A stretch of DNA of 64,000 bases from a bacterium. GTDB taxonomy: Bacteria > Patescibacteriota > Minisyncoccia > Phycocordibacterales > GWA1-40-21. Location of the stretch: NCBI GenBank assembly GCA_037131755.1, contig JBAXQJ010000004.1, forward strand, positions 1,094-65,093, written 5' to 3'. The notes beneath the pieces were generated by a model, which was not told the DNA's origin, ran no database searches, and saw only the letters and a list, made by a program, of their open reading frames with translations. Below are positions 1-64,000 of the stretch, one piece after another. The position numbers and the translations under genes are program-made. Numbering within the stretch: position 1 is the stretch's first letter; each line of letters starts with the position of its first letter.

Positions 1-521
1 TATTCAAAAATAGTCTTAGAAACTAAATTCCAAAACTTTTGCGAATGATTAAATTCTTTCAGATGACAAAGCTCATGGACAATTATGTAATTAACTAGTT
101 TATCAGGCAACAGAACAATTTTATAATTAAAATTCAGGTTACCTTTTCTTGAACAGCTACCCCAGCGTGTTTTCTGATTCTTAATATTTATTTTGTTAAA
201 TCTAATCTTATAAATCTTATTGAACTTAGCCACTTTCTTCTCGGCTAACTCCTGAGCTTGCTGTTTATACTTTGTATAATCGGCATCAGAATTTTTAGTA
301 ATAAATGTTTTACTAAATGATCCAAAATAATCGAGCTTATCCAATATCCATTGAGATTTTTTTATTATAAACTGTTCAATTGTGTTCACGGCAATATTGG
401 TCGGAGCAGTAACTACAAAATTACCGTCACAATAAATTGCCAGTCTCATTCTTCGAGCTCGGTTGCTTACCTTTATAGTATATTCAACTTTTCTTTTATG
501 TAGCTCGATGTGTTTTTTCAT
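1..521 (-). CDS. DUF45/YgjP-like zinc metallohydrolase (partial; C-terminus runs off window start)
   Basis: Unlisted minus-strand ORF with ATG at 521-519, 3 nt after the hsdR stop. Own translation: MKKHIELHKRKVEYTIKVSNRARRMRLAIY...TRWGSCSRKGNLNFNYKIVLLPDKLVNYIIVHELCHLKEFNHSQKFW. The HELCH...H (HExxH) motif and TRWGSC segment are typical of DUF45 proteins that often sit beside Type I R-M loci. Confidence 0.6.
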   Translation of the reverse strand, partial: MKKHIELHKRKVEYTIKVSNRARRMRLAIYCDGNFVVTAPTNIAVNTIEQFIIKKSQWILDKLDYFGSFSKTFITKNSDADYTKYKQQAQELAEKKVAKFNKIYKIRFNKINIKNQKTRWGSCSRKGNLNFNYKIVLLPDKLVNYIIVHELCHLKEFNHSQKFWNLVSKTIFE

Positions 522-524
522 AAG

Positions 525-3440
525 CTAGAATTTCTTAATGACAATATCAATTAAACGATTAAGATACTTATTAAAATCTGAAACCTTTATTTGATCTTTA
601 TAATCCTTGAGAATTAGTTCTTGAAGTGTCCGCTTGGCTTCCTTTAAAAACTCTTCACGTTTCGATGAATCCTGCCAGCCGTCATCTAAGATGTCGGCTA
701 ATCGTGCCGCCATTTCTTTAATAAATTCTTTAACAATAGTTTCATCGGAGTCGCTAATAAATTCTTCGGACACGACAAATAACCCATACTCACCGAGCGA
801 ATAACCAAGTCCCTTGGCTTCTTCTGCCTTAGTCTTGATATCATTCATTAATTCATAGTAGCGCTTGATTCGTTCTGCTAAATCTATTTGATGTTTTTCA
901 AATTCTTGTCGAATGGCACTTAGTCTTTCACTGAACTTCTTAAAGGCTGGATGTGTATCGATATTAATCGATATCTCTCGCTTAAGCATCTTCTCAAGAT
1001 TAAGTGCCTTTTCGTCTTCGTTCATCTTGTCCAAGCGTTCAAGTGTATATAAATCATTAACCTTTAATTCTCTAAAATTTTTGGTTATGCCTTCATAGTC
1101 AATTTTTTCCTGAATAAGACTTTTAATTTTGCCGCCATATTCTGCCAAAGAAAAAGCATCGACACCGTCATCATCTTGGAACTCTTTTACAAAGGCTAAA
1201 TAAAAACTAGTAACCCACTCAAAAGTACGAATATACTCCATTAAGAATGGATCAGGCGATAGGATTTCGAATAGCATCTTAAGACGTGCGTATTTGTCCT
1301 TAAAAAATTGCTGCTTATTTTGATTATCAATAAAAATCTTGAGACAACGACGCAAATTATCAATTGATGGGTCTTCAATATTTACACCTGTAAATAATTC
1401 CATCACCTCTTCAATTACTTTAACAAATTCCTTTTTAAGACGTTCAATATCGATCATTGCGCTATCAACCACGCTCTCGTCAAAGTTGAGCGCATCATAA
1501 AGATTTTTGGTAACACCATAATAATCGATAATCTTGCCACACCCTTTATTTGGATAAACTCTATTTGTGCGAGCGATTGCCTGCAGTAGATTATGGTCTC
1601 TTAATGGTTTGTCCAAATACATAACCTGCTCAACTGGAGCATCAAATCCAGTCAATAGCATGTCACAAACTAATAAAAATTTAAGTGGGTGGCTTGCATC
1701 TTTAAACTGCTCTATAACCTTCTCTCGTTTTTGCTTATTAGTATTATATTTTTTTAGATCGTCGCTATCGCTATTAGGATCGCCGGGCGAGTAAACAACT
1801 TCTGACCATTCTGCTGGCACTAACTTATCAAGCATCTCCTTGTATTTTGCAGTTGCTTCACGATCGTAACATACAATCTGTGCTTTAAAACCATTCGGCA
1901 AAACATATAACTTGTAATGCTCAACGATATCCTGAATTACCGCTTCCATGCGTTTTTCAAGTTTAACTAAAGCTTCTTTTTTGCCATATTTTTTCATTAG
2001 CAACTCCCTCTGGCTATCATTGAGATCTGCGGTCATTTCCGCAAACTGCTTATCAAGCTTTTCTTCATCAACAAAAAACTTTGACAGCCTTGCTTCGTAG
2101 GTAACTGGTAATGTTGCGCCATCATCAATAGCTTGTTGAATTGAGTAGTAATCTAAATAACGCTCACCCTCTTCACCAAAGTTGCGGTGGGTATTTAATG
2201 TAAGTTTATCAATAGGGGTACCAGTAAAGCCAAAGAAAAAAGCGTTCTTAAACGCATTGCGCATCTTTATCGCAGAAATACCTTCATTATCACGATGAGC
2301 CTCGTCTGAAAGCACAATCACATTGCCTTCGATAGCTTCTACGTCCTGCAATTCATTAAACTTTTGAATAGTGGAAATAAATATACCCCTGTCAGCTCCC
2401 TTAATCTTTTTCTCTAAATCCTTTCGAGATTCAACTCGAATTAAGTTTTGTCCACCCCATGCTTCAAACTCATCAAAAACTTGTTGGTCTAGATCAATGC
2501 GATCAATTAATATAAATACCTTAGGATTTTTTAGCTGTTCATCAAATCGTAATTTCCAAGCAGCAAAAAACATAGTCAGGGTTTTTCCTGATCCTTGCGT
2601 ATGCCAAATTAAACCCTTCATTAATTCGCCATCCTTAACACGGCTAACAATCTTATTGGTAGCATAAAGTTGCTGATATCGAGCAATCTTCTTTGTATAA
2701 CTATCTTTCTTCTTCTCAAATACAATAAAGTTTTTAATAATATCTAAGACCTGAGTTTTGTCTAACAAATAATGTAGAGTTAAATCTAATTCTTCGTCAT
2801 ACTTCTTATTGCCACCGTGCAAATCTTCACGCCAAGTTAAAAAATATTGTTTTGGAGAATATGTTGCACCATAAACAGTTTTCAGTCCGTCCGTAGAGAT
2901 GTTAAAGCAATTAGGTAAAAATAATTTTGGCGCAACCTTTTCATACCGCTTAATCTGATCAATAGCATTTTCAAAATTAACGCTACTTGAGGCGGTGGGG
3001 CTTTTTGCTTCAATATCGCAAATCGGCAAACCATTGATAAAAATCATTACATCTGGTCGAATGTTTTCTGTCACACCCTCAAAGTAAAACTGATTGGTCA
3101 CAATAAATTGATTATTATCAATATTATCAAAATCAATAATCTTATAATCCTTAAACTGTCCAGAAGCAGGGTCTTTTATGTTTATGCCGTTTCTTAAGAC
3201 GAATAAAAATGACTCATTGGTGTCCAATTTCTTTACTTCACGAACTACGCTTTGAGCGATATCGTCGGTCGAATTATTAATTCTCTTAACTGCCTCTAAA
3301 AGATGTGGTGAAATAATATATTCATTTTCAAATATTCTCAGTTTAGAAAATTCATCAGCGCGAATATATTTATAACCGAGATTATCGGCAATAAATTTAA
3401 TTACATGGTTTTCGATCGTATGTTGTTCGTTAAATTTCAT
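525..3440 (-). CDS. hsdR: Type I restriction enzyme R subunit (HsdR)
   Basis: 971 aa; SF2 helicase motifs (HTQGSGKTLTMF Walker A, VLSDEAHRDNEG DEAH box); N-terminal nuclease-like region; adjacent to HsdM/S gene. Confidence 0.85.
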   Translation of the reverse strand: MKFNEQHTIENHVIKFIADNLGYKYIRADEFSKLRIFENEYIISPHLLEAVKRINNSTDDIAQSVVREVKKLDTNESFLFVLRNGINIKDPASGQFKDYKIIDFDNIDNNQFIVTNQFYFEGVTENIRPDVMIFINGLPICDIEAKSPTASSSVNFENAIDQIKRYEKVAPKLFLPNCFNISTDGLKTVYGATYSPKQYFLTWREDLHGGNKKYDEELDLTLHYLLDKTQVLDIIKNFIVFEKKKDSYTKKIARYQQLYATNKIVSRVKDGELMKGLIWHTQGSGKTLTMFFAAWKLRFDEQLKNPKVFILIDRIDLDQQVFDEFEAWGGQNLIRVESRKDLEKKIKGADRGIFISTIQKFNELQDVEAIEGNVIVLSDEAHRDNEGISAIKMRNAFKNAFFFGFTGTPIDKLTLNTHRNFGEEGERYLDYYSIQQAIDDGATLPVTYEARLSKFFVDEEKLDKQFAEMTADLNDSQRELLMKKYGKKEALVKLEKRMEAVIQDIVEHYKLYVLPNGFKAQIVCYDREATAKYKEMLDKLVPAEWSEVVYSPGDPNSDSDDLKKYNTNKQKREKVIEQFKDASHPLKFLLVCDMLLTGFDAPVEQVMYLDKPLRDHNLLQAIARTNRVYPNKGCGKIIDYYGVTKNLYDALNFDESVVDSAMIDIERLKKEFVKVIEEVMELFTGVNIEDPSIDNLRRCLKIFIDNQNKQQFFKDKYARLKMLFEILSPDPFLMEYIRTFEWVTSFYLAFVKEFQDDDGVDAFSLAEYGGKIKSLIQEKIDYEGITKNFRELKVNDLYTLERLDKMNEDEKALNLEKMLKREISINIDTHPAFKKFSERLSAIRQEFEKHQIDLAERIKRYYELMNDIKTKAEEAKGLGYSLGEYGLFVVSEEFISDSDETIVKEFIKEMAARLADILDDGWQDSSKREEFLKEAKRTLQELILKDYKDQIKVSDFNKYLNRLIDIVIKKF

Positions 3441-3460
3441 ATTTTTAGCAGCCTGAAAGA

Positions 3461-5725
3461 TTAGATCTTTTTGTTAAATAAACTATTTATCAATCCTCTT
3501 TTTCTCTGCATATACTTATCTAGCAATTGTTGTCTTAACTCCGCTTCACGCTTTACAGCTTCAAGTATGCTCGCTATTTCTTTTTGTTCATCTTCAGATG
3601 TGGGCAAATACAAGCTTTTTGACAAAAATTTTGTATTTGAAATATTGATAGTATTTTTTGCACCTTTTGATACTATGGTTTGTAGGTAATTATTTGTATT
3701 AATATTAGATTCAAAATACGCATCCAATATTACTCCTATAAAGTAATTTTTCGGCTCAAAAACTCCATACAAAGGAGAAACGATAGCATCCGTAGTAATT
3801 TTGCTTTGTTTAATTATACCGTAAGGGAAATCTCCTGTTGGACTCTTTGTATATATAATATCTCCAGGTCTAACAAGTTTATATTTTGAAGTGTCTTTTG
3901 CTGAATATGATCTGCCCAAATGCTCTATTTGGTTTACGACTCCCTTTTTTACAGATACAGAATGAACCTCTTCTTTTCCTGTGCTGAACAACTTATGTTC
4001 AGTTAAAACATCGCTAAGAAGAGTGTCCTTCCATTTATCCTTAGTAACTTGGCGCTTAGTTAAATCCAGGATACTAGCTTTGTATTTCTTTAGCTCCTCC
4101 TCAATAGAGTTTATTTCATTTTCTAAAGCTTCCAAGTCAACATCGATCTCTTTTTTAGAGGTGTCAACATAGCGCCTAATATCTAAATTAAAATCATTCT
4201 CAATAATTTTATTAAGAGATACTATTTCTGAATAATTTTTTATTGACTCAAATGACTCAAATGTATTAATAATTTTTTTTATATCTGATACACGCAATCT
4301 ATTTTGTTTTTTATCAATCTCAAAACCTTCCTCTGCACTTATTATCAAAATCTTATTCTTTTTTTCGGGAGATTTATTTTTGTTGAGAATAACAATTACA
4401 GCCGGAATTTTTGTTCCATAAAATAACTTTTGTGGCAATGATATAATTCCTTCTATGAGATCATTATTTAGAATAGCCTCCCTAATTTTTCCCTCAGAAC
4501 CGCCACGAAATAATACTCCATGTGGCAAAACAATTCCTGCACGACCATTTTCATTCATAGACTTAATTATATGCAAGATGAAAGCAAAGTCCGCATTTTT
4601 ATCTGGTGGCATTTCATATCCAGCTAGTCTGCCATATTTATTTGTTTTAAATACTTCCCACTCCCAATCTTTAATCGAATAGGGAGGATTTGCAACTACT
4701 ATATCAAAGCTCTGTAGCCCACCATGTTGGTTTAAAAATTGAGGATTAGCCAAGGTGTCGCCTCGACGAATATCAGCACTATCAAGACCATGAAGGAACA
4801 TATTTATACGAGCAATTGCAAAAGTACTTAAATTTACCTCCTGGCCATAGAGATATAAGGTTTTTGCTATTTTTTCACCAGATTTATTTTTTAGATAATC
4901 ATATGCCTCAAGCAAAAACCCACCCGAACCGACTGTTGGGTCGTATATGTGATCTTTCTGGTGTGGCTTTAATATGCCAATAATAACTTTTTCAACTTCT
5001 CTCGGAGTGTAAAATTCACCACCTTTTTTTCCTGCATCTGCTGCAAATTGTTTTATTAGGTATTCATAAGCATCACCAAGCAAATCTGAGCTGATATAGT
5101 TACTTCCAAAATTATATTGCGAAAAATGATTAATAAGTTTCTGCAGAGTTTCGTTTGGAAAGCGATCCTTGTTAGCAAAATCAAGATCGTCAAAAATTTT
5201 GTCGAGTTTAGGACTATTGGCATTGGTTAGCTTTTCAAAAATCTCATTTAGCTTTTGACCGATACCATCAGCTTGTTCTGTGATTACAGTCCAACGACAA
5301 TCTTTAGGAACTTGGAAACGATGATTGTAGTCAGCACGGGCTATATCTTCATTATTATATTCGTCCATTACTTTCTGATATTCTTCATCCCAAACATCGC
5401 TGATACGTTTATAAAACAACAATCCAAAGATATATTTTTTATAATCCGAGCTGTCAATTTTGCCACGCAAGATGTCAGCACTTTTCCAAAGCATTGCCTC
5501 GAGTTGGGGTAGTGTAAGTTGACTACCCATTTTATCAACGATGGCTTCAATGTCTTGTGGGCGATATTTGCGATCACCACGTTTTCCAGCTCTAAGTGGA
5601 ACCAAAATTCCATCCTTTTCCCAATTACGAAGAGTGTCTTGATGAATTGAGAAAATTTCAGCTACCTGACTAATAGAAAGAAGCTCTGGCATGCCTTTTA
5701 ATTTTTCTTGTATGTCTTTGCGCAT
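3461..5725 (-). CDS. hsdM: Type I R-M methyltransferase fused to a single HsdS target-recognition domain, with N-terminal MerR/Xis-like HTH
   Basis: 754 aa. N-terminal LSISQVAEIFSIHQDTLRNWEKDGILVPLR helix-turn-helix; HsdM N-domain (LWKSADILRG...LLFYKRISD); N6-adenine MTase motif VVANPPYS; C-terminal about 230 aa resemble an HsdS TRD plus conserved helix (LVRPGDIIYT...ISNTKFLSKSLYLPTSEDEQKEIASILEAV). Confidence 0.75.
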   Translation of the reverse strand: MRKDIQEKLKGMPELLSISQVAEIFSIHQDTLRNWEKDGILVPLRAGKRGDRKYRPQDIEAIVDKMGSQLTLPQLEAMLWKSADILRGKIDSSDYKKYIFGLLFYKRISDVWDEEYQKVMDEYNNEDIARADYNHRFQVPKDCRWTVITEQADGIGQKLNEIFEKLTNANSPKLDKIFDDLDFANKDRFPNETLQKLINHFSQYNFGSNYISSDLLGDAYEYLIKQFAADAGKKGGEFYTPREVEKVIIGILKPHQKDHIYDPTVGSGGFLLEAYDYLKNKSGEKIAKTLYLYGQEVNLSTFAIARINMFLHGLDSADIRRGDTLANPQFLNQHGGLQSFDIVVANPPYSIKDWEWEVFKTNKYGRLAGYEMPPDKNADFAFILHIIKSMNENGRAGIVLPHGVLFRGGSEGKIREAILNNDLIEGIISLPQKLFYGTKIPAVIVILNKNKSPEKKNKILIISAEEGFEIDKKQNRLRVSDIKKIINTFESFESIKNYSEIVSLNKIIENDFNLDIRRYVDTSKKEIDVDLEALENEINSIEEELKKYKASILDLTKRQVTKDKWKDTLLSDVLTEHKLFSTGKEEVHSVSVKKGVVNQIEHLGRSYSAKDTSKYKLVRPGDIIYTKSPTGDFPYGIIKQSKITTDAIVSPLYGVFEPKNYFIGVILDAYFESNINTNNYLQTIVSKGAKNTINISNTKFLSKSLYLPTSEDEQKEIASILEAVKREAELRQQLLDKYMQRKRGLINSLFNKKI

Positions 5726-5785
5726 ATTTTATGGATTAATAATCTTAATCCTAGTATACATCAAATATTTTGTAAAGTCAATCGT

Positions 5786-5805
5786 TCATAGGTTATCATA
5801 GGTTA
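5786..5805. promoter_or_regulatory. tandem direct repeat tcataggtta x2 in divergent hsdM / recombinase promoter region
   Basis: Perfect 10-bp tandem duplication in the 181-bp intergenic region between divergent genes. Confidence 0.3.
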
Positions 5806-5906
5806 AGATAATTTATCACTATATTTATTATAGTAATATTAGGCATTTTTAAGGGACTTGGGACGCTCTGGACTCTTCTGTAGATATGCGTCATCAATGT
5901 TAGTAT

Positions 5907-7226
5907 ATGAATACAATACAAATGCCCGTAGGGGTGACGAGCAAAATAATCACCCCAGTTAAGGCAAAATACTGCCTTTATGCCCGAAAATCGACCGAAA
6001 GCGAGGAAAGGCAGGTCTTATCAATAGATAGCCAAATTAAGGAGATGCTTGAGCTGGCTGAACGAGAGCAACTGGACATCGTAGAACTCAAAAGAGAGTC
6101 TCACAGCGCTAAAGAGGCTGGACAGCGACCAGTTTTTAATGAAATTATAGCCGAGATAAAGGAGGGTAAATTTAATGCCATTTTGACATGGGCTCCTGAC
6201 CGTATATCAAGAAATGCAGGCGACCTAGGCAAAATTGTGGATTTAATGGATTCTGGTGCCCTGCTTGAGATAAGGACATATGGTCAGAAATTTAGCAATA
6301 ACCCGAACGAGAAGTTTCTGCTCATGATTCTCGGATCACAAGCCAAACTTGAAAACGACAACAGAGGCATTAATGTCAGACGAGGACTAAGGACTAGGGC
6401 TGAGATGGGTTTGTGGGTAGGTCTAGCACCGCTAGGCTATCTGAACCAAAGACGGATGGACAAGAAGTGCCAAGTGGTAGTTGATCCGCTACGTGCGCCA
6501 GCCATCAAGCAGATGTTTGAGAAAATGGCTTACGAAAAGTTTAGTGGGCGAAAATTATTCAACTGGCTCAAACATGATCTAAACTTTTACACCCGAGGCA
6601 ACAAGCCGCTAACGTTGGCTGGTGTTTATAGAATAATAAATAATCCATTCTACTACGGCGTATTTGAGCGACCAGTCGGTAGTGGCAACTGGTATCAAGG
6701 AAAACATAAGCCTCTAATTAGTAAGGACTTATACGACAAAGCACAAGCTCAATTAAAACGAGATCAAATTGTTAGAGAAAATAAAGAGTTTGCATTCACT
6801 AAACTATTCACTTGCGGTTATTGTGGCTCGGGCATATCGGCAGAGGAAAAATACAAACCGCTCAAGGACGGAACACATGCAAGATACATCTACTACTCCT
6901 GTTCGAGGGCACGAGATCGCAATTGCAAGAATAAATACATAAGAGAAGAAGAATTGATTACTGAACTGCTAAAAATATTAGACAAGGTAAATATTAACGA
7001 GCTAGGAATGCGGCAAAAACTGGAAGATGAAATTGCCAGATTCAATATCTTCCAACGATCAGTGCTTGGCGCAACTGATAAAATCAAAACCAACAAAGAA
7101 ATGGATATTAGAAACTATGCTAAATATCTACTCAAAGAGGGAGCGACATCGGATAAGCGAGAGTTGCTCGGAAATTTAAGGTCGAAGATAATGTACAAGG
7201 ATAAAGTATTAACTTTGATTGAATAG
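5907..7226 (+). CDS. large serine recombinase (resolvase/integrase family)
   Basis: 439 aa; N-terminal resolvase catalytic domain (CLYARKSTESEERQVLSIDSQ, catalytic Ser); recombinase domain; Cys-rich zinc ribbon (CGYCGSG...YYSCSRARDRNC). Confidence 0.8.
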   Translation: MNTIQMPVGVTSKIITPVKAKYCLYARKSTESEERQVLSIDSQIKEMLELAEREQLDIVELKRESHSAKEAGQRPVFNEIIAEIKEGKFNAILTWAPDRISRNAGDLGKIVDLMDSGALLEIRTYGQKFSNNPNEKFLLMILGSQAKLENDNRGINVRRGLRTRAEMGLWVGLAPLGYLNQRRMDKKCQVVVDPLRAPAIKQMFEKMAYEKFSGRKLFNWLKHDLNFYTRGNKPLTLAGVYRIINNPFYYGVFERPVGSGNWYQGKHKPLISKDLYDKAQAQLKRDQIVRENKEFAFTKLFTCGYCGSGISAEEKYKPLKDGTHARYIYYSCSRARDRNCKNKYIREEELITELLKILDKVNINELGMRQKLEDEIARFNIFQRSVLGATDKIKTNKEMDIRNYAKYLLKEGATSDKRELLGNLRSKIMYKDKVLTLIE

Positions 7227-7238
7227 CATTTAGCACCA

Positions 7239-8591
7239 TCAATAAGCTTTGAATAGACGGCGAATTAATTTTTTAAAATACCGTTTTAAAGAATTATCTC
7301 TATTTAGATATTTTGAAATAAAATCATTGGCGCTTTTTATTTCCACGCTTTTTAGCCAACTAATTATTTCTTTATTAATTTTGAGTGTTTCTATAGCGTC
7401 TTGATTATTCAACTCCTTGCCTCTATGTATTACTTCATTTCGTATTTTATCGTAATTTGTGCACCATCCATTCCATAGAATCGCACTTTCTTTTGATAAT
7501 TTTTTTTCAGATACTTCGAATACAAGATCTTTTATTCTGTCTTTTGTATTCCATTTTCTATTCAATATTGCTTGAACATCTTCGGGGCTCAACCCCTTTT
7601 TTATATAGGCAGAAAAAAGAAAATTTTCTAAAAATATTTCGAATGCTTGAAAAATTTTAACGACTGCTAAAGTATACGCCTTTTTACTAATAGACGACGC
7701 CCCGTCTAGCAATAATAACTCATACAACAATGGCATCTCGTCATTTTTTAGCATCAACTCAATCGTCTTGAGCATGTTTAACGGTCTATTCATTATCGCA
7801 TCACCTATGCCATACCCCAATGAACTTATATATAGATGATTGTTGTGATCAACAAAATATACGTTATTTATGTTCAAAGAACCTAATCTCTCAACATAAT
7901 CTTCTTGCGTAACATATCTATACACATCCAAAAGCTTATTAATAACCTCGAGTGAAATTTCTGAGATTGTATTAATCACAGAACTAATATTCTTATTTAT
8001 TTCTTCAATCTTAAAGTCAGTATCTATTTGAATAATGACTTTTGTGTATCTGAACGTCCCATTAGCATCTCTTTCTTTTTCAATGTTTTTACCAGTCCAA
8101 TGTTGTTGCCAACCAAGACTTTCATTTATGGGAAATTGGGGACCAGTCAATACCGTATCTTTGAAATAAGTAGTTTTATTTTCAGCTAAATAATCAGCAT
8201 AATCTGAGTCAACTGTTGAAGTAGTCCAGATTTTTTGAAGTCGGACGTTAGCGACATGTTCTTTCCCCTTGTAGTTAATATCAAAATCGTAGTTATTTGG
8301 CACATGTAGACAATATGGCAGAGTCGCTTCAATAATGGTATTACAATCAAATTCTTCTTTCAAAAATGATGGATCAGTCAATTGATAAACTGGCGATGTA
8401 GTTGTGATTATAAACGCCTTTTCTAGGTTTACTTTATTTAAATCATTAGTTAGCAATTGTTTCTGCTGATCTGACGATAATTTTTCAAATTCTTTTTTGT
8501 TAACCAAAACATAAAAATTAACCACCTCCTGTTTATTTTTAAGGTGGGACTTGGCTTGTATTTCTAATAATTGCCAATCTTTTTCAGTCAT
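7239..8591 (-). CDS. hypothetical protein with C-terminal HEPN-like motif (candidate Abi/defence effector)
   Basis: 450-aa ORF with no recognisable enzymatic domain apart from RNEVIHRG (Rx4H) near the C-terminus in a helical region. Sits in the island between the recombinase and tRNA-Ser. Confidence 0.5.
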   Translation of the reverse strand: MTEKDWQLLEIQAKSHLKNKQEVVNFYVLVNKKEFEKLSSDQQKQLLTNDLNKVNLEKAFIITTTSPVYQLTDPSFLKEEFDCNTIIEATLPYCLHVPNNYDFDINYKGKEHVANVRLQKIWTTSTVDSDYADYLAENKTTYFKDTVLTGPQFPINESLGWQQHWTGKNIEKERDANGTFRYTKVIIQIDTDFKIEEINKNISSVINTISEISLEVINKLLDVYRYVTQEDYVERLGSLNINNVYFVDHNNHLYISSLGYGIGDAIMNRPLNMLKTIELMLKNDEMPLLYELLLLDGASSISKKAYTLAVVKIFQAFEIFLENFLFSAYIKKGLSPEDVQAILNRKWNTKDRIKDLVFEVSEKKLSKESAILWNGWCTNYDKIRNEVIHRGKELNNQDAIETLKINKEIISWLKSVEIKSANDFISKYLNRDNSLKRYFKKLIRRLFKAY

Positions 8592-8655
8592 ATGTATATT
8601 ATACCAAAAATGCCCCTAATAGGGGCATTCGGGTCTATCCGATACTAAATTGTAT

Positions 8656-8747
8656 TGGCGGAGACGGCGAGATTCGAACTCGCGGAGCCCTATAAGAGGC
8701 TCACCTCTTTAGCAAAGAGGCACATTAGACCACTCTGACACGTCTCC
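8656..8747 (-). tRNA. tRNA-Ser (anticodon GCU), CCA encoded
   Basis: Manual fold of GGAGACGTGTCAGAGTGGTCTAATGTGCCTCTTTGCTAAAGAGGTGAGCCTCTTATAGGGCTCCGCGAGTTCGAATCTCGCCGTCTCCGCCA: 7-bp acceptor, anticodon loop TTGCTAA, long variable arm, TTCGAAT T-loop. Confidence 0.8.
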
Positions 8748-8794
8748 AGAAACTGTTTATTCAATTGTTATATCTTCAAAAGAATCAACGTCTG

Positions 8795-8932
8795 GGTCCT
8801 CTTTAGCAAAGAGGCACATTAGGTCACAAGTTTTTGTCTGCTGACAAAACTCGCGACCCCGACTCGCGCCGTCGCGCTCCGTCTTTGATTTGCTCCACGT
8901 ATTCGCAAAGCAACACCCTGACACGTCTCCAA
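8795..8932 (-). pseudogene. duplicated 5' half of tRNA-Ser interrupted by about 96-bp insertion in the D-loop
   Basis: cctctttagcaaagaggcacattag (8795-8820) and ctgacacgtctcca (8919-8932) are identical to the intact tRNA segments 8705-8749; the 6 nt between them are replaced by about 96 nt. Confidence 0.5.
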
Positions 8933-9098
8933 AAATCATAACAAAATAAGACTATCATATTAAATCCGTTTTTTCTAGTCACGCTCTTAAACAAAGATCT
9001 GACTGATCTCAAGCTGATCTTCTCGGTCCGTCTCTCGCCTATCAGGAAAAACTTAACAAGAAAAACACCCGGTCAAAACCAGGTGCGAAAGCCATTAT

Positions 9099-9485
9099 TT
9101 AATTCTGTTGATTTCTCCGACGAAAGATCTCCTGGCGGACTTCGAGCAATTTAGGCAGAACTTTCTTCCAAACAACCTCTTCATACTCGTAAAAATGGAT
9201 AACCAGCACCGCGACGACCATTCTCGGATGATGATTCTTAAACCTGGTCGCGGCCACCCAACTTGATTTTACCTGCACGTACAGAGAACCGATGTCTCGC
9301 GTTTCCACCACGAGATCAATCCCGCGGGTATCCTCTTCCTTCGTGGCAAATCGCACAGTCTTGAACCAGTCAAGACCATAGGCAAATTTTAATATGGCTT
9401 CAAATGTCCGTTCTTCCGCCTTCTTACCCTTGGCCAATTCGACATGGCCGAGCCGGCGATCGGCAAAAACAGCTTGATTGTTCAT
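9099..9485 (-). CDS. hypothetical protein
   Basis: 128-aa ORF; no confident domain assignment. Confidence 0.45.
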   Translation of the reverse strand: MNNQAVFADRRLGHVELAKGKKAEERTFEAILKFAYGLDWFKTVRFATKEEDTRGIDLVVETRDIGSLYVQVKSSWVAATRFKNHHPRMVVAVLVIHFYEYEEVVWKKVLPKLLEVRQEIFRRRNQQN

Positions 9486-9567
9486 AATCCCCCTTCCTTT
9501 CCTAAGTTTAAATTACCTTAAATTTACCAAAATGTCTAGGGTGAGGAAACTGTGGACCGATTTTATC

Positions 9568-10023
9568 TTACTTCAAATCACCGACATAGTACTGGTCCAA
9601 CAGACTGTTCGCATATGAGGAATGCGGTCGGCCGCCGGGACGGCCTTTGGTGTCAAACGCCACGGTGGCATCCTTTCCGCAATACGAGTCGATGGTGTAA
9701 GTTCCTCCGGGATGATTGATGTCGTAATTGCTCAAATCATAGACTTTGGCGTTTATGATCATCCAGCAATCTGAAGCCGTACTGTGCTTTGCCACTTCAG
9801 CCGCATTCAGGACGACTGTCTTGCCGGAAGTCGGTTTAATTGAAGTTGCAGTTGAGGCACTTCTGGTATTACCGCCGGCTTTCAAATTATTATTTTGATA
9901 AAAAACCAAGCCCGCCGTCAGAATAGCGGTGACAACGCAGAAAAATATGAACAATGATACGCCAGTTAATTTCTTCATTTGATTACAACATGCTAAATTC
10001 TTCAGCGTGAATATTTTTATCAT
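9568..10023 (-). CDS. membrane-anchored cytochrome b5-like heme-binding domain protein
   Basis: N-terminal TM helix; C-terminal DCWMIINAKVYDLSNYDINHPGG...GKDATVAFD matches the cytochrome b5 HPGG heme-binding signature. Overlaps the downstream reductase gene by 41 nt. Confidence 0.6.
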   Translation of the reverse strand: MIKIFTLKNLACCNQMKKLTGVSLFIFFCVVTAILTAGLVFYQNNNLKAGGNTRSASTATSIKPTSGKTVVLNAAEVAKHSTASDCWMIINAKVYDLSNYDINHPGGTYTIDSYCGKDATVAFDTKGRPGGRPHSSYANSLLDQYYVGDLK

Positions 10024-11287
10024 TTACGCCTAGGCTGATAAACTGCTCGGTCAATGATTTCATAAAAGCCGACGGACCGCAAATATAGATTTCTTCCCTG
10101 ATCAGATTACCGCTTTGGGTGGCAATCTCTTTGGCACTTATCCTTCCCTGCTCCTTGGAAATCCACGGCAAAACCCGAAACTTCTTGTTGGCCGACATGA
10201 CCGTCTGAAGCTCCGCCAGCAATACCAACTCTTTCTTTTCCGCCACGCAATAATACAAATCGATATTATGATTTCCCTCTTTCAGACTTCGCGCCATGCT
10301 CAGAAACGGCGTGATGCCGACCCCGCCAGCAATCCAGATTTCTTTTTTATCGCTTTGGCTATCTTCAAAAAAACTGCCGAAAGGTCCCTCGATCATCACC
10401 TTCATGCCGGTACGCATTTTGTCAAAATCGCTGGTAAAATCGCCGAGAGACTTGATCACGAGCTTGATTTTTTCCTCACTGACCGATGAAGAAATGGAAA
10501 AAGGATGCGGTTCGGAACTGATACCGGTGGCGACAAATCGGATATAGATAAACTGGCCGGGACGGAAATCCATCGCTCGTTCATTTGGTTTCAATTCAAG
10601 TTCGACGATTTTGTCGTGCAAAACCCTGACGGCTTTTATCTCATACTCGTAGTCATTATTGAAAAACTTTCGGAAAAAAGAGCGATACGCTCCAGCAAGT
10701 AAGCCCCAGACTGAAAAGAACAAAATATAGTAACGGATAAACAAGTCGCGCGAGATATCGCTAGTGATAAGGAAGGTGTGGACTAGGGCAAAAACAAAAA
10801 CGACGACCATCACCTTGTGCGATATTCGCCAAACATGATACTTAATTTTTACGAAGATGGTCAGGATCAGGAGAATAATCATGAGAGTCAACGCCCAAAT
10901 GCCGGCGTCCATCGCCAAACCATTTCCCGGCAGCAAGAACAGGGCCGCGCTTCTCACCGAAACAGAAACATATTTCACCACCAGAAACAGAGGGTGGAAT
11001 AAGAGCAGAGAAAAAGACAAAGACCCGAGGAATCGATGGGCGCCATAAAAGCGATGCAGACCGCCGAAAATCCGATCAAAGAAAGTTGAACGACTGCTTA
11101 AAATAAGATTGATGGCAAAAATAGTCATACCCAAAAGACCGGCTATTTGCCCAAGACTGGTCATCGTCGTGTTCAGATTCAGAAATCTCAGAGACAACGG
11201 TTCAAGGAAAAACCAACGGGCAATCGGGACCAGACATAGGACTGCCAAGACGGCAGTCGGAAGACTTTTTGATTTAATCAATTTCAT
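9983..11287 (-). CDS. ferric reductase / NOX-like transmembrane flavocytochrome (FRD TM domain + FAD + NAD(P) binding)
   Basis: 434 aa; about 6 TM helices with paired His (GLHRFYGAHRF; YHVWRISHKV...LVHTF); FAD-binding HPFSISSS motif; NAD-binding GGVGITPF motif. Confidence 0.7.
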   Translation of the reverse strand: MKLIKSKSLPTAVLAVLCLVPIARWFFLEPLSLRFLNLNTTMTSLGQIAGLLGMTIFAINLILSSRSTFFDRIFGGLHRFYGAHRFLGSLSFSLLLFHPLFLVVKYVSVSVRSAALFLLPGNGLAMDAGIWALTLMIILLILTIFVKIKYHVWRISHKVMVVVFVFALVHTFLITSDISRDLFIRYYILFFSVWGLLAGAYRSFFRKFFNNDYEYEIKAVRVLHDKIVELELKPNERAMDFRPGQFIYIRFVATGISSEPHPFSISSSVSEEKIKLVIKSLGDFTSDFDKMRTGMKVMIEGPFGSFFEDSQSDKKEIWIAGGVGITPFLSMARSLKEGNHNIDLYYCVAEKKELVLLAELQTVMSANKKFRVLPWISKEQGRISAKEIATQSGNLIREEIYICGPSAFMKSLTEQFISLGVNDKNIHAEEFSML

Positions 11288-11311
11288 ACGGTAAATGGAA
11301 TGCGCCGCCGC

Positions 11312-11773
11312 TTAATCCCTTTCCTCGTTGTTGTAAGATAGCTTCTTTAGTCCTTTTTCAAGGAACCAAAAAATCGTAAAGATAATCAAGGTAAGGCCAG
11401 TGGCGATTGCCGCTGGAACATAATAGCCGAATCCGCACGCCATACCGACTCCAGCCGAAACCCACAGGCCGGCGGCGCTGGTCAGACCGGAAACTTTTGA
11501 CTCCTTATGAAAAACCAAGCCGGCACCGATAAAGCCGATACCGGAGATGATGGCTGGTCCGAGGAAAATCGGGTTGAAGGCAACCGTTCCGGTCAATTTT
11601 TCACCCATAAGAAGCGAAATGAGAGCAAACAAAGCTGAGCCCATACCCGCCAAAGCGTACGTGCGCATTCCGGCGCTTTTGCCAGCCAGCGTCCTTTCTA
11701 TTCCAACCAGACCGCCAAGGGCGACCGCAATACTGAGACGAATCAAGATATCAATAGTCGTTAGTTCTAACAT
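11312..11773 (-). CDS. mgtC: MgtC/SapB family membrane protein
   Basis: 153 aa; N-terminal LIRLSIAVALGGLVGIERTLAGKSAGMRTYALAG is characteristic of the MgtC family. Confidence 0.7.
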   Translation of the reverse strand: MLELTTIDILIRLSIAVALGGLVGIERTLAGKSAGMRTYALAGMGSALFALISLLMGEKLTGTVAFNPIFLGPAIISGIGFIGAGLVFHKESKVSGLTSAAGLWVSAGVGMACGFGYYVPAAIATGLTLIIFTIFWFLEKGLKKLSYNNEERD

Positions 11774-11981
11774 TGTAAAAATTAATTAAATCTTATATAA
11801 GCAATATTTTAACATATTTTTTACAAATCGAAAATCAAGACCGCTTTCGCTAGTTTTAGTAGACGGCGTCATGTGTCCCGTCGCCAAAGCGATGGCGACG
11901 TGTGATTAAAACCAAGCTTCAGCGAGTCAAGCCCGACTTCGCCTGTTCGTATTATGGAAAGACTTTTGCTATGATACAGCA

Positions 11982-14222
11982 ATGTTACTCCAAGATCCGA
12001 TAGATAAAAATTTCCGTTTGCAGGGCGATCAAAAGGCGGCCTTAAAGAAAATCGGCATCAAGACGATCGAGGATTTGCTCTACCATTTCCCGACTCGCTA
12101 CGGCGATACGGCGGAAATAAAAAATATCAGCACTTTAGTAGCTGGAGAAACGGCAGTGATTTATGGACGGATTACCAATCTCAAAACTGGCAAGGCTTTT
12201 ATCAAGAAGACGTCGATTTCCGACGCCTACATCGAGGACGAAAGCGGGAAAATAAAAGTGATCTGGTTCCATCAGCCCTACATTGCCAAGATAATTCACG
12301 AAGGCGCTTTTGTCCGAGTGGAAGGCAAGGTCTCCGAAAAGAAATCCTCTATACCAAGGCTAAACCTTGGTATAGACCAAGGTTTAGCCTTGGTCGGTGG
12401 GGAGAAAAAGATTTTGTCTTTTATCAACCCCAAAATCGAAACGGTGGCCAAAATACCGATCGGCGTCGGCGAGTCACTCTTTGGGGAAGATGGCGAAGAA
12501 CATTCGCTTTATCCGGTTTACCCCGAGAGCAAAGGCATCACTTCCAATTGGCTGTATCATGGCATACAGAAAATCCTCAAGGATGGAATTCTCGACCAAA
12601 TCACCGATCCGATACCCGATTTTATTCTCAAAACTTACAATCTCCCCTCGCTCGCCACGGCCCTGGTCTGGATCCATGCGCCCAAAAAACAAACCGACGC
12701 TCTGGCGGCCCGCAAGCGCTTTGCTTTTGAAGAAGTTTTTTACATCCAGCTCCAGAAAAAGAAAGATAAAAAAACTTGGGAAATCGATCCGGCGTTTAAA
12801 ATAGAGAAGGATCAAAAAGATATCGATTCCTTTACCAAACGCTTCCCATTTGAAGCCACTGGCGCACAAAAGAAAGCGATCGACCAAATTCTCTCGGATA
12901 TGAGGCGCGGTTTTGCGATGGGTCGGTTACTTGAAGGCGATGTCGGCTCTGGCAAGACGGCTGTCGCTGCGGCCGCTGTTTTTGCCACGACCACTTCCCG
13001 TCCATTTGGCCAAAATTTTGGCGCCCTGCAAACCGCCTATATGTGCCCGACCGAAATCCTGGCCAAACAGCAGTTCGAATCTTTCATAAAATATTTTACT
13101 TATCTCGGTATCAATATCGGACTCATTACTTCAAGCGGTTGCCGAAAATTCCCATCCAAAGTCAATCCAAATGGCTGGACCGATATCTCGCGCACCCAGC
13201 TTTTGAAATGGGTAGCCAATGGCGAGATCCCGATTCTGGTCGGAACGCACTCCTTGATCCAGAAAACGATTAAATTCAAGCACTTGGCTTTCGTGATCAT
13301 CGATGAACAGCATCGGTTCGGGACTAATCAAAGGCAAAAATTATTCAAGAAGAACGAGCCGGATGGCAAACCCAACCCTCACCTGCTTTCGATGACGGCG
13401 ACTCCGATTCCCCGCACTCTGGCGCTCACCGTCTATGGCGATTTGGATCTGTCCGTCCTCGACGAAATGCCGGCCGGCCGCAAACCGATCATCACGGAAA
13501 TTGTCTTACCCAAAGAGGAAACGCGCCAAGAGACTTATGAAAAAATCCGCGCCGAATTAAGATCCGGTCGACAAGTCTATATCATCTGTCCGCGCATCGA
13601 CGAACCGGATCCCAACAAAGAAATGGCCGTGCTGGCAAAATCAGTGACGGAAGAAGCCAAGCGTCTCAAAGAAAAGATCTTTCCGGAATACGAGATCGGC
13701 GTTCTCCACGGTAAGATGAAAGACGATGAAAAAGAAGAGGTGATGGCCGAATTTTCGGCTGGTAAAATTCACATCCTTTGTGCCACCTCGGTCGTGGAAG
13801 TCGGCGTGAATGTGCCGAACGCGACTGTCATCGTGATCGAGGGTGCCGAACGTTTCGGCCTGGCCCAGCTCCATCAGCTTCGCGGCCGGGTTATTCGTGG
13901 CAACCATCAGGCTTACTGCTACATTTTTGCCGATACCAAAACCGACAAGACGATACAGCGCTTGCGGGCATTTAAGAATTCCGCAAACGGTTTCGAGTTG
14001 GCGGAGTTCGATCTCAAACTCCGCGGTCCGGGCGAGCTCGGCGGCAACAAACAATGGGGCATTTCGGATATCGGCATGGAGGCGCTCAAAAATATCAAAA
14101 TGGTCGAAGCCGCCCGCGCGGAAGCTGGATATCTTTTGGAAAATGATTTTGAGTTGCAAAAATACCCCCTGCTAAAAGAAAAATTAAAATGCAGAAAGAC
14201 TGAAGAAATTCATTTTGAATAG
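11982..14222 (+). CDS. recG: ATP-dependent DNA helicase RecG
   Basis: 746 aa; wedge/OB N-domain; helicase motifs (GDVGSGKT, IIDEQHRFG DEQH box); C-terminal helicase lobe. Confidence 0.85.
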   Translation: MLLQDPIDKNFRLQGDQKAALKKIGIKTIEDLLYHFPTRYGDTAEIKNISTLVAGETAVIYGRITNLKTGKAFIKKTSISDAYIEDESGKIKVIWFHQPYIAKIIHEGAFVRVEGKVSEKKSSIPRLNLGIDQGLALVGGEKKILSFINPKIETVAKIPIGVGESLFGEDGEEHSLYPVYPESKGITSNWLYHGIQKILKDGILDQITDPIPDFILKTYNLPSLATALVWIHAPKKQTDALAARKRFAFEEVFYIQLQKKKDKKTWEIDPAFKIEKDQKDIDSFTKRFPFEATGAQKKAIDQILSDMRRGFAMGRLLEGDVGSGKTAVAAAAVFATTTSRPFGQNFGALQTAYMCPTEILAKQQFESFIKYFTYLGINIGLITSSGCRKFPSKVNPNGWTDISRTQLLKWVANGEIPILVGTHSLIQKTIKFKHLAFVIIDEQHRFGTNQRQKLFKKNEPDGKPNPHLLSMTATPIPRTLALTVYGDLDLSVLDEMPAGRKPIITEIVLPKEETRQETYEKIRAELRSGRQVYIICPRIDEPDPNKEMAVLAKSVTEEAKRLKEKIFPEYEIGVLHGKMKDDEKEEVMAEFSAGKIHILCATSVVEVGVNVPNATVIVIEGAERFGLAQLHQLRGRVIRGNHQAYCYIFADTKTDKTIQRLRAFKNSANGFELAEFDLKLRGPGELGGNKQWGISDIGMEALKNIKMVEAARAEAGYLLENDFELQKYPLLKEKLKCRKTEEIHFE
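12350..12395. repeat. palindromic repeat element (two inverted units) lying in-frame inside recG
   Basis: tataccaaggctaaaccttggtata + gaccaaggtttagccttggtc; the 27-mer ctataccaaggctaaaccttggtatag is identical to the copy at 53347-53373; translated as IPRLNLGIDQGLALVG within RecG. Confidence 0.7.
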
Positions 14223-14288
14223 AATAATATCGGAAAGATAAGCCTGATTGCGATAAGCCTTTTTTTACGCTAATATCCATAGGTAAAT

Positions 14289-14361
14289 GCGCGTGTAGCT
14301 CAGTTGGTAGAGCGGTCGTCTTATACACGACTGGTCCCAGGTTCGAATCCTGGCACGCGCA
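14289..14361 (+). tRNA. tRNA-Ile (anticodon UAU)
   Basis: Manual cloverleaf of GCGCGTGTAGCTCAGTTGGTAGAGCGGTCGTCTTATACACGACTGGTCCCAGGTTCGAATCCTGGCACGCGCA: perfect 7-bp acceptor, 5-bp anticodon stem GTCGT/ACGAC, loop CTTATAC (U33, anticodon TAT, A37), discriminator A, no encoded CCA. Confidence 0.75.
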
Positions 14362-14476
14362 CAAACTAAAGCCGGGTTTTCATCAGATGAAAACCCGGCT
14401 GAGTATTTTATATGATTGGTCGCCAAGGTCTCACCTTTCCCGTCGCCGACTCCTCCCCAAGGAGAGACCTTGTCGC

Positions 14477-16462
14477 CTAGTTTTGATGCTCAATATCCTG
14501 TTTCTTCTTCAAAGGGATGCCGTGCGCCACGATTATTTTTTCATATTCATCGCGTTCGATCGTCTCTACCTCGATCAACCTCTTAGCAATCACATCGAGA
14601 AGTGGACGATGGGTTGTCAAAATTTCCTCGGCCCGGCCCAAATTGTTTTCCATAATCGCCGAGACTTCGGCATCGATTTGCGCGCCGACTTTTTCCGAGT
14701 AGTCATGATCGCCCACGCCTTTGCCATACAAGGCCCGGCCACCCTCACCTTCCAAGGCTACGGCCCCCATTTTGTCGGACATGCCGTACTTCGTCACCAT
14801 ATCGCGAGCCAAGGCGGTCGACACCTGCAAATCATTTGACGGCCCGGTGGTGATATCTTTGAAAATCATTTTTTCGGCCACATACCCGCCCAAAGAAACG
14901 GCAATGTCATCCAAAAATTCTTTCTTGCTCTGCAACTTTCTGTCTTGTAATGGCAAATGCAAGGTGTAACCGGCGGCCCGACCGCGGGAGATAATCGAAA
15001 TCTTGTGCACCGGATCGGCATAAAGCAAAACCGATGAAACCAAGGCGTGACCGGCTTCGTGATAAGCGGTAATTTCTTTTTCTTTCTTGGACAACAAATG
15101 GCTTTTTCTCTCCGGACCCATCATCACTTTTTCGATCGAACGGATCAAATCGAACTGCGCCACTTTCTGTCTGTTTTCTCGAGCAGCCAGGATTGCCGCT
15201 TCATTCATCAGTGAGAACAAATCCGCACCGGAAAAACCAGGCGTTCTCTCCGCGATCACCACCAAATTTACATCTTCGGCAAACGGCTTTTCCTTGGCAT
15301 GCACTTTCAAAATCGCCTCGCGATCATTTCGATCCGGCAGATCGATCACCACTCGGCGATCAAACCGGCCCGGTCGGAGCAAAGCGGGATCCAAAACATC
15401 CGGACGATTAGTCGCCGCCATCACAATCACTTTTTCATTGGGTTCAAAGCCGTCCATCTCCACCAGGATCTGATTCAAGGTTTGCTCGCGTTCGTCATTG
15501 CCACCGCCCATTCCCGCTCCGCGCACTCGGCCGACGGCATCGATTTCATCCACAAAGATAATCGCTGGCGCCATCTGCTTGGCCATCTTGAACAAGTCGC
15601 GAACACGGCTGGCACCCACACCGACGAACATTTCCACGAATTCAGAACCGGAAATAGAAAAGAAAGCTACGCCCGCCTCCCCAGCGACGGCTCGAGCGAG
15701 CAAGGTTTTTCCCGTACCCGGCGCGCCCATCAAAAGTATACCTTTGGGAATTCGCGCTCCGATTTCCAAAAATTTCTTGGGATTTTTCAAAAAATCAACG
15801 ACTTCGGATAATTCTTCTTTCGCTTCTTTGGCTCCGGCCACATCGGCAAAAGTTATTTTTTGTTTCTTGTCCGACGGCAAGATCATTCGCGCCTTGGATT
15901 GACCGAAACTGAAAGCCTGCATACCAGCCCCTTTCACCTGTCGAGTGAGCAGCCAAAATATGAAAGCGATAACCAGAAGCGGCAGCACAAACGGCGCCAA
16001 GGCCAAAAACCAATAACTGAATCCGCCCTCGGCCACGACATCGATTTTCACGTTCGCCATCTTTTCCGGAGCGACTTTGTAGTTGGCCAAAGTTTGAGAT
16101 AAAGCTGTCGCATCTTCTTTTTGCGAACTTTTTATCACCGGCGTACCGCTCGCTACCGGATTGTAAGTTATCGACAAATCATTGCCACTCACTTCAATTT
16201 TTTGCACTAGGCCGGCGGAGATATCGGTCGCCAGTTGGGAAATCGGAATTTGCTCAACCTTTTTTGACCCGCTGCCAAGCATCGAATACAAGGTGATGAT
16301 GACTAATAAAATCAAGATGACATTTATGATATTGGAAACTAGTCCGCCGCCAAAATTTGGCATTTTGGGTATTCCCCGCCCGCCTTTCTTGGGTGAAGAC
16401 ATGTTTGGACCCTTTGCCGGGCCTTTGGTTTTAAGTATTTGCATATGAGGATAATAACACAA
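14477..16462 (-). CDS. ftsH: ATP-dependent zinc metalloprotease FtsH
   Basis: 661 aa; N-terminal TM helices; AAA+ module ([14 protein letters not shown]); zinc-binding HEAGHALV. Confidence 0.9.
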
Positions 16463-16525
16463 AATATGCCTTCCGTTAAACCCACTGGAATTCCCAATCT
16501 ACCAGACTTCTGTTAAGATAGCGTT

Positions 16526-16972
16526 ATGAGTGCGACACTTATCCAAAACAAAAAAGCTTTCTTCAACTACGAAATCACGGAAAAATTTACCGCCGGCGTG
16601 GAGCTTTTTGGTTATGAAGTAAAGACCTTGCGTTCCAAGCAAGGCTCGCTTGATGGCGCTTATATTATCGTCCGGGGTGGCGAAGCGTATCTCGTCGGTT
16701 CAAACATACCCGCCTACCAACCCAAAAACGCGCCCAAAGAATACGACTCCAAGAGAAACCGCCGACTCCTTTTGTCCAAGAAAGAGATTTCTTACCTCTC
16801 AAACGCCGGCGACGCCCAGGGATTGACAATAGTGCCTATAGAGTTATATAATAGTGGGAAGTTTATCAAGCTGTCTTTCGGCATCGGCAAAGGAAAAAAG
16901 AAGTTTGATAAGCGCGAAGATATCAAAAAGCGCGAATCAAATCGCGACATTGAAAGAACTTTGAAATATTAG
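16526..16972 (+). CDS. smpB: SsrA-binding protein SmpB
   Basis: 148 aa; KKAFFNYEITEKFTAGVELFGYEVKTLRSKQGSLDGAYI matches SmpB. Confidence 0.9.
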   Translation: MSATLIQNKKAFFNYEITEKFTAGVELFGYEVKTLRSKQGSLDGAYIIVRGGEAYLVGSNIPAYQPKNAPKEYDSKRNRRLLLSKKEISYLSNAGDAQGLTIVPIELYNSGKFIKLSFGIGKGKKKFDKREDIKKRESNRDIERTLKY

Positions 16973-16980
16973 CTGGTATT

Positions 16981-17050
16981 TTGTAGACAGTAGATTGTAG
17001 ACAGAAAGAAATTTCTTCACACAGTATACGCTCTACCACATACTATCTAC
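16981..17050 (+). promoter_or_regulatory. GTAGATTGTAG-family promoter-proximal motif upstream of tmRNA
   Basis: ttgtagacagtagattgtagacag ... ctatctacaa inverted arrangement, with TTCACA / TACTAT -35/-10-like hexamers immediately upstream of the tmRNA 5' end. Confidence 0.35.
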
Positions 17051-17055
17051 AAAAT

Positions 17056-17473
17056 GGGGATGCATGTTTTGACAAAAAACCAAACCCTTTCGTGCAAAGC
17101 AGAGCTCCAACAACTCTTTAAAAGGTTGGAAATTGTAATTGCAAACACATTAGTTGCAAAGGCAAAGTCTCTTGTTTCTCCATATTTTGGAGTACAGGAT
17201 CTTGCTTTCGCCTACGTTGCTTAATCTTTTTAGATTAGCCTAGGCGGCGTCTCTCTCGCCTATTTCGCGGAGACGGGACGAGGCGTAATATACGCGAATA
17301 TATTTTGCAGTAGTCTCGACTGCAAACCGAGAACAAGAGAATCGGCTTATGATCATTTTTCTGATTTTGAAATCATAAGCTAAAATCCGTCACAAGACGG
17401 GACTAAATCAGATACGCTTTGTAGACTCGTCTGTGTTAATTTTTTGGACGCGGTTTCAATACCGCCATCTCCA
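17056..17473 (+). ncRNA. ssrA: putative tmRNA (SsrA)
   Basis: Begins GGGGATGCATGTTTTGAC (tmRNA-like 5' end) downstream of smpB. The 3' end CATCTCC-A can pair with 5' GGGGATG (one G-U) to form a tRNA-like acceptor, preceded by a T-arm-like GCGGTTTCAATACCGC. An internal ORF ends ...DLAFAYVA-TAA at 17222-17224. Not covariance-model verified. Confidence 0.5.
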
Positions 17474-17712
17474 CACTTTCAAAAATCCGCTCATTCTGAT
17501 GGGCGATTTTTGTTGTGTGGATATGAGCAAGCAAACTGCTTTGCTTGCGGGCGGTATTGAAAAGATTGGCGCTGTTTTGTCGGCAAAACCGCCAATCACG
17601 CGCCGTGGGCGGCAATTACCGCCATGTTTCTCAAACCCATTGACGAAACAACTGGAATGTGATAATTTTTTGACTGGAGTTTAAACCAAAAAAGTTAGAG
17701 AGGAATTGATAA

Positions 17713-18072
17713 ATGAACATGTATTTTGAGACGAGGACGGTCGGTCGGTTGATCTGCAATTTCGCAGGGTATGTCTTGGCGCTGATGCTTATCATCGCCT
17801 TGACCCTCCCCGCCTGGCCCTGTTCAACCGCAAATGAATTCGCCAAAATGGCGACGGGGTTTGTCCACCTCGGTATTTCGGTCTTTTTAATCTCGATTGC
17901 GACCTACTTGCGATCGAACCGCAATACTTATCACTGGGCGGAAAACAAGCCGGGTGGAACACGCTGGGACAAAATATCGCCAGTTGAACAAAAAATGTTC
18001 CAGTTTTCCCTCATTTTCTTTATTGCCGCCATTGGCACCTTTGCCTGCTTCATGTTGAGCAAGTTTCTGTAA
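17713..18072 (+). CDS. hypothetical membrane protein
   Basis: 119 aa with 3 predicted hydrophobic helices; followed by an intrinsic terminator. Confidence 0.45.
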   Translation: MNMYFETRTVGRLICNFAGYVLALMLIIALTLPAWPCSTANEFAKMATGFVHLGISVFLISIATYLRSNRNTYHWAENKPGGTRWDKISPVEQKMFQFSLIFFIAAIGTFACFMLSKFL

Positions 18073-18091
18073 GTTTCAAGGATGTTCCTTG

Positions 18092-18121
18092 GCCCACCCT
18101 AAACCGGTGGGCTGTTTTTTG
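18092..18121 (+). terminator. rho-independent terminator
   Basis: gcccacc-ctaaacc-ggtgggc stem-loop followed by TTTTTT. Confidence 0.6.
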
Positions 18122-18140
18122 CCTAAAATTTTCCACGTAA

Positions 18141-18177
18141 AAAGCCAAAATTTTATCAATAAAATTTTGGCTTTTTA
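18141..18177. terminator. bidirectional AT-rich terminator hairpin
   Basis: aaagccaaaatttt ... aaaattttggcttttt near-perfect palindrome flanked by A-run and T-run, between convergent genes. Confidence 0.5.
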
Positions 18178-18222
18178 GCTCACCCGTTCGGGCAGAGGAT
18201 CGTCATTTTGGATAAACATGGC

Positions 18223-18528
18223 TTATTCAGTGACCAAAGAATGATTCTCTAGTTTGGATGAAGCCTGTTTTCTTTTTCTGCTTTTGCGGGCAGTTTCGAA
18301 GTTTGATAGATAGCTCGACAGCATTGTACCGACGGCGCAACCGAGAGCATATGATACAACCAAGTACCAATTGTCCAGGTCGTCGACAAAAATTCGCAGG
18401 ACGTAGAACCAAATCAGAACGTTTACGACAGTCACCAGACCACTCATATAAGTTCGGGATTCGGCCACGGTTTTTGTCCAATAAGCCACCACAAACATCT
18501 CCACTACGCCTAATATAAAAAGAAGCAT
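18223..18528 (-). CDS. hypothetical small membrane protein
   Basis: 101 aa, two hydrophobic helices, basic C-terminus. Confidence 0.45.
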   Translation of the reverse strand: MLLFILGVVEMFVVAYWTKTVAESRTYMSGLVTVVNVLIWFYVLRIFVDDLDNWYLVVSYALGCAVGTMLSSYLSNFETARKSRKRKQASSKLENHSLVTE

Positions 18529-18742
18529 AGCTTTTCCTTAATTACAAATTGTTAAAGTTCGACCAGATCTGGACGATTTTGCCGCCAGATCCCGGTTTTT
18601 AGGCCGAGTAAACAAAATATGCCCTTTCGTGGCATATTCAAATTTACCCATATATTATACCTGAATTATTGCAAAAATCAAGCCTTTATGATACCATAGC
18701 GTCTGGTTTTTAAACAATGTTTTTCAGAAAGAGGAGGCTGGT

Positions 18743-19081
18743 TTGAAAAAAATTGGTATAAATGTTCCTTGCAATAAGGCGTCGGGACTATGGTCCGCCA
18801 TAATCTTGATGGCCATGTCGGTAGTGACACCGCTGTTTTGGGTGGGCTTGTTCTGGGCGACAGCCTGGCTGTCCAAGCAATTGCTCTACTACGGCTGTGT
18901 CAGTGAGAGCGTTTGGATCGAATGGTCGATGAAGGGCTTGATTATAGGCCTTTTTGGTACCGAGATTTTCTTGCTAGGTGCCAACATTAAGGGCTCGGAA
19001 ATGTGGCGGCGATTCAAGCTTTTGTTTCAAAAACAAGCCCAGGCCGACAATGGATTCCGTCGGTGGAAAAGCAGTCTTTGA
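18743..19081 (+). CDS. hypothetical membrane protein
   Basis: 112 aa; GAGG RBS-like aagaggagg upstream; hydrophobic helices. Confidence 0.45.
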   Translation: MKKIGINVPCNKASGLWSAIILMAMSVVTPLFWVGLFWATAWLSKQLLYYGCVSESVWIEWSMKGLIIGLFGTEIFLLGANIKGSEMWRRFKLLFQKQAQADNGFRRWKSSL

Positions 19082-19100
19082 AAACGTCAGACAGAGGTTG

Positions 19101-19132
19101 GCTGCGGACTTAATTGTCCGCAGCTTTTTTGT
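19101..19132 (+). terminator. rho-independent terminator
   Basis: gctgcggac-ttaatt-gtccgcagc followed by TTTTTTGTT. Confidence 0.65.
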
Positions 19133-19250
19133 TATCAAAGCCCGGTTTTCTTGCTTTCAGCCTCTATCTATGCTATAAATATAGGCGTCTCATTCCACTC
19201 TTTAGTTATAAGGAATAGATGTTTTACTCTTAAAAGTAGGTCTCTACTTT

Positions 19251-19832
19251 TTGCGAATACAACATATTGGACGATGTTATCGTTCAAAAAGAGACGTTAA
19301 TCAATTTAATAAATTGAGTAATATAAAAGTCAGAATAAATCATCAGATCAGAGCGCTGGAATTGCGTGTGATTGGCCCTCAAGGTGAAAACTTTGGTGTC
19401 ATTTCTCACCGCGATGCCCTGGCCAAGGCTCAAGAATTGAATTTGGATTTGATAGAAATATCGCCAAATGCCAATCCTCCGATTGCCAAGATCACCGATT
19501 TCGGCAAGTGGCAATACGATGAAAAGAAGAAACAGAAAGTCGCCAAAACCAAACTTCATACCGTCGAGACCAAAAGTCTCCAGGTGAAAATTGGAACCGA
19601 CGAACACGATCTTCTGCTCAAAGCCTCCAAGGCTTCAGCTTGGCTCAAAGAAGGCCATCGCATCAAAATCGATCTCTTCCTCACCGGTCGCTCCAAGTAC
19701 ATGGATTTCAAATTCTTAAACGAAAGACTGGATCGAATCTTGAAACTGATTACTGAGAAATTCAAGGTTGCCGAACCGGCCAAAAAAGGCTTGAAAGGTT
19801 TGACAATGGTGATAGAAAAAAGCGCCAATTAA
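19251..19832 (+). CDS. infC: translation initiation factor IF-3 (start codon uncertain; ORF begins with TTG)
   Basis: RINHQIRALELRVIGPQGENFGVISHRDALAKAQELNLDLIEISPNANPPIAKITDFGKWQYD matches IF-3 N- and C-domains. The true start is probably internal/non-canonical, as IF-3 commonly is. Confidence 0.8.
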   Translation: MRIQHIGRCYRSKRDVNQFNKLSNIKVRINHQIRALELRVIGPQGENFGVISHRDALAKAQELNLDLIEISPNANPPIAKITDFGKWQYDEKKKQKVAKTKLHTVETKSLQVKIGTDEHDLLLKASKASAWLKEGHRIKIDLFLTGRSKYMDFKFLNERLDRILKLITEKFKVAEPAKKGLKGLTMVIEKSAN

Positions 19833-19886
19833 AAATTATTTATTAATCGATCGGGAAAAAATTAATAATTCCCTATCAAAAACAGG

Positions 19887-20072
19887 ATGAAAACAAACAA
19901 ATCATTTACCAAAAGATTGAAGGTGACACGAAGAGGCAAGGTTATCGGCCGAGTTGCCGGACAAGGACACTTTAATTCCAAAGAAAGCCGCCGTAGCCAG
20001 TTGGCCAAAAAACGAACAGTGGCGGTCAAATTTAAAAACAAAGATCTGGGACGCTTCCTATCAAACGCATAA
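19887..20072 (+). CDS. rpmI: 50S ribosomal protein L35
   Basis: 61 aa, basic; position between infC and rplT. Confidence 0.8.
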   Translation: MKTNKSFTKRLKVTRRGKVIGRVAGQGHFNSKESRRSQLAKKRTVAVKFKNKDLGRFLSNA

Positions 20073-20100
20073 TTTAAATATTAGTTAAACACACAAAACA

Positions 20101-20445
20101 ATGACAAGAGTAAAAAGAGGAGTATTAAAGACCAAGACCCGAAGAAACCTGTTGAAGCAAGTCAAAGGTTATCGTTTTGCCCGATCCAAAAAAGAGTCCG
20201 CAGCTTTTGAAGCTTTGGCTCATGCCGGGGCTTATGCGTTTGCCCACCGCCGAGACAAGAAAGGTTCTGCTCGCCGACTATGGAATGTGAAGATCAATGC
20301 TTCTCTCCGACCGCTTGGTTTTTCTTATAGCAAGTTCATCGGGGCAATGAAAAAGAAAGGCATGACCGTTGACCGAAAGATCCTCGCTGATTTGGCCATG
20401 AATAATCCTGAGACTTTCTCAAGATTTGTCGGCCAGGTAAAGTAA
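20101..20445 (+). CDS. rplT: 50S ribosomal protein L20
   Basis: MTRVKRGVLKTKTRRNLLKQVKGYRFARSK... matches L20. Confidence 0.9.
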   Translation: MTRVKRGVLKTKTRRNLLKQVKGYRFARSKKESAAFEALAHAGAYAFAHRRDKKGSARRLWNVKINASLRPLGFSYSKFIGAMKKKGMTVDRKILADLAMNNPETFSRFVGQVK

Positions 20446-20470
20446 TATCAATATTTTCAATAAGAAATCA

Positions 20471-20506
20471 AAAGAGCGGTTGGGCAAGGCCCAACCGCTC
20501 TTTTGA
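20471..20506. terminator. bidirectional terminator between rplT and RNase J
   Basis: aaagagcggttgggc-aag-gcccaaccgctcttt, 15-bp stem with A/T runs on both sides. Confidence 0.65.
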
Positions 20507-20528
20507 TTTCTGTTGATTGAGATTCTTA

Positions 20529-21905
20529 TTAATCCAATTCCACGGAATCACCGAGCTGGGGATGATAAGCATCAACGCCAACATAATCCCGGAGACGCTG
20601 GACCAAAAATAGCGCGGATTTAGGCTCGCCCATTACCGCAAAAACCTTTGTTAGTTTGTGATTATTTTCGGCAGTCTCAACAAATTCGATCAAGTGATCA
20701 GAGTCCTTATGTGATGAATAACCGGAAATAGAATCGATTTTCGCCCGGACGTCCTTTTTCTCACCAAAGATTTCTACCGTCTTGGCACCGTCTTGCAACT
20801 GTCGTCCCAGACTGCCGGCTGCTTGATAACCGACAAGTAGGATCTCGGCATTGGGATTGGTCATGTAATGATTCTCATGCATTACTACCCGCCCACCGAC
20901 CGACATTCCCGAACCGGCCATGATGATTTTAGGGTTCGGCACATGCTCAATCGCCATCGACTCCTCGGTCCGAACCGTAAATTTCAGGCGGGGAAAACTA
21001 AAAATATCGTCGCCAGAATGAATATCCGCCAAAGCCTTGTTATTGAAATCTTTCTCGTACCGCCTGTAAACATCGGTAATCTTGGCCGCCAAAGGCGAGT
21101 CGATAAAAACCGGCACTTGCTGCTTGATTTCTCCGCCCTCGAACAACTCATTCATTTCATAAATAATCATCTGTGTTCTCTCCAGGGAAAAAGCCGGAAT
21201 GATCAGGGTGCGCTTGTATTTTATCGCATCCATAATCGCTTGTTTCAATTTTTTGCGACGCTCTTCTTTTGGCTCATGATTTCTGTCACCGTAGACGCTT
21301 TCCATTACCAAGTAATCAGCATCCGTGATGTCTTCGGTATCTCGCAAAAGCAAAGATGGTGAGTTACCCAAATCGCCAGTAAAAACAATTCTCTTGGCTT
21401 CTCCGGCATCGTTTTTGTATGATAGTTCAATCATCGCTGAACCTAAGATATGGCCGGAGTCCTTCATATACATTGAAACACCGTCCTTTAATTCATGGTG
21501 GGTGTGATAAGGTACGGTTTCCCAAAGCTTTAAAGATTGAACAACGTCCTTTTCTTCATAAATCGGCAAGACTCCATGATGCTGGGCGTTGCTTTGCAAA
21601 ATCCGCACGGTGTCATCCAACAATAGCGCGGCCAGGTCTCTTGTCTCTGGAGTGCTCAAGATTTGGCCACGGAAACCATCTTTGACCAATTTAGGAATAC
21701 GACCGATGTGATCGATGTGGGCATGTGTTATCAATAAAAAATCAATCGTCGCCGGATTATAGGAAAAATCTGAACGGTTAAAATTCTCTGATTCCCCATT
21801 GCCCTGTTCCAGACCGCAATCAATTAAAATTTTCACTTCGGAGTTTTCCAGCAAAAAATTGGCGCCCGTTACCGTTCCTGTTCCTCCATAAAATGTTAAT
21901 TTCAT
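20529..21905 (-). CDS. rnj: beta-CASP metallo-beta-lactamase ribonuclease (RNase J-like)
   Basis: 458 aa; MBL motif HAHIDHIG; beta-CASP region; typical size for a compact RNase J. Confidence 0.7.
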   Translation of the reverse strand: MKLTFYGGTGTVTGANFLLENSEVKILIDCGLEQGNGESENFNRSDFSYNPATIDFLLITHAHIDHIGRIPKLVKDGFRGQILSTPETRDLAALLLDDTVRILQSNAQHHGVLPIYEEKDVVQSLKLWETVPYHTHHELKDGVSMYMKDSGHILGSAMIELSYKNDAGEAKRIVFTGDLGNSPSLLLRDTEDITDADYLVMESVYGDRNHEPKEERRKKLKQAIMDAIKYKRTLIIPAFSLERTQMIIYEMNELFEGGEIKQQVPVFIDSPLAAKITDVYRRYEKDFNNKALADIHSGDDIFSFPRLKFTVRTEESMAIEHVPNPKIIMAGSGMSVGGRVVMHENHYMTNPNAEILLVGYQAAGSLGRQLQDGAKTVEIFGEKKDVRAKIDSISGYSSHKDSDHLIEFVETAENNHKLTKVFAVMGEPKSALFLVQRLRDYVGVDAYHPQLGDSVELD

Positions 21906-21937
21906 TATTCGTAATAATTAAGCGGTGAATAAATACC

Positions 21938-22399
21938 CTAGGCCTTATAATCAACTATTCCTCCCTTGATATCTGGTGGACAAGACAAACCACTAACCGG
22001 CACGCACTTCTTTGTCTTGGTAAAATAAAGGTAAGCCAAGAACGAGCCAATGATACCACTCACAATGTCCCCGATCGTGTCCAAACCATAGCCTGGTTGA
22101 TAAACTGAGGTTATCCCCGCTTTGATCTCGTATACTTCCCACAAAAAACCAGCAGCAGCTGAAATCAAGATCGCAATAGCAAAACTTTTAAACTTGTAAT
22201 CTCTTAATGAATTGATTTGATTAAAGATAAACAGTACCCACAAGACCAATAACGATAACCACAAACCGCCTAAGACATGAACCACTATATCTAGCCAACG
22301 GAAAGACCAGTACCAATGATAATAAGTGGCCAGAAAATGCAGGGTCAGAAAAGTTATTAAGACAAGAATTGAGAATGGAAACGGCCTTTGCTTGAACAT
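21938..22399 (-). CDS. hypothetical integral membrane protein
   Basis: 153 aa, 4 hydrophobic helices. Confidence 0.5.
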   Translation of the reverse strand: MFKQRPFPFSILVLITFLTLHFLATYYHWYWSFRWLDIVVHVLGGLWLSLLVLWVLFIFNQINSLRDYKFKSFAIAILISAAAGFLWEVYEIKAGITSVYQPGYGLDTIGDIVSGIIGSFLAYLYFTKTKKCVPVSGLSCPPDIKGGIVDYKA

Positions 22400-22416
22400 A
22401 GGAATATTATACCCTA

Positions 22417-22458
22417 TCCTAATTAAAAAATCATTCCGAAGAATGATTTTTTAATTAG
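22417..22458. other. perfect 19-bp AT-rich inverted repeat (possible terminator/attenuator)
   Basis: cctaattaaaaaatcattc-cgaa-gaatgattttttaattagg. Confidence 0.35.
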
Positions 22459-22622
22459 GATTGTTATGAGATATTCTCCTAGAAATATATCTAGGTGGGT
22501 GTCCGCAGATAGACGACCAAGGCCGCTACCGATGTAGAACTCCCGTGCAAAATTATTTAAGCTAGAAAATATCCCTAACAACCCTACCTATATTATACAC
22601 CCAAATAAACAAAAGCAAATGG

Positions 22623-23390
22623 TCAATAAACCCTTAAAATAGATATGATTCCGCTGGCACCGGTAGATACTCCGATGGTATCCACATTAGAGATAACGAT
22701 AGGCGTATTGGCCGGCACGGTCAATAAATTAGTTCCGGCTGACGTAGCCGAACTGACAATCCTGTCGTTACCGCAGAAACCATATAAACTCGTCGGCACG
22801 ACGGTCACTCCATTAATCGTCAGGTAATCATCGGCGCTGATATCTGTCTTAGCTTTCAAAATGACATCAAAAGGATACTGCTCGGTAGTGGTAGACCTGG
22901 AGGACTGAACGCACACCCCAGTACCCCTTGACGGAAACATCGCGCTTAAATTCAAAGTAGCAATCTCCTCCGGTAGACGAACACAAGTCCCCACCACTCC
23001 GAACAGGCTGGTGCCGGTGGCAATGTTAGCGGCAATTAGGTTTGGTTCAGCCGTCGATAACGACGAAGTCGAATAAAAGCCAGCATCGATAACCCCTGAG
23101 TTGTTTAGGCTTCGCCAAGAGACGGTGTTCCAGATGTCAGTCAGAGTATTGAGAGAGGGAGTGGGAATAGTCGCTGGCGCAAAAGCATGATTAGCCAAAG
23201 TAGCTCCGGTATTTGAGGAGATTTTGTTGAGGATATCATCCAAAGTGTACATCGACGCGGCGGGAGAGGAGGCAGGAACAAGAGAGCCGGCAATAACGGG
23301 GATTGTCAAAACAAAAGTAACGATCAGGGGTATGAGGATTTTCTGTCTGATATTTCCTTTTATCATAAGGCTATTATAGCAATTTAACAA
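22623..23390 (-). CDS. secreted protein, paralog family member A (shared N-terminal module)
   Basis: Signal peptide; the motifs SLVPASSP...YTLDDILNKISS and NIATGTSLFGVVGT are shared with the next two genes. Confidence 0.6.
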   Translation of the reverse strand: MLNCYNSLMIKGNIRQKILIPLIVTFVLTIPVIAGSLVPASSPAASMYTLDDILNKISSNTGATLANHAFAPATIPTPSLNTLTDIWNTVSWRSLNNSGVIDAGFYSTSSLSTAEPNLIAANIATGTSLFGVVGTCVRLPEEIATLNLSAMFPSRGTGVCVQSSRSTTTEQYPFDVILKAKTDISADDYLTINGVTVVPTSLYGFCGNDRIVSSATSAGTNLLTVPANTPIVISNVDTIGVSTGASGIISILRVY

Positions 23391-23417
23391 ACAAAAATCA
23401 TCATCCGCCTGTTAGAC

Positions 23418-24527
23418 TTATTGCACCAGGCTTCGGCCAGAGCCAGCATTGTAAAGATTGGCAATCTCCGTCTCAGTCAAAGTGCGATTCCAAATGGCCC
23501 CTTCATCAACATCACCATAATAATATCTCAAAAACGGTGCGCCGCTTTCCCCCGACCGATAATAGCCGCCCGGGAAATGACCAAGATGGGTATAGGCGCT
23601 CATTGTTCCGTCAACAGTCAAACTATTGGGAACTTTTACGCCGTCGACATAGACATTCAAAGTGGTGCCGTTAGCGGTAGCGGCAAAATGATGCCAATTC
23701 AGATCGGTAAGATGATAACCGGTACCTTTCCAATAGCCATTTAATACCATCAACTGGTTTGAAGAGACATCGCCATAGCTGTCACCGCCACCGATCATTA
23801 GAGCAAAAGTATCGGCACTCCAATCATGACCCCAGCCGATCATCTGACCGTTCCTCATGTTCAGCTGACTGGCCTTGGCCCAGACAGAAACACTGAAAAT
23901 TTCCTGCGTTGGCATATTATTCATATTCAGACTCACTTCACGCGCCCCATTGAAAGCAAAAGCATTGGCAAATTTGCCGGCACTGTAAGCAGCACTGCCA
24001 ATCGTCCAGGACGCATTATTGGAATTACCGGAATTATCGTCGGTATTGTCATTGCCAGGCCAATAGCCGATCATTCCGGCTCTTAAACCGCTCACGATCT
24101 GACCTTCCGTTGGCTGACACGCTGGCGGCACATAAGTGCCCACCACTCCGAACAGACTGGTGCCGGTAGCAATGTTGGCTGGCTGGAGATCGGTATCGAT
24201 ATCGGATAAGGTGGCAGTCGGGTAAATCCCCTTTTCTAAGATTGAGCTATCTGGATTAATGGTTTTATGGGAAGGAATGTTGTTCCAAAGTTCAGCTAGA
24301 GTCAAAAAAGTTCCAGCCGGAATCAGCTCGGGATTGTAAGCATGCGAAGAAACGGAAAAAGTACTGGAGGAAATCCGATTATTGATATCCGAAAGCGTGT
24401 AGGCAAAAGTGCCAGGAGAAATTGTTGGCGTAAGGGAGCCCGCAAAAGCGGAAAGCGTAAACAAAATGGCGCCAGACAGCAGATTGATCAGAATTTTGTT
24501 CGGCATTGTATTTAAGATTACTGGCAT
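23418..24527 (-). CDS. secreted protein, paralog B, with C-terminal LamG/concanavalin-like domain
   Basis: Signal peptide; shared N-module (YTLSDINNRISS...NIATGTSLFGVVGT); C-terminal jelly-roll-like segment (LNVYVDGVKV...LTETEIANLYN). Confidence 0.6.
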   Translation of the reverse strand: MPVILNTMPNKILINLLSGAILFTLSAFAGSLTPTISPGTFAYTLSDINNRISSSTFSVSSHAYNPELIPAGTFLTLAELWNNIPSHKTINPDSSILEKGIYPTATLSDIDTDLQPANIATGTSLFGVVGTYVPPACQPTEGQIVSGLRAGMIGYWPGNDNTDDNSGNSNNASWTIGSAAYSAGKFANAFAFNGAREVSLNMNNMPTQEIFSVSVWAKASQLNMRNGQMIGWGHDWSADTFALMIGGGDSYGDVSSNQLMVLNGYWKGTGYHLTDLNWHHFAATANGTTLNVYVDGVKVPNSLTVDGTMSAYTHLGHFPGGYYRSGESGAPFLRYYYGDVDEGAIWNRTLTETEIANLYNAGSGRSLVQ

Positions 24528-24922
24528 AGCAGACTGCCAGTCACGCCCAAAATGGTGGTGCTGGCTTTGATATTGCTGGGCACCAAATCAGTGTCGACTT
24601 GTGCTAAATTTGTTTGATCATAGATACCAGCCTCGATCGAGACAGTCGAGCTTGAAACTGTTTTGTGGGGTGGAATGGCGTTGTAAATTTCTTCCAAAGA
24701 CGGCATGGAGACAGCATTGGTCGCCACGGTTGGCTTCAAATCGTGTCCGGCTGAAACATAACCAGGGGTGGTAAGTTTTTGATAGATATCATTTAGGGTA
24801 TAGTAATTGGAAATCAAAGGGACGCTCGCTGTTGGCACAAGCTTGTCAGCGATTACCACGCCGCCAACGACAAAAAAGATGGCGACTAGATTGATTAGGA
24901 TGTTTTTGAATAAAGTATTCAT
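24518..24922 (-). CDS. secreted protein, paralog C (N-module only)
   Basis: Signal peptide; YTLNDIYQKLTT ... TTILGVTGSLLCQ resembles the N-module of paralogs A and B. Confidence 0.55.
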   Translation of the reverse strand: MNTLFKNILINLVAIFFVVGGVVIADKLVPTASVPLISNYYTLNDIYQKLTTPGYVSAGHDLKPTVATNAVSMPSLEEIYNAIPPHKTVSSSTVSIEAGIYDQTNLAQVDTDLVPSNIKASTTILGVTGSLLCQ

Positions 24923-24955
24923 ACCTGTATTATAGCAAACATTATCGCTTATGGA

Positions 24956-25576
24956 CTATTCCAAAATTCCGTCCAAATTCACATCGTAAAGGATCTCGTC
25001 CTGAATCAGACGATAATTCAGAAGCTCTTCCTCGGTAAACCAGAGATTTATTTCGTTCTGAGCCTCTTCCACCGAACCGGAAGCGTGGACCAGGTTACGA
25101 ATGGCTCGGCCATCGGTATCGGCAATGACATAAGAATCAATGACAAAATCACCGCGGATCGTACCGACATCGGAGGTGAGCGGCTCGGTACCGCCAGTCA
25201 GCTTTCGAACGACAGCAACGGCATTTACCCCCTGCCAGCACATGACCACGACCGGACCGCTCGTCATATAGCTTGTCAGGTTTTTCAAGACGCGGTTACC
25301 GACTTCGATTGGGTCCATTGAGGGCGGGGTCAGGCCTTTCTTTTGATAACTGCCGATGGATTTCTCACCGACTTTTCGCACCCATTCCGGGTCCAAAGTA
25401 TAATGTTTTTCGGCCATTTCCGCCTTGGGTATCAGGAATTTCAGGCCGGTCAATTTCAGACCGACTCGTTCATAACGGCCGATGATTTCCCCGATCAACG
25501 TTCGCTGAACGCCATCTGGTTTGATGATTACGAAAGTCCTTTCGTTTTTCATATGAGTGCTTTGCGGTATAGCCAT
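24956..25576 (-). CDS. ndk: nucleoside diphosphate kinase with terminal extensions
   Basis: FVIIKPDGVQRTLIGEIIGRYE...GDFVID...NLVHASGS(V) NDK motifs. Confidence 0.8.
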   Translation of the reverse strand: MAIPQSTHMKNERTFVIIKPDGVQRTLIGEIIGRYERVGLKLTGLKFLIPKAEMAEKHYTLDPEWVRKVGEKSIGSYQKKGLTPPSMDPIEVGNRVLKNLTSYMTSGPVVVMCWQGVNAVAVVRKLTGGTEPLTSDVGTIRGDFVIDSYVIADTDGRAIRNLVHASGSVEEAQNEINLWFTEEELLNYRLIQDEILYDVNLDGILE

Positions 25577-25659
25577 AAATTTAAAATAGTTAATAGCGAG
25601 TAATGTAGAAATTATAGTACCGAACAGGCAAAGAGTCCAGGCGGTCTATTCTAAACTTT

Positions 25660-25752
25660 AACCGGTCGTCTGTTGATTTTTAAGTGTCTGGTTGAGGCTA
25701 TTTCCATAGCCGACCCGATGACCGAAAAAATCAACAGGCGACCGGTTTATTT
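25660..25752. other. long inverted repeat / structured element between ATPase and ndk
   Basis: accggtcgtctgttgattttt ... aaaaatcaacaggcgaccggt (21-bp arms, 1 mismatch), about 44-nt spacer containing a ggctat-ttcc-atagcc hairpin, followed by a T-run. Confidence 0.4.
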
Positions 25753-25761
25753 TTTTAATGG

Positions 25762-28596
25762 CTAAATCTTAAACGGCGACACGGCCGGAGCTGGCGGGGG
25801 CGGAACGTCTTTTTTTTCATATTTTTTCACAATCTCTTTTTCTACCTCTTCCCGCTCCCGGCCAAACTTGAGATAGGACAATTCTTTGAGTTTGGAAATG
25901 ATAGTTGGATCACCTTTTGGCGGCAGCATATTTTGGATATTGAACGGCTTGACCGGCACTCCTTTGGCCAGCATTTTTAGATAACAGTTGAAATTATCGA
26001 TATTCATAATGTCTCGGGCCGTAAAGACCGGCGCAAATTGTTTTTCCAAAAATTCGGCATCTTCGGAACCGACCCGGAAAGCCGCGATGGAACCAACGTT
26101 GCCAAAGACGGAGTCTTTGATCTTTTCATCGAGTTGTTTGATATATTGATGAGCGATATTGAGTGACAGTTTGTATTTTCGCGCTTCGGACAAAATTGTT
26201 GAGATCGAATCAGTGGTAATGTTTTGGAATTCATCGATGTACAAATAAAACGGCGGGGTATCGGTGCCCAGAGAATCGACTCGCGACAGGGCCGCCATCA
26301 AAATCTTGCCGACGACGATCAAACCGATCAGGTTGGCATTGATATCTCCCAGACGGCCTTTGGACAAATTGACCAGCAGGATTTTCTTGTTATCCATGAT
26401 TTCGCGAAAATTGAAAGATGATTTTTCCTGGGCTACCACCGGTCGCATAATCTCGTTTGCCAAGAAAACATCAAACTTGCTGGTGATATACGGCACGATA
26501 TTGGCGAGCGACGCTTCGCCGCCAGCCTTTTCCGCCACCTCCCGCCAGAACTGAACCACAACTGGGTTTTTACAATGAGACAGTTTTAGCTCGCGAAACT
26601 GCTTATTGGCCAGAACCCGCGAAACATCCAAAAGAGTGTTGCCGGTTTCTGGATCTTCCAAGACCAGCATTGTCGCGTTGCGGAAATACTGCTCGAACAT
26701 CGGTCCACCCGCCACTTTCATATCAAACAATTTATTAAAAATCGACAGCATTTCGTTTACCACAAAAGTCTTTTGTTCCGGGAAACGAACATCGTACTCG
26801 AGCATATTGAGGGCCATCGGTCGTGGCGTATAGGCCGGATCGAAATAAATCACATCTTCGTAACGCTCCTTGGGAATGATCGATAAGATATCCTGAATAT
26901 CCGAACCGTGCGGATCGATCATACAGACACCGTCACCGTTTTTAATATCCTGGGCGATCATATTCTTGAGCAGAGTCGTCTTACCAGTACCAGTCTGACC
27001 GATGGCATAGAAATGTCGGAGGCGATCCTCTTTGGCCATATAGATTTTGGTCTCAACGTTTCGGTTTGTGTTTGTTCCCAAGAGAATTCCCTCCGTTGGT
27101 AGGCCAAGCGGCGCCGGTGCCGTCCCGCTCTTGGAGATTTTCACGCCCGGTGAAGCACGCATCTCGCCCGATGGTAAATGCAACATCGTTGTGATTTCCC
27201 GGATATTCAAAGGCATTTTCTGACTATTTTCGAACACTCGAAAGGAAAACTCCCGGAGGACTTTTTTGAGCTCCCGGCCTTTCATTCGGGCAAAGGATAC
27301 TCGATTACTGCCGGTATTTTCAAACTGATTAAAAGCTGATTCAAGGTCAATCAGGATTCTTTCGGCTTCGGACTCGGTTGGGGCGGAAGCAACTAATCGG
27401 ATATTGGTTTCGACGGTTGGTGACTGGATCTTGGCATTCAAATTTTCCAAGATCGCCTTGTCCGGCAAATTCCTTGGGTCTTCGCCTTTTTTGTCTTTTT
27501 CCTTATCCTTGTCTTTCTTGTTTTTTTCCGCTGACTTAAAAAGGGCTTTGCCGAAATCCTTCACTACCGACTTGAGCATGCCGGCAAAAGTCAGACGGTC
27601 CATCTTGATCGCGTCCTTCAGTTTCATCCCCTTATCAATATCTTGCAAAGCTCGCTTGTAGAAACGGGTGTAATGCTCCCCGACCGGCTTGAACACCAGC
27701 TGAATGGCGGCACCGGCGCCGTCTTTGCTGATTTTTGAGAAAGCGTTCAAGATTATATTTAGCGGATCATAATCAAAATGCTCATAATATTTGATCGGAT
27801 AAAAATGATTGGCGAGCTGTTTACCACAAGATACGACCGACTTACCGGTTTCATTAAAAATATTATAATCGTCTTTCTTCTCGAAAATCTTGGCGTTGGG
27901 GAAAATGGCCAGGATCTGTTTTTCAAACAAACCGACCTTGCTGTTAGGTACGGCGACATAGAAAACCGTTTCCTCACTGCCATTACTGTTAGCCAGTTCC
28001 ACCGTAAAATACTGCGGACCGTCCGTCTCATCAGAAACAGCAATCATGCCGGCATAAAACTGCTCCATTTTGGAAATTAATTCTTTCAAGTTACGCTGCT
28101 TGTCTTTTTCTTCTGTCGGTTCCGGCAAAGAAACTTCAAACAAGGTCATCTTGAGCGACCTGAAGAAAGGCGATTTTTCCAATCGGCCGGCAATCGGCAA
28201 GCCCGCCTTGATATATTGAACCAAGAAGCGGTGGAAATCGTCATCCAAATGCGAATCGTTCATTTTTTCCACGATGGACAAGGCATTCATCAGGCCTTTG
28301 GATTGCAAAACGGTCACCAGCTCTTCCATTTTGGTATCATGCTCTTCCGGCATTAAATCCAGGACGATTGCGTCAATTTCTTTTGGTTGCAACTGATACT
28401 CCGGTTCCAAGACTTTCTCTGGTTTTTCGGCTTTGTAGTCGATGATCTTTTCGGTAATCACCGCTTCACGAACCGGCTCTAGACCTTTTTCCGCAATCGT
28501 CTTTTCGTGCTTGGCCACCTGGGCGCGCAAAAAATTCAATTCCTCCTGGGGAGAACTGAATTTCTGTTCCATTTTTTCAAAACTACCTTCGGTCAT
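25762..28596 (-). CDS. VirB4/TraC/VirD4-superfamily P-loop ATPase (FtsK/HerA-like) with large N-terminal domain of unknown function
   Basis: 944 aa; Walker A AIGQTGTGKTTL; Walker B LYIDEF; downstream R-finger/HQ...QL region; no N-terminal TM helices. Confidence 0.6.
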   Translation of the reverse strand: MTEGSFEKMEQKFSSPQEELNFLRAQVAKHEKTIAEKGLEPVREAVITEKIIDYKAEKPEKVLEPEYQLQPKEIDAIVLDLMPEEHDTKMEELVTVLQSKGLMNALSIVEKMNDSHLDDDFHRFLVQYIKAGLPIAGRLEKSPFFRSLKMTLFEVSLPEPTEEKDKQRNLKELISKMEQFYAGMIAVSDETDGPQYFTVELANSNGSEETVFYVAVPNSKVGLFEKQILAIFPNAKIFEKKDDYNIFNETGKSVVSCGKQLANHFYPIKYYEHFDYDPLNIILNAFSKISKDGAGAAIQLVFKPVGEHYTRFYKRALQDIDKGMKLKDAIKMDRLTFAGMLKSVVKDFGKALFKSAEKNKKDKDKEKDKKGEDPRNLPDKAILENLNAKIQSPTVETNIRLVASAPTESEAERILIDLESAFNQFENTGSNRVSFARMKGRELKKVLREFSFRVFENSQKMPLNIREITTMLHLPSGEMRASPGVKISKSGTAPAPLGLPTEGILLGTNTNRNVETKIYMAKEDRLRHFYAIGQTGTGKTTLLKNMIAQDIKNGDGVCMIDPHGSDIQDILSIIPKERYEDVIYFDPAYTPRPMALNMLEYDVRFPEQKTFVVNEMLSIFNKLFDMKVAGGPMFEQYFRNATMLVLEDPETGNTLLDVSRVLANKQFRELKLSHCKNPVVVQFWREVAEKAGGEASLANIVPYITSKFDVFLANEIMRPVVAQEKSSFNFREIMDNKKILLVNLSKGRLGDINANLIGLIVVGKILMAALSRVDSLGTDTPPFYLYIDEFQNITTDSISTILSEARKYKLSLNIAHQYIKQLDEKIKDSVFGNVGSIAAFRVGSEDAEFLEKQFAPVFTARDIMNIDNFNCYLKMLAKGVPVKPFNIQNMLPPKGDPTIISKLKELSYLKFGREREEVEKEIVKKYEKKDVPPPPAPAVSPFKI

Positions 28597-28639
28597 TTGA
28601 AGAAATTATATCATATAAATATGCCTAATGGAAAAATAA

Positions 28640-29611
28640 TCATCTGTTTATTATTTTACCCATAAGCTTATATCCATTTCCATGACTTAACATCCCTAAA
28701 TATGATGCCGCTGTTTCTTTTTTCTGACTTTCCTCTAATCTCTTAAACATTTTGTTTTTAGTACTTGTCCTTAATACCCTATGATTCGGAAAATGCACCC
28801 AGCCCAAAAAATCCATACCAGATGCCAGGGTTTTTATAAAAATCTTTTGGGGATGCATACGCAATTTTAATTTTTGCTCCAGAAATTTGCTGATTATAGG
28901 CACCAGTTTTTCCAATTCACTTTTATCCTGCGAGAAAAAAACAAAATCATCGGCATACCTTATGTAATATCCTGCTTTCAACTTATGCTTTACAAATTGG
29001 TCAAATTCGTTCAGATACACATTCACCAAGAGCTGAGAGGTTAAATTACCGAGCGGCAAGCCCTTATAAATCATACCGCTATGGAAACTTTTAATGATAG
29101 TTCGCAATAAAACAAGAACATTCCGGTCTTTTATATTTTTCTTCAGAATTTCAAACAGTATTTTCTGATCAATGGACGCAAAACACTTCCTGATATCCCC
29201 TTTCAAAATCCAAACGGTTTTAGTGTGATTAAAAGACGCCCTTTTGCCAAAATTCCTGAACCTATCTAGGGCTTTGTGTGTTCCTTTTCCTAACCGGCAA
29301 GAATACGAATCAAAAATAAATTTTCGGTCAAAAAACGGATACAAAATCCGGTAAACCGCCCGGTGCAACACCCTGTCCCGCACGCTTGCCTTGTGTATGT
29401 CTCTCGGCTTCGGATCATTTACCTTGAAATTCTCGTAATTGTCATGAACATAAGTTTTGTTTTTCAAATCATCATGCAGGTCAATCAGATTGTCCATCAA
29501 TCTCAGTTTGAATTCCGGCACATCTTTCTTATCCTTTTTACCCCTTGAAAATTCCTGCCAGGCAAGGAGTAAGTTTTCCAAAGATATGATATGGTCATAG
29601 GCATGAGTCAA
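28640..29611 (-). CDS. diversity-generating retroelement reverse transcriptase
   Basis: 323 aa, RT domains only; YADD box (YIRYADDFVFF); DGR-type motif 4 LPLGNLTSQ ([I/L]GxxxSQ) in place of the group II QGxxxSP; TTG start at 29611. Confidence 0.8.
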   Translation of the reverse strand: MTHAYDHIISLENLLLAWQEFSRGKKDKKDVPEFKLRLMDNLIDLHDDLKNKTYVHDNYENFKVNDPKPRDIHKASVRDRVLHRAVYRILYPFFDRKFIFDSYSCRLGKGTHKALDRFRNFGKRASFNHTKTVWILKGDIRKCFASIDQKILFEILKKNIKDRNVLVLLRTIIKSFHSGMIYKGLPLGNLTSQLLVNVYLNEFDQFVKHKLKAGYYIRYADDFVFFSQDKSELEKLVPIISKFLEQKLKLRMHPQKIFIKTLASGMDFLGWVHFPNHRVLRTSTKNKMFKRLEESQKKETAASYLGMLSHGNGYKLMGKIINR

Positions 29612-29633
29612 AAATTTTCTAACAATAATGTCA

Positions 29634-29647
29634 CCCCCCCCCCCCCC
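29634..29647. repeat. homopolymeric C14 (G14 on minus strand) tract
   Basis: 14 consecutive C, 22 nt upstream of the RT start codon and between an ATG (29628) and the Avd-like reading frame. Confidence 0.9.
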
Positions 29648-29781
29648 GCAACACCCTGCCCGTCATTAACAGCCTGAAAGACGCTTATTTTCTCTGGATT
29701 TCCTATTTTGTCCATCTGCCTAATATACACAAATATTCGCTTGGTGAAAATGTTAGCAAATTATTTATTGAGACTATTGAA

Positions 29782-30006
29782 ATGACGGCTTATGCCGAGT
29801 TTTTGACCAGAACGGAAAAATTACCTTATATAAAAGTAGCAGTACGAAAATTAGATACACTAAAAGTTATGATTCAAATAGTCTGGGAAATAAAGGCTTT
29901 GGACGAGAAAAAATATATTGCTTTGTCAGAAAAACTGAACGAGACCGGCAAGATGCTTGGTGGCTGGCATAATAAATTAGCCAAAGAAAACTCCCCGACT
30001 AAATAA
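29782..30006 (+). CDS. avd: Avd-like accessory protein (four-helix-bundle family), N-terminally truncated in this frame; frame extends upstream to 29629 without a start codon
   Basis: C-terminus EKKYIALSEKLNETGKMLGGW resembles the Avd/TIGR02436 family. In-frame upstream segment ENAYFLWISYFVHLPNIHKYSLGENVSKLFIETIE also resembles the family N-terminus but lacks an ATG. The ATG at 29628 is in the -1 frame, across the C14 tract. Confidence 0.5.
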   Translation: MTAYAEFLTRTEKLPYIKVAVRKLDTLKVMIQIVWEIKALDEKKYIALSEKLNETGKMLGGWHNKLAKENSPTK

Positions 30007-30028
30007 TCGGGGAGAAATAAAGAGAGTA

Positions 30029-30150
30029 GCGGGACCGAGAAGGCAAACCCATTGTCACTGTTCCACCTGTTGTCAGGGTTACCGTTGTAGGCATTGAGCC
30101 TGTAGTCGTTGTACCGGTTCGTACCGAGCACGTTCGGGTTGCCGTCAGAA
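30029..30150 (-). repeat. DGR template repeat (TR)
   Basis: 122 bp, 109/122 identical to 30648-30769; all 13 mismatches are A (minus strand) in this copy. Confidence 0.85.
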
Positions 30151-30631
30151 ATCGTAATGAAACCATCTGTAGCGTTACCCTGGAATACTCGTCGGGACGC
30201 ATAAGTCTGTGTGATCTAAAATCACCCAGTTTCATTACCAAGTATCTTTATTTTTTATAAAGTGTCTGCATAAATCCTCTGTCTCAAACCGTGGCCCAAA
30301 ACATTCTCAACTTATGGATACTGGATTCGGCGGCAACAAACCTTGGCCTGTTACTTATACTCGCCTACTACCGATTTTATTCTAGCACAAAACTGTATTT
30401 TATCTGAAAAACGAAACCACCCTTTTAAAGGTGGTATTCTCGGAGTCTTTCGGCCATTTGTATTACAAGTGTAGCAAGTATAGAGAGATAGTCAATAATA
30501 AAATTTGAGCATTTTAAAACCCCATACTTTCGTATGAGGTTCCGATTCTACGCTGTATTCGGAAAGCGTTGTGACTTTGTCACATTTTTTCGAAGCCAAG
30601 GACAAAGACTCCGAGTGCCAGCGCCTAAATC

Positions 30632-31300
30632 CTAGGCCTGAGCACCAACTTGCGGGACCGAGAAGGCAAACCCACCGCCACCGCTCCACCTGCGGTCAGG
30701 GTTACCGTGGCAGGCAAAGAGCCTGTAGTCGTTGTACCGGTTCGTACCGAGCACGACCGGGTTGCCGTCAGAATCAGGAATAGGTTCGTGCATGGTGATA
30801 ATCCAGTCCAAACCCATTTCCTTGATTTCCTCATCCGAGAACATGTCCCGGATCAAGCAGGCTACTTCGGCATGCGGATCAGTCATCTTCCGTTTCTTGG
30901 CGTTACCACGAATATTCTTCGTGATTCGGTCATTGTCGGAGAACAACTTTCCAGGGATAACACCAATCTGGTGAACCGTCCCTGCCTTGGTCGGCTTAAA
31001 GTTCTTGTGTCGGAGCACGCTTTGGGCGTAACTGCCAACAGGTAAACCTTTGCCATTCAAGTGAACGATCCACTCTTCGCCGGTTTTCCCGTTCGAGACG
31101 ACCGTGAAATAAATCACGCCGTCCGCGTCTCGGGTCCACTTCATACCATCATTGAACCGCCCCTCGATTGCCCGCTGGAGAAAAGCATCAAGTTTTTCCG
31201 GATCAAATCCGTATTCCTTCTGAAGGAAAACCTGACGACCGATTTCCGCCAACTTACCGCCCAGTCTCGCCTGCAGATCGCCATTAAGTTTTGTACTCAT
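30632..31300 (-). CDS. DGR target (variable) protein, probable C-type-lectin-like fold with C-terminal VR
   Basis: 222 aa; the VR encodes the C-terminal NPD.R...GFAFSV segment, which resembles CLec-type VRs; no signal peptide. Confidence 0.7.
   Translation of the reverse strand: MSTKLNGDLQARLGGKLAEIGRQVFLQKEYGFDPEKLDAFLQRAIEGRFNDGMKWTRDADGVIYFTVVSNGKTGEEWIVHLNGKGLPVGSYAQSVLRHKNFKPTKAGTVHQIGVIPGKLFSDNDRITKNIRGNAKKRKMTDPHAEVACLIRDMFSDEEIKEMGLDWIITMHEPIPDSDGNPVVLGTNRYNDYRLFACHGNPDRRWSGGGGFAFSVPQVGAQA
30648..30769 (-). repeat. DGR variable repeat (VR) at 3' end of target gene
   Basis: Counterpart of the TR. The 13 differences all fall at TR adenines, mostly within AAC codons: TR peptide LGTNRYNDYRLNAYNGNPDNRWNSDNGFAFSVP versus VR LGTNRYNDYRLFACHGNPDRRWSGGGGFAFSVP. 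Confidence 0.85.
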
Positions 31301-31550
31301 GACAATCTCCTTTCTGTTTTACCCGCCATTATGACAGGTTTGGTTATGTTTGCTGGACTCTTCGCCACAGCTTTTAAGTGATTTTCTAAAAACCAACTAA
31401 AAGCTGTGGCGAATTTGCCTATCTCCTCGTCTTTTTAAGGTTCGGTTTATCTGTAACAAGTATAGCACCTATTACAATATTTGTCAATACTTACCAAGTT
31501 CCGTCAAGACCCACAAAGGACCGACCTTTGTATGTCCTTATTTAAGGCCA

Positions 31551-31575
31551 CATACCAAGGTTTAGCCTTGGTATG
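31551..31575. repeat. palindromic repeat element copy (loop in opposite orientation)
   Basis: cataccaaggtttagccttggtatg, 36 nt downstream of map. Confidence 0.65.
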
Positions 31576-31586
31576 ACTTTAGTGGG

Positions 31587-32360
31587 TTATAACATAGTCA
31601 ATATTTCCGCTCCGTCTTTGGTTATCACAATCGTATGCTCAAAATGAGCGCTTCTCTTGCCATCGGCGGTCCGATAGGTGTAGTCGTCATCATCTTGGAT
31701 AATATGCTTACTCCCCTCGTTTAACATCGGTTCAATGGCCAGCACCATGCCGACTTTCAATTTCTCCCCTTTTTCTTCCAGGCAATAGTTTGGCACATAA
31801 GGATCTTCGTGGGGCTTGTAGCCGACACCGTGGCCGCACAATTCCTCCACAATCCCATAGCGGAGCGGTCGGACATATTTTTCAATCGCATAGCTGATAT
31901 CGCGGACATGGTTACCCGCGAGAGCAGCAGCGATTCCCTCGTCCAAAGCGCTTTTTGTGACACTGATTAATTTTTGTGCCGCCTCATCGATTTTTCCCAC
32001 TGGTACAGTAACAGCATGATCAGTAAAAAGGCCTTTGTGATTTAACCCCATGTCGAGTGACACAATATCACCCTCTTTCAAGATAATCGGCTTTTCGTTG
32101 GGAATACCGTGAACAATCACATCGTTGACCGACACGCAAATAGCGGCTGGGTAAGCACGCTTGACCCCCGGCGGTCGATAATTCAGAAAGGCTGCTTTAT
32201 CACCATTTTCTTCGGCTAGTTTGATGGCCAGATCGTTTAAATCATTAGTGGATACTCCGGGTTTTACCGCTTTGGCCACTTGGCTCACGATAAAAGCTAG
32301 GCGTTTCCCGCCCTCGCGCAGTATCTCTATTTCTTCTGGTGTTTTAATCGTAACCGCCAT
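31587..32360 (-). CDS. map: methionine aminopeptidase type I
   Basis: 257 aa; the metal-ligand pattern (D, D, H, E, E) typical of MAP is conserved. Confidence 0.9.
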   Translation of the reverse strand: MAVTIKTPEEIEILREGGKRLAFIVSQVAKAVKPGVSTNDLNDLAIKLAEENGDKAAFLNYRPPGVKRAYPAAICVSVNDVIVHGIPNEKPIILKEGDIVSLDMGLNHKGLFTDHAVTVPVGKIDEAAQKLISVTKSALDEGIAAALAGNHVRDISYAIEKYVRPLRYGIVEELCGHGVGYKPHEDPYVPNYCLEEKGEKLKVGMVLAIEPMLNEGSKHIIQDDDDYTYRTADGKRSAHFEHTIVITKDGAEILTML

Positions 32361-32410
32361 AATAATGCTAATTATTACAGCCGATAGCTAAAATAGCAAG
32401 TCTGGATAGC

Positions 32411-32603
32411 AAGAGCGAGCCTTTGCCGCTTGGAAAATTCTCTAAGGCAAAGCGAGTTATTGCTTTTTGCGGGTTAGCGGAGCCAGCTTAGAAAATTAAA
32501 GAATTTTTTAGAAAAATCAAACTGTTTGAGGAATATTCTGATATGACGAGTTTTTGATTTTTCGTTAAGAAAAATGACTTAATTTTCAAGCTGGCGCAGC
32601 GCT
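32411..32603. repeat. MITE/ERIC-like intergenic repeat, copy 1
   Basis: About 135-bp core (gcgggttagcggagccagcttagaaaattaaag ... gatatgacgagtttttgatttttcg ... ttaattttcaagctggcgcagcgc) is more than 85% identical to 44892-45025; internal terminal inverted repeats ccagcttagaaaattaa / ttaattttcaagctgg. Confidence 0.7.
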
Positions 32604-32604
32604 A

Positions 32605-32633
32605 GGCCCGCCCAAATCAGATTTGGGCGGGCC
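32605..32633. other. GC-rich 13-bp perfect stem-loop downstream of adk
   Basis: ggcccgcccaaat-cag-atttgggcgggcc; no adjacent U-run. Confidence 0.4.
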
Positions 32634-32661
32634 GTAAGCAAAAGGTAATGACGAGCGATCC

Positions 32662-33294
32662 TTATAGTCCCAATTTATTTATTATCTCCTGATGGACTTC
32701 TTCAATGGTTTTTTCACCATTGATATCCAAGAAAATATAATTGGTATTGTCTTTGTAATAATTGATCGTTGGCATCACTTCGGCATCAAACCATTTCAGC
32801 CTTTTTTCAATCGCCTCCTGTTTGTCATCCTTGCGGGCCCGGCCTTCCAATCTCTTTTTTGCCCACTCCCGGCTAACATTCATATAAATGACTACCGGTA
32901 AAGACACCTTGTAGAAAGTCAAAGCCGAATCAAGCAATTGCGCTTCGTGCAATTTTCGAGGACAGCCATCAAAAAGAAGATTCTCTTTGCCGGTATAATG
33001 GGTGAACAAATAATTTTCCCATAATGCGACCATCACTGCCTCCGGCATCAAACCGCCAGCTTCCATAATCTCTTTCGATAATTTCTGGGTGTAGGTCTTA
33101 CCCTTCACAAATTCGCGAAGGAAAGCGCCGGTTTCGATATGCAGGGTCTGGCAAGATTTATCTTTTTCACACAGGAATTTTGATAGTAAATCCGCCTGAG
33201 TCCCCTTGCCGCAACCAGATCGGCCAATAAAAATATAAGCGCGTGGAATAGACCACATCGGTTCCTTCTTTTCTCGTTTAAAAAAATTTAACAT
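32662..33294 (-). CDS. adk: adenylate kinase
   Basis: 210 aa; P-loop GRSGCGKGTQ; lid/NMP-binding regions. Confidence 0.85.
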   Translation of the reverse strand: MLNFFKREKKEPMWSIPRAYIFIGRSGCGKGTQADLLSKFLCEKDKSCQTLHIETGAFLREFVKGKTYTQKLSKEIMEAGGLMPEAVMVALWENYLFTHYTGKENLLFDGCPRKLHEAQLLDSALTFYKVSLPVVIYMNVSREWAKKRLEGRARKDDKQEAIEKRLKWFDAEVMPTINYYKDNTNYIFLDINGEKTIEEVHQEIINKLGL

Positions 33295-33402
33295 GGGAAA
33301 ATTATAACATATTTTAAAAAGTTAGTGTTATTGAAAGTAGTGAGATATTGCTTTTTAAAAGCATTACGGAGTGAAATTTATAGCAATAAATTTCATGAGT
33401 AT

Positions 33403-33432
33403 AGAAAAAGTGCCGCGTCGGCGGCACTTTTA
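33403..33432 (-). terminator. rho-independent terminator after rplE (operon ends here)
   Basis: gtgccgc-gtcg-gcggcac with flanking A5/T4 runs, about 30 nt downstream of the rplE stop. Confidence 0.55.
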
Positions 33433-33464
33433 TCGTGGTTTTAAAAAGTAATATCGAACGGTTT

Positions 33465-34022
33465 TTATTTCTTAGCATCGTCAGCTTTGAATGGGAAGCC
33501 GAGATATTCCAGGAAGGCAGCTGCTTCAGCCTTATTCTTTGCTGTTGTATTTACCGTAATAGTCATCCCGAAAACATCTTTCAGTTCTTCATCGGCTGTT
33601 TCTGGGAAAATAGTGTTTTCTTTGATACCAATGGAATAGTTACCCATTTCATCAATACCTTTTCTTAGGATACCACGAAAGTCTTTAGTTCGAGGGAAAG
33701 CCACCAAAACCATTTTATCGACAAAAGCCATCATTCTGTCGCCACGCAAAGTGACAACCAAGCCAACCGGGTCACCTTGTCGAACTTTGAACGAAGCGAT
33801 CGACTTCTTGGCCCCGCGAAGCGCCGGCTTCTGGCCGGTAATTTTGACCACTCGATCAGTAATAGTTTCGATTTTCTTCTTATCCTTGAGGGAACCGATA
33901 CCAACATTCACCACCACCTTCTGGAGCTTTGGCACCTGCATGATATTTTTGTAACCCATCTTACCCTTTAGGGCTTCAAAGGTTTTCTCCTGCTTTTCTT
34001 TGGTTGTAATAATTTTTGACAT
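33465..34022 (-). CDS. rplE: 50S ribosomal protein L5
   Basis: 185 aa; matches the L5 family. Confidence 0.9.
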   Translation of the reverse strand: MSKIITTKEKQEKTFEALKGKMGYKNIMQVPKLQKVVVNVGIGSLKDKKKIETITDRVVKITGQKPALRGAKKSIASFKVRQGDPVGLVVTLRGDRMMAFVDKMVLVAFPRTKDFRGILRKGIDEMGNYSIGIKENTIFPETADEELKDVFGMTITVNTTAKNKAEAAAFLEYLGFPFKADDAKK

Positions 34023-34087
34023 AATTTTTATTTAAAATTCTTGATTCCTGCTTTCGCAGGAATGACAGAAAACATTGCGCAATTTTC

Positions 34088-34387
34088 TTATATTTCCTTG
34101 CCGGTCTTCTTGCTGATGCGAACGTTTTTGCCACCAATTTCCTTCTTGCCAATACGTACGCCTTTCTTCCCTTCCAAAATCATAACATTGGAAACATGGA
34201 TCGGAAGAGCTTTTTCGACGATCTGGCCTTTGGAATTAGCTTTGGTTGCTCGCTGGTGTTTCTTTTTCATATTGACACCCTCGATAATCACTTTGTCTTC
34301 ACGAGGAAAAGCGACAATCACTTTGCCTGTTTTGCCCTTGTCTTTTCCGGCGATCACTATTACATTGTCATTTTTCTTTATTTTCAT
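34088..34387 (-). CDS. rplX: 50S ribosomal protein L24
   Basis: KOW motif IKKNDNVIVIAGKDKGKTGKVI. Confidence 0.9.
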   Translation of the reverse strand: MKIKKNDNVIVIAGKDKGKTGKVIVAFPREDKVIIEGVNMKKKHQRATKANSKGQIVEKALPIHVSNVMILEGKKGVRIGKKEIGGKNVRISKKTGKEI

Positions 34388-34567
34388 ATATTTTCTTGGC
34401 GAGCGAAGCGAGTCTTTGAAAATAATGACCCTCGCACCAATTTTACTGAATTTAAGCTGTTAATTTATCGTGTGTTTGTGTTGTTAAACCTTTATCTATC
34501 ATCCTCCATAACTCTGTGAAATTGGTGTTAGGGTTTGATAAATATATTCACTTTGCTCATTATTTAT

Positions 34568-34939
34568 CTAAACTATTTCCGGTGCCTTTGAAGCAATACC
34601 CTGAAAACCTTTTTCTGAGATTTCTCGGGGAATCGGACCGAAGACGCGTCCAGCCAGAGGCTCACCCTTGGCTTTATCAATAGTCACCACGGCATTCTCA
34701 TCAAATCGAATATATGAACCGTCTTTTCGTCGGAAAGGAAATCGCTGTCGAACGACAACGGCGTACAAGACGTCTTTCTTCTTTACGGATTTTCGTGGCT
34801 CCGCCTTCTGGACTGACAACATGACCACATCGCCGATCTGGGCAATCGCCTTCTTTGATGATCCAAGCACCTTGAAGATACGTCCAATCTTGGCGCCGGT
34901 GTTGTCTGCTATTTGAACTAGGGATCTATCTTGAATCAT
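34568..34939 (-). CDS. rplN: 50S ribosomal protein L14
   Basis: MIQDRSLVQIADNTGAK... matches L14. Confidence 0.9.
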   Translation of the reverse strand: MIQDRSLVQIADNTGAKIGRIFKVLGSSKKAIAQIGDVVMLSVQKAEPRKSVKKKDVLYAVVVRQRFPFRRKDGSYIRFDENAVVTIDKAKGEPLAGRVFGPIPREISEKGFQGIASKAPEIV

Positions 34940-34964
34940 CTTTTTTGAATTAAATTTTTAAATC

Positions 34965-35225
34965 TTATTTCTCTACCACTTTGAAACATTTATCCTTGGA
35001 AATCGGTCTGGTCTCGATAATCTCTACCACTTCGCCCTCCTTGTGCTTATTGCCAGCATCATGAGCCTTGAACTTTTTCTGTCGGCGGAGGAATTTGCCA
35101 TACATCGGGTGTTTGGTAAATCTTTCAACCAGGACGACGACGGTGTCTTTCATTTTAGCTGAAACAATCTTGCCGGAAAGTACCTTTCCACCCTTCTCTT
35201 CTTTTGTTTGTATTTTCTTTTCCAT
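34965..35225 (-). CDS. rpsQ: 30S ribosomal protein S17
   Basis: 86 aa; matches the S17 family. Confidence 0.85.
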
Positions 35226-35236
35226 TGTTTTATAAA

Positions 35237-35422
35237 TTATTCAGCTTTCTTAGTATTTAGGATGGTCATGATCTGGGCAATTTCTTTTTTCAAATTCTTG
35301 CCTTCTTTCAAATTTCGAGTCTTGCTTCCGGCCAAGCCAAATCGAAAAACTCGAACGGCCTCCTTCTTTTCCGCCAACAAAGCTTTCAACTCTTTTTCTG
35401 TTTTTTTAAGTAATTCTTTCAT
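35237..35422 (-). CDS. rpmC: 50S ribosomal protein L29
   Basis: 61 aa, helical; matches L29. Confidence 0.8.
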
Positions 35423-35431
35423 GGCTTTATA

Positions 35432-35857
35432 TTAGATCAAATCTCGGCTAATTATTTTCACTTTGACACGGATCTTGGTACCGCCCTTTCGCAGAGCTTC
35501 GCGAGCGGTCTTTTCATCAGCTCCATCCACTTCAAACAAGACTCGGCCAGGATTGATAACCGCCTCATAACCCTGAGGATCTCCTTTACCCTTACCCATT
35601 TTCACTTCGGCTGGCTTCTGGGTATATGGTCGGTCAGGAAAGATTCTGGTCCACAACTTACCGGTTTTACCAAGGGAGTGAGAAATAGTCTTTCGAGCCG
35701 CTTCGATTTCGGTGGAACGGATTCGGCCGGCAGAAGTCGCCTTCAAGCCAAAAGAGCCAAAAGAAACTTTTGTTCCTCTGGTAGCGTTGGGAATTTTTTT
35801 AGGATTCTCACGACCGGTATGCCACTTTCGATATTTTACTTTCTTTGGTAATAACAT
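35432..35857 (-). CDS. rplP: 50S ribosomal protein L16
   Basis: MLLPKKVKYRKWHTGR... matches L16. Confidence 0.9.
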   Translation of the reverse strand: MLLPKKVKYRKWHTGRENPKKIPNATRGTKVSFGSFGLKATSAGRIRSTEIEAARKTISHSLGKTGKLWTRIFPDRPYTQKPAEVKMGKGKGDPQGYEAVINPGRVLFEVDGADEKTAREALRKGGTKIRVKVKIISRDLI

Positions 35858-35871
35858 GTTTTTAAATAAGA

Positions 35872-36564
35872 TTATTTCTGAACTTCTTTCTTGGCGTTTT
35901 GGACATTACGAGCCGCAAAGATTTGACCCTTGTAAATCCAAACCTTGATACCAATATCACCATAAGTCATGTGAGCTTTCTCCTGGGCGTAATCGATATC
36001 CGCTCGCAAAGTCTGAAGCGGAATTCTCCCCTTCTTCAACTCTTCGGATCGAGCCATTTCCGCACCGCCAAGTCGTCCACCCATATAAATCTTGACTCCT
36101 TGGACTTCTCGGTTGGCCATAACTTTTTCGATCGTCTGTTTCAAAACACGGCGGAAAGGCATACGCTTTTCCAAACCTTCGGCGACCATATAAGCCACGA
36201 CGGCGGCGTTTGATTCTGGCGATTTGATTTCTTCAATGTCCAGCTTAAAATCCTGAGCCAAAGCCAACTTGTGTCGCTTCATGAATTTGACAATGTCGTT
36301 TCGCAACTTGTCTGAACCCTCGCCGTTTCGGCCAATAAGGACGCCCGGTCGTGAAGTCTTGACGATCACCTTGAATGACTTTTGGTTTCGCTCCATTTCA
36401 ATAGAACCGATATACATGCCGCGGAGTTTCTTCTCCAAATATTCTCGCAACAAAATATCCGCCTTCAAAGCGTCGCGAAAATCCTTGTTAGAAGAAAACC
36501 AGCGAGATTTCCAATCTCTCAAGATTCCGAGTCTATGTGAATATGGGTGAACTGTATGGGACAT
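35872..36564 (-). CDS. rpsC: 30S ribosomal protein S3
   Basis: 230 aa; KH domain; matches S3. Confidence 0.9.
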   Translation of the reverse strand: MSHTVHPYSHRLGILRDWKSRWFSSNKDFRDALKADILLREYLEKKLRGMYIGSIEMERNQKSFKVIVKTSRPGVLIGRNGEGSDKLRNDIVKFMKRHKLALAQDFKLDIEEIKSPESNAAVVAYMVAEGLEKRMPFRRVLKQTIEKVMANREVQGVKIYMGGRLGGAEMARSEELKKGRIPLQTLRADIDYAQEKAHMTYGDIGIKVWIYKGQIFAARNVQNAKKEVQK

Positions 36565-36597
36565 ATAAAATTAAATATTAAATATAAAAACCAAGGA

Positions 36598-36990
36598 TTA
36601 TTTCTTTTTAGCGGCCTTCTTGACCGGTTTGACGGATTTTGCCACGACTGGGGCCTCCTCTTTTGTGCTCAAAACCAAAGCAACATGGCTGGTTCGCTTG
36701 CGGATCGGATAAGCCACACCACGAGCGCGAGGCATTCTTCGGTACAAGATCTGACCACCATCAACAGTAAAAGACTTGACGATCAAGTCTTCTTTTTCAA
36801 TACCAAAATTATTCTTAGCATTGGCCACCGCTGACAAGAGTAATGATAGTAATGGATCAGCCGCTCGCTTGACAGCATAGGTCAAAGTGGTGATAGCATC
36901 CTCTACTTTTTTGCCCTTAACTAGATCAGATACCAATCTGACTTTTCGTGGGGACTGTCTATAATCATTTAATTTTGCGGTGATGTTCAT
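36598..36990 (-). CDS. rplV: 50S ribosomal protein L22
   Basis: 130 aa; matches L22. Confidence 0.85.
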   Translation of the reverse strand: MNITAKLNDYRQSPRKVRLVSDLVKGKKVEDAITTLTYAVKRAADPLLSLLLSAVANAKNNFGIEKEDLIVKSFTVDGGQILYRRMPRARGVAYPIRKRTSHVALVLSTKEEAPVVAKSVKPVKKAAKKK

Positions 36991-37013
36991 TGTTTTTTAT
37001 TCTCTTATATCTG

Positions 37014-37049
37014 CCAATCTACTTTCTACTAACTACAATCTACTTTTTA
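37014..37049 (-). promoter_or_regulatory. GTAGATTGTAG-family motif between rpsS and rplV
   Basis: Minus-strand reading gtagattgtagttagtagaaagtagattgg; homologous to 62751-62788, 16981-17005 and 45541-45600. Confidence 0.35.
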
Positions 37050-37381
37050 GTTTCGACAGTGGCTTTAGCAGACTGAGCGGCTGAGATTTCAGCTTCTTTC
37101 TTCTTGATATCCAATTCTTTCTGCATCTTACCACCATGGCGATGGAATTTCCTGGTTGGAGAAAATTCGCCCAATCGATGGCCAACCATATCTTCGGTCA
37201 CCAAAACTTCGATGTGCTCTCGGCCATTGTAAACGCCAAAATTGAATCCCACCATTTCTGGAGCGATTTGGCAGCGTCGGACCCAAGTCTTAATAACACC
37301 GGTTTCAATCGGCTTTTTCCCTTCTATCTTTTTTAGAAGTCTTTCGTCAACGTATGGTCCTTTTTTAATTGATCTTGCCAC
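37040..37381 (-). CDS. rpsS: 30S ribosomal protein S19
   Basis: [19 protein letters not shown]... matches S19 with a C-terminal extension. Confidence 0.9.
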
Positions 37382-37654
37382 GGTATTAAAATTAAAGATT
37401 AAAAATCAAAACGTAAAATATTGAGTCCGCCCAAGCGAACAAATATCCTGAATTCCTCTCATCTGTAGACAGACAAAACGATCCAGAATCCATCTTCGTA
37501 ACTCTTAGCGTTAAAAAAACAGAGCTCTTTCAAGCTCCGAGTATATTAGCAGAGGACGATTCAGAAGTCAAGCAAAATAAAAGCGGTATTTATCTCGGAG
37601 CGAGGTACCTGCCCATAAGGAGCTCGACCACATCTCGTCCTACGTTGCCGATAA

Positions 37655-37684
37655 CAAAAACAACCCCCGAAGGGGTTGTTTTTG
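37655..37684. terminator. strong bidirectional intrinsic terminator hairpin inside the rplB-rpsS spacer
   Basis: caaaaacaacccc-cgaa-ggggttgtttttg, 13-bp stem with U-runs readable on both strands. Confidence 0.55.
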
Positions 37685-37791
37685 CTTAAAAATAAAAGCG
37701 GTATGAACCCTTATATTGCCTTCCTCGGCTCGGAAATGGAAAAGATTACTTTTTCATTTCGCTCGCTCTACGTCGGCAATAAGTTTTGAAA

Positions 37792-38643
37792 TTACTTCTC
37801 GTCCTTATTCTTTCCAACCTTTCGGCGGGAAACTATCAGATAATTGGAGTATTTCTTAGGAGTTCGTGACTTCTGACCCTTACCGACATGTCGGCCGGTC
37901 GCCGTCTTGGCATAACGCAAACCTCTACCCTGTCGCTGTTCACCTCCACCGTATGGGTGATCGACTGGGTTCATCACTGAGGCTCTCACGGTTGGCCTGA
38001 TACCTAACCAGCGAGAACGACCAGCTTTACCAATGTTCACCAATTTATTTTCATTGTTTGAAACTTCACCAACGCAAGCATAACAGCTTTCTGGGACCTT
38101 TCGGACTTCAGTTGAAGGCAGTTTCAGGTGGGTATAACCGGCATCGTTTGCAATGACCTGGACGAAGTTTCCTCCGGCTCGGCCAAGCTTGCCACCGTTT
38201 CCCGGCTTGAGCTCGACATTGTAAACAAAGGTACCGACACCGATCTTTTTGAGCGGCAAACGGTTACCAGGCTTGATTTCAGCATTTTCTGAGACGATGA
38301 AAGTATCTCCGACTTTGACTGATTTTGGCAAGACGACATAGCGTTTCTCGCCATCAGCATAAACCGCTAGGCCGATAAAGGCTGTTCGGTTTGGATCGTA
38401 CTCGACAGAGACGATCTTGGCTGGCACGTCGAACTTATCGTAAGTGAAATCCACTTCGCGCATCAAGCGCTTGTGTCCGCCACCTCGGCATTTCATCGTG
38501 ACGCGACCGTAATTGTTACGGCCAACGCTTCGCTTTCGTCCGAAAGTGAGGGCTTTGAGCGGTTCGTTGGTGGTGATCACCTGTCGGTAATCAATACCGG
38601 TCATCTGTCGTCGACTTGGACTTGTAGGATTGTATCTTTTCAT
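37792..38643 (-). CDS. rplB: 50S ribosomal protein L2
   Basis: 283 aa; matches L2. Confidence 0.9.
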   Translation of the reverse strand: MKRYNPTSPSRRQMTGIDYRQVITTNEPLKALTFGRKRSVGRNNYGRVTMKCRGGGHKRLMREVDFTYDKFDVPAKIVSVEYDPNRTAFIGLAVYADGEKRYVVLPKSVKVGDTFIVSENAEIKPGNRLPLKKIGVGTFVYNVELKPGNGGKLGRAGGNFVQVIANDAGYTHLKLPSTEVRKVPESCYACVGEVSNNENKLVNIGKAGRSRWLGIRPTVRASVMNPVDHPYGGGEQRQGRGLRYAKTATGRHVGKGQKSRTPKKYSNYLIVSRRKVGKNKDEK

Positions 38644-38653
38644 GGTAGTTGTA

Positions 38654-39019
38654 TTAGATAAATGCTATCTTATCCCCTTTCTTCAAGAAGACAACGGCTT
38701 TTTTGACGCCCGACATAGAACCTTTTTTGCCTTTGGCAAAAACTTTCTTGGAAGGTAATTTGGTTATATTCACCTTCACTGCATCAACTTTGTATAATTC
38801 TTTTATCGCCTTGGCGACAGTTTTCTTCGTCGCAACGGCGGTAATTTCGAAAGTGTAAACACCTTCGCTCTCAGCCTTGATCCCTGACTTTTCAGTAATT
38901 CTTGGCTTTTTGATGATCGCACCGGCATCAAAAGATCCGGAATTGATCACGCTAGGGCTATTCGTAGAAGCTTTCGCTTCTTTTGCAGCTCCTTTGTTTT
39001 TTTTCATTTCTGTTTTCAT
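38654..39019 (-). CDS. rplW: 50S ribosomal protein L23 (N-terminally extended)
   Basis: C-terminal 90 aa match L23; about 30-aa Lys/Ala-rich N-terminal extension. Confidence 0.8.
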   Translation of the reverse strand: MKTEMKKNKGAAKEAKASTNSPSVINSGSFDAGAIIKKPRITEKSGIKAESEGVYTFEITAVATKKTVAKAIKELYKVDAVKVNITKLPSKKVFAKGKKGSMSGVKKAVVFLKKGDKIAFI

Positions 39020-39146
39020 TAATGTATTTCTGGTAATTAGGGCGAGTTATTGTCTTTTTAGAGACTAGCGAGCGCGACGGCGCAAGCTCGAGGAAAAATT
39101 TAGCAAAATTTTATCCGTGCTCTAAAAAGATAATAACGAGCGACTT

Positions 39147-39884
39147 TTATTTAATCTTGTTAGCCAAGAATTTGACTGAATCAGCGGCGTTTTCGATAAT
39201 CAGATATTTATGATTCAAAACATCCAAAGTGTTGATATTTCTTGATTCATCAACAAAGATGTTACCGAAATTTCGGAAACTCTTTTCGACGGCCTTATCC
39301 TTTTTGGCGATGGCGATGTAAGCCGAGTTATTCTTCTTTGACAAAATATTCTCACAACCTGGAATCTTGGCAAAGTTTGAAAGAGTAGCAAGGGCGTCTT
39401 TCGTCTTTGGAGCAGCAAAGCTGATCTTGTCGACAAATATAACCTCGCCATCCTTGTATTTTCGAGACAAGATCGTGAAGAGAGCTTTCGCATTCATCTT
39501 CTTGTTGACCTTTCTTGAATAATCTTTGTCATTTCGAGGACCGTGAGCGACACCTCCACCCACCCAAATCGGTGATCGGGTTGAGCCGTGTCGAGCGCGT
39601 CCAAGGCCTTTCTGCTGCCATGGCTTCTTGCCTCCTCCGGAGACATCGCCGCGATTCTTGGTGTGGGCAATGTTGGCTCGCTTGTTGGACATAAGAGACA
39701 CCACTACCTGATGAACCAAGTCGGCATTCCAAGGCAACGCGAAAATCGATTCTGGCAATTTGATGGTATCCACGGCCTTGCCTTTCTGGTCATAAATTTT
39801 TGAATCCAAAGAGATTTCCGTCTTTTTAGCGGCGGCTTTCTCTTTTCTTGGAGTCTTGATCTTTTTTAGTATTTTTTCTGTCAT
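39147..39884 (-). CDS. rplD: 50S ribosomal protein L4
   Basis: 245 aa; matches L4. Confidence 0.85.
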   Translation of the reverse strand: MTEKILKKIKTPRKEKAAAKKTEISLDSKIYDQKGKAVDTIKLPESIFALPWNADLVHQVVVSLMSNKRANIAHTKNRGDVSGGGKKPWQQKGLGRARHGSTRSPIWVGGGVAHGPRNDKDYSRKVNKKMNAKALFTILSRKYKDGEVIFVDKISFAAPKTKDALATLSNFAKIPGCENILSKKNNSAYIAIAKKDKAVEKSFRNFGNIFVDESRNINTLDVLNHKYLIIENAADSVKFLANKIK

Positions 39885-39888
39885 GGTT

Positions 39889-40506
39889 TTATCCGATTAT
39901 TTCCAACAAGGTTCCTCTTCGACCGGCGACGGCGCCAGAGATGAGAAGTTCGTTGGTGGCTGAATCAATTTGCACGACCTTTAGACCTTTCATGGTAATC
40001 ATATCCGAACCCATTCGGCCGGCCATGCGCATGCCCACTGGCACTTTGTTTCGCAAACCGCCACCGATGGAACCTGGGGCTCTTTCACAGTGCTTCTGAC
40101 CATGGCTTCGTGGCTGACCAGCAAAACCGTGGCGCTTGATAACACCCTGAAAACCCTTACCTTTGGAAATCGATGAAACGCAGATATTGTCCCCTTCTTT
40201 AAAAACAGACAAATCCACCTTGTCTCCAACTTTCAAATCCATTTTGTCTTTCGCATCAAAAAATCTGAATTCTTTGATGAAGCGGAAATTGCCATTGTTT
40301 TTGCAGTGGCCTTTGACCGCTTTGCTGATGTTCTTTTCCTTTTTTACGCCAAAGCCAACCTGAATGGCATCATAACCATCAGATTCTTTGGTCTTAACTT
40401 GAGTCACGACAACCGGTCCGGCATCCACCACAGTAACGGGGACGACGTTTCCTTTATCATCGAAAACCTGAGTCATATTCTTTTTTACTCCCAGTATGAA
40501 TTTCAT
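39889..40506 (-). CDS. rplC: 50S ribosomal protein L3
   Basis: 205 aa; matches L3. Confidence 0.9.
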   Translation of the reverse strand: MKFILGVKKNMTQVFDDKGNVVPVTVVDAGPVVVTQVKTKESDGYDAIQVGFGVKKEKNISKAVKGHCKNNGNFRFIKEFRFFDAKDKMDLKVGDKVDLSVFKEGDNICVSSISKGKGFQGVIKRHGFAGQPRSHGQKHCERAPGSIGGGLRNKVPVGMRMAGRMGSDMITMKGLKVVQIDSATNELLISGAVAGRRGTLLEIIG

Positions 40507-40514
40507 GGTATTCT

Positions 40515-40883
40515 TTAAATCATTTTCACATCTATGTTCACACCTGATGGCAAACTTAGATTGGTCAAGGCTTCGATAACCTTTGCCGATGGATTAATAA
40601 TATCGATCAATCGCTTGTGCACTCTCATCTCAAACTGTTCTCGCGCATTTTTATAGACGAAAGAAGCTCTGTTGACTGTATACTTTTTAATCTCTGTTGG
40701 CAGAGGTATTGGTCCCAGGACTTTAACGTCAAACCGCAAGGCAGTATCGATGATTTGTCGCACAGACGCATCAAGGATCTTGCTGTCATAAGCGCGAACG
40801 CGAATTCGGAGTTTTGATCCGGCATCTTTGGCGGCGGCGCTTTTAGCAGTCTTTTTAACGATCTTTTTAGTAGTTTTTTCCAT
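40515..40883 (-). CDS. rpsJ: 30S ribosomal protein S10 (N-terminally extended)
   Basis: C-terminal 100 aa match S10 (LRIRVRAYDSKILD...). Confidence 0.85.
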   Translation of the reverse strand: MEKTTKKIVKKTAKSAAAKDAGSKLRIRVRAYDSKILDASVRQIIDTALRFDVKVLGPIPLPTEIKKYTVNRASFVYKNAREQFEMRVHKRLIDIINPSAKVIEALTNLSLPSGVNIDVKMI

Positions 40884-40884
40884 A

Positions 40885-40916
40885 TTTAGCTTATTAGCTT
40901 TTTAGCTTATTAGCTT
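40885..40916. repeat. 16-bp tandem direct repeat tttagcttattagctt x2 immediately upstream of rpsJ
   Basis: Perfect tandem duplication in the promoter/leader region. Confidence 0.5.
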
Positions 40917-41043
40917 GTGGCCTCTTAGGCGGATTTTTATGTCCGGCCTAAAAAGCCAAGAAGCTACTTCCCTAAAAGCTGCAGAAACCCGATCCGACGA
41001 GGGACGTACCTCTTCTGGACCAGTTTCCGCTATTTAATATTTA

Positions 41044-42237
<1,194 letters not shown>

Positions 42238-42563
42238 ATTTTTATGGGCCGACTTTACTTGCTTAAGCGGAGCGCGCGAGAACGTTGGCTCTGCCTATTC
42301 AACTAAAGCGACTAAAAATTATTTTGCCTTCCATTTTACAATGGAGAGCGATTAATAAATCGACTTATAATGGTGTAAATTAATTTACACAGCGAAATCC
42401 GCCCGCTCGAACATATACCAGTTCATCAGCGAGAAAATTACGGTTTGGTAATATTAACAAATTAAGAAAAAATGTCAAATACAGCGCTTCGGCCCTGGTC
42501 AGGCAGTCTCCTCCCCCGCCCACGATTATCATAGAAAGGTTCGAACTGGGTAATTTAATAAAC

Positions 42564-42600
42564 AAAATAGCGGGTTTGGCTACGCCAAACCCGCTATTTT
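42564..42600 (-). terminator. rho-independent terminator downstream of fusA
   Basis: aaaatagcgggtttggc-tac-gccaaacccgctatttt, 17-bp stem with U-run on the minus strand. Confidence 0.55.
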
Positions 42601-42615
42601 AAAATTATAAAATCT

Positions 42616-44757
42616 CTATTTTCTCGCTTCCGCTATCTCCTTGGCGACGTTAGGCGGTACAATATCATAGTGATCAAACTCCATGTTTACGGAGGCACGG
42701 CCCTCAGTCATCGAACGCAAGGTCGTAATATAACCGAACATTTCTGACAACGGAACCTTGGCATCAATCACTTTATTCATACCGCGTTCACCCATTTCTT
42801 CAATCACCCCTCGCTTGGAGTTTAGATGGCCAGCGACATCACCCATGAATTTCTCTGGGACAACGACTTCAACCTTCATGATCGGTTCCAAAATAACCGG
42901 TCGAGCACGCTTGGCAGCGTCTTGGAAAGCCTGTGACGCAGCGATCTTGTAGGCGATTTCTGACGAATCCACGTCGTGGTACGAACCGAACAAAAGTTCG
43001 ACGGAAATATCCACCATTTTGTAACCAGCCGACACACCGCGCTCCATTCCTTCGACAACACCCTTTTCGACAGCTGGGATGAATTCCTGAGGAATAACAC
43101 CACCCTTGATCGAATCGATGAATTCAAAACCGTCAACCCGGTGAACGTTCTTGGGGATTTTCTCGCCTTCAACCAATTTCTCCAAAGGCTTGATTTTCAA
43201 TTTGACGTGACCGTACTGACCCTTACCTCCAGACTGCTTGATGTATTTGTATTCAGCTTCCGCTTCGCCGGTAATGGTTTCCTTGTAGGCCACTTGTGGC
43301 TTGCCAACGTTGGCTTCCACACCGAATTCTCGCTTCATACGATCAACGAGAATTTCCAAGTGCAATTCACCCATACCTTTGATCACCGTCTCGCCAGTAT
43401 CACCATCGGAGACAATTTTGAAAGTTGGATCTTCATCAGAAAGTTTCTTCAAAGCCATACCCATCTTTTCCTGATCAGCCTTAGTCTTTGGCTCGATTTT
43501 CAAGGAAATAACAGGTTCTGGGAAGACAATCTGATCAAGAATGATTGGATTTTCTTCATCGCAGAAAGTATGAGAGGTCTTGGCATCTTTCAAACCGACA
43601 GCCGCCGCGATTTCTCCGGCATAGACGATCTCCACTTCTTCTCGCTTGTCTGCCTGCATTCGCACGATACGGCCAAGCCTTTCTTTCTTGCCGGTCGTTG
43701 AGTTGTAAATATAGATTCCTGGGGTAACAGAACCTGAGTAGACTCGGAAATAGGTCAGCTGTCCGACGAATGGGTCAGTCTGCAACTTGAAAGCCAGGGC
43801 TGCAAACGGCTCTTCGTTTGAAGCATGTCGGAACACTTCCTCTCCCGTATTTGGATTGATACCTTTGACCGGAGGAATATCGGTTGGCGCTGGCAAATAA
43901 TCCACCACGGCATCCAAAACCAATTGAACACCCTTATTCTTCAAGGCGGAACCAGTCATAACCGGGACCAAAGTATTGGCAATGGTCGCCTTTCGCAAAA
44001 TCGTTTTCAAAGTCTCGATTGGGATTTCTTTACCATCCAGATAGTCAGCCATCGCTGCTTCATCTTGCTCCACGATCTTTTCAACGGTTTCCGCTCGGTA
44101 TTTCTTGGCCTTTTCCAAATATTCGGCTGGGATTTCCTTTTCAACCAAAACATTACCCATATCACCCTCAAAATAGACAGCCTTCATTTTCAGCAAGTCG
44201 ATGACCGCTTCAAAAGCGTCCTCCTCGCCGATCGGGATCTGCATTCGGATGGCATTCTTGGTCAAACGGCTCAAAATAGACTGGTATGATCGCTCAAAAG
44301 AACCGCCGGTTCGATCGAGTTTGTTGATGAAACAGATTCGAGGCACTTTTCCGTCATCCGCATAGCGCCAGTTGGTTTCTGACTGCGGTTCCACGCCGGC
44401 CACGCCGTCAAACACCACCACAGCACCATCGAGCACACGAAGAGAACGCTTCACCTCGGCGGTAAAGTCGATGTGTCCAGGAGTATCGATGATGTTGAAC
44501 ATCACCTTTCGGCTGATATCCTTGCCCATATAGGATGGGTTCCAAAAACACGTGATGGCCGCCGAGCAGATAGTGATTCCTCTCTCTCGTTCCTGTTCCA
44601 TCCAGTCGGTGGTCGTCTCACCATCGTGCACTTCACCGATTTTGTGCGACTGTCCGGTATAATACAAAATACGTTCAGACGTCGTTGTCTTACCAGCATC
44701 GATGTGGGCGATGATTCCGAAATTTCGAACTTTTTCTAGAGGATATAGGCGTGCCAT
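42616..44757 (-). CDS. fusA: elongation factor G
   Basis: 713 aa; [14 protein letters not shown], domains II-V. Confidence 0.95.
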
Positions 44758-44837
44758 ATAATAAAATTGTTAATATAAATAAAACCAGGTTTAATTGGTG
44801 ACTGTAGGATACATTAAAAATAAGTAAAAAGCAAACA

Positions 44838-44866
44838 AATAACCGTCCGAGGACGGTTATTTGTTA
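44838..44866. other. stem-loop between rpsG and fusA (possible attenuator/terminator)
   Basis: aaataaccgtc-cgag-gacggttattt. Confidence 0.4.
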
Positions 44867-44870
44867 AGAC

Positions 44871-45053
44871 GAGAGCGAGGTTTCTTGTTTTACGTGTTAG
44901 CGGAGCTGGTTTAGGAAATCAACGAGCTTTTTAGAAAAATCAAACTGTTTGAGGAATATTCTGATATGACGAGTTTTTGATTTTTCGTGAAGAAAAGCGA
45001 CTTGATTTTCAAACTGGCGCAGCGCGGAAAGCAAAACAAGAAACCGAGCGTCC
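44871..45053. repeat. MITE/ERIC-like intergenic repeat, copy 2 (flanked by 13-bp inverted repeats ggtttcttgtttt / aaaacaagaaacc)
   Basis: Core 44892-45025 aligns base-for-base with 32469-32602, including gatatgacgagtttttgatttttcg and ctggcgcagcgc. Confidence 0.7.
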
Positions 45054-45054
45054 T

Positions 45055-45525
45055 TTACCAGGCAAAGTGAGCAAAAGCCTTGTTGGCTTCGGCCATTTTG
45101 TGGGTATTTTCTCGCTTGCGGACAGCTTCACCTTCGTTTTTAGAAGCGGCAATGATTTCATCGGCCAATTTCTTGGCGATTGGCGCACCCTTCTTGCCTC
45201 GAGCAGCTTCGATAATCCATTTCATGGAGACGGCTTGTCGTCGTTCTGGTCGAACCTCGACTGGCACCTGATAGTTGGCACCACCGACTCGCTTGGATCG
45301 CACCTCCACGTTTGGAGCGGTATTAGACAAAGCTAATTCAAAGGTTTCCAAAGGGTTGGAAGTCTTGGTCTTTTCTTTGATCTCGTCAAAAGCACCGTAA
45401 ACAATCTTGGTGGCAATGCTTTTCTCGCCGGCCAACATCATATAATTGATGAACTTGGCGACTTTAGGTGAATTGTACTTAAGATCTGGCTGTATGTCTT
45501 TCTTTGTTTTTAGTTTTCTTCGCAT
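45055..45525 (-). CDS. rpsG: 30S ribosomal protein S7
   Basis: 156 aa; matches S7. Confidence 0.9.
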
Positions 45526-45540
45526 TGTTTTGTATATAGT

Positions 45541-45600
45541 AGTTCGTAGATTGTAGAGAGTATTTCTATATACTATCTACAATATACTGTCTACAAATTA
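45541..45600 (-). promoter_or_regulatory. GTAGATTGTAG-family motif between rpsL and rpsG
   Basis: Minus-strand reading ttgtagacagtatattgtagatagtata...ctctacaatctacgaact. Confidence 0.35.
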
Positions 45601-46014
45601 TTTTGCGGCCTTTGGTTTCTTGGCACCATACTGGCTGCGACCTTTCATTCTCTTCTCTACCCCGCCGGCATCAAGCACGCCACGGACGATTTGATAACGC
45701 AAACCGACATCTTTTACACGACCGCCTCGGAGCATAACCACGGAGTGTTCCTGCAAATTGTGTCCCATACCGGGGATATAAGCGGTGACTTCCAAACCAT
45801 TGGTAAGCTTGACACGAGCGATCTTTCGGATAGCGGAGTTAGGCTTCTTCGGGGTCTTGGTCGTCACTTTTGTACAAACGCCTCGTTTAAACGGAGCATT
45901 ATAAAAAGTCGGTCGGTTTTCCAAACGATTGAATCCTTTGGTCAAAGCCACAGACTTTGGCTTTCGCGCCACCTTTCGGCGATTCTTTTTGATTAACTGA
46001 TTGATTGTTGGCAT
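45598..46014 (-). CDS. rpsL: 30S ribosomal protein S12
   Basis: 138 aa; matches S12, which includes the PKKPNSA motif. Confidence 0.9.
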
Positions 46015-46300
46015 AAATGATTTTTAAAGAGTGAAACGATTATAAAAATCTTTACCCTGTCAAATACCGCTTCACGGTAATCCGCCCTGGGCGGATTATT
46101 TGACGGGGTTGAAAATATATTCGTCAAGCTCATTATTTTCTAATAAATCTCAAACAAAACCACAGAAGTCTTTAAACTTCTGCAACTCGTTTAAATTCAA
46201 CTCATAAAGCGACAAAATCGCTTAGAAACGCAGGCATACAGCCAAGTAGCTAACGTTGCCGAGCACTATAGCATAGGTTTTGGCCAAATGTAAAGCTCGG

Positions 46301-46906
46301 TTAAACCAGTAACTTAAACAGCCACCCCACGACCACACCGACAATCGAGCTAAAAAACAAAATGAAAGCGATCAGGACGATAAAACCATACTTTTCGATT
46401 GATTGCATAAAACGCTCATAACGATAAGGGATAAATGACATCAAGATTTTTGATCCGTCCAAGGGCGGGATCGGCACGAGATTGAAGACAGCCAAGACTA
46501 GGTTGATCATTATGATATAGCCAATCAGACTGACCGTCTCGACAGAAAGACCGAAAGCAAGGCCAAAACGCAAGATAATCGCAAATGCAACGGCGATCAA
46601 AAAGTTGGTAGCAATACCGGCAATTGACACCATAAACTCCCCAACCCGGCGATTTCTCAGATTATAAGGATTATACGGTACTGGCTTGGCCCAGCCAAAA
46701 ACAAAACCGGCATTGGTGGCAATCAGAATAAAAGGGACCAGGACAGAACCAAACCAATCGATATGCTTTAAGGGGTTCAAGGTCAGACGCCCTTGGTATT
46801 TGGCCGTCGAATCGCCAAAGGCATAGGCCATCGCTCCATGAGCGACTTCGTGAGCCATCACAGAGACAATTAAAATTGCGATTTGAAAGAAAATATTTAT
46901 ATCCAT
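46301..46906 (-). CDS. M50 family (site-2 protease-like) membrane metalloprotease
   Basis: 201 aa; HEVAHG HExxH in the first TM helix; multiple TM helices. Confidence 0.7.
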   Translation of the reverse strand: MDINIFFQIAILIVSVMAHEVAHGAMAYAFGDSTAKYQGRLTLNPLKHIDWFGSVLVPFILIATNAGFVFGWAKPVPYNPYNLRNRRVGEFMVSIAGIATNFLIAVAFAIILRFGLAFGLSVETVSLIGYIIMINLVLAVFNLVPIPPLDGSKILMSFIPYRYERFMQSIEKYGFIVLIAFILFFSSIVGVVVGWLFKLLV

Positions 46907-47029
46907 TTTTATGTTTTAGATTTAAGGTCTTGCTTTTTTGAAATTATATGATAGCATACGGGGACGTAAAACATAAGTCTTTGACGGTATTATTAATTTG
47001 ACTTAGTCGTTATTCGTTAAATAAATCCC

Positions 47030-47275
47030 ATGGCAAAAGTTTGTGCAATAACAAGAAAAAGTTCACTCGTCGGCGGCGGCTATTCAAACCGAACCCGTGC
47101 CACCAAATTCAACCCGACCGGTAAGGTTCGAAAATATGTCAATCTTCAGAAAAAGAAGGTTTTTGTACCAGAACTGAACAAGTCATTCAACCTCGTCATT
47201 TCCACTCGCGCGATCAAGACTATCCAGAAAAACGGCGCTTATGCGACTTTGAAAAAAGCAGGGGTGATCAAATAA
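47030..47275 (+). CDS. rpmB: 50S ribosomal protein L28
   Basis: MAKVCAITRKSSLVGGGYSNRTRATK... matches L28. Confidence 0.85.
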   Translation: MAKVCAITRKSSLVGGGYSNRTRATKFNPTGKVRKYVNLQKKKVFVPELNKSFNLVISTRAIKTIQKNGAYATLKKAGVIK

Positions 47276-47290
47276 GATAAGATTCAAACA

Positions 47291-47330
47291 AAACAGGCGG
47301 GTCGCTTCGCGACCCGCCTGTTTTGTTTTT
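47291..47330 (+). terminator. rho-independent terminator after rpmB
   Basis: aaacaggcgggtcgc-ttc-gcgacccgcctgttt followed by TGTTTTT. Confidence 0.7.
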
Positions 47331-47337
47331 ATATATA

Positions 47338-47367
47338 AAAACAAGGGCGACCCAGTGAGTCGCCCTT
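47338..47367 (-). terminator. rho-independent terminator for the convergent minus-strand gene
   Basis: aagggcgac-ccagtga-gtcgccctt with U-run on the minus strand. Confidence 0.55.
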
Positions 47368-47389
47368 TCAATATCAAACCGTCAAAAGA

Positions 47390-47932
47390 TCATCCAACCT
47401 TGGGAAGACGCGACATATCCGGTCGCGGTCCGTACTTCTTCGGAGGGGCTTCCTTGGGTTCAACCTTGGTTTGCCGGCCAAGCAGTTTGTCCGCTTCGAC
47501 CACGCTCCGCTTCAAAACCTTCAAGGTCTGGAGTTCGGTCACGAACGATTCCTTGGGCTTGCCGCCCTTGAGATCTTCCGGCTGGACCGAAGCATAAAGC
47601 AAGCCGCCGATCCGTTCCGAGATGGCAACCACCACTCCCTCCTGGCCAGACACGACATCCTTGGCGCGATCGCCGAGCTTGGCACCGTCGGGAACAGCCA
47701 AAGGTTTGGCCGGCGACGAAACTTTTCCGCGCGTACAGACCAGTAGCTGGGCTTCATCGAAAGTCTGCGTTGAATCTTCAACCTTGAGATCGCCGGCGAG
47801 CGGAGTCTGTACTCCGACGCGCACGCATCCCAACAGGTGTTCGGCCCGAAAGACGACAATACCCCGGAAACCCGTGATAATGTCTTTCACTTCATCGCCC
47901 GGACGCACCAAGACAGGTTCAAACTTACTCAT
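47390..47932 (-). CDS. hypothetical protein with two KOW-like motifs
   Basis: 180 aa; VRPGDEVKDIITGFRGIVV and AKLGDRAKDVVSGQEGVVVA resemble tandem KOW/SH3-like elements; Lys/Pro-rich C-terminus. Confidence 0.5.
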   Translation of the reverse strand: MSKFEPVLVRPGDEVKDIITGFRGIVVFRAEHLLGCVRVGVQTPLAGDLKVEDSTQTFDEAQLLVCTRGKVSSPAKPLAVPDGAKLGDRAKDVVSGQEGVVVAISERIGGLLYASVQPEDLKGGKPKESFVTELQTLKVLKRSVVEADKLLGRQTKVEPKEAPPKKYGPRPDMSRLPKVG

Positions 47933-48007
47933 CAGTCCTCCTTTTTGTATTTACCATACTTATCCAAGCGCTCGCCTAGATTTCGGAATTATTATACTCA
48001 GTAAAAT

Positions 48008-48913
48008 CTAAATGTCAAGACTGACCTTAATTCCGTCGGATTGAAATCTGACCATTCCCCCATTCATCGTCTCTAAGACGTTATCCTTGAATTTATTAAA
48101 CATGTCCAGAACTTCTTTGTTGGGGTGACCGTATTTATTATTCAAGCCGGCCGAGACGACAGCATACATCGGCGAGACATAGCCAACGAACAATTCCGAG
48201 TTGGAACTTTTCGACCCATGGTGGCCGGCTTTGTAAACGTCGCTATCAAGCAAGTTTCCGTATTTCGAAACCAGATATTTTTCAACGGCGATTGGCGAAT
48301 CACCAGTAAACAAAAAAGAGTTCTTGCCGTAGACCAGCTTGCCGACAATCGATGAGGTGTTTGTCTCCCAGTGAGCAGCGTCTTTGTCCGGAAACAAGAT
48401 TTCAAAGTCGGCGCCACCACCCAAAGAAATATCTTCTGGCCGATCGATTATTTCTTCTTTGATTTTCTTATCTTCAACAATCTTCATTAGTTCCCGATAA
48501 ACCGCCGAACTTGAAGTAGCGCCGGTATGGACGAATAAGCCCACCGAATACCGATTCAATACTGAAACGAGCCCGGCAATATGGTCTTGGTCAGGATGGG
48601 TTGCCACAACCACATCAATTGACCGATCGTAAAACGGCATCACTTTGCCCAATTCTGCGAGCACGCTGTTATCAGGGCCGCCGTCGATCAGCATTTGCCT
48701 TGCACTAGGAGAACTAATAAAAATCGCATCCCCCTGCCCGATGTCCAAAAATGATACCCGCAGCAAAGAATCGCTCTTTTGGTAAACGGCATAGAAAATA
48801 AGCGAATTGATGATCAGTATTCCCAGAAGGGAAAATAATTTCAGTTTGGATATTTTCACCAAATAATAATAACATAATCTCCCGACAGCCACGCCGATAT
48901 TTGACACATACAA
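48008..48913 (-). CDS. ComEC/Rec2-type metallo-beta-lactamase domain protein (stand-alone, membrane-anchored)
   Basis: 301 aa; N-terminal TM helix; GQGDAIFI...ATHPDQDHIAGL MBL motifs typical of the ComEC C-terminal domain. Confidence 0.65.
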   Translation of the reverse strand: MYVSNIGVAVGRLCYYYLVKISKLKLFSLLGILIINSLIFYAVYQKSDSLLRVSFLDIGQGDAIFISSPSARQMLIDGGPDNSVLAELGKVMPFYDRSIDVVVATHPDQDHIAGLVSVLNRYSVGLFVHTGATSSSAVYRELMKIVEDKKIKEEIIDRPEDISLGGGADFEILFPDKDAAHWETNTSSIVGKLVYGKNSFLFTGDSPIAVEKYLVSKYGNLLDSDVYKAGHHGSKSSNSELFVGYVSPMYAVVSAGLNNKYGHPNKEVLDMFNKFKDNVLETMNGGMVRFQSDGIKVSLDI

Positions 48914-48956
48914 TTATGTATGATAATGTGTTTCCAAACAAACCAAGGAGATCATT

Positions 48957-49178
48957 GTGAAGAAAAGGACAGCCAAAGATATTGTGAAGGAAAATGTCGA
49001 CGCTTGGGGCGAAGGGAAACCGCGCTACCAGATCGACATCGACGACCTGAGAATTCTGCTCGCCGATCCGAACAGTACCAAAGTCTGCATCGACCACGAC
49101 AACGGCGACGGCACTTACTTTTCGGAAGTGCAGAACAGCGGACGGTTCTTTGCTTGTTCCTCCAAGGAACAGGTTTGA
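48957..49178 (+). CDS. hypothetical small protein
   Basis: 73 aa; GTG start 6 nt after AAGGAG RBS; followed by an intrinsic terminator. Confidence 0.5.
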   Translation: MKKRTAKDIVKENVDAWGEGKPRYQIDIDDLRILLADPNSTKVCIDHDNGDGTYFSEVQNSGRFFACSSKEQV

Positions 49179-49195
49179 AACAAAAAAACAAAACA

Positions 49196-49230
49196 GGCGG
49201 GCCATCAGATGGCTCGCCGTATTTTTTTAT
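49196..49230 (+). terminator. rho-independent terminator
   Basis: ggcgggccatc-a-gatggctcgcc stem (one G-U) followed by TATTTTTTTAT. Confidence 0.55.
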
Positions 49231-49235
49231 AAAAA

Positions 49236-49661
49236 TTAATTCAAATCAATCGCCTGCGACAAAGGGAAACCTTTACTCACCCGGCAGGCAAAATCCGCAA
49301 TGTATTCGGCTTGGTCGCTCGCCATCGCAGTTCGCTGTTTCCCGACAACCATCAAAGCAATCTGATTGTGCAACTCCCTTCTCGCCGGATCAGACCCTGG
49401 TAGTCTAGATAATTCCGGATTGATGACAATATTTATGTATTTTTCACAAGTCTTGAACAACCGCTCTTCCACCGGTGAACCCTCTTTGGGCGGATTACCC
49501 TTGAAACCAAATTTTTTCCAGAGAATTTTCAACCTCTCGCTTCTTTCCGTTGACTCATTTTTTGTCAAAACCTTTTCCGCTTCAAAAGACGTCTCCGCTT
49601 TGGGCAATTCGCTCTTATCGACGTAAGCTTCCGGATCAAAAAAGTTACCTTCAAAATTCAT
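49236..49661 (-). CDS. hypothetical protein
   Basis: 141-aa ORF; no recognisable domain. Confidence 0.5.
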   Translation of the reverse strand: MNFEGNFFDPEAYVDKSELPKAETSFEAEKVLTKNESTERSERLKILWKKFGFKGNPPKEGSPVEERLFKTCEKYINIVINPELSRLPGSDPARRELHNQIALMVVGKQRTAMASDQAEYIADFACRVSKGFPLSQAIDLN

Positions 49662-49755
49662 AGACTCAGTATAACACCAAAAATGATAAAAAATAATTGA
49701 CTAATGCAAAATCATAAGTTACTTTGTTAAGAGATAAACAACAAAGGGGGAAATA

Positions 49756-50058
49756 ATGCCAGAAATTCATCCGAAAGATCTTTATGCCTTTGATTTGGAT
49801 TGTCGCCGAATCAATCCCGAATTACACAGGAAGTTCAAAGAAACCGTCCTGGCCGCCATTCAAACCGACGAAGCCAGACTGGTCTTTTTGCGAGAGTTGG
49901 TCAGTTCCAACCCGTCAACCGGGTCAAAAATAGTTTTTGATGGGCACAAGCAGGCTTTCAAGAAACAGAAAGCGATCCTAAAAATTGCCTGTGATTTCCA
50001 TAAGGTTAAGATGCCGGATTTCTCCTATTTGGAGATACTGGCCTGGAAAGCGATGTAA
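49756..50058 (+). CDS. hypothetical protein
   Basis: 100 aa; AAAGGGGGA RBS; followed by a terminator. Confidence 0.5.
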   Translation: MPEIHPKDLYAFDLDCRRINPELHRKFKETVLAAIQTDEARLVFLRELVSSNPSTGSKIVFDGHKQAFKKQKAILKIACDFHKVKMPDFSYLEILAWKAM

Positions 50059-50076
50059 CGGCAACGAACAAGTGAG

Positions 50077-50107
50077 TGCTCGAAAACCTCGAGCATTTAT
50101 TTTTTTG
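50077..50107 (+). terminator. rho-independent terminator
   Basis: tgctcga-aaacc-tcgagca followed by TTTATTTTTTT. Confidence 0.65.
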
Positions 50108-51623
50108 CCAAATTTTCCCGAAGAATGACCAGGCCATAGAAGACATAGATGAAGATCAACAAAGATAAGCTAAAATTAGTTACTTGTAAAATTGCAAAAG
50201 GTAAATGGGCGAAAAAACCGATGACTTTTAGCATATAAATGAGCAACCAGTAGCTGATAAAAGCGACTGGCAAAGCCAAGATCGGCGAGATAAAAGCTAA
50301 AGATCCGGTCAAAAAACCGGCAAGCATCACGGTTGGGATTAGAGGCAAAATTAATAAGTTGGCCGGCAAAGAAACCAGGGACAGGACGCCCATCTTGTAA
50401 AGCAAGAAAGGCAAAACAAAGATTTGCGTGGCAATCGTCGCCATAATCAGCTCACGAAGCTGAAACTTGGCCGTGATAAAGCCCAACCTCTTTTCAACGA
50501 TTGGCGAAACAAAAATCAAAGCCAGGGTGGCCATAAATGACAACTGAAACGAAGTGTCAAAAACCAGAATTTTCGGGTTTTGAATAAGCATAAAAACGCC
50601 AGCCACGAGAAGAGCGCGAGTGATGTCATAAGTCCGGGCCGTCGCCTTTGACAAAATGACGAGCAGAGCCATCACCGAAGCCCGGATTACCGTCGCCGAA
50701 CCGCCGGTCATCAAAGCAAAAAGCAGTATTCCGATGGCGCCAAAAGACATCGAAATTGCCCGCGGGAGAAAAGCAAAAAACGCCATAATTCCTTCGGCGA
50801 CGATTGTGATGTTGTAGCCGGACAAGGCGACAATATGGATCACGCCGGCGTTCCGAAAATCATTTTGCAAATCTTTGGGAAAGGAACTTTTTGCCCCCAA
50901 GAGCAGGCCGCCCAAAAAAGTCGACTCCGGCTCGCTAATCAAATTATTAATCTTCGTCATAAAGGCGTTTTTGATTTTAAACATCAATCCCTTGATATAA
51001 CTCCCCTGCCCGCCTTCAAGGTATTTTATTTGCGCAAAACTGACCTGGTAATAAATATCGTCTTTCGCCAAGTAGCTTTCGTAGTCAAAAACCTTGTCAC
51101 TGGTAGTAGAAAAATTTTCCACCATCTGTAATTCACCGCTTACCGCCAACCGGTCGCCGTATTGGTATTCCGGAATCAACCCCGTTCTGACCAAAATCTT
51201 CCCGGAAATTTCTTTACCATCTCCGTCCGCCAGTATTTTTTCAGCGGAAATGACTAGTTGAGTGCCATTTTCTTTGACATTCGGCTCGTCAGAAACCACT
51301 CCAACGATTTGTATCTTTTGATCGGCATATTCCGTAAAATTATTATCTGAACGGCCCAGATCTTTTATCTCATAACGCAAGATACCCAAAGCAAGAAACA
51401 TGATAAATAGGCCGATCAGAACCAAGGACGGTTTTCGGGAGCCGCTCCCGAAAACCGTCCTTGGTGATTCGCCGACTGATATGAATTTAACGTAGGCAAG
51501 AACAGCTGCGGACAAAAGGCATAATAAAAGAAAAAATGAAAAGCCAAATTTCGTAAACGAGCTAGCAAAAATACCGAGCGCAAACCCGGCAATGGCCGTG
51601 TAAAAAAATGATTGATTTCCCAT
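50097..51623 (-). CDS. comEC: ComEC/Rec2-like competence membrane channel (N-terminal plus competence domains, no MBL domain)
   Basis: 508 aa; about 10 TM helices; architecture and hydropathy typical of the ComEC core. The MBL domain is encoded separately at 48008-48913. Confidence 0.6.
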   Translation of the reverse strand: MGNQSFFYTAIAGFALGIFASSFTKFGFSFFLLLCLLSAAVLAYVKFISVGESPRTVFGSGSRKPSLVLIGLFIMFLALGILRYEIKDLGRSDNNFTEYADQKIQIVGVVSDEPNVKENGTQLVISAEKILADGDGKEISGKILVRTGLIPEYQYGDRLAVSGELQMVENFSTTSDKVFDYESYLAKDDIYYQVSFAQIKYLEGGQGSYIKGLMFKIKNAFMTKINNLISEPESTFLGGLLLGAKSSFPKDLQNDFRNAGVIHIVALSGYNITIVAEGIMAFFAFLPRAISMSFGAIGILLFALMTGGSATVIRASVMALLVILSKATARTYDITRALLVAGVFMLIQNPKILVFDTSFQLSFMATLALIFVSPIVEKRLGFITAKFQLRELIMATIATQIFVLPFLLYKMGVLSLVSLPANLLILPLIPTVMLAGFLTGSLAFISPILALPVAFISYWLLIYMLKVIGFFAHLPFAILQVTNFSLSLLIFIYVFYGLVILRENLAKK

Positions 51624-51722
51624 AATATCAAATATAGCTGTGTCATTCCCGCGCAGACAGGAATCCAGTTCTGATTTTTCTGGATCCCCGCATTCGCGAG
51701 GATGACAGATAAAAATACAAGA

Positions 51723-52433
51723 TTATGCCCTCCAGCTCTTGATTATTTCTTCCTCATTCTCCGGCGAAACAGATTTCTGAAATTTTACCCCCTTGACCCC
51801 CTTCACTCTCCTTTCACATTCCGCCCAGGTCGCATCCTTATAGACTACCCCGCCAACCAGACTCACGTAGGAATAGGCTTTGGCATTGGAATTGGTTTTT
51901 TTGATTTTTTTCACGGTATCATGACCGACGTTATGAATATCGATTTTGTAATCAGAGATTTTCCCAGCAAATAATTTTACTTTCTCACCGAGAGCCAAAC
52001 CCGAAGCAATCTCGTCACAGCGTTCATTGCCAGCCACGCCAATATGCCCGCCGACATAATTCCATTTTATCTTTTTCCCTTGAGCCGCTGTCGCCAATTT
52101 TTCCCACAAATCGCGATTGGAAACATCCTCTTTGTTTTTCGTTTGCCAGCCGTTTTTCTGCCAGCCAAAAACCCACCCCGTCATGCCGTTGATCACGTAT
52201 TTAGAATCCGTATTAACTACGATGTTTTCCTTTACCCCTTGTTTATCAACCAAACTCAAGGCTTCCAGCGCTCCGGTCAATTCCATCCGATTATTGGTCG
52301 TATGCTTGTCGAATCCCCCCAGTTCCACCACCCGATCACCCACGACCACGATCGCTCCCCACCCGCCAGGACCGGGATTACCTTTGGAGGCACCGTCAGA
52401 GAAAATAATTACTTTATCAGTCATAAACGACAT
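51723..52433 (-). CDS. rnhA: ribonuclease HI with C-terminal hybrid-binding (HBD/viroplasmin-like) domain
   Basis: RNase H catalytic residues (FSDGASKGNPGPGGWG, ...E..., ...D..., HIGVAGNERCD); C-terminal AYSYVSLVGGVVYKDATWAECERRVKGVKGVKFQKSV matches the HBD consensus. Confidence 0.8.
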   Translation of the reverse strand: MSFMTDKVIIFSDGASKGNPGPGGWGAIVVVGDRVVELGGFDKHTTNNRMELTGALEALSLVDKQGVKENIVVNTDSKYVINGMTGWVFGWQKNGWQTKNKEDVSNRDLWEKLATAAQGKKIKWNYVGGHIGVAGNERCDEIASGLALGEKVKLFAGKISDYKIDIHNVGHDTVKKIKKTNSNAKAYSYVSLVGGVVYKDATWAECERRVKGVKGVKFQKSVSPENEEEIIKSWRA

Positions 52434-52511
52434 TATAGCCTAATTTTAAAACAAAAAGAAAGGCGGCCTCGTAGTAGAGGTCGCCTTGTGAGACTTGCGT
52501 CTCGTTTCGGG

Positions 52512-53228
52512 TCAGAACTTGCGGGAAATATCTGCTCCCCAGACAAGCTGTTCGCCCCGTGATGCATCATCCTGAAGCGGTGCCGTGAACTGGAGGCTCA
52601 ACACCTTTACGGTCCACAGTCCTCGCTGCAAGCTGAGATCGGAAGATCCACCCAAGATCCAGTTCGGAGTTCCATTGTATGTGCCGTCGTCTTTGGTCAG
52701 ACCAACATCACAATTCAACGAAGCTCCACCACCCAGGTCCCAGGATTCACGGTGTCCGACGGTGACGTACGTTCCGCAATCATAACTGCTACCACCTGTC
52801 GGCAGTGCCAGTTCGACTCGGACATAACAGACGTTGCCGCCGATTTCCCAGTGAGGAGCAAAGATGCTGTCGGACCATTTCCGGAACGTATTGGAAAAGT
52901 CATAATAACTTATCCCCACGTCCGTAGAAAATCCGTTGATCTTGCCCGCCCAGCCGTAGCAGATGTCGGTCTCATTTCCCGCGTCCGTATTCAGGCCAGT
53001 GGAGTTCCACAGGCCGAAATAGACGGAACCGTCTTCGATAGGCGAAGGCAGTTTTTTCTCAGTCGTGAAATTGATCCCCGACTGAACCGCCGGACCGTCC
53101 GTAAAGACTGTCCCCGACTGCTTGCCAACGTACTTGCTGACAAAGCCGGAGTTCACCGACAAGTCAGAACCGTAGCTGGAAACCGACGCCAACACCGCAA
53201 ACACCAAACCCAACATCGTTTTTTTCAT
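52512..53228 (-). CDS. secreted beta-rich hypothetical protein (possible beta-barrel; C-terminal Phe)
   Basis: 238 aa; signal peptide MKKTMLGLVFAVLASVSS; alternating hydrophobic pattern; terminal ...ISRKF. Confidence 0.5.
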   Translation of the reverse strand: MKKTMLGLVFAVLASVSSYGSDLSVNSGFVSKYVGKQSGTVFTDGPAVQSGINFTTEKKLPSPIEDGSVYFGLWNSTGLNTDAGNETDICYGWAGKINGFSTDVGISYYDFSNTFRKWSDSIFAPHWEIGGNVCYVRVELALPTGGSSYDCGTYVTVGHRESWDLGGGASLNCDVGLTKDDGTYNGTPNWILGGSSDLSLQRGLWTVKVLSLQFTAPLQDDASRGEQLVWGADISRKF

Positions 53229-53346
53229 CTTTTATCCTTCTCTATTTTTCTGTCCGCCAGCACACTATGTGCCAGCAAGGAACTTTTATACCCTCAATTA
53301 TAGCATAATATATAGCCTTTTGTCAAGCAATAATTCCGCCAAGCTT

Positions 53347-53373
53347 CTATACCAAGGCTAAACCTTGGTATAG
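53347..53373. repeat. palindromic repeat element copy
   Basis: ctataccaaggctaaaccttggtatag, identical to 12348-12374. Confidence 0.7.
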
Positions 53374-53414
53374 TGGCTTAAAATATGAGTTTCTGGAAGA
53401 TTGTCCTTGGGATT

Positions 53415-55205
53415 TTAGGAAATATCGACAATCCGGAGACGGAGTTCGTCGAAACCACGGAAAGTCGACTTTTCAAAGTTGGCTAGGAGGCTTATTTTAT
53501 CACCCTTTTTAAGTTCCCCCTCTCCCACTTCGCCAGGCCTTCCGGGGACAGGCCAACCAGTAGCTTTCATAAAAAATCCAATGGCTTTTACCGGTCGTCC
53601 TTTTGAATTATTAAAAGTCAGTTCTAAATGATTATTCTCCTTGCCGAAGATCTTTACGTTTTCTATGATTGACCCTTCAAACAAAAACAAGGGTTTGGGA
53701 TTGCCGGTACCAAACGGCGCCAGTTTTTCGATCAATTTGTAATTATCTCGCGTCACGTCATCAAAAGTAATCTCAGCATCAGCTAATACTTCCTCTTTGA
53801 TAATAGTTCCTTTCAAAATCACTTTTTCGTAAGCGAGCTGCAATTTCTCTTCCAGCAAATGCACTTTTTCCTGCACAACGGCAAAACCGCCAGACATGCT
53901 GTGGCCGCCAAACTCGATAAATATTCCCGTCTCGACTTCGTTCATCAAATCCAAAGTACTGACACAGCCATCGCCCCGACAGGAACCTTTTAAAATATTT
54001 CCGCCGTCACGGCCCCACAAAAAAACCGGCCGGTTGTGATCATCCACCAGAGAATTCGCCACGAGTCCCAGAAGCGACGGCTTCCACTCGGGATTGCCGA
54101 TCACAACCACTTTGTGATCGAAACCGTCATCATAACGCTTCTTCATTATCTTTCGAACCTCTTTGACGATGCTCGCAACCGTCCCCTTTCTTTCATTATT
54201 TATATGATCCAGGTGTTTGGCACAAACGTCCGCTTCCGCATCGGTTTCGGCAACAAAAAGCCTGAAGGCATCTTCCGGACTGCCCATCCGGGAAGCGGCA
54301 TTGATCCGCGGTGAAATGGAAAAGCCGACATCGTCTTCGGTGATTTGCTTTTGATCGATTTTCAATAAGCGCAATAATTTCAGCAAGCCCAAACGCGGAC
54401 TTTTGCGCAACACTTTCAGACCATAATAAGCCAAGGCTCGATTTTCGCCGACCAAAGGAACCATATCCGACAAAGTCGCAATACCGACCATATCCAGCAA
54501 CCATTTTTCCATGCCTTCCTTCAGGCCAAAATCTTTTTTCTTTAGAATAGCCTGTACCAGCTTGAAAGCAACGCCGGCCCCGCACAATTCCCTAAAAGGG
54601 TACCTGGAATCTGATCTTTTGGTATCAATGACCGCGACGCAGTTGGGAATATTTTCTATTCGCTCGTCCGGACAACTTTTGTCAGAACAAATACTGACGG
54701 GCATATGATGATCGGTGATGATTACCTCGATACCCTGTTCCTTAGCTCGAATGACTTCCTCAATGTCGGCGATACCGCAATCGACAGTGATGACCAGCCT
54801 TACTCCGACTCCTTTCAGTTTTTCAACCGCTTCATGGTTCAGGCCGAAACCCTCCAAGTGCCGATGCGGGATGTAATTGATAAAATTTTCATAACCAATT
54901 TTTTTAAAAAAATCATGCAAAATGACTCCGCCGGGAATGCCGTCGGCATCATAGTCGCTGTAAATGGCAATTTTCTCGTCTCCGGCAATGGCGTTTAAGA
55001 TCCTTTCCACGGCCTTATCCATATCTGGCAAAAGAAAAGGGTCATTCAAATCCCTTTCATAATCGGGCTGCAAAAAAGCTTCGGCAGCCTCTCGGGTTTC
55101 AATCCCCCGATTCAAAAGCAATCGCTTAAGCAATTCCGGATAGCCGGCCAGTTTCTCCAAGTCTTTTTCGTCCCGTTTTTTGCTCAAAAAAGTCATTGGT
55201 TTCAT
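53415..55205 (-). CDS. recJ: single-stranded-DNA-specific exonuclease RecJ
   Basis: 596 aa; DHH motifs (DYDADG, ITDHH); DHHA1 and OB-fold C-terminus. Confidence 0.85.
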
Positions 55206-55609
55206 TATACCAAATCTGGCAAAAATGTTATTATTTAGCGATGAAAGACAATAATTGTATTTTTTGCAAAATAGTCAGCAAGGAAATTCCAGCCAATATC
55301 GTCTATGAAGACGACAAATTCCTGGCTTTCTTGGATATCAATCCCCGCTCGCCCGGCCACACTCAGGTAATTCCCAAGGACCATTATCGCTGGGTCTGGG
55401 ACATACCAAATGCCGGCGAATATTTCGAGGTAGCAAAAAAGATTGCCCTGGCTCAAAAGAAAGCTTTTAATACCGAATCCGTCTGGAGTCGGATCAATGG
55501 CGAAGAAATACCGCACGCCCATATTTGGATTTTCCCGGCCGATGGCACGCCCGGCGACAAAAAAGATTTTGCAGAAAATCTGGCCAAAATCAAAACCGCC
55601 CTGGACTAG
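55196..55609 (+). CDS. HIT family hydrolase
   Basis: 137 aa; CIFCKI...; histidine triad [10 protein letters not shown]. Confidence 0.75.
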
Positions 55610-55666
55610 GGGCGGTTTTTCGATACAGAGGGGAATCAAAAATTTCTTCTCTTGGAGATAAAAAGG

Positions 55667-56434
55667 CTACAAGCTATCCACCGACTTTAACAATTGTGAA
55701 AACTTATCGGTCTGACGGCTTTCGTGGCCAACCAGAAGACCTTGAATTTCTCCGCCTCTCACGATATCGACGGCATTATTTTTGCTGACTGAGCCACCGT
55801 AAAGAATTGGAATGTCGATGATGGCTTTGTGGGTGTAGATCTCGCTCAACACCTTTTTAATAAAGATGGTGGTCGTATGGACATCTTCCGGCTTCATCGC
55901 CTCATCATCGCTCTTGCCGATCGCCCAGACCGGTTCGTAAGCGACGACTAGCTTTGCCAGATATCTTTTTTGCAATTTGCCCAAGGAATTTACTATCTGG
56001 GCCCGCAAAAGGTGCAAATATTCACCGTGGTCATCGCGGGATTTTTCCCCGACACATAAGACAACCCGCAAACCGGCTTTCAAGGCCGTGCTGATTTTCT
56101 TGGCGACCATCTCGTCCGTTTCGCCAAGCTCACGCCTCTCCGAATGGCCGATGATTACATAGCCTTCGCCTTCTTTCTTAAGCATGGTCGGACTGATTTC
56201 ACCAGTAAAAGATCCGCTCTTCTCCCAGAAGACGTCCTGGGCGCCCAAGATTACTCCGCCGTTGCTGATTTTTTCCAAATCAGACAAGTAGACGAACGGC
56301 GGACAAATCACAACATTGGTATTTTTTAAGTCTTTGGCGGTTTTTTGCGTGTCACGAAAAATTTCTTTGGCTTTTTCAACCGTTTCGGGGTTCATCTTCC
56401 AGTTGGCGACAATTAACTTCTTGTTCTTTTTCAT
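55667..56434 (-). CDS. tpiA: triosephosphate isomerase
   Basis: VANWKMN, IGHSERR, AYEPVWAIG, ILYGGSV motifs. Confidence 0.9.
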   Translation of the reverse strand: MKKNKKLIVANWKMNPETVEKAKEIFRDTQKTAKDLKNTNVVICPPFVYLSDLEKISNGGVILGAQDVFWEKSGSFTGEISPTMLKKEGEGYVIIGHSERRELGETDEMVAKKISTALKAGLRVVLCVGEKSRDDHGEYLHLLRAQIVNSLGKLQKRYLAKLVVAYEPVWAIGKSDDEAMKPEDVHTTTIFIKKVLSEIYTHKAIIDIPILYGGSVSKNNAVDIVRGGEIQGLLVGHESRQTDKFSQLLKSVDSL

Positions 56435-56502
56435 CCGACAATTATATCACAGCTGCAGGAGTTTTTTCCATCACCGCAAAAAACCGGACGTGAAAATTTA
56501 GA

Positions 56503-57789
56503 TTACTCCGTTTCCTTGTATTTAGTCACCGTATAACCACCAGCGGGACCGGTGACGAAATTAGGATTAATCAAACCAGTATCATAATCTATTACCGTCG
56601 AGCCAGGCATGATTATTTTATTTGCCGTCGCCTCCTTGGCGTGAGCGCTGCCACTAAAATATAATGTGCCTTTTTGCGCATTCAGAACGACTGCTCCGAC
56701 TGAACCACTGATCTTGATCGCATACTCACCACCACAAGCTGTTCCATCACAAGTGCTGTTCGTCGCCATTAAGATGAAGCTGCCGGCACTGCCAGTTCCT
56801 TGGACGGAAGCGCTGCCACCAATCTCCACTCGACCGTCAGACACAATAATGCCGGCATTAGATCCGTAAGTGGAACTTAATTTTATTTTAGCTGAACCAT
56901 CAACAATAATTTTTCCTTTAACATACAAAGTACCAGTCATGGTCAGCTCTCCGCTGCCACCCACATTCAAGTCGCCGGTAATCACTTTTGGACCAAGCGA
57001 TACTTTGTCATTTCCGCCAACGCTGTAATTACCGGTGTAGGTACCGCCAAGCAAGGCATCGGCCTTCCAGTCAGCGATCTTATCATCAGGAACCGGCATA
57101 TCTACCAAAGCTGGATCAGCGCTAGAAATACAACTTTTATTATTATAAGTACCAGACTGACATTTTATCAGACCAGCCGCATTGGTATAATTTACGGTAT
57201 GGGCCCAAGCATCTCCCACCCCGCCAGTTCCGACCGTAAAACGATTCCATTGGCCCTCTCCAGTTATAAGACCGCTTGGTCCGGCCGAGATGGCCGTTCC
57301 GGTAATAACACAGCTACTGCATCCGTTGATTGATCCGCTAGAATAAACACTGCCATTGACTCGGGAACTGCCAGTCATCACAAAACCGCCATTTCCCACC
57401 TGGATGCCATAACTGAAAGACACTCCTTCACCAGCGGTCACTTTCGTCTCCAAATTCCTAAAATAATTGGAATTGTTCCCGATCGAAGTGATGATTTTTC
57501 CGCCCAAATCATCCAAAATAGTAGTAGTCGCAAACAAATTATCCAAAGACACCAAATTCGTGCCGCCAAAACGGAGATTATTTTTTACGCGGTAAACCGA
57601 ATCACCAAGAGCCGAGTCGGACAGATAAAAAGACCGCTTGGAATTAAACAAATCTGAAGAATTTTTTATATTCCTAACAGTCGGACCGATCAGGCCGGAA
57701 ATGATCAAGGCCGATACCGCAACAAACAGAACCAGAGTGATAATCATCACCTGGCCACGATTATTTGTTTTTTTTCTCAAGGAATTCAT
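56503..57789 (-). CDS. large pilin/pseudopilin-like protein (N-terminal TM anchor, Gly/Ser/Thr-rich beta region)
   Basis: 428 aa; N-terminal RGQVMIITLVLFVAVSALIISGL; located in the pilin cluster. Confidence 0.5.
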   Translation of the reverse strand: MNSLRKKTNNRGQVMIITLVLFVAVSALIISGLIGPTVRNIKNSSDLFNSKRSFYLSDSALGDSVYRVKNNLRFGGTNLVSLDNLFATTTILDDLGGKIITSIGNNSNYFRNLETKVTAGEGVSFSYGIQVGNGGFVMTGSSRVNGSVYSSGSINGCSSCVITGTAISAGPSGLITGEGQWNRFTVGTGGVGDAWAHTVNYTNAAGLIKCQSGTYNNKSCISSADPALVDMPVPDDKIADWKADALLGGTYTGNYSVGGNDKVSLGPKVITGDLNVGGSGELTMTGTLYVKGKIIVDGSAKIKLSSTYGSNAGIIVSDGRVEIGGSASVQGTGSAGSFILMATNSTCDGTACGGEYAIKISGSVGAVVLNAQKGTLYFSGSAHAKEATANKIIMPGSTVIDYDTGLINPNFVTGPAGGYTVTKYKETE

Positions 57790-57796
57790 TTTTTAC

Positions 57797-58318
57797 TTAA
57801 TTATTCAGACGCAAAGTTATCGAATCATAAAATTTTTCGGCTTTCTGGTAAGTGCTTGTCCCGGCCATCAAATCCAATTCCATTTTAATCAAAGTAGAGG
57901 TGGAAGTCGTCGCGATATTGAAAATCAAAGCGGTCGAGGTGGCACTATTGGTCATCAGCGGGCCAAAATACAGGCCATCAATATCCATTTTGACCTGGCC
58001 GGAATTCTGATAAAACTTGGTCACGTGAGGCACATCAGAAACATCGACGGTATTCAACTGCAAGACTCCACTCGAGGTGGCAAAGGTGCTGCTCGCAACA
58101 TTTACGCTAATCGCTTCTCGTGTCTCCTTGGTAATCCTTTCAAAAACGGAAACGGCATTTGTCGACAAGCCACTCAAGACGGCAACATTTCGATTCGTTT
58201 TTTGTATCGCAAACAGCAGGTCGATAATGCCGGCACTAATCAAGATGAAAATCGCCAAATAAATGAGAGTTTCGATCAGAGTAAATCCGGAGTTTGTTTT
58301 TTTGTTCAGCTTGATCAT
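57797..58318 (-). CDS. type IV pilin-like protein (prepilin N-terminal motif)
   Basis: GFTLIETLIYLAIFILIS class III signal/N-methylation motif. Confidence 0.65.
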   Translation of the reverse strand: MIKLNKKTNSGFTLIETLIYLAIFILISAGIIDLLFAIQKTNRNVAVLSGLSTNAVSVFERITKETREAISVNVASSTFATSSGVLQLNTVDVSDVPHVTKFYQNSGQVKMDIDGLYFGPLMTNSATSTALIFNIATTSTSTLIKMELDLMAGTSTYQKAEKFYDSITLRLNN

Positions 58319-58788
58319 GGTTTTGTTATATAAGCGGAGATCGACTTCGTGGTGGTGCTGCCAGCGTCTGACCAGGTTACCAAAACGGAAACCTTTTTGG
58401 TGTTTTGATCGAGCGAACCGCCAGTCGAAACGATGTTGTCGTTGCCATCCCGATTGACGCTGCTCACCACAAAAGCCCGCTGATAAGCATTGTCAATCAA
58501 AGCGCTTGTCGTCGTTGCCTGCCAGGTGGTACCCGTCCATCGGAAATAATACGAAGTGGCGCCGGCCGCGGGGAAATTAGTCCAATCAGAATTCTTTAAG
58601 AAAATTACTGCTTCCTGGCCTTCTTCCAAGAGATAGGTGGCTTTCACGCTCTTGAGGCTGGCAGCGGCTGTCTTGTAATAAATCGAATTGGCACTGATCA
58701 AAATGACAAAAACCAAAAGGACGACCGCCGAAGCAACAATGACTTCCGCCAGACTCATCCCTCTTTTGTCAGATTTTAAATATTTCAT
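58315..58788 (-). CDS. type IV pilin/pseudopilin-like protein
   Basis: RGMSLAEVIVASAVVLLVFVIL prepilin-like N-terminus. Confidence 0.6.
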   Translation of the reverse strand: MKYLKSDKRGMSLAEVIVASAVVLLVFVILISANSIYYKTAAASLKSVKATYLLEEGQEAVIFLKNSDWTNFPAAGATSYYFRWTGTTWQATTTSALIDNAYQRAFVVSSVNRDGNDNIVSTGGSLDQNTKKVSVLVTWSDAGSTTTKSISAYITKP

Positions 58789-58792
58789 ACGA

Positions 58793-59269
58793 TTAATATT
58801 GGATCACGCCCGTCTGAAAGACCGTCAGGGATTTTAGGCTTGAAGTGCTGGAAACCAAGACTAGTGAGACGGTCCCGGTCGCGCTGGCATAGCCAGTAAT
58901 TTTATTAAAGACGATATTGGACGTTCCCCCAGTCAGAGAAATGCCGGAAATTTTTGTTCGCGCGTTCAAATAATAAGTTTCCAGCGAGGAAGTGGCCGAG
59001 TAGCTTGGCCCGCTGAATAGGGTGGCGGAAGTCGAGGCAAAATGAACGCCAAAACTGCTGTCGTTCTTTGAATTCATCGACATGGACCGGGAACGTTCCG
59101 TGAGAGCGACGACCGATGAAAAGTCTTTGCTCAAGCTTTGGCTGGATAGGAGATTATAAAAAGCAAAGATCACCAGCGAAGCCATAACAATGCTAATGGC
59201 GATAATGACCAGCAATTCAATCAGAGTAAAACCAGAAAGTGATTTTTGACTAGTGAGACTTTTTTTCAT
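58793..59269 (-). CDS. type IV pilin-like protein
   Basis: SGFTLIELLVIIAISIVMASL prepilin motif. Confidence 0.65.
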   Translation of the reverse strand: MKKSLTSQKSLSGFTLIELLVIIAISIVMASLVIFAFYNLLSSQSLSKDFSSVVALTERSRSMSMNSKNDSSFGVHFASTSATLFSGPSYSATSSLETYYLNARTKISGISLTGGTSNIVFNKITGYASATGTVSLVLVSSTSSLKSLTVFQTGVIQY

Positions 59270-59453
59270 TTATCTTATTATACAAAAAAACCCAGAACTA
59301 AGCGAGGGCAAGAGTAGCTTCTTAGCTGGTAGCTTGTAGGAAGATAATTTTAATACATTATGAGTCTGTTCATTTTGCGTGTTAACGGAGCCGGCTTAGA
59401 AAATTAAAGAGGTTTTTAATAAAACAAAGCATTAGATACACCGTTCTCAATTA

Positions 59454-59623
59454 AGCGAGTATTTGGGTTTTTGCGAGTTAGCGTAGTGATAGTTAAAAAT
59501 CAAGATAATTTTTAGAAAAATTCATCTGTCTGACGAGTCTGCGAGGAGTTATGAATTTTTTGTAAAGAAAATTATCTATGATTTTTCTATCACGAAGCGC
59601 TTTAGCAAAAACCCAAATACGAG
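59454..59623. repeat. MITE/ERIC-like repeat, diverged copy 3, bounded by 17-bp terminal inverted repeats
   Basis: cgagtatttgggttttt ... aaaaacccaaatacgag flank a core related to copies 1 and 2 (ttgcgagttagcg..., tttttagaaaaat, ctgacgag). A further partial copy (gcgtgttaacggagccggcttagaaaattaaag) lies at 59377-59409. Confidence 0.55.
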
Positions 59624-60838
59624 CTATATCTTATCCATCACCGAATAAATCGGCGAGATCATTGAGATAGCAAAGAAACCAACAGCCGCACCGATTAGTA
59701 CCATGAGAACCGGTTCGATGATTGTCGACATATCTTTAGTCCGCTGATCGACATCGGCCTCATAGAAAATCGCTACCTCTGACAGCATGCTTGCCATTTT
59801 ACCGGTTTCCTCACCAACGCTCATCATTTCGCCGACAAACGGCGGATAGAGATCCGGACTCTTCATAAAAATCGTCGAGATATTCTCGCCTTTTTCCACA
59901 ACCGATTTCGCTTCAATCAAGACTTTCTTGTAATAATAATTACCCATCACTTCGGCCGTGATCTCAATTGCCTGGGCAAAAGGCACTCCAGCCTCGAGCA
60001 AGGAAGACAAGGTTCGGGCGACGCGCGCCGTATTGGTTTCGCGCACCAGTTCTCCAATCAAAGGAGCCTTGATTGCGATAAGATTCATCGTCCGACTGCC
60101 TTGAGGAGTCTTTGCCCAGACATAAATTACAGAAATGGTCGTCAACAAAATAATGATCGCATACAGCCAATGGGCCGACAAAAAGTCGCTCAGCATGATG
60201 ATAAATTGCGTACTGGCCGGCAAATCCGTACCGGCATCCCGGAAAGTACCAACGAGACCGGGTACAACGTAAATAAACATGAGGACTCCGACGACAAGCA
60301 TCACGGAAATTATGACGGCCGGATAGATCATCGCCCCTTTCACTTTCTTTTGGATTTTATAGGTCTTGTCCATTTGTTCGGCGATATTATTCAAAGACTT
60401 GGACAAGCTGCCCCCCTCCTCTCCCGCTCGGACCATCGAGACAAACAGTCCGGAAAATACTGAGGGTTGAGTCTTCATCGCTTCGCTGAAAGTTTTTCCC
60501 TTCTTTATTTCCAGGTTCAGGGCGGCCATCACCTTGGAAAATCTCGCGTTTTTTATCTGGCGCTCCAACACCGACAAAGCCCGAGTGAGGGACAGTCCGG
60601 CATCGAGCATCAAGCCGAGGTTTTTGGCAAAGGCGATTTTCTGGGCGACAGAAACCCTGCCAATGATGGAATTGACAATAGACATGAGATCAAAACTGTT
60701 CTTCTTGACCTCCTCGGCCGAAATAAGCATCGCTTCTTCGGACTTGATGTCGTTGTACAAGTCCAAACGGTTTTGGGCTTCTTTGATTCCCTCAACCCTT
60801 TCCCCGTTATTTTTTATCGCCTTATACTTGAATTTCAT
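59624..60838 (-). CDS. pilC: type IV pilus assembly platform protein PilC (GspF family)
   Basis: 404 aa; two GspF repeats; 3 TM segments. Confidence 0.8.
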   Translation of the reverse strand: MKFKYKAIKNNGERVEGIKEAQNRLDLYNDIKSEEAMLISAEEVKKNSFDLMSIVNSIIGRVSVAQKIAFAKNLGLMLDAGLSLTRALSVLERQIKNARFSKVMAALNLEIKKGKTFSEAMKTQPSVFSGLFVSMVRAGEEGGSLSKSLNNIAEQMDKTYKIQKKVKGAMIYPAVIISVMLVVGVLMFIYVVPGLVGTFRDAGTDLPASTQFIIMLSDFLSAHWLYAIIILLTTISVIYVWAKTPQGSRTMNLIAIKAPLIGELVRETNTARVARTLSSLLEAGVPFAQAIEITAEVMGNYYYKKVLIEAKSVVEKGENISTIFMKSPDLYPPFVGEMMSVGEETGKMASMLSEVAIFYEADVDQRTKDMSTIIEPVLMVLIGAAVGFFAISMISPIYSVMDKI

Positions 60839-60845
60839 ATGACTT

Positions 60846-62600
60846 TTATTCGGTTATGACGCGCATCACTTCTTCGATCGTTGTGAGGCCTTGGGCCGCT
60901 TTGAAAATTCCATCTTCAAACATCGTCATCATCCCTTCTTTCTTGGCCTGTTCAGCAATGACGCCGTCTGGCTCGCCCTTCAAGACCAGCTCTTTGATCG
61001 TCGAGCTCATTTTCAAGACTTCATTGATACAAATTCGGCCGCTAAAACCGTCCTTGGATTCAGGATTTTCTTTTGGTTTATAGAAAGGAATTTTGTCCCA
61101 CGTCGCATCCTTGAAAATATTTTCCTGCTTCAGCGCCAGCAGAATTTTATCCAGGTCGACAGTCTTGCCCAGAGCCTCTATTTCCGTTTTGGACAGGTAA
61201 TACTTTTCCTTGATATTGCATAACTTGCGGATAAGTCGCTGACCGATCACCACGTTCACCGTTGAGACGATCAGGAAAGGTTCGATCTTCATATCAATGA
61301 GTCGAGGCATCGCGCCGGCGGCCGAGTTGGTGTGCAAAGTAGAAAGCACCAAGTGACCAGTGAGCGAAGCGTTGACAGCGAGGGAAGCCGTCTCCGTGTC
61401 GCGGATTTCTCCCACCATCACAATGTCGGGGTCTTGTCGCACTAGCGAGCGGAGGCCATTGGCAAAAGTAAAACCGATTTCCGGCTTGACTTGGGTTTGG
61501 TTGACCCGGTTCATCTGGTATTCGATCGGGTCCTCAATCGTGGAAATATTCACGTTGGGCGTATTTAAAATATCGAGCAAGGTATAAAGAGTGGTGGTTT
61601 TACCGGAACCGGTCGGACCGGTAGTCAGGATCATGCCGGTCGTCTGTTTGATCGCTTCGTGCAGTTTCTCCAAGCCTTCCCCGTGGAAACCCATCGCTTC
61701 CAAAGTAAAACCGGAGACGCTTTCGCGCAAGAGACGCATGACGGCCTTCTCACCAAAATAAGTCGGCAGCAAAGACACGCGGAAAGAAACTTTTTCGTCA
61801 TTGACTTCCATTTTGAAGCGGCCGTCTTGCGGCAAACGCTTTTCATCCAACTTTAAATTCGCCAAGACTTTGATGCGGGCAATGACGCTGGTCGCAATAT
61901 CCTTGGGCAGCACCATCGCGTCATGTAAGATGCCGTCGATTCGATAACGGACCAACAATTGATTCTCCAGCACTTCCACGTGAATATCGGAAGCATTTTG
62001 CGTGATGGCGTGCTTGAGCAAGGTCTCCAAAATACGCACCACCGGCAAATCTTCAGCCATTTTTTTCAAATCCGCTTCGCTGTTGTCGCTGTTTTTGCCA
62101 CTCATCATTACCTTGAGGGCATTGGCGTCTTTTTGAATAATATCGCCAAATTCCGCCCGAAGGCTTTTTTGATACTGCAAAAGAACGGCCTTGATCGAGT
62201 CGCTGTCGGTAAGGCGCGAGACAATGCGCAGACCGACTTTCTTCTTAATAAAATCAATCGCCGTCAGATCTTTTGGATCAAGCAGCGCCACCTCGAGCGC
62301 ATCATCGGTCTTTTTAAAGGCGACAATGTTATTTTTTCGGGCAATCGGCTCGGGAATCAGAGACAGGACATTCGGATCGACTTTCTGGGTTTTCAAGCTG
62401 ACAAAAGGAATTCCGAAGACGTACGCCTCGGCACGACGGAAATCGTTTTCACTTATTTTACCTAGATTGATCAAGATGTGACCTGGACTTTGTTTGTCTT
62501 TGCTTTTCGCCGACTCGGCTTCGGCTTCATCATAATCGACTTCGGTGACCAGACCGGAATCGATCAAAAATTCTTTTAGTTGTTTGTCTTGGGTGGACAT
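60846..62600 (-). CDS. pilB: type IV pilus assembly ATPase PilB (GspE family)
   Basis: 584 aa; Walker A GPTGSGKTTTLY; Asp box; His box; N-terminal GSPII-like domain. Confidence 0.85.
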   Translation of the reverse strand: MSTQDKQLKEFLIDSGLVTEVDYDEAEAESAKSKDKQSPGHILINLGKISENDFRRAEAYVFGIPFVSLKTQKVDPNVLSLIPEPIARKNNIVAFKKTDDALEVALLDPKDLTAIDFIKKKVGLRIVSRLTDSDSIKAVLLQYQKSLRAEFGDIIQKDANALKVMMSGKNSDNSEADLKKMAEDLPVVRILETLLKHAITQNASDIHVEVLENQLLVRYRIDGILHDAMVLPKDIATSVIARIKVLANLKLDEKRLPQDGRFKMEVNDEKVSFRVSLLPTYFGEKAVMRLLRESVSGFTLEAMGFHGEGLEKLHEAIKQTTGMILTTGPTGSGKTTTLYTLLDILNTPNVNISTIEDPIEYQMNRVNQTQVKPEIGFTFANGLRSLVRQDPDIVMVGEIRDTETASLAVNASLTGHLVLSTLHTNSAAGAMPRLIDMKIEPFLIVSTVNVVIGQRLIRKLCNIKEKYYLSKTEIEALGKTVDLDKILLALKQENIFKDATWDKIPFYKPKENPESKDGFSGRICINEVLKMSSTIKELVLKGEPDGVIAEQAKKEGMMTMFEDGIFKAAQGLTTIEEVMRVITE

Positions 62601-62700
62601 ATGGAAATATCAAAAAAAATTAAATATCAAAATGTAAAGATGAAAAACAAAATTACTAACAATATTATATCGCAGAAAGACACTAGCGCCAAGTACAGAA

Positions 62701-62737
62701 AGCCGGCGGTTTGTTCTGAACAAACCGCCGGCTTTAT
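62701..62737. other. 17-bp perfect stem hairpin downstream of the FN3 gene (possible terminator)
   Basis: aaagccggcggtttgtt-ctg-aacaaaccgccggcttt. Confidence 0.4.
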
Positions 62738-62750
62738 TAATTCTTTTCTT

Positions 62751-62788
62751 CTGTCTACTTTATCTACTAACTACTGCCACAATCTACG
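62751..62788 (-). promoter_or_regulatory. GTAGATTGTAG-family motif upstream of pilB
   Basis: Minus-strand reading cgtagattgtggcagtagttagtagataaagtagacag; the TAACTAC...AATCTAC architecture is shared with 37014-37049. Confidence 0.35.
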
Positions 62789-62790
62789 TA

Positions 62791-63999
62791 TTACTGCTCC
62801 TGGATTCCCCCCGAATAAATGACGGTGGATGAAGTAGCGGTACAGTTGGCGGTGTATTGCGAATTGTATACCGACAGACCGAGAGTCTTCAAACCCAAGG
62901 TTGTAAATATCTTATTCAATGGATTCGTATTGATTCCGTAAATATAGCTAATGTTACCAGTCAGCGAGTCAGTCACCGTCCATTTTTTCGCATAAGTGCT
63001 CAAGTTGGTTGCTGGTGAAGTAGTAGCGGTCCATTGCGTACTGCTATTTACGTAGCTTCTGACTGGAGGAATGATTTTACAAGTAAACGGAGTTGAACAG
63101 GTGGTACTGTTGGACAGTTTGATTGAGGCTGACTCTCTTGATGAAACTATGCCGTCCGAACTTGTAGCTGTTAGCCTGTATTTATACCATTTATTGAGAG
63201 GTAAACCGGTATCGATCCAAGCACCATCATTGTCTGGGTTCACCTGAACCCAACTATTCCAACTTGGACAATTTGCATCTCCATCGGAAACGTTCTGTAT
63301 GCACTGCGCTCTATCTAATCGATACGTCTGGCTATCATATGTCCACGACAGGTCTATACGACCCCCACAGAGAGCCGTAGCGGATATGCTGGTGACGGGT
63401 GCGGGGCAGGATCCTGAGGAAGTTATATTCATTGGCGTTGTTGTCGAAAAGACTGACGACAAGGCTCCATCGACATTCTGGGATTTCATCTTGTAGCCAT
63501 GGCTGGATGCGACTGCTGACACGATAGTTACATAAGTAGAACTGGTTGAAGCGACTTCCGTCGTACCATTGCTTTCATAAATCCTGTACTTAACTGCTCC
63601 AGGAACCGCATCCCAATACAATGATGTCTTTCCTCCACAATATCCAGGTTGACCACTCATATAGACACCCCCAGAACTGCCCCCACCAGTATATATTATA
63701 ACCGGGGTCGGTGGAGCAACTATTGGGGCACAATCAGCAGAAGATGTAACGGCTACAGGACTCGAGGTGGCGGAGCTACCATAGTCACTAACTCCTTTGA
63801 TTGAATATTGATAATTAGTACTGGTGGCTAAACCTATGTCAGTAAAAGATAAGCTAGTCGTTGATGTTAACAAGACATTATTTCGATAAAGATTATAACT
63901 TGTAGCGTCTGTGGCATTATTCCAGGATAAATTAACTTTTCCGCCACAAGCACCAGTTATAGCGGTAAGAACAGGGACAGCCGGAATAGGGCGAGCCAC
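62791..63999 (-). CDS. fibronectin type III repeat-containing surface protein (partial; N-terminus beyond window end)
   Basis: Repeated CGGK(V/T)(N/S)L(S/Y)W...Y(N/R)(L/I)YR FN3-like units; Ser/Thr-rich. Confidence 0.55.
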   Translation of the reverse strand: MARPIPAVPVLTAITGACGGKVNLSWNNATDATSYNLYRNNVLLTSTTSLSFTDIGLATSTNYQYSIKGVSDYGSSATSSPVAVTSSADCAPIVAPPTPVIIYTGGGSSGGVYMSGQPGYCGGKTSLYWDAVPGAVKYRIYESNGTTEVASTSSTYVTIVSAVASSHGYKMKSQNVDGALSSVFSTTTPMNITSSGSCPAPVTSISATALCGGRIDLSWTYDSQTYRLDRAQCIQNVSDGDANCPSWNSWVQVNPDNDGAWIDTGLPLNKWYKYRLTATSSDGIVSSRESASIKLSNSTTCSTPFTCKIIPPVRSYVNSSTQWTATTSPATNLSTYAKKWTVTDSLTGNISYIYGINTNPLNKIFTTLGLKTLGLSVYNSQYTANCTATSSTVIYSGGIQEQ

Positions 64000-64000
64000 C

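What the first reader, a model, noticed from the sequence alone, without database searches (positions are those of the whole stretch)
28640..31300. Complete diversity-generating retroelement with textbook adenine-specific TR/VR pair
The RT at 28640-29611 has the DGR-specific LGxxxSQ motif 4 (LPLGNLTSQ) and a YADD box, and lacks maturase/endonuclease domains. Two 122-bp repeats (30029-30150 and 30648-30769) differ at 13 positions, and every one is an adenine on the minus strand in the 30029 copy (TR) replaced by G/C/T in the copy closing the 222-aa target ORF (VR). In protein terms the TR reads NAYNGNPDNRWNSDNGF and the VR reads FACHGNPDRRWSGGGGF, so the adenine differences fall mostly within AAC (Asn) codons. 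This is the hallmark of DGR mutagenic retrohoming. The target is small, lacks a signal peptide and ends in a CLec-like VR.
Basis: partly seen in the sequence, partly recalled or inferred. Interest (0 to 1): 0.85.

Follow-up and report, generated by a model that had tools for sequence, protein, structure and literature searches.

The report
Active DGR with a repeat-tract switch
This is a working diversity-generating retroelement, of the type common in Patescibacteria (CPR bacteria), that rewrites the tip of a small lectin-like protein; its helper gene avd is interrupted by a slippery repeat tract that may switch the mutator on and off.

Summary
All 13 are TR adenines at codon positions 1 or 2 (P~2e-9).

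A near-identical sister population (L200) differs from the window at 24 VR positions, all at TR adenines, while scaffold and TR are identical. The element has therefore been active in nature.

The RT is closest to a 328-aa solved RT that I take to be Bordetella phage bRT. The target models as a C-type-lectin-like fold.

- An inverted avd gene (29603-30006, + strand) between TR and RT. This is the known CPR "B3" layout.
- A ~225-nt covariation-supported structured RNA upstream of TR, plus a conserved stem-loop after it.
- A C14 tract at the 5' end of avd that puts avd out of frame.

A simple-sequence repeat sits at this spot in most of 116 related loci: C6-15, (CT)n, (CA)n or tetranucleotide units. 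Its length differs between otherwise identical contigs.

Verdict: an ordinary member of a known DGR clade. It carries an apparently undescribed, probably phase-variable repeat at the avd/RT junction.

The parts
30632..31300 (-). Target (variable protein) gene, 222 aa. N-terminal helices followed by a C-type-lectin-like domain. No Pfam or NCBIfam family. Identical to NCBI MEI6528308.1.
30652..30773 (-). Variable repeat (VR), encoding residues 177-216. The last 23 nt (30652-30674) are adenine-free, GC-rich and invariant, resembling an IMH.
   Evidence: Hypervariable columns in homologues. 24 differences from L200, all at TR adenines.
30516..30539 (-). Terminator-like hairpin of the target gene (CCTCATAC-GAAA-GTATGGGG followed by TTTT).
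   Evidence: Read from the sequence. The same GGAACC...GGGGTTTTAA element follows target-family genes in L081, L100 and L190. Terminator hairpins follow the VR in other loci.
30379..30408 (-). Promoter-like site for the TR RNA (TTCAGA-18 nt-TAGAAT, with TG upstream of the -10).
   Evidence: Consensus scan. The TGnTAnAAT block is conserved at the same place in about 38 loci. Function is inferred.
30151..30374 (-). Conserved structured RNA domain directly upstream of TR: about 225 nt, 8 helices, 54 pairs.
   Evidence: RNAalifold gives 43 of 54 pairs with compensatory changes. 94.8% of cells are paired against 36-48% in slid controls, covariation score 0.62 against 0.12-0.18, and 0/500 shuffles reach the observed values. 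An nhmmer profile finds it in 99 of 102 related loci; the window hit is 30374-30137, E=7e-44. No Rfam match.
30029..30150 (-). Template repeat (TR). 31 adenines. The 3' 23 nt (30029-30051) are adenine-free.
   Evidence: Identical in the sister population L200.
29981..30014 (-). Conserved stem-loop (CTCCCCGA...TCGGGGAG) plus a U-run, 15 nt after the TR. It resembles an intrinsic terminator and sits where Avd-binding stem-loops are predicted in other DGRs. It overlaps the avd stop codon on the other strand.
   Evidence: Terminator scan. Conserved in 39 loci, and all 6 predicted pairs show compensatory changes. Comparison with Handa et al., bioRxiv 10.1101/2023.10.23.563531.
29603..30006 (+). avd (accessory variability determinant), inverted relative to TR and RT. 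It is out of frame at the C14 tract in this assembly. ATG 29603 is the reverse complement of RT codon His3, so the two genes overlap head to head by 9 nt.
   Evidence: Three-frame translation. Pfam bAvd PF22296 scores 41.1 bits against a cutoff of 40. NCBIfam DivGenRetAVD gives E=4e-15 over profile positions 3-103 of 104 once the frame is repaired. avd is inverted and adjacent to the RT in 116 of 116 related loci.
29634..29647 (.). C14/G14 homopolymer, the only simple-sequence repeat of this kind in the 64-kb window. It lies between the avd start codons and the first conserved Avd residue, and 22 nt upstream of the RT start. C12 or C15 (from ATG 29603), or C13 or C16 (from ATG 29628), would restore the avd frame.
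   Evidence: A repeat sits at the homologous position in most of the 116 related loci. All G/C runs of 9 nt or more in 672 kb of related loci lie at this site. Length differs between identical flanks.
28640..29611 (-). DGR reverse transcriptase, 323 aa, with a TTG start. Relatives have ATG four codons upstream.
   Evidence: ORF. RVT_1 E=1e-24. Best PDB match 8ub7_A, a 328-aa RT, at E=4e-38 against about 6e-18 for group II intron RTs. Thousands of Patescibacteria relatives.

Best explanation
A chromosomal diversity-generating retroelement of the Patescibacteria/CPR type, inserted just after the ribosomal-protein/adk/map gene cluster.

Shown:
- A 122-nt TR and its VR copy differ only at TR adenines.
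- The VR forms the last 40 residues of a lectin-like domain in a 222-aa protein.
- A sister population with identical scaffold and TR carries a different VR, changed only at TR-adenine positions. Adenine-specific rewriting has therefore occurred recently in nature.

Inferred mechanism:
- The TR is transcribed from its own promoter as an RNA of about 390 nt. This comprises a 225-nt structured 5' domain, the TR, a short linker and a conserved stem-loop with a U-run.
- RT and Avd bind this RNA and copy the TR into cDNA, misincorporating opposite adenines.
- The cDNA replaces the VR. The adenine-free, GC-rich 3' end acts as the homing boundary.

avd and RT are transcribed divergently, and their 5' ends overlap. 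A hypermutable repeat sits at that junction inside the 5' end of avd. I propose that slipped-strand changes in its length switch Avd synthesis, and hence mutagenic homing, on and off. Most sampled populations, this one included, would then be in the OFF frame.
For: TR/VR:
- 13 of 13 mismatches at TR adenines, P~2e-9, all at codon positions 1 or 2.
- Family-wide, 826 of 922 TR/VR mismatches (90%) fall at TR adenines in 54 loci.

Activity:
- L200 aligns over 4629 nt with 31 differences. 24 lie in the VR, all at TR adenines (P~1.6e-19). Scaffold, RNA domain and TR are identical.
- Protein variants P0242 and P0244 vary only at residues whose TR codon contains A.

Proteins:
- RT: RVT_1 only, best solved relative 8ub7 (taken to be bRT).
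- Avd.
- Lectin-like fold.

RNA.

Repeat tract:
- It occupies the same position in most of 116 loci: 87 poly-C, 12 (CT)n, 4 (CA)n, 3 tetranucleotide.
- All G/C runs of 9 nt or more in 672 kb of related loci are at this site.
- Length differs between otherwise identical sequences: L033/L035 have 8 and 9; L089-L092 have 11, 12, 11, 11.
- No repeat unit is a multiple of 3.
- The first in-frame start after the tract in the window would delete helix 1 of Avd.
Against: For the DGR itself, nothing substantial. NCBIfam's best RT model is the group II intron one, but at 152 bits it is far below its 300-bit cutoff, and no RT phylogeny was built.

For the switch:
- The avd frame state across assemblies is close to random or OFF-biased: 83 off, 24 ON, 8 ON through GTG/TTG, duplicates included. 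This would also be seen if the tract were not translated.
- The conserved Leu just after the tract is TTG in roughly 40% of loci and could serve as an alternative start.
- The upstream ATG may be conserved only because it is the reverse complement of a conserved RT His codon.
- No Shine-Dalgarno sequence precedes it.
- Homopolymer lengths in Illumina assemblies can be wrong by 1 nt.
- Most pairs with identical flanks have the same length (21 same, 5 different).
- No read-level data were available.
Confidence: 0.9

Rival explanations
1. The repeat tract does not act through the avd reading frame. It is a spacer or 5'-UTR element of the divergent avd/RT control region, and its length tunes transcription or translation of the RT, of avd, or of both. 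This would resemble poly-G or TA tracts in Neisseria porA or Haemophilus hif promoters.
For: - In the RT sense, the tract is usually followed directly by T and a -10-like hexamer. TAGAAT is the commonest, and 57 of 93 unique loci match at 4 of 6 or better. In many loci an AGAGG Shine-Dalgarno and ATG follow 13 nt later.
- The conserved stem-loop and U-run after the TR suggest the RT needs its own promoter.
- The near-random avd frame states fit a non-coding role.
Against: - There is no peak of -35-like hexamers at a 16-19 nt spacing across 93 loci.
- A -10-like match is weak evidence in AT-rich DNA.
- The tract always lies 6-12 nt before the first conserved Avd residue.
- In many loci, the window included, no start codon lies between the tract and the Avd fold.
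Confidence: 0.25
2. The C14 tract length is a sequencing or assembly error, or is bypassed by transcriptional or ribosomal slippage. Avd would then be made constitutively at some level, and the DGR would not be switched at the DNA level.
For: - Homopolymers of 10 nt or more are error-prone on Illumina platforms.
- Contigs often end at or near the tract (L093-L097; L200).
- RNA polymerase slippage on long runs is established (general knowledge).
Against: - An independent assembly (L099, GCA_964638605.1) also has G14, although it may derive from the same reads.
- The tract is present in more than 100 independent assemblies.
- In some loci it is replaced by (CT)n, (CA)n or tetranucleotide repeats. 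These are not error-prone in the same way and are poor substrates for RNA slippage. They still show roughly one third ON and two thirds OFF.
Confidence: 0.15
3. The element is a decaying relic. avd is a pseudogene, and the TR/VR differences are historical.
For: - avd is out of frame.
- The RT has lost the ATG start found in relatives.
- The VR is identical across 24 contigs of another strain (P0104).
Against: - L200 is identical to the window over about 4.5 kb except for 24 VR positions at TR adenines and 7 intergenic SNPs, which indicates very recent diversification.
- The RT ORF, the TR and the RNA domain are intact.
- The frameshift sits exactly in a conserved repeat, not at a random place.
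Confidence: 0.05

Closest known systems
CPR/Patescibacteria DGRs with 'B3' architecture (Wu et al. 2018, NAR, PMC5758913; Paul et al. 2017, Nat Microbiol, which I could not read)
   Same: The layout is target-VR, TR, avd in a different order or orientation, then RT. It is chromosomal, lies next to ribosomal-protein genes, and its target has no Pfam family. Wu et al. report B3 in 90% of their CPR set. All 116 related loci here share the layout.
   Different: I found no mention in that paper, or in full-text searches, of a simple-sequence repeat in avd or of the 225-nt structured RNA. I infer that B3 means an inverted avd from the text only, because the figure is not held.
Bordetella phage BPP-1 DGR (mtd-avd-TR-brt; bRT-Avd-RNA complex, Handa et al. 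bioRxiv 10.1101/2023.10.23.563531)
   Same: Shared features are adenine-specific TR-to-VR transfer, an RT of about 325 aa (best PDB match 8ub7, E=4e-38), an Avd four-helix-bundle partner, a lectin-fold target with a C-terminal VR, and a stem-loop just downstream of the TR. Handa et al. predict Avd-binding stem-loops at that position in 207 of 278 DGRs, CPR ones included.
   Different: - avd is inverted and lies downstream of the TR.
- Most of the structured RNA lies upstream of the TR (about 225 nt), rather than in a 140-nt downstream spacer.
- Only about 50 nt follow the TR before a U-run.
- The element is chromosomal, not phage-borne.
- Avd is too diverged for a phmmer hit to any PDB chain.
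Simple-sequence-repeat contingency loci (phase variation in Neisseria, Haemophilus, Campylobacter)
   Same: Mono-, di- or tetranucleotide repeats sit at the 5' end of a reading frame or at a divergent promoter. The position is conserved while the unit and length vary. The length is polymorphic between otherwise identical genomes.
   Different: Those loci usually control surface structures or restriction-modification enzymes. Here the controlled gene would be a component of a mutagenesis machine, in uncultured CPR bacteria. Switching itself was not observed.
Treponema denticola TvpA and other C-type-lectin/FGE-fold DGR variable proteins
   Different: There is no sequence-level match to FGE-sulfatase or DUF1566 families. 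The domain is much smaller. I saw no signal peptide or lipobox in the N-terminus, but this was read by eye and not tested with a predictor.

Membership tests
Diversity-generating retroelement | TR/VR repeat pair whose differences are confined to TR adenines | tested here: met
   13 of 13 mismatches at TR adenines, P~1.9e-9. 90% over 54 related loci.
Diversity-generating retroelement | VR inside the 3' end of a protein-coding gene, with TR adenines at codon positions 1 and 2 (AAY-rich) | tested here: met
   The VR encodes residues 177-216 of 222. All 13 changes are at positions 1 or 2, and 7 of the 9 changed codons are AAC or AAT.
Diversity-generating retroelement | RT of the DGR clade (motif 4 [I/L]GxxxSQ; no maturase or endonuclease domain) | tested here: met
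   LPLGNLTSQ and YADD are present. Only RVT_1 is found. The best solved relative is 8ub7, a 328-aa RT taken to be bRT, at E=4e-38 against about 6e-18 for group II intron RTs. No phylogeny was built.
Diversity-generating retroelement | Accessory protein Avd next to TR and RT | tested here: met
   PF22296 bAvd scores 41.1 bits against a cutoff of 40. NF033474 gives E=4e-15, below its 80-bit cutoff. The gene is inverted and out of frame at the C14 tract.
Diversity-generating retroelement | IMH/IMH*-type 3' boundary (GC-rich, invariant, then TR and VR diverge), with a hairpin after the VR | tested here: inconclusive
   The last 23 nt of both repeats are adenine-free and identical, and the sequences diverge right after CCCGC. 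I found no clear GC-rich inverted repeat directly after the VR. A terminator hairpin lies about 110 nt downstream.
Diversity-generating retroelement | Ongoing diversification: natural VR variants restricted to TR-adenine positions | tested here: met
   L200 differs at 24 VR positions, all at TR adenines, with TR and scaffold identical. Protein variants P0242 and P0244 agree. These are comparisons between populations; variation within one population was not tested.
Diversity-generating retroelement | Variable protein with a C-type-lectin (or Ig) fold displaying the VR | tested here: met
Simple-sequence-repeat contingency locus (phase variation) | Repeat with a unit not divisible by 3, placed between the start codon and the functional part of the ORF | tested here: inconclusive
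   The units found are 1, 2 or 4 nt, and the tract lies 6-12 nt before the first conserved Avd residue. Which start codon avd uses is unknown. A TTG codes the Leu just after the tract in roughly 40% of loci.
Simple-sequence-repeat contingency locus (phase variation) | Tract length polymorphic among otherwise identical genomes | tested here: met
   L033/L035 have 8 and 9, and this is the only indel in 2800 nt. L089-L092 have 11, 12, 11, 11 with identical flanks. Most other identical pairs share the same length.
Simple-sequence-repeat contingency locus (phase variation) | Repeat position conserved across relatives although unit and length change | tested here: met
   87 C(6-15), 12 (CT)n, 4 (CA)n and 3 tetranucleotide repeats among 116 loci. 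All G/C runs of 9 nt or more in 672 kb are at this site.
Simple-sequence-repeat contingency locus (phase variation) | Reversible, high-frequency ON/OFF switching with a phenotype | not testable with these tools
   This needs read-level tract-length spectra or experiments.

The most novel reading that the evidence does not exclude
In this whole clade of Patescibacteria DGRs, a hypermutable simple-sequence repeat at the head-to-head avd/RT junction acts as a heritable, reversible switch on the mutator itself. Most cells keep the DGR off (avd out of frame). Rare slippage variants turn it on, rewrite the variable protein, and can switch off again. One stochastic mutation device would thus gate another. 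The same clade also uses a DGR RNA in which most of the structured RNA lies upstream of the template rather than downstream.
Probability: 0.45. Interest if true: 0.75.

Novelty: new member of a known kind. Interest (0 to 1): 0.5.

Why it matters
The DGR itself is one more example of a catalogued class, here with unusually clean evidence of recent activity.

What could matter is the repeat tract. How DGR mutagenesis is kept in check is poorly understood. A conserved slippery repeat sitting exactly at the start of avd in more than 100 CPR elements offers a concrete, testable answer. Tract length versus VR microdiversity can be measured in existing metagenomes.

The covariation-supported ~225-nt RNA also gives a defined RNA partner for reconstituting a CPR DGR, and a candidate new RNA family.

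Tried and rejected
- Rfam, E-value mode on 28400-31700 and gathering mode on the whole window: nothing for the TR-flanking RNA.
- Exact look-up of the RT as I delimited it: not on record, because the public annotation uses a later start (P0121, 313 aa).
- L099 is identical to the window, so it gives no independent tract length.
- L100-L104 all have G10 but are uninformative. The RT protein used for that exact look-up is called through the tract, which forces the same length.
- Target look-ups P0006, P0014 and P0048 returned orphan paralogues with no RT nearby. Their VRs do not match the TR of L100, from the same samples.
- Promoter-spacer test for the tract: no preferred -35 spacing.
- Long-range duplex AAAUAAAGA/UCUUUAUUU flanking the TR: compensatory changes occur in the window, L021, L009 and L068, but the result is no better than cross-locus controls (6.9 vs 6.6 bp). 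I left it as a lead.
- Avd against PDB by phmmer: no meaningful hit.
- Literature: no paper linking DGR or avd with homopolymers or phase variation. Paul et al. 2017 and the 2026 'Minerva' preprint could not be opened.
- Chance repeat or ordinary gene duplication as the origin of TR/VR: rejected by the adenine specificity.
Full report
OBSERVATION. The repeat finder and a direct alignment place two 122-nt direct repeats at 30029-30150 and 30652-30773, spaced 623 nt. On the minus strand the repeats differ at 13 positions, and at every one the 30029 copy has adenine. With 31 A in 122 nt, the chance of that is about 1.9e-9. All 13 sites are first or second codon positions of the 222-aa ORF 30632-31300 (-). 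Seven of the nine altered codons are AAC or AAT, and the quoted peptides are right. The last 23 nt of both copies contain no adenine and are identical, and the sequences diverge immediately afterwards. No further VR-like copy exists in the window.

PROTEINS. The 323-aa ORF 28640-29611 (-) has only an RVT_1 domain and carries LPLGNLTSQ and YADD. Its best solved relative is the 328-aa reverse transcriptase of entries 8ub7-8ube (E=4e-38), which I take to be Bordetella phage bRT. Group II intron RTs come next at about 6e-18. NCBIfam's group II model scores 152 bits, far below its 300-bit cutoff.

The + strand between TR and RT encodes a bAvd-like four-helix-bundle protein. PF22296 scores 41.1 bits against a cutoff of 40. 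NF033474 DivGenRetAVD gives E=4e-15 over profile positions 3-103 of 104. The gene is inverted relative to the target, TR and RT. [quoted passage not shown] Among related loci from genome and metagenome collections, every one of the 116 that retains the RT N-terminus and upstream DNA has avd inverted and adjacent. The layout is therefore typical of a known clade.

IS IT ACTIVE?
- Across 54 related loci, 826 of 922 TR/VR mismatches (90%) are at TR adenines.
- The 90%-identity cluster of the target holds the window's own protein (P0241, NCBI MEI6528308.1) and variants. P0242 and P0244 have an identical scaffold but a different VR. Every variable residue corresponds to a TR codon that contains A, and every A-free codon is invariant.
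- Contig L200 (ENA ERZ27300137) aligns to the window over 4629 nt with 31 differences. Seven lie in the adk-map intergenic region and 24 in the VR, and all 24 are at TR adenines (P~1.6e-19). The scaffold, the spacer, the RNA domain and the TR are identical.

RNA AROUND THE TR. The roughly 225 nt upstream of the TR are conserved across loci and begin just after a conserved extended -10-like block. RNAalifold predicts 54 pairs in 8 helices, and 43 of them show compensatory changes. On the same alignment, 94.8% of cells pair against 36-48% when partners are slid. The covariation score is 0.62 against 0.12-0.18, and no shuffle out of 500 reaches the observed values. An nhmmer profile finds the domain upstream of the RT, on the same strand, in 99 of 102 loci. 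These include loci with other target types. Rfam has nothing there.

Fifteen nt after the TR comes a conserved stem-loop followed by GTTTTGTTT. All 6 of its predicted pairs show compensatory changes across 39 loci. It looks like an intrinsic terminator. It also sits where Handa et al. predict Avd-binding stem-loops in 207 of 278 DGRs. If transcription stops there, two things follow. The TR RNA is a separate transcript of about 390 nt. And, unlike the Bordetella element, most of its structure lies upstream of the template. A possible 9-bp duplex between the upstream AAAUAAAGA and the post-TR UCUUUAUUU covaries in a few loci but is not statistically distinguishable from controls.

THE REPEAT TRACT. 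The avd frame is broken by a C14 run at 29634-29647, the only such repeat in the window.
- Two ATGs precede the tract. ATG 29603 is the reverse complement of RT codon His3, so avd and RT overlap head to head. ATG 29628 is the second. Neither is in frame with the Avd fold, which begins 6-12 nt after the tract. C12 or C15, or C13 or C16, would restore the frame.
- The next in-frame start (29782) would remove helix 1.
- Related loci carry a repeat at the same place: 87 poly-C (6-15 nt, mode 10), 12 (CT)8-17, 4 (CA)n, and (CAGC)6, (CAAT)7 and (AACC)10.
- In 672 kb of related loci, 31 of 42 G/C runs of 7 nt or more, and all runs of 9 nt or more, are at this site.
- Tract length differs between otherwise identical sequences. 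L033 and L035 are 99.93% identical over 2800 nt, and their only indel is G8 versus G9. L089-L092 have identical flanks and an identical VR but G11, G12, G11, G11, and avd is called at 116 or 140 aa accordingly.
- Relative to upstream start codons, the frame is off in 83 loci, on in 24, and on through GTG or TTG in 8, duplicates included. That is roughly what random lengths would give.
- A repeat that is conserved in position but not in sequence, uses units of 1, 2 or 4 nt, and varies in length is the signature of a contingency locus. I therefore propose that it gates Avd, and with it mutagenic homing.

CAVEATS ON THE SWITCH.
- The start codon of avd is unknown.
- The Leu just after the tract is TTG in roughly 40% of loci, though TTA, CTG or CTA elsewhere.
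- The upstream ATG may be conserved only through the RT.
- The tract could instead tune the RT or avd promoters. A -10-like hexamer often follows it, but I found no preferred -35 spacing.
- Homopolymer lengths in short-read assemblies are imperfect.
- Full-text searches found no prior report linking DGRs or avd to such repeats. I could not read Paul et al. 2017.

VERDICT. The finding is real and correctly interpreted. It is an active DGR of the known Patescibacteria type, hence a new member of a known kind. The added value lies in the inverted avd, the structured TR RNA and, above all, the conserved repeat tract. I rate the tract a phase-variable switch at about 45-55% probability.

Noticed in passing
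window 30409-30515 (minus strand): The VR-to-TR spacer is 502 nt here against 312-432 nt in relatives. The extra stretch, between the target terminator and the TR promoter, holds a promoter-like site (TTGACT-16 nt-TACACT, 30495-30468) followed about 30 nt later by a terminator-like hairpin (30435-30416). It could be a tiny RNA or a 10-codon ORF (MAERLREYHL). Function unknown.
   Followed up: no
window 31361-31413: A 25-nt-arm inverted repeat, 88% complementary with a 3-nt loop, lies about 60 nt upstream of the target start codon, between map and the target gene. It has no U-run. It could be a map terminator or an operator.
   Followed up: no
window 25762-28596 (-): Immediately downstream of the RT is a 944-aa protein with weak TrwB/TraG/VirD4-type coupling-ATPase and HerA-like matches. 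I saw no link to the DGR.
   Followed up: partly
window 14289-14362 and 17056-17476: There is a tRNA-Ile with anticodon TAT, which is uncommon in bacteria, and a tmRNA with tag AKAKSLVSPYFGVQDLAFAYVA.
   Followed up: no
window 32447-32546 vs L200: Outside the VR, the only differences from the sister population are 7 SNPs clustered in 100 nt of the 300-nt adk-map intergenic region. This lies downstream of a GC-rich adk terminator hairpin. It is probably relaxed constraint.
   Followed up: partly
L081-L088, L185-L194 and about 35 of L001-L080: Many members of the target family stand alone among housekeeping genes, with no TR, avd or RT within 5 kb. I do not know whether they are remote DGR targets or non-diversified paralogues. 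Their VRs do not match the one TR I tested.
   Followed up: partly
L100-L104: The closest RT relatives with DNA in hand (81% identity) sit next to a different variable protein, ending ...DDYWWFAGRCK. RT/avd/TR modules therefore pair with different target families.
   Followed up: partly
L093-L097, L200, L100-L104: Contigs of the same strain often end inside avd, a few dozen nt before the repeat tract, or inside the target gene. These DGRs fragment short-read assemblies, which may hide tract and VR heterogeneity.
   Followed up: no
L004, L010, L013, L014, L017, L026, L027, L077, L079: The target-plus-TR DNA is 90-95% identical among genomes labelled as different candidate phyla (Saccharibacteria, Uhrbacteria, Wolfebacteria and others), while their repeat tracts differ in unit and length. 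This points to recent horizontal transfer or to loose taxonomic labels.
   Followed up: no
L124:about 2440-2500: One relative carries two adjacent repeats at the avd start, C12 followed directly by (CT)15.
   Followed up: no

What the first reader, a model, noticed from the sequence alone, without database searches (positions are those of the whole stretch)
29628..29782. C14 homopolymer splits the Avd-like ORF from its ATG and sits 22 nt upstream of the RT start: candidate phase-variable DGR switch
The Avd-like frame is open from 29629 to 30006, and its N-terminal half (…HLPNIHKYSLGENVSKLFIETIE…) resembles Avd family proteins, but it has no ATG/GTG/TTG upstream of Met-29782. An ATG at 29628 is in the -1 frame across a run of 14 C (29634-29647). 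By my frame arithmetic, removing one C (C13) or adding two would fuse ATG-29628 to a full-length Avd of about 125 aa. The same tract is G14 in the 5' leader of the divergently transcribed RT. Slipped-strand mispairing could therefore toggle Avd, and possibly RT, expression and switch the DGR on and off. It could equally be a homopolymer sequencing or assembly error. The avd gene is also unusually on the opposite strand to the RT and TR.
Basis: partly seen in the sequence, partly recalled or inferred. Interest (0 to 1): 0.75.

Follow-up and report, generated by a model that had tools for sequence, protein, structure and literature searches.

The report
Slippery repeat gates a bacterial mutator
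A run of 14 C's breaks the reading frame of Avd, the helper protein that a targeted-mutation system (a diversity-generating retroelement) needs, and almost every related element in these tiny bacteria carries a slippage-prone repeat at the same spot, so the mutation system itself looks switchable on and off by replication slippage.

Summary
C14 lies at 29634-29647 and is the only G/C run longer than 6 in 64 kb. The Avd frame (29629-30006) has no in-frame start before Met-29782. ATG-29628 would be in frame at C13 or C16. C14 is therefore the only length class with no start in frame.

The locus is a real DGR: 13 of 13 TR/VR mismatches fall on TR adenines, and the Avd frame folds like Bordetella Avd.

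Among 97 related Patescibacteria loci, all but four carry a repeat of at least 6 units at this exact position. Most have C7-C16. Others have (AACC)n, (CGAA)n, (CAGC)n, (AGCAATC)n or (GA)n; no unit length is a multiple of 3. All four repeat-free loci are in frame.

Contigs identical over 2.3-3.1 kb differ only in the tract: C12/C14/C16 in one set, C9/C9/C10 in another. A sister lineage has both C13 (in frame) and C14 (out) alleles, with VRs that differ only at TR adenines.

Best reading: a conserved contingency repeat that phase-varies Avd, and so DGR activity. It possibly affects RT too. This window holds an OFF allele. No read-level data were available for this strain. I found no published report of this.

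The parts
29634..29647 (+). C14 homopolymer (G14 on the RT strand): the proposed hypermutable switch. It encodes the poly-Pro stretch of the Avd N-terminal extension.
   Evidence: It is the only G/C run longer than 6 in the window. A repeat sits at the homologous site in 93 of 97 related loci.
29603..29605 (+). Family-typical avd start codon (ATG). It lies antisense to the His codon of the RT N-terminus. It is in frame with Avd only at C12 or C15, giving MSQKFSNNNVTPPPP-RNTLPV..., 133-134 aa.
   Evidence: Homologous ATGs are seen in L005, L009, L011, L012, L109-L121.
29628..29630 (+). It is in frame only at C10, C13 or C16, giving MSPPPP-RNTLPV..., 125 aa.
   Evidence: Relatives P0001, P0002 and P0013 begin MSPPP(P).
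29629..30006 (+). Avd reading frame, a four-helix bundle. As assembled it is open but has no in-frame start upstream of Met-29782.
   Evidence: Pfam bAvd 40.9 bits and NCBIfam DivGenRetAVD E = 4e-15. AF2 pLDDT 89 with helices at residues 9-25, 30-55, 59-85 and 91-118. Foldseek to 4dwl Avd gives TM 0.82/0.91.
29782..30006 (+). Residual 74-aa ORF from Met-29782. It would lack helix 1 and most of helix 2, so it is unlikely to be a functional Avd.
   Evidence: Met-29782 is residue 50 of the modelled frame, inside helix 2.
28640..29611 (-). DGR reverse transcriptase ORF, counted from the first canonical start TTG-29611. It carries the motifs LGNLTSQ and YADD. The conserved peptide IVRKF lies upstream of that TTG, so the true start may be ATT 29626-29624 or may lie upstream of the tract.
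29713..29715 (-). Minus-strand ATG that comes into frame with RT across the tract at G12 or G15. This is the same length class that puts ATG-29603 in frame with Avd.
   Evidence: The antisense frame is open in 13 of 13 subclade lineages against 30 of 77 others. This part is an inference.
29664..29666 (-). Minus-strand ATG that comes into frame with RT across the tract at G13 or G16. This is the same length class that puts ATG-29628 in frame with Avd.
   Evidence: The same ATG is present in L005 and L008, where it is in frame as assembled. This part is an inference.
30029..30150 (-). Template repeat (TR).
30652..30773 (-). Variable repeat (VR) at the 3' end of the target gene. It differs from the TR at 13 positions, all of them TR adenines.
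30632..31300 (-). DGR target gene (222 aa, no Pfam or NCBIfam hit).
29991..30014 (-). Hairpin CTCCCCGA-loop-TCGGGGAG followed by a T-run on the minus strand, just 3' of the TR and overlapping the avd stop. It is a likely terminator or structured 3' end of the TR transcript, which would mean RT is transcribed separately.
   Evidence: The same hairpin is seen after avd in relatives (L027; L015/L016).

Best explanation
The C14 run is a contingency repeat: a simple-sequence tract that changes length by slipped-strand mispairing during replication.

Where it sits. It lies in the short N-terminal extension of avd, just before the first helix of the four-helix bundle. It also lies in the leader or N-terminal region of the divergent, head-to-head reverse-transcriptase gene.

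What length changes do in this strain:
- C12 or C15 joins the family-typical ATG-29603 to Avd.
- C13 or C16 joins ATG-29628 to Avd.
- C11, C14 or C17 joins neither.

The sequenced allele (C14) is therefore the OFF state. Avd is required for DGR cDNA synthesis and retrohoming in the Bordetella phage system, so an OFF tract should silence diversification of the target gene. A gain or loss of one C in a descendant cell would re-arm it.

The same design recurs throughout the CPR 'TR-(avd)-RT' DGR family, which implies selection for the switch itself.

Shown here:
- The anatomy and frame arithmetic.
- Conservation of a frameshifting repeat at this site across the family.
- Tract-only length polymorphism between otherwise identical contigs, with both ON and OFF alleles, in sister lineages.
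- Natural DGR activity in a sister lineage.

Inferred:
- That switching happens within populations of this strain.
- That loss of full-length Avd stops homing in these elements.
- That RT expression is also affected.
For: 1. Site-specific conservation of a repeat.
- 17 of 17 metagenome relatives that span the site carry C7-C11, and one more contig starts inside a run of at least 12 C. Avd identity ranges from 87% down to 41%.
- 68 of 80 GTDB-representative loci carry C7-C13.
- In 491 kb of these loci, 77 of the 78 G/C runs of 8 or more lie at this site.

2. Other repeat types at the same site. Eight of the 12 loci without poly-C carry (AACC)7, (CGAA)9, (CAGC)6 to at least 14, (AGCAATC)10 or (GA)6. 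Unit lengths are 1, 2, 4, 4, 4 and 7, never a multiple of 3.

3. The four repeat-free loci (L033, L038, L065, L079) are all in frame from the family ATG.

4. Tract-only polymorphism.
- L114, L115 and L116 have 0 mismatches over 2.3-3.1 kb, with C12, C14 and C16. Only C16 is in frame.
- L119 and L120 have C9 (in frame) and L121 has C10 (out), with 0 mismatches over 2.5 kb, from three different projects.
- L111-L113 have C13 (in frame) and L109/L110 have C14 (out), at 97.4-99.5% identity.

5. Assemblies break at the repeat: L001, L003, L004, L013, L020, L023 and L118 end at or near it, and L077 has an N-gap beside it.

6. These DGRs are active in nature. In L109-L113 the TR is identical while the VRs differ at 22 columns, all of them TR adenines. 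In the window, 13 of 13 TR/VR mismatches are at TR adenines.

7. A start downstream of the repeat cannot be the general rule. 33 of 93 loci, including the window, have no ATG/GTG/TTG within 8 codons after the repeat, and only 3 have an ATG. The next Met in the window falls inside helix 2.

8. Avd identity is supported by sequence and fold.
Against: - No reads were available, so length heterogeneity within this strain is not shown. The contigs that span the tract (the window and L002, which may share reads) both give C14.
- No ON-allele protein of this strain exists in the 15-billion-protein collection.
- Across 85 repeat-bearing loci, the fraction with an in-frame upstream ATG is 32, against 34.7 expected if frame were random. 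The assembled phase therefore shows no enrichment for ON. That is what a fast, weakly selected switch would give. It is also what a repeat in an untranslated leader would give.
- TTG is enriched at the Leu of the LPV motif (46% against 17% background). An internal start could therefore serve some loci, though not this one, which has CTG.
- Long homopolymers are error-prone in sequencing and PCR, so some ±1 differences between assemblies could be technical.
Confidence: 0.65

Rival explanations
1. Promoter or leader switch with no role for reading frame. On this view the repeat mainly tunes RT (and/or avd) transcription, because it lies in the spacer of a promoter or in the 5' leader. Avd would be translated from a start downstream of the repeat, so its register with the upstream ATG would not matter.
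For: - In most family members the RT-sense order is nTGGyA (-35-like), 6-9 nt, G(n), TAnnnT (T 78%, A 58%, T 74%), 7 nt, then the RT ATG.
- Among the 34 loci with both motifs, the -35-like to -10-like spacing clusters at 17 (10 loci), 18 (8) and 19 (9). That fits a leaderless RT promoter with the tract as its spacer, as in Bordetella fim or Neisseria porA/opc (comparison from memory).
- Wobble preferences at the LPV codons (TTG, CCA) fit a -35-like element on the other strand.
- The fraction of in-frame loci equals the random expectation.
Against: - The window's own subclade does not fit. There is no TAnnnT after the tract, the spacing would be 23, and the RT has no ATG at +14.
- Loci with 24-70 nt tetra- or heptanucleotide repeats also do not fit, because the spacing would be 35-81.
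- It does not explain why no repeat unit is a multiple of 3, nor why 4 of 4 repeat-free loci are in frame.
- 33 of 93 loci, including the window, have no canonical start downstream of the repeat.
- The two effects could coexist.
Confidence: 0.15
2. Sequencing or assembly error in this window. On this view the true tract is C13 or C15, avd is intact, and nothing special is happening in this strain.
For: - Homopolymers of 14 are hard to sequence.
- Three other contigs of this strain end at or within about 19 nt of the tract.
- The only other spanning contig (L002) is 100% identical to the window over 4,984 nt and may come from the same reads.
Against: - Out-of-frame tracts are the majority state in 53 of 85 related loci from many projects and assemblers, including C8-C10 tracts and tetranucleotide repeats, which assemble reliably.
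- Differences of 2 and 4 bases between otherwise identical contigs (C12, C14, C16) are larger than typical consensus error.
- Even if C14 is off by one, the family-wide repeat still needs explaining.
Confidence: 0.1
3. Recoding rather than DNA switching. On this view RNA-polymerase slippage, or ribosomal +1/-1 frameshifting on CCC-C / poly-Pro, produces some full-length Avd from any allele, so the tract sets a low constitutive expression level rather than ON/OFF states.
For: - Long homopolymers can provoke transcriptional slippage, and CCC-C is a known +1-prone site (from memory, not tested here).
- A random assembled phase would be tolerated if recoding rescued every frame.
Against: - Out-of-frame loci split evenly between needing +1 (23) and needing -1 (25), so there is no consistent programmed direction.
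- The tetra-, hepta- and dinucleotide repeats at the same site are not slippery for RNA polymerase or the ribosome in this way.
- DNA-level length differences between identical strains are directly observed.
Confidence: 0.07
4. Decay. On this view avd is a frameshifted pseudogene and this DGR is dead.
For: - The frame is broken as assembled.
- The VR-encoded target protein is identical in the three other assemblies of this strain.
Against: - There are no other lesions. The Avd frame has no stop from 29629 to 30003 and scores as Avd.
- RT is intact with its catalytic motifs.
- TR/VR differences are purely at adenines.
- The break lies exactly in a tract that is conserved and variable across the family.
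Confidence: 0.03

Closest known systems
Simple-sequence-repeat contingency loci (poly-G/C tracts in Campylobacter jejuni and Neisseria meningitidis genes; tetranucleotide repeats in Haemophilus influenzae)
   Same: - A homopolymer of 7 or more, or a 2-, 4- or 7-nt repeat, near the 5' end of an ORF.
- The unit length is not a multiple of 3.
- Length varies between otherwise identical genomes.
- Both in-frame and out-of-frame alleles occur in nature.
[quoted passage not shown]
   Different: - The gene under control is not a surface structure or a restriction-modification gene. It is the accessory factor of a targeted hypermutation machine.
- The host is an uncultured Patescibacteria lineage.
- The repeat is conserved across very deep divergence (Avd identity down to 41%), whereas classical contingency loci are usually conserved only within a species or genus.
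CPR-type diversity-generating retroelement, architecture B3, TR-(avd)-RT (Wu et al. 2018, PMC5758913)
   Same: - The gene order is target(VR), TR, avd on the reverse strand, then RT.
- Avd is basic (pI 9.4; that survey reports an average of 9.5).
- TR/VR differences are adenine-specific.
- B3 accounts for 90% of CPR DGRs in that survey.
   Different: That survey, and the other DGR papers I could search, do not mention a homopolymer or repeat in avd, or frame-broken avd genes.
Bordetella phage BPP-1 DGR (bAvd with bRT)
   Same: - Four-helix-bundle Avd fold (TM 0.82/0.91 to 4dwl; also matches the 8ub7 RNP).
- RT with the [I/L]GxxxSQ motif and YxDD.
   Different: - In BPP-1, avd is on the same strand, upstream of the TR, and has no repeat (from memory).
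- Here avd and RT are head to head, with overlapping 5' ends and a repeat in the overlap zone.
Promoter-spacer homopolymer switches (Bordetella fim poly-C; Neisseria porA/opc poly-G/C; H. influenzae hifA/hifB TA repeats between divergent genes)
   Same: - The tract lies between divergent genes.
- In most family members it sits between a -35-like and a -10-like hexamer, with total spacing of 17-19.
   Different: - These promoter elements are only consensus matches. They are absent in this window's subclade and in the loci with tetra- or heptanucleotide repeats.
- Here the tract also lies inside an ORF.

Membership tests
Diversity-generating retroelement (DGR) | Reverse transcriptase of the DGR type (RVT_1 domain, [I/L]GxxxSQ motif, YxDD) | tested here: met
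   Pfam RVT_1 E = 1.3e-24. LGNLTSQ at residue 187 and YADD at residue 219.
Diversity-generating retroelement (DGR) | TR/VR repeat pair whose differences fall on TR adenines, with the VR at the 3' end of a target ORF | tested here: met
   TR 30029-30150 and VR 30652-30773 are 89% identical. All 13 mismatches are at TR adenines. The VR lies inside the 30632-31300 ORF.
Diversity-generating retroelement (DGR) | Ongoing diversification of the VR in nature | tested here: inconclusive
   In this strain the target protein is identical in three other assemblies. In the sister lineage L109-L113 the VRs differ at 22 TR-adenine columns while the TR is invariant.
Avd (bAvd, PF22296 / NF033474) | Sequence match to the family profile above the curated cut-off | tested here: inconclusive
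   For the C13-repaired protein, Pfam bAvd scores 40.9 bits against a cut-off of 40 (just met). NCBIfam DivGenRetAVD scores 55.9 bits against a cut-off of 80 (not met as an equivalog, E = 4e-15).
Avd (bAvd, PF22296 / NF033474) | Four-helix-bundle fold like 4DWL | tested here: met
   AF2 pLDDT 89, pTM 0.81, four helices. Foldseek to 4dwl_C gives TM 0.82/0.91 and rmsd 1.5; it also matches 8ub7 and 2gsc.
Avd (bAvd, PF22296 / NF033474) | Encoded next to a DGR RT and TR; small basic protein | tested here: met
   It lies between the TR and RT. The pI is 9.4.
Avd (bAvd, PF22296 / NF033474) | Pentamer that binds RT and is required for cDNA synthesis | not testable with these tools
   Known for BPP-1 only. 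Assumed here.
SSR-mediated phase-variable (contingency) locus | Repeat with a unit that is not a multiple of 3, inside or just 5' of an ORF, and long enough to slip (G/C of 7 or more) | tested here: met
   C14 lies within the Avd N-terminal extension. Family-wide unit lengths are 1, 2, 4 and 7.
SSR-mediated phase-variable (contingency) locus | Repeat length differs between otherwise identical genomes, giving both ON and OFF alleles | tested here: met
   Met in sister lineages: C12/C14/C16 with 0 mismatches; C9/C9/C10 with 0 mismatches; C13 against C14. For the window's own strain only C14 is seen, and three contigs break at or near the tract.
SSR-mediated phase-variable (contingency) locus | Reversible, high-frequency switching within a clonal population, with a matching phenotype | not testable with these tools
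   Needs read-level or culture data.
Promoter-spacer homopolymer switch | Tract lies between functional -35 and -10 elements so that its length sets the spacing | tested here: not met
   In the window there is no TAnnnT after the tract and the spacing would be 23. Consensus promoters on the minus strand lie upstream of the tract. In many relatives the pattern is present (spacing 17-19), but only as motif matches.
Programmed frameshift or transcriptional slippage site | Homologs consistently require the same direction of shift at a conserved slippery site | tested here: not met
   32 loci are in frame, 23 need +1, 25 need -1 and 5 are ambiguous. Repeats that are not homopolymers occupy the same site.

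The most novel reading that the evidence does not exclude
One repeat gates both partners of the DGR enzyme at once. In the window's subclade the usual RT start codon has been lost. It is ATT here, ATA or AAA in relatives, and L012 and L114 have no canonical start at all after the tract. The RT frame is open, codon-aligned antisense to avd, across the tract to upstream ATGs.

The consequences for this strain would be:
- At C12 or C15, both long Avd and an extended RT (poly-Gly) are in frame.
- At C13 or C16, both short Avd and a second extended RT are in frame.
- At C14, neither is in frame.

The tract would then be a shared poly-Pro/poly-Gly codon run in two overlapping divergent genes, co-switching the whole retroelement. 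More broadly, a stochastic genetic switch would sit on top of a targeted hypermutation system, conserved across a large part of the Patescibacteria.
Probability: 0.25. Interest if true: 0.9.

Novelty: new variant of a known kind. Interest (0 to 1): 0.8.

Why it matters
DGRs are the only known natural systems that rewrite a chosen protein-coding segment at very high rates. They are especially common in the tiny, host-dependent CPR/Patescibacteria. How cells keep such a mutator in check is largely unknown.

If a slippage-prone repeat in avd turns the element on and off, each population would carry a few diversifying cells and many stable ones. That is bet-hedging layered on top of a diversity generator, and it would explain how a useful VR variant can be kept once found.

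The idea is directly testable with existing metagenomes:
- Read-level tract lengths can be compared with VR diversity.
- Many 'truncated' or missing avd annotations in CPR genomes would turn out to be switch states or gene-calling side effects.
- The same approach would flag CPR contig breaks that are caused by the repeat.

Tried and rejected
- **Exact look-up of the RT from TTG-29611.** Not on record. The 313-aa call found only the one NCBI contig.
- **DNA of the in-frame relative P0001.** Not available because the sample file was too large.
- **Exact look-up of eight modelled ON-allele Avd proteins of this strain (C9-C19).** None is in the collection.
- **Uniform +1 ribosomal frameshift on CCC-C / poly-Pro.** Considered because the first few out-of-frame loci all had one extra C. 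Rejected once all loci were tabulated (23 need +1, 25 need -1).
- **Avd starting at the Leu (TTG) of the LPV motif.** Rejected as a general rule. Only 46% of loci have TTG there; 30% have TTA and 24% CTN. The window has CTG. 33 of 93 loci have no canonical start nearby.
- **Poly-G as the RT Shine-Dalgarno sequence.** Not general, because the other repeat types at this site are not G-rich.
- **Compensation between tract length and the flank, to keep the promoter spacing constant.** Only weak (Spearman -0.24, p = 0.056).
- **L015 against L016 as a same-strain pair.** They are only 87% identical overall, so they do not count as one.
- **Rfam.** Nothing at the locus.
- **Paul et al. 2017 (the CPR DGR survey).** Could not be read.
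- **Literature searches linking DGR or Avd with homopolymers, SSRs, phase variation, slipped-strand mispairing or contingency loci.** No relevant paper found.
Full report
**1. The observation**

Window 29634-29647 is a run of exactly 14 C. It is the only C or G run longer than 6 in the 64 kb window. About 1e-4 such runs are expected by chance.

The frame that starts at 29629 reads CHPPPPRNTLPVINSLKDAYFLWISYFVHLPNIHKYSLGE... and runs to the stop at 30004-30006. It has no ATG, GTG or TTG before Met-29782. ATG-29628 is one base out of register. Modelled alleles with C10, C13 or C16 give an intact protein of 124-126 aa.

The RT ORF on the other strand (28640-29611) has its first canonical start, TTG, 22 nt from the tract.

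**2. It is a real DGR, and the broken ORF is Avd**

- TR (30029-30150) and VR (30652-30773, inside the 30632-31300 ORF) differ at 13 positions, all of them TR adenines.
- The RT has an RVT_1 domain and the motifs LGNLTSQ and YADD.
- The C13-repaired Avd scores 40.9 bits on Pfam bAvd (cut-off 40). It matches NCBIfam DivGenRetAVD over profile positions 3-103 (residues 12-114, E = 4e-15, below the 80-bit equivalog cut-off).
- An AlphaFold model of the window's own frame is a confident four-helix bundle (pLDDT 89; helices 9-25, 30-55, 59-85, 91-118).
- Its best solved matches are the 23S-IVP protein 2gsc and Bordetella phage Avd (4dwl, TM 0.82/0.91), followed by the DGR RNP 8ub7.
- Met-29782 is residue 50 of that model, inside helix 2. 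The 74-aa ORF that gene callers report cannot be a complete Avd.

The reverse-strand avd is not unusual. TR-(avd)-RT is 'architecture B3', found in 90% of CPR DGRs (Wu et al. 2018, PMC5758913).

**3. A second start codon**

Relatives begin Avd at an ATG about 31-37 nt upstream of the tract, antisense to the His codon of the RT N-terminus. The window has this ATG at 29603 (MSQKFSNNNVT-PPPP...).

Explicit modelling gives three classes:
- n = 12 or 15 joins ATG-29603 to Avd (133-134 aa).
- n = 13 or 16 joins ATG-29628 to Avd (125-126 aa).
- n = 11, 14 or 17 joins neither.

C14 is therefore the single all-OFF class.

**4. The tract is a family feature**

A protein-guided scan of metagenome contigs found 23 related loci. 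Every one of the 17 that span the site has a pure C run of 7-11 at the same place, with Avd identity from 87% down to 41%. One more contig starts inside a run of at least 12 C.

A scan of GTDB species representatives found at least 514 related loci, essentially all in Patescibacteria-type MAGs. Of the 80 fetched, 68 have C7-C13 there, with the mode at C9-C10.

In 491 kb of these loci, 77 of the 78 G/C runs of 8 or more lie at this site. In the rest of avd, CCC makes up only about a third of Pro codons. Protein-level selection for a PPP motif therefore cannot explain pure C runs.

**5. Other repeats at the same spot**

Of the 12 GTDB loci without poly-C, eight carry a different simple repeat at the homologous position:
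- (AACC)7 in L039
- (CGAA)9 in L064
- (CAGC)6 to at least 14 in L071, L077, L084 and L096
- (AGCAATC)10 in L107
- (GA)6 in L037

Unit lengths are 1, 2, 4, 4, 4 and 7, never a multiple of 3. The four loci with no repeat of at least 6 units (L033, which keeps an (AACC)2 remnant, L038, L065 and L079) are all in frame from the family ATG, with no stop in between. Different frameshifting repeats converging on one site is the classic signature of a contingency locus. It argues against a role specific to poly-G RNA or poly-Pro protein.

**6. Direct length polymorphism**

Look-ups of exact 74-aa or 69-aa products returned sets of near-identical contigs from different samples.
- L114, L115 and L116 come from three sibling JGI samples. 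They have 0 mismatches over 2.3-3.1 kb and differ only in the tract: C12, C14 and C16. Only C16 is in frame.
- L119 (JGI) and L120 (Logan) have C9, in frame. L121 (another JGI project) has C10, out of frame. There are 0 mismatches over 2.5 kb.
- L111-L113 have C13 (in frame) and L109/L110 have C14 (out), at 97.4-99.5% identity.
- L117 has C16 and L118 has C15.

In the L109-L113 lineage the TR is identical in all five contigs. The VRs differ at 22 columns, every one a TR adenine. These tract-bearing DGRs are therefore active in nature.

Several contigs end at the repeat or carry an N-gap beside it: L001, L003, L004, L013, L020, L023, L118 and L077.

For the window's own strain, the spanning contigs (the window and L002, identical over 4,984 nt) show C14. 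The other three contigs end at or within about 19 nt of the tract.

**7. What does not fit neatly**

Across 85 repeat-bearing loci with an upstream ATG, 32 are in frame, against 34.7 expected if phase were random. The out-of-frame loci split into 25 needing -1 and 23 needing +1. This rules out a uniform programmed frameshift. It also means the assembled phase shows no enrichment for ON.

I read this as fast, weakly selected switching. On its own, though, it would equally fit a repeat in an untranslated leader. Four things argue against the leader reading:
- the repeat-free loci are in frame in 4 of 4 cases;
- no repeat unit is a multiple of 3;
- 33 of 93 loci, including this one, have no canonical start within 8 codons after the repeat, and only 3 have an ATG;
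- helix 1 begins right after the LPV motif.

TTG is enriched at the LPV Leu codon (46% against 17% background). It could serve as an internal start in some loci, but the window has CTG there.

**8. The RT side**

In most family members the RT-sense sequence reads nTGGyA, 6-9 nt, G(n), TAnnnT, 7 nt, then the RT ATG. The spacing from the -35-like to the -10-like element peaks at 17-19. That fits a leaderless RT promoter with the tract as its spacer, so the tract may also tune RT transcription. This rests on motif matches only. It fails for loci with long tetra- or heptanucleotide repeats and for the window's subclade.

In the window's subclade:
- The family RT ATG is replaced by ATT (here 29626-29624), ATA or AAA.
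- The peptide VxRK(I/F) upstream of the TTG is conserved.
- L012 and L114 have no canonical start after the tract.
- The codon-aligned antisense frame is open from the tract to an antisense ATG in 13 of 13 lineages, against 30 of 77 elsewhere. These lineages are related, so the contrast is only suggestive.

For the window, RT comes into frame with upstream ATGs at the same lengths that switch Avd on. Co-switching of RT is therefore possible but unproven.

A terminator-like hairpin on the minus strand (30014-29991), just after the TR, suggests that TR and RT are transcribed separately.

**9. Comparison with known systems, and novelty**

Mechanistically this matches SSR contingency loci (Campylobacter and Neisseria poly-G/C, Haemophilus tetranucleotides). 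On the RT side it may also resemble promoter-spacer switches. The element itself is a standard CPR B3 DGR.

What appears new is the target of the switch, namely the accessory protein (and perhaps the RT) of a hypermutation system, and its conservation across a deep radiation. Full-text searches that combined DGR or Avd with homopolymer, simple sequence repeat, phase variation, slipped-strand or contingency loci found nothing relevant. The large DGR survey does not mention it. The main CPR DGR paper (Paul et al. 2017) could not be read, so prior mention there cannot be excluded.

**10. Verdict**

- Best explanation: a conserved, hypermutable repeat that phase-varies Avd and hence DGR activity, with this window showing an OFF allele (confidence about 0.65).
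- Rivals: a promoter or leader role only (0.15), an error in this assembly (0.10), recoding (0.07) and decay (0.03).
- Read-level tract counts in the named metagenomes would settle the main question.

Noticed in passing
L039, L064, L071, L077, L084, L096, L107, L037 (about 2920-3020 in each locus): In one subclade of relatives the poly-C is replaced at the same site by (AACC)7, (CGAA)9, (CAGC)6 to at least 14, (AGCAATC)10 or (GA)6. L033 keeps only (AACC)2. The repeat type seems to have turned over repeatedly.
   Followed up: partly
relatives, RT-sense side of the tract (for example L066, L052, L059, L090, L098): Directly after the G-run comes TAnnnT (often TAGAAT), then 7 nt, then the RT ATG. 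A conserved nTGGyA lies 6-9 nt on the other side. This looks like a leaderless RT promoter with the tract as its spacer (spacing 17-19).
   Followed up: partly
window 29991-30014 (minus strand): A hairpin CTCCCCGA...TCGGGGAG followed by a T-run sits right after the TR and overlaps the avd stop and its conserved C-terminal ENSPTK codons. The same hairpin follows avd in relatives. It may end the TR transcript or be a structural element of the DGR RNA.
   Followed up: partly
window 29612-29626 and 29664-29715 (minus strand); L012, L114-L116: In the window's subclade the usual RT ATG is replaced by ATT, ATA or AAA, while the peptide just downstream of it stays conserved. Some members have no canonical RT start after the tract. 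Gene callers extend RT through the tract to different starts (295, 348 or 369 aa in L114-L116) and for that reason truncate avd to 74 aa, even in in-frame alleles.
   Followed up: partly
window 32465-32602 and 44888-45025: A 138-nt intergenic sequence occurs twice at 89% identity (15 mismatches, not adenine-specific). It is unrelated to the TR. One copy lies between adk and map, the other upstream of a 713-aa ORF. Rfam gives no hit at gathering threshold.
   Followed up: partly
L015 436-735 vs L016 757-1056: Two DGRs from the same groundwater sample are 87% identical overall but share a stretch of about 300 nt of near-perfect identity inside avd, beginning at the tract. This suggests recent recombination between elements.
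   Followed up: no
window 25762-28596 (minus strand): A 944-aa protein with weak TraG/TrwB/VirD4-like and HerA/DUF87 ATPase hits lies immediately downstream of the RT. In relatives L109 and L114 the DGR sits next to type II/IV secretion-type genes (T2SSF, T2SSE).
   Followed up: no
window 31587-34022: The DGR target gene lies directly beside the map-adk-ribosomal protein L5 cluster. Wu et al. 2018 also noted ribosomal protein genes inside or beside some CPR DGRs.
   Followed up: no
window 17056-17476; 14289-14361; 8659-8747: One tmRNA gene and two tRNA genes found by Rfam.
   Followed up: no

What the first reader, a model, noticed from the sequence alone, without database searches (positions are those of the whole stretch)
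32411..32603. MITE/ERIC-like intergenic repeat family inside core operons (copies 1 and 2)
About 135 bp between adk and map (32469-32602) is nearly identical to 44892-45025 between rpsG and fusA. The shared blocks include gttagcggagc, tttttagaaaaatcaaactgtttgaggaatattctgatatgacgagtttttgatttttcg and ctggcgcagcgc. Each copy carries terminal inverted repeats (ccagcttagaaaattaa / ttaattttcaagctgg in copy 1; ggtttcttgtttt / aaaacaagaaacc flanking copy 2). Both sit in transcribed spacers of highly expressed operons, like enterobacterial ERIC/IRU elements or MITEs, and may fold into large RNA hairpins that affect mRNA processing.
Basis: seen in the sequence. Interest (0 to 1): 0.6.

Follow-up and report, generated by a model that had tools for sequence, protein, structure and literature searches.

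The report
Strand-specific rod-shaped repeat after stop codons
A small, previously undescribed family of about 170-210-base hairpin-forming repeats sits just after the stop codons of core genes in a few tiny "candidate phyla radiation" bacteria; its fold is preserved by compensating mutations, on the strand opposite to the neighbouring gene, so it resembles but does not belong to the known intergenic repeat families.

Summary
Positions 32469-32602 and 44892-45025 match at 119 of 134 bases without gaps, including a 61-base exact block. The full units are longer: c1 is 32450-32658 and c2 is 44873-45051. The window also holds c4 (59453-59626), a 5' half copy c3, a degenerate c0, and two shorter relatives that share only the hairpin foot (39041-39143 and 33338-33461).

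Eleven distinct full copies from the window, one Patescibacteria MAG and metagenomes fold into one long rod. In the core helices, 20 of 41 pairs carry compensatory double changes (0 of 500 shuffles reach this).

The foot and the tip carry invariant tandem G.A/A.G steps (GCGAG...CGAGC). G.U pairs outnumber A.C about 45 to 6, so the fold is kept on the strand antisense to the gene that ends 0-4 nt from the element's 3' end (12 of 14 loci).

Copies are mosaic, and one 5' half was swapped between two 99.7%-identical strains.

There is no Rfam match, no target-site duplication, no ERIC match, and no transposase linked to the element. The RAYT-like gene found nearby is flanked by a different palindrome.

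Best reading: a new palindromic repeat family spread and homogenised by recombination, acting as a strand-specific RNA hairpin. The function is inferred, not shown.

The parts
32450..32658 (+). Full type A copy c1, between adk (32662-33294, minus) and map (31587-32360, minus). The foot is AAGCGAG...CGAGCGA. The 3' end lies 4 nt from the adk stop codon.
   Evidence: (nhmmer E 1.7e-47)
32605..32633 (+). G+C-rich hairpin inserted inside c1, between the CGCAGCGC block and the 3' arm of P1. It is absent from c2 and c4.
32412..32456 (+). c0: a degenerate, internally deleted mini-copy directly upstream of c1 (AGCGAG-CCTTTGCC-loop-GGCAAAG-CGAG). Its last bases overlap the foot of c1.
   Evidence: read; inference
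44873..45051 (+). Full type A copy c2, between rpsG (45055-45525, minus) and fusA (42616-44757, minus). The 3' end lies 4 nt from the rpsG stop codon.
   Evidence: (E 9.9e-47)
44834..44865 (-). Terminator-like hairpin with a U tract on the gene-sense strand, just downstream of c2 as the rpsG transcript reads it. It is context rather than part of the repeat.
59360..59451 (+). c3: a 5' half copy that runs up to the tip of the rod and is fused directly to the foot of c4.
   Evidence: E 6e-09
59453..59626 (+). Full type A copy c4, between a pilC/gspF-like gene (59624-60838, minus) and a pilin-like gene (58793-59269, minus). Its last bases overlap the TAG stop codon.
   Evidence: (E 1.1e-36)
39041..39143 (+). 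Type B relative: same foot (GGCGAG...CGAGCGA) and a similar P1, but a different interior. It lies between rplD (39147-39884, minus) and rplW (38654-39019, minus), 4 nt from the rplD stop codon. A second type B copy is at L015 10061-10185.
33338..33461 (+). Type D relative: the foot is GUGAG...CGAAC (the C-G pair is replaced by U-A while the G.A steps are kept). Its P1 resembles that of c1, and a terminator-like G+C hairpin is embedded at the tip. It lies between rplE (33465-34022, minus) and adk, 4 nt from the rplE stop codon.

Best explanation
This is a lineage-restricted family of non-coding, rod-like palindromic repeats, found in a few Paceibacteria/Minisyncoccia-type (CPR) genomes. It is not coding and it is not a one-off duplication.

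Every copy folds into one long hairpin with these parts:
- a foot in which G-C pairs enclose an invariant tandem G.A/A.G step (5'-GCGAG ... CGAGC-3');
- a copy-specific outer stem, P1;
- a conserved block (UUUURCGNGUUAGCGRAG facing CGMAGCGC-NNN-AGYAAAA);
- several co-varying stems;
- a tip with two more tandem G.A steps around a co-varying S-S' pair, which tolerates inserted hairpins.

Shown:
- the family exists;
- the fold shows covariation;
- the fold is preserved on one strand only, the strand antisense to the gene whose stop codon lies 0-4 nt from the element's 3' end;
- copies are mosaics, and halves are exchanged between copies on a very recent time scale.

Inferred:
- Copies spread and are homogenised by recombination or gene conversion between gene-end spacers. 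No dedicated transposase is identified.
- The hairpin acts at the RNA level as polar punctuation. Transcripts entering from the downstream side (antisense or divergent transcription, or a co-oriented upstream gene as in L007 and L013) meet the full-strength rod at the end of the neighbouring gene. The operon's own transcript carries the complement, which is weakened by A.C and U.C mismatches and can be read through.
For: Family and distribution:
- There are 4 type A copies in the window.
- One real hit came from 185,579 species genomes, a Patescibacteria MAG. Eleven metagenome loci were found, all real copies.
- The element is present after khpA in eight further contigs.
- Several contigs end inside copies, as expected for a repeat within a genome.

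Structure:
- All copies give the same long hairpin, with z-scores of -4.6 to -9.9.
- 94.9% of cells are paired against 81.5% in shuffles, and 20 of 41 pairs have double changes against 9.9; 0 of 500 shuffles reach either value. Slid controls give about 50% paired.
- P1 pairs in every copy although its sequence differs.

Strand:
- G.U 28 against A.C 2 in the core helices, and G.T 17 against A.C 4 in P1.
- The plus strand folds 7-22 kcal/mol better as RNA in all 11 copies. With DNA parameters the difference is only 2 kcal/mol for c4.
- Most other intergenic gaps of the window fold better on the minus strand; four of the six that fold clearly better on the plus strand hold these elements.
- The plus strand is C-rich overall, so the background composition bias points the other way.

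Placement:
- The 3' end lies 0-4 nt from, or overlaps, the stop codon of a convergent gene in 12 of 14 loci. In six loci the arrangement is exactly CGAGCG/CGAACG + 4 nt + TTA.

Recombination:
- c2 and the L015 copy share 94% of the core but have unrelated P1 stems. L009 and L010 share P1 but differ in the inner stems.
- Window against strain L016: 7 of 40 differences fall in 100 nt of the 5' half of c1, and 9 fall in the remaining ~12.6 kb outside the DGR repeat.

Old copies:
- The khpA-linked copies of two diverged lineages keep the fold. Synonymous changes in the khpA stop region are matched in the opposite arm.
Against: - No transcript data exist. Promoter-like sites on the plus strand upstream of the copies occur at chance level, and no conserved promoter is seen in the upstream flanks.
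- The U tract after the foot is good in some copies (type B, type D, L007, L015) and poor in others (c1, c2, L006), and it is confounded by lysine-rich gene ends.
- A simple terminator does not need 170 nt, nor the conserved CGNGUUAGCGRAG block and G.A steps. These suggest a specific binding partner that I could not identify.
- The type B copy lies in a 127-nt rplD-rplW spacer with no room for a promoter on its 5' side.
- Two loci (L009/L014 and L013) have the other orientation relative to neighbouring genes.
- G.T is also the least bad mismatch in DNA, so a single-stranded DNA form is not excluded.
- Arm-to-arm template switching in quasi-palindromes could mimic part of the covariation without selection, although it would not explain the excess of G.U over A.C.
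Confidence: 0.4

Rival explanations
1. The element acts as single-stranded DNA. The plus-strand hairpin, with its CGAG steps, would be the substrate of a structure-specific nuclease, recombinase or transposase (HUH/Y1-type or tyrosine recombinase). That enzyme would move the element or exchange halves of it, as with REP/REPIN-RAYT, IS200/IS605-derived palindromic elements or integron attC sites.
For: - The fold is strand-specific.
- Junctions and exchange tracts coincide with the CGAG motifs. c3 is fused to c4 where the tip motif would be, and the strain-specific tract runs from the 5' foot to the tip.
- Serial AAGCGAG starts occur upstream of full copies.
- A Y1_Tnp gene lies on a contig that also carries type A and type B copies.
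- Tandem sheared G.A pairs also form in CGAG-rich DNA (PMC10085684, abstract seen).
- Integron attC sites also fold on the strand antisense to the cassette gene and sit at its stop codon (my own knowledge).
Against: - The Y1 transposase is flanked on both sides by a different short palindrome, ACCAAGG-YTWAR-CCTTGGT. It sits at a syntenic position in a genome fragment that has no such elements in 20 kb.
- There are no attC core sites (RYYYAAC/GTTRRRY) at the foot.
- The folded strand is neither the lagging-strand template nor the non-template strand, i.e. it is the strand least exposed as single-stranded DNA (plus gene orientation).
- With DNA energy parameters the two strands are almost equal for c4.
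- The L009/L014 copy has the opposite orientation relative to ribosomal protein genes.
Confidence: 0.2
2. The element acts on the operon mRNA, the sense strand. It would be a 3'-UTR or intercistronic hairpin that stabilises the upstream message, is cut by RNase III, or pauses or terminates transcription, like REP, ERIC or Correia elements.
For: - The sense strand is certainly transcribed and still forms a long hairpin (z -5 to -10).
- The element directly follows stop codons.
- c2 lies between the rpsG stop codon and a sense-strand terminator.
- Type D and the L011 copy embed terminator-like hairpins.
- Promoter-like sites for map and the pilin gene follow the elements.
Against: - On the sense strand the invariant G.A steps become U.C/C.U mismatches, and about 45 wobble pairs become A.C.
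- The sense strand folds 7-22 kcal/mol worse in all 11 copies, opposite to the usual trend of intergenic gaps here.
- No U tract follows the sense hairpin (CUCGCUU then mixed sequence).
Confidence: 0.15
3. The elements are independent multi-copy structured non-coding RNA genes, transcribed on the plus strand from their own promoters. The G.A steps and the conserved internal loop would bind a protein.
For: - The covariation, conserved wobble pairs, tandem G.A motifs and tolerance of inserted hairpins are all typical of RNA families.
- The strand signal is of the RNA type.
- The khpA locus shows long retention.
Against: - No conserved promoter is present, and in several loci there is no room for one.
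- No defined terminator is present.
- Copies are mosaic and turn over rapidly.
- Truncated copies exist (c0, c3, the L001 partial copy).
- The family is patchy and low in copy number, and there is no Rfam match.
Confidence: 0.15
4. It is a recent segmental duplication of one spacer, or a chance similarity, and not a family.
For: c1 and c2 share a 61-nt exact block.
Against: - Further copies in at least 10 unrelated gene contexts and several organisms share only the element, not the flanks.
- Divergent copies (64-67% identity) keep the fold.
Confidence: 0.01

Closest known systems
ERIC/IRU and other co-transcribed palindromic intergenic repeats (REP/BIME, Neisseria Correia elements, pneumococcal BOX/RUP)
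   Same: Small, non-coding, multi-copy imperfect palindromes that lie in transcribed spacers of operons and can form long hairpins. The copies are mosaic or modular, as in BIMEs.
   Different: - There is no sequence relation (the ERIC2 core is absent).
- It occurs in a different phylum.
- Copy number is low.
- The fold shows covariation and is preserved on the strand antisense to the operon.
- The foot and tip carry invariant tandem G.A steps.
- The 3' end is fixed at the stop codon.
REPIN/REP with RAYT (Y1 HUH transposase)
   Same: Hairpin-forming repeats of extragenic space that act in a strand-specific way. A RAYT-like Y1_Tnp gene exists in these genomes.
   Different: That gene is flanked by its own short palindrome, ACCAAGG-YTWAR-CCTTGGT, which also occurs three times in the window. 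The long element shares nothing with that palindrome, is 5 times longer, and is not found next to the gene.
MITEs
   Same: Short, non-coding and dispersed, with ends that are inverted repeats in the broad sense. Near-identical copies occur at different loci (L009 = L013 = L014; c1 about 96% identical to L007).
   Different: - No target-site duplication.
- Only the 6-nt foot is shared at the termini, and it carries a fixed GA/GA mismatch.
- The rest of the terminal repeat is copy-specific.
- No parent insertion sequence is known.
Rickettsia palindromic elements
   Same: Palindromic repeats in a reduced genome that can overlap the ends of genes. In L006, L011 and L012 the stop codon and last codons lie inside the 3' arm (my own knowledge of RPEs).
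   Different: There is no in-frame insertion inside proteins. The KhpA C-terminus EDLKI is the native one.
Integron attC sites
   Same: The structure rather than the sequence is conserved, the tip is variable, folding is on the strand antisense to the adjacent gene, and the site sits at the gene's stop codon (my own knowledge).
   Different: There are no RYYYAAC/GTTRRRY boxes. The neighbours are core genes (ribosomal proteins, adk, recA, efp), not cassettes. No integron integrase or cassette array is seen.
TIGR-Tas stem-loop arrays of CPR bacteria (PMC12045711)
   Same: Hairpin units with variable palindromic stems and short conserved motifs, found in CPR genomes.
   Different: TIGR units form tandem arrays next to a Tas (Nop-domain) gene and carry two unpaired 8-12-nt spacers between box C and D motifs. 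Here the copies are dispersed singly, the variable segments are paired with each other, and no array is present.
Intrinsic (bidirectional) terminators
   Same: A hairpin at the end of a gene with a G+C-rich foot. Some copies are followed by a U-rich tract, and terminator-like hairpins are embedded in or adjacent to some copies.
   Different: The element is ten times longer, has conserved internal motifs, lacks a consistent U tract, and is a homologous family rather than a set of independent hairpins.

Membership tests
MITE | Target-site duplication flanking each copy | tested here: not met
   At most 0-2 nt of identity at the junctions of 7 copies, which is chance level.
MITE | Terminal inverted repeats shared by all copies (the transposase binding sites) | tested here: inconclusive
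   Only the foot, AGCGAG / CGAGCG(T), is shared, and it always carries a GA/GA mismatch. The following 8-9 nt of the inverted repeat differ between copies.
MITE | A parent insertion sequence with the same ends and a transposase | tested here: not met
   None was found in about 0.4 Mb of held sequence. The only transposase found (Y1_Tnp) has other flanks. The search is limited to the loci fetched.
ERIC / IRU | Homology to the enterobacterial ERIC consensus | tested here: not met
   The ERIC2 primer core, recalled from memory, has no match with up to 3 mismatches. The host is a CPR bacterium.
REP/REPIN-RAYT | The repeats flank the RAYT gene, and the hairpin is short with a conserved 5' foot | tested here: not met
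   The RAYT-like gene in L015 and L028 is flanked by ACCAAGG...CCTTGGT palindromes, not by this element.
Any Rfam family | Score at or above the gathering threshold | tested here: not met
   In the whole window only tmRNA and two tRNAs pass. In E-value mode the elements give only hits far below threshold to plant miRNA hairpins and ArcZ.
TIGR stem-loop array | A tandem array of units with two unpaired spacers between box C and D motifs | tested here: not met
   The copies are single or in pairs, the arms are fully paired, and no array is present.
TIGR stem-loop array | An adjacent Tas (Nop-domain) gene | not tested
   The window proteins were not scanned exhaustively. None of the neighbouring genes is of this kind: they are adk, map, rpsG, fusA, rplD, rplW, rplE and pilus genes.
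Integron attC | RYYYAAC / GTTRRRY core sites forming the foot, within a cassette array with an integrase | tested here: not met
   The foot is GCGAG/CGAGC, GTTAGCG lies inside the 5' arm, and the neighbours are core genes.
Intrinsic terminator | A G+C-rich stem followed directly by a U tract | tested here: inconclusive
   The scan calls no terminator at the foot of any copy. The plus-strand tails are U-rich in some copies only.
Structured RNA (generic) | Covariation above controls and a strand-specific G.U signal | tested here: met
   This shows a conserved fold of one strand, not that the RNA is made.

The most novel reading that the evidence does not exclude
The rod is a genuine functional nucleic acid of the strand antisense to the operons. 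It would be an RNA (or a reverse-transcribed or single-stranded DNA copy) with three tandem-G.A 'clamps' and a conserved internal loop that bind a dedicated protein. CPR bacteria with minimal regulatory repertoires would use it as a portable, direction-dependent boundary element or recombination site. That element would punctuate and rearrange core operons. Elements sit at the rplE|adk and rplE...rpsN break points of the spc operon.
Probability: 0.2. Interest if true: 0.75.

Novelty: new variant of a known kind. Interest (0 to 1): 0.5.

Why it matters
CPR/Patescibacteria genomes are small and streamlined and are thought to be poor in repeats and regulators. A repeat family that lives inside the ribosomal-protein operons is therefore worth noting for several reasons:
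- It keeps an elaborate fold through compensatory change.
- It does so on the strand opposite to the operon.
- It exchanges halves between copies faster than the rest of the genome mutates.

This gives a handle on how these genomes punctuate transcription units and how their conserved operons get broken and reshuffled.

In practice the elements break metagenome assemblies inside core marker-gene clusters. They could also be mis-annotated as open reading frames: the spurious 'LIFREEKRLDFQTG...' ORF recurs in several loci.

If a binding protein or a plus-strand RNA is found, it would define a new RNA or DNA motif class for an uncultured phylum.

Tried and rejected
- Rfam, in gathering and E-value modes, gave nothing.
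- A small conserved ORF was considered. Tiny ORFs in the tip are not conserved between copies (reading).
- A hammerhead-like CUGANGA core is not conserved between copies.
- 6S, SRP and Y RNA-like rods were rejected because the element is multi-copy, has no central bubble and has no Rfam hit.
- TIGR-Tas stem arrays have a different architecture.
- For integron attC, there are no core sites.
- RAYT as the mobilising enzyme was rejected after finding that the gene has its own, different flanking palindromes.
- For a phage or plasmid origin, two viral-contig scans were negative.
- Empty sites in relatives:
  - With Adk at 74% identity, adk and map abut with no spacer.
  - With Adk at 72% identity, the spacer holds an unrelated hairpin and the rplE|adk spacer holds only a plain terminator.
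  - These relatives are too distant to define insertion boundaries.
- Promoter scans upstream of the copies are at chance level.
- Literature searches for CPR repeats or structured RNAs found no description of this element.
- A replication-strand explanation for the orientation is weakened. The folded strand is the one least exposed as single-stranded DNA, and the L009/L014 copy has the opposite orientation relative to ribosomal genes.
- I did not build a covariance model, because nhmmer with the 11-copy profile already recovered all copies and found no others in the held loci.

Full report
**1. The observation**

Positions 32469-32602 and 44892-45025 align without gaps at 119 of 134 positions (88.8%) and share a 61-nt exact block. 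The repeat finder reports the pair over 152 nt at 86%.

- adk 32662-33294 and map 31587-32360 (Pfam names);
- rpsG 45055-45525 and fusA 42616-44757.

The conserved 5' motif TTTTGCGNGTTAGCGGAGC occurs four times in the window, against 0.09 expected. The window therefore holds more copies: a 5' half copy c3 (59360-59451) fused to a full copy c4 (59453-59626), between a pilC-like and a pilin-like gene.

**2. Family**

One scan of 185,579 species genomes found a single real hit, a Patescibacteria MAG with a half copy followed by a full copy. The other three hits were chance matches.

One metagenome scan found 11 loci, all real copies. Some come from the same species as the window (L005, L008; 99.6-99.98% identical). 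Others come from different gene contexts and organisms.

A profile of 11 distinct full copies recovers every copy (E 1e-30 to 1e-47) and the half copies. It later recovered eight more contigs that carry the element after khpA.

Several contigs end inside copies (L009, L013, L014, L015). One identical sequence sits in three contexts (L009, L013, L014). This is what a repeat within one genome does to an assembly.

The host is a Parcubacteria/Paceibacteria-type CPR bacterium, judged from the names attached to the homologues. No copy was found on viral contigs.

**3. Anatomy (plus strand as written)**

- Foot: AAGCGAG ... CGAGCGA. G-C pairs enclose G.A and A.G.
- P1: 12-17 bp. The outer 8-9 bp are copy-specific, and the inner part is a T run facing an A run.
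- A conserved block: RCG-N-GTTAGCG-R-AG facing CG-M-AGCGC-NNN-AGYAAAA.
- Three to four further stems.
- Tip: YTGTYTGA-S-GAG [loop or inserted hairpin] C-GA-S'-GAG. S and S' co-vary: C..G in c4, G..C in L012 (read).

Insertions are tolerated at two places:
- the tip (about 100 nt in L006, a G+C hairpin in L011);
- between the CGCAGCGC block and P1' (the G+C hairpin 32605-32633 in c1).

Each copy folds into this rod, with z-scores of -4.6 to -9.9.

On the alignment of 11 distinct copies, the 41 core pairs are 94.9% paired, against 81.5% in shuffles. Twenty pairs carry changes on both sides, against 9.9 expected. No shuffle in 500 reaches either value, and sliding the partner by 1-3 columns drops pairing to 41-55%. 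MAFFT cannot put P1 in register, so it was counted separately: 212 Watson-Crick, 17 G.T, 4 A.C and 5 other pairs over 15 elements.

The foot varies only in ways that keep it:
- GUGAG/CGAAC in type D (C-G becomes U-A);
- CCGAG/UGAGG in L011 and L012;
- an extra A-U pair in L006.

The G.A/A.G step never changes. From my own knowledge, 5'-GCGAGC-3' is the classic context of tandem sheared G.A pairs in RNA. The same holds for CGAG-rich DNA (PMC10085684, seen).

**4. Which strand folds**

- In the core helices there are 28 G.U cells against 2 A.C cells. Leaving out two columns where the wobble pair is itself conserved, the count is 13 against 2. In P1 the count is 17 against 4.
- As RNA, the plus strand is 7-22 kcal/mol more stable than the minus strand in all 11 copies.
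- This runs against the local trend. Most other intergenic gaps of the window fold better on the minus strand; of the six that fold clearly better on the plus strand, four hold these elements.
- The plus strand is C-rich throughout the window. The usual compositional bias therefore predicts the opposite of what is seen.
- With DNA energy parameters the two strands of c4 are nearly equal, -42.0 against -39.7 kcal/mol. The asymmetry is of the kind that matters for RNA, although G.T is also the mildest DNA mismatch.
- On the gene-sense strand the invariant G.A steps would be U.C/C.U.

**5. Placement**

In 12 of 14 loci where it can be judged, the element's 3' end abuts the stop codon of a gene on the other strand. 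These loci are:
- adk, rpsG and the pilC-like gene in the window;
- efp and recA (L015);
- a 705-aa ORF and a CCA-adding-enzyme gene (L010);
- a 328-aa ORF (L006);
- khpA (L011 = L030-L037, and L012/L001);
- a 75-aa ORF (L007);
- rplD and rplE, for the two shorter relatives.

In six loci the arrangement is exactly CGAGCG (or CGAACG) + 4 nt + TTA: c1, c2, type B, type D, L015 and L007. In L006, L011 and L012 the stop codon and last codons lie inside P1'.

The KhpA C-terminus EDLKI is universal in Parcubacteria. So in L011 and L012 the 3' foot and part of P1' are native coding sequence, and the 5' arm matches it. Two synonymous differences between those lineages (AAA/AAG and TAA/TAG) are met by A-to-G, or by G.T against G-C, in the opposite arm.

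Exceptions exist:
- L014 and L009 are probably one locus split by the assembler. There the element lies between a small divergent ORF downstream of rplE and a promoter-like site plus rpsN, and it is co-oriented with rpsN.
- In L013 it is co-oriented with the upstream genes.
- In L007 it fills the gap between two convergent genes, and both stop codons touch it.

**6. Turnover**

Copies are mosaics. c2 and the L015 copy are about 94% identical in the core but have unrelated, internally complementary P1 stems. L009 and L010 share P1 but differ, with compensation, in the inner stems.

Comparing the window with a second strain over 12,968 nt gives 40 differences:
- 24 in the variable repeat of a diversity-generating retroelement;
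- 7 within 100 nt of the 5' half of c1 (32447-32546);
- 9 everywhere else.

Four of these changes inside c1 give the states seen in the L007 copy. I read this as gene conversion of a half element.

Half copies that keep the 5' half sit directly upstream of full copies in three loci (c0-c1, c3-c4, and the L001 partial-full pair). In c3-c4 the junction falls where the tip's second CGAG step would be. The CGAG steps may therefore be preferred break points. This is an inference.

**7. A wider group**

Scanning for hairpins with the same foot found shorter elements with other interiors:
- type B (39041-39143, and L015 10061-10185);
- type D (33338-33461), which wraps a terminator-like G+C hairpin;
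- type C (L010 9855-10005).

All have the same orientation and the same position at a stop codon.

Relatives of the host lack them:
- With Adk at 74% identity, adk and map abut directly.
- With Adk at 72% identity, the adk-map spacer holds an unrelated hairpin and the rplE-adk spacer a plain terminator.
- After khpA, close relatives carry either a plain terminator (L040) or yet another long hairpin that again folds better on the antisense strand (L038).

**8. What it is not**

- It matches no Rfam family.
- It has no ERIC core.
- It has no target-site duplication.
- A Y1 (IS200/RAYT-like) transposase lies on a contig that carries type A and B copies. However, in two genomes it is flanked by a different short palindrome, ACCAAGG-YTWAR-CCTTGGT. 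That palindrome also occurs at three sites in the window (families D5, I2, I4). It is therefore the cognate REP, not the long element.
- TIGR-Tas stem-loop arrays of CPR bacteria (PMC12045711) are tandem arrays next to a Tas gene with unpaired spacers. They do not match.

**9. Mechanism**

Shown:
- a homologous repeat family;
- a conserved fold of one strand, with non-canonical G.A steps;
- a position at gene ends with a strong orientation bias;
- rapid exchange between copies.

Inferred, with about 0.4 confidence: the repeats spread and are homogenised by recombination between gene-end spacers, and they act as strand-specific RNA hairpins. Transcription entering from the downstream side, or from a co-oriented upstream gene, meets the full rod at the border of the neighbouring gene. 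The operon's own transcript carries a weakened complement.

This reading fits:
- the RNA-type strand signal;
- the orientation rule and its exceptions (L007, L013, L009/L014);
- the promoter-like and terminator-like sites next to several copies.

It does not explain why the rod is so long or why the internal block is conserved. It also lacks any transcript evidence, and the promoter scans are at chance level.

The main rivals are a single-stranded DNA substrate of an unidentified structure-specific enzyme (0.2), a sense-mRNA stabiliser or processing site (0.15) and independent non-coding RNA genes (0.15).

**10. Verdict**

It is a new, lineage-restricted variant of the palindromic intergenic repeat theme, with unusual strand-specific structural conservation. 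Interest is moderate (0.5). It would rise if a plus-strand RNA or a binding protein were found.

Noticed in passing
window 28640-31300: A diversity-generating retroelement. It comprises a reverse transcriptase (28640-29611, minus; RVT_1, E 1.3e-24), a bAvd-like ORF below the Pfam cut-off (29782-30006), a template repeat at 30029-30150, and a variable repeat at 30652-30773 at the 3' end of ORF 30632-31300. Between two strains that are 99.7% identical, 24 of 40 differences fall in the variable repeat, all at codon positions 1 and 2, so the element looks active.
   Followed up: partly
window 12343-12400, 31541-31576, 53341-53382; L015 480-560; L028 9590-9700 and 10380-10420: A second, short palindromic repeat, ACCAAGG-YTWAR-CCTTGGT. 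It flanks a RAYT-like Y1 transposase gene on both sides in L028 and upstream in L015, which is a classical REP-RAYT arrangement in Patescibacteria. The copy after map is conserved in a relative with 72% Adk identity (L026).
   Followed up: partly
window 33295-34022; L018, L009, L014: The spc operon is broken after rplE. Here rplE is followed by adk-map, and the rpsN...secY block is elsewhere. In L018 rpsN...secY-adk-map is contiguous but separated from rplE. Hairpin elements sit at the rplE|adk junction (type D) and upstream of rpsN (L009).
   Followed up: partly
window 37382-37791 and 42238-42615: Unusually long spacers inside the S10/str operons: 410 nt between rpsS and rplB, and 378 nt between fusA and tuf. 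Both fold strongly on the gene-sense strand. The first includes a perfect terminator-like hairpin and CGAG-rich stretches. I did not analyse them further.
   Followed up: no
window 1-8600 and 8656-8827: A low-G+C segment (35% against about 45%) with large restriction-modification-like ORFs and an ORF whose N-terminus looks like a serine recombinase (5907-7226; read by eye, unverified). It ends near tRNA-Ser (8656-8747). A 30-nt piece of that tRNA is repeated at 8798-8827. This may be an integrated island.
   Followed up: no
window 14289-14362: A tRNA-Ile with anticodon TAT (UAU), which is uncommon in bacteria.
   Followed up: no
L024 4907-5098; L038 2816-3039: Relatives carry unrelated long hairpins at the same positions (after adk, after khpA). 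The L038 hairpin also folds better on the strand antisense to the gene (-98.8 against -85.4 kcal/mol). This hints that antisense-folded rods at gene ends are a wider habit in this group.
   Followed up: partly
window 44977-45336; L015 10516-11145; L009 7424-7681: A spurious ORF that starts inside the element (translation LIFREEKRLDFQTGAARKAK...) recurs wherever a copy lies. Gene callers could annotate it as a conserved hypothetical protein.
   Followed up: no
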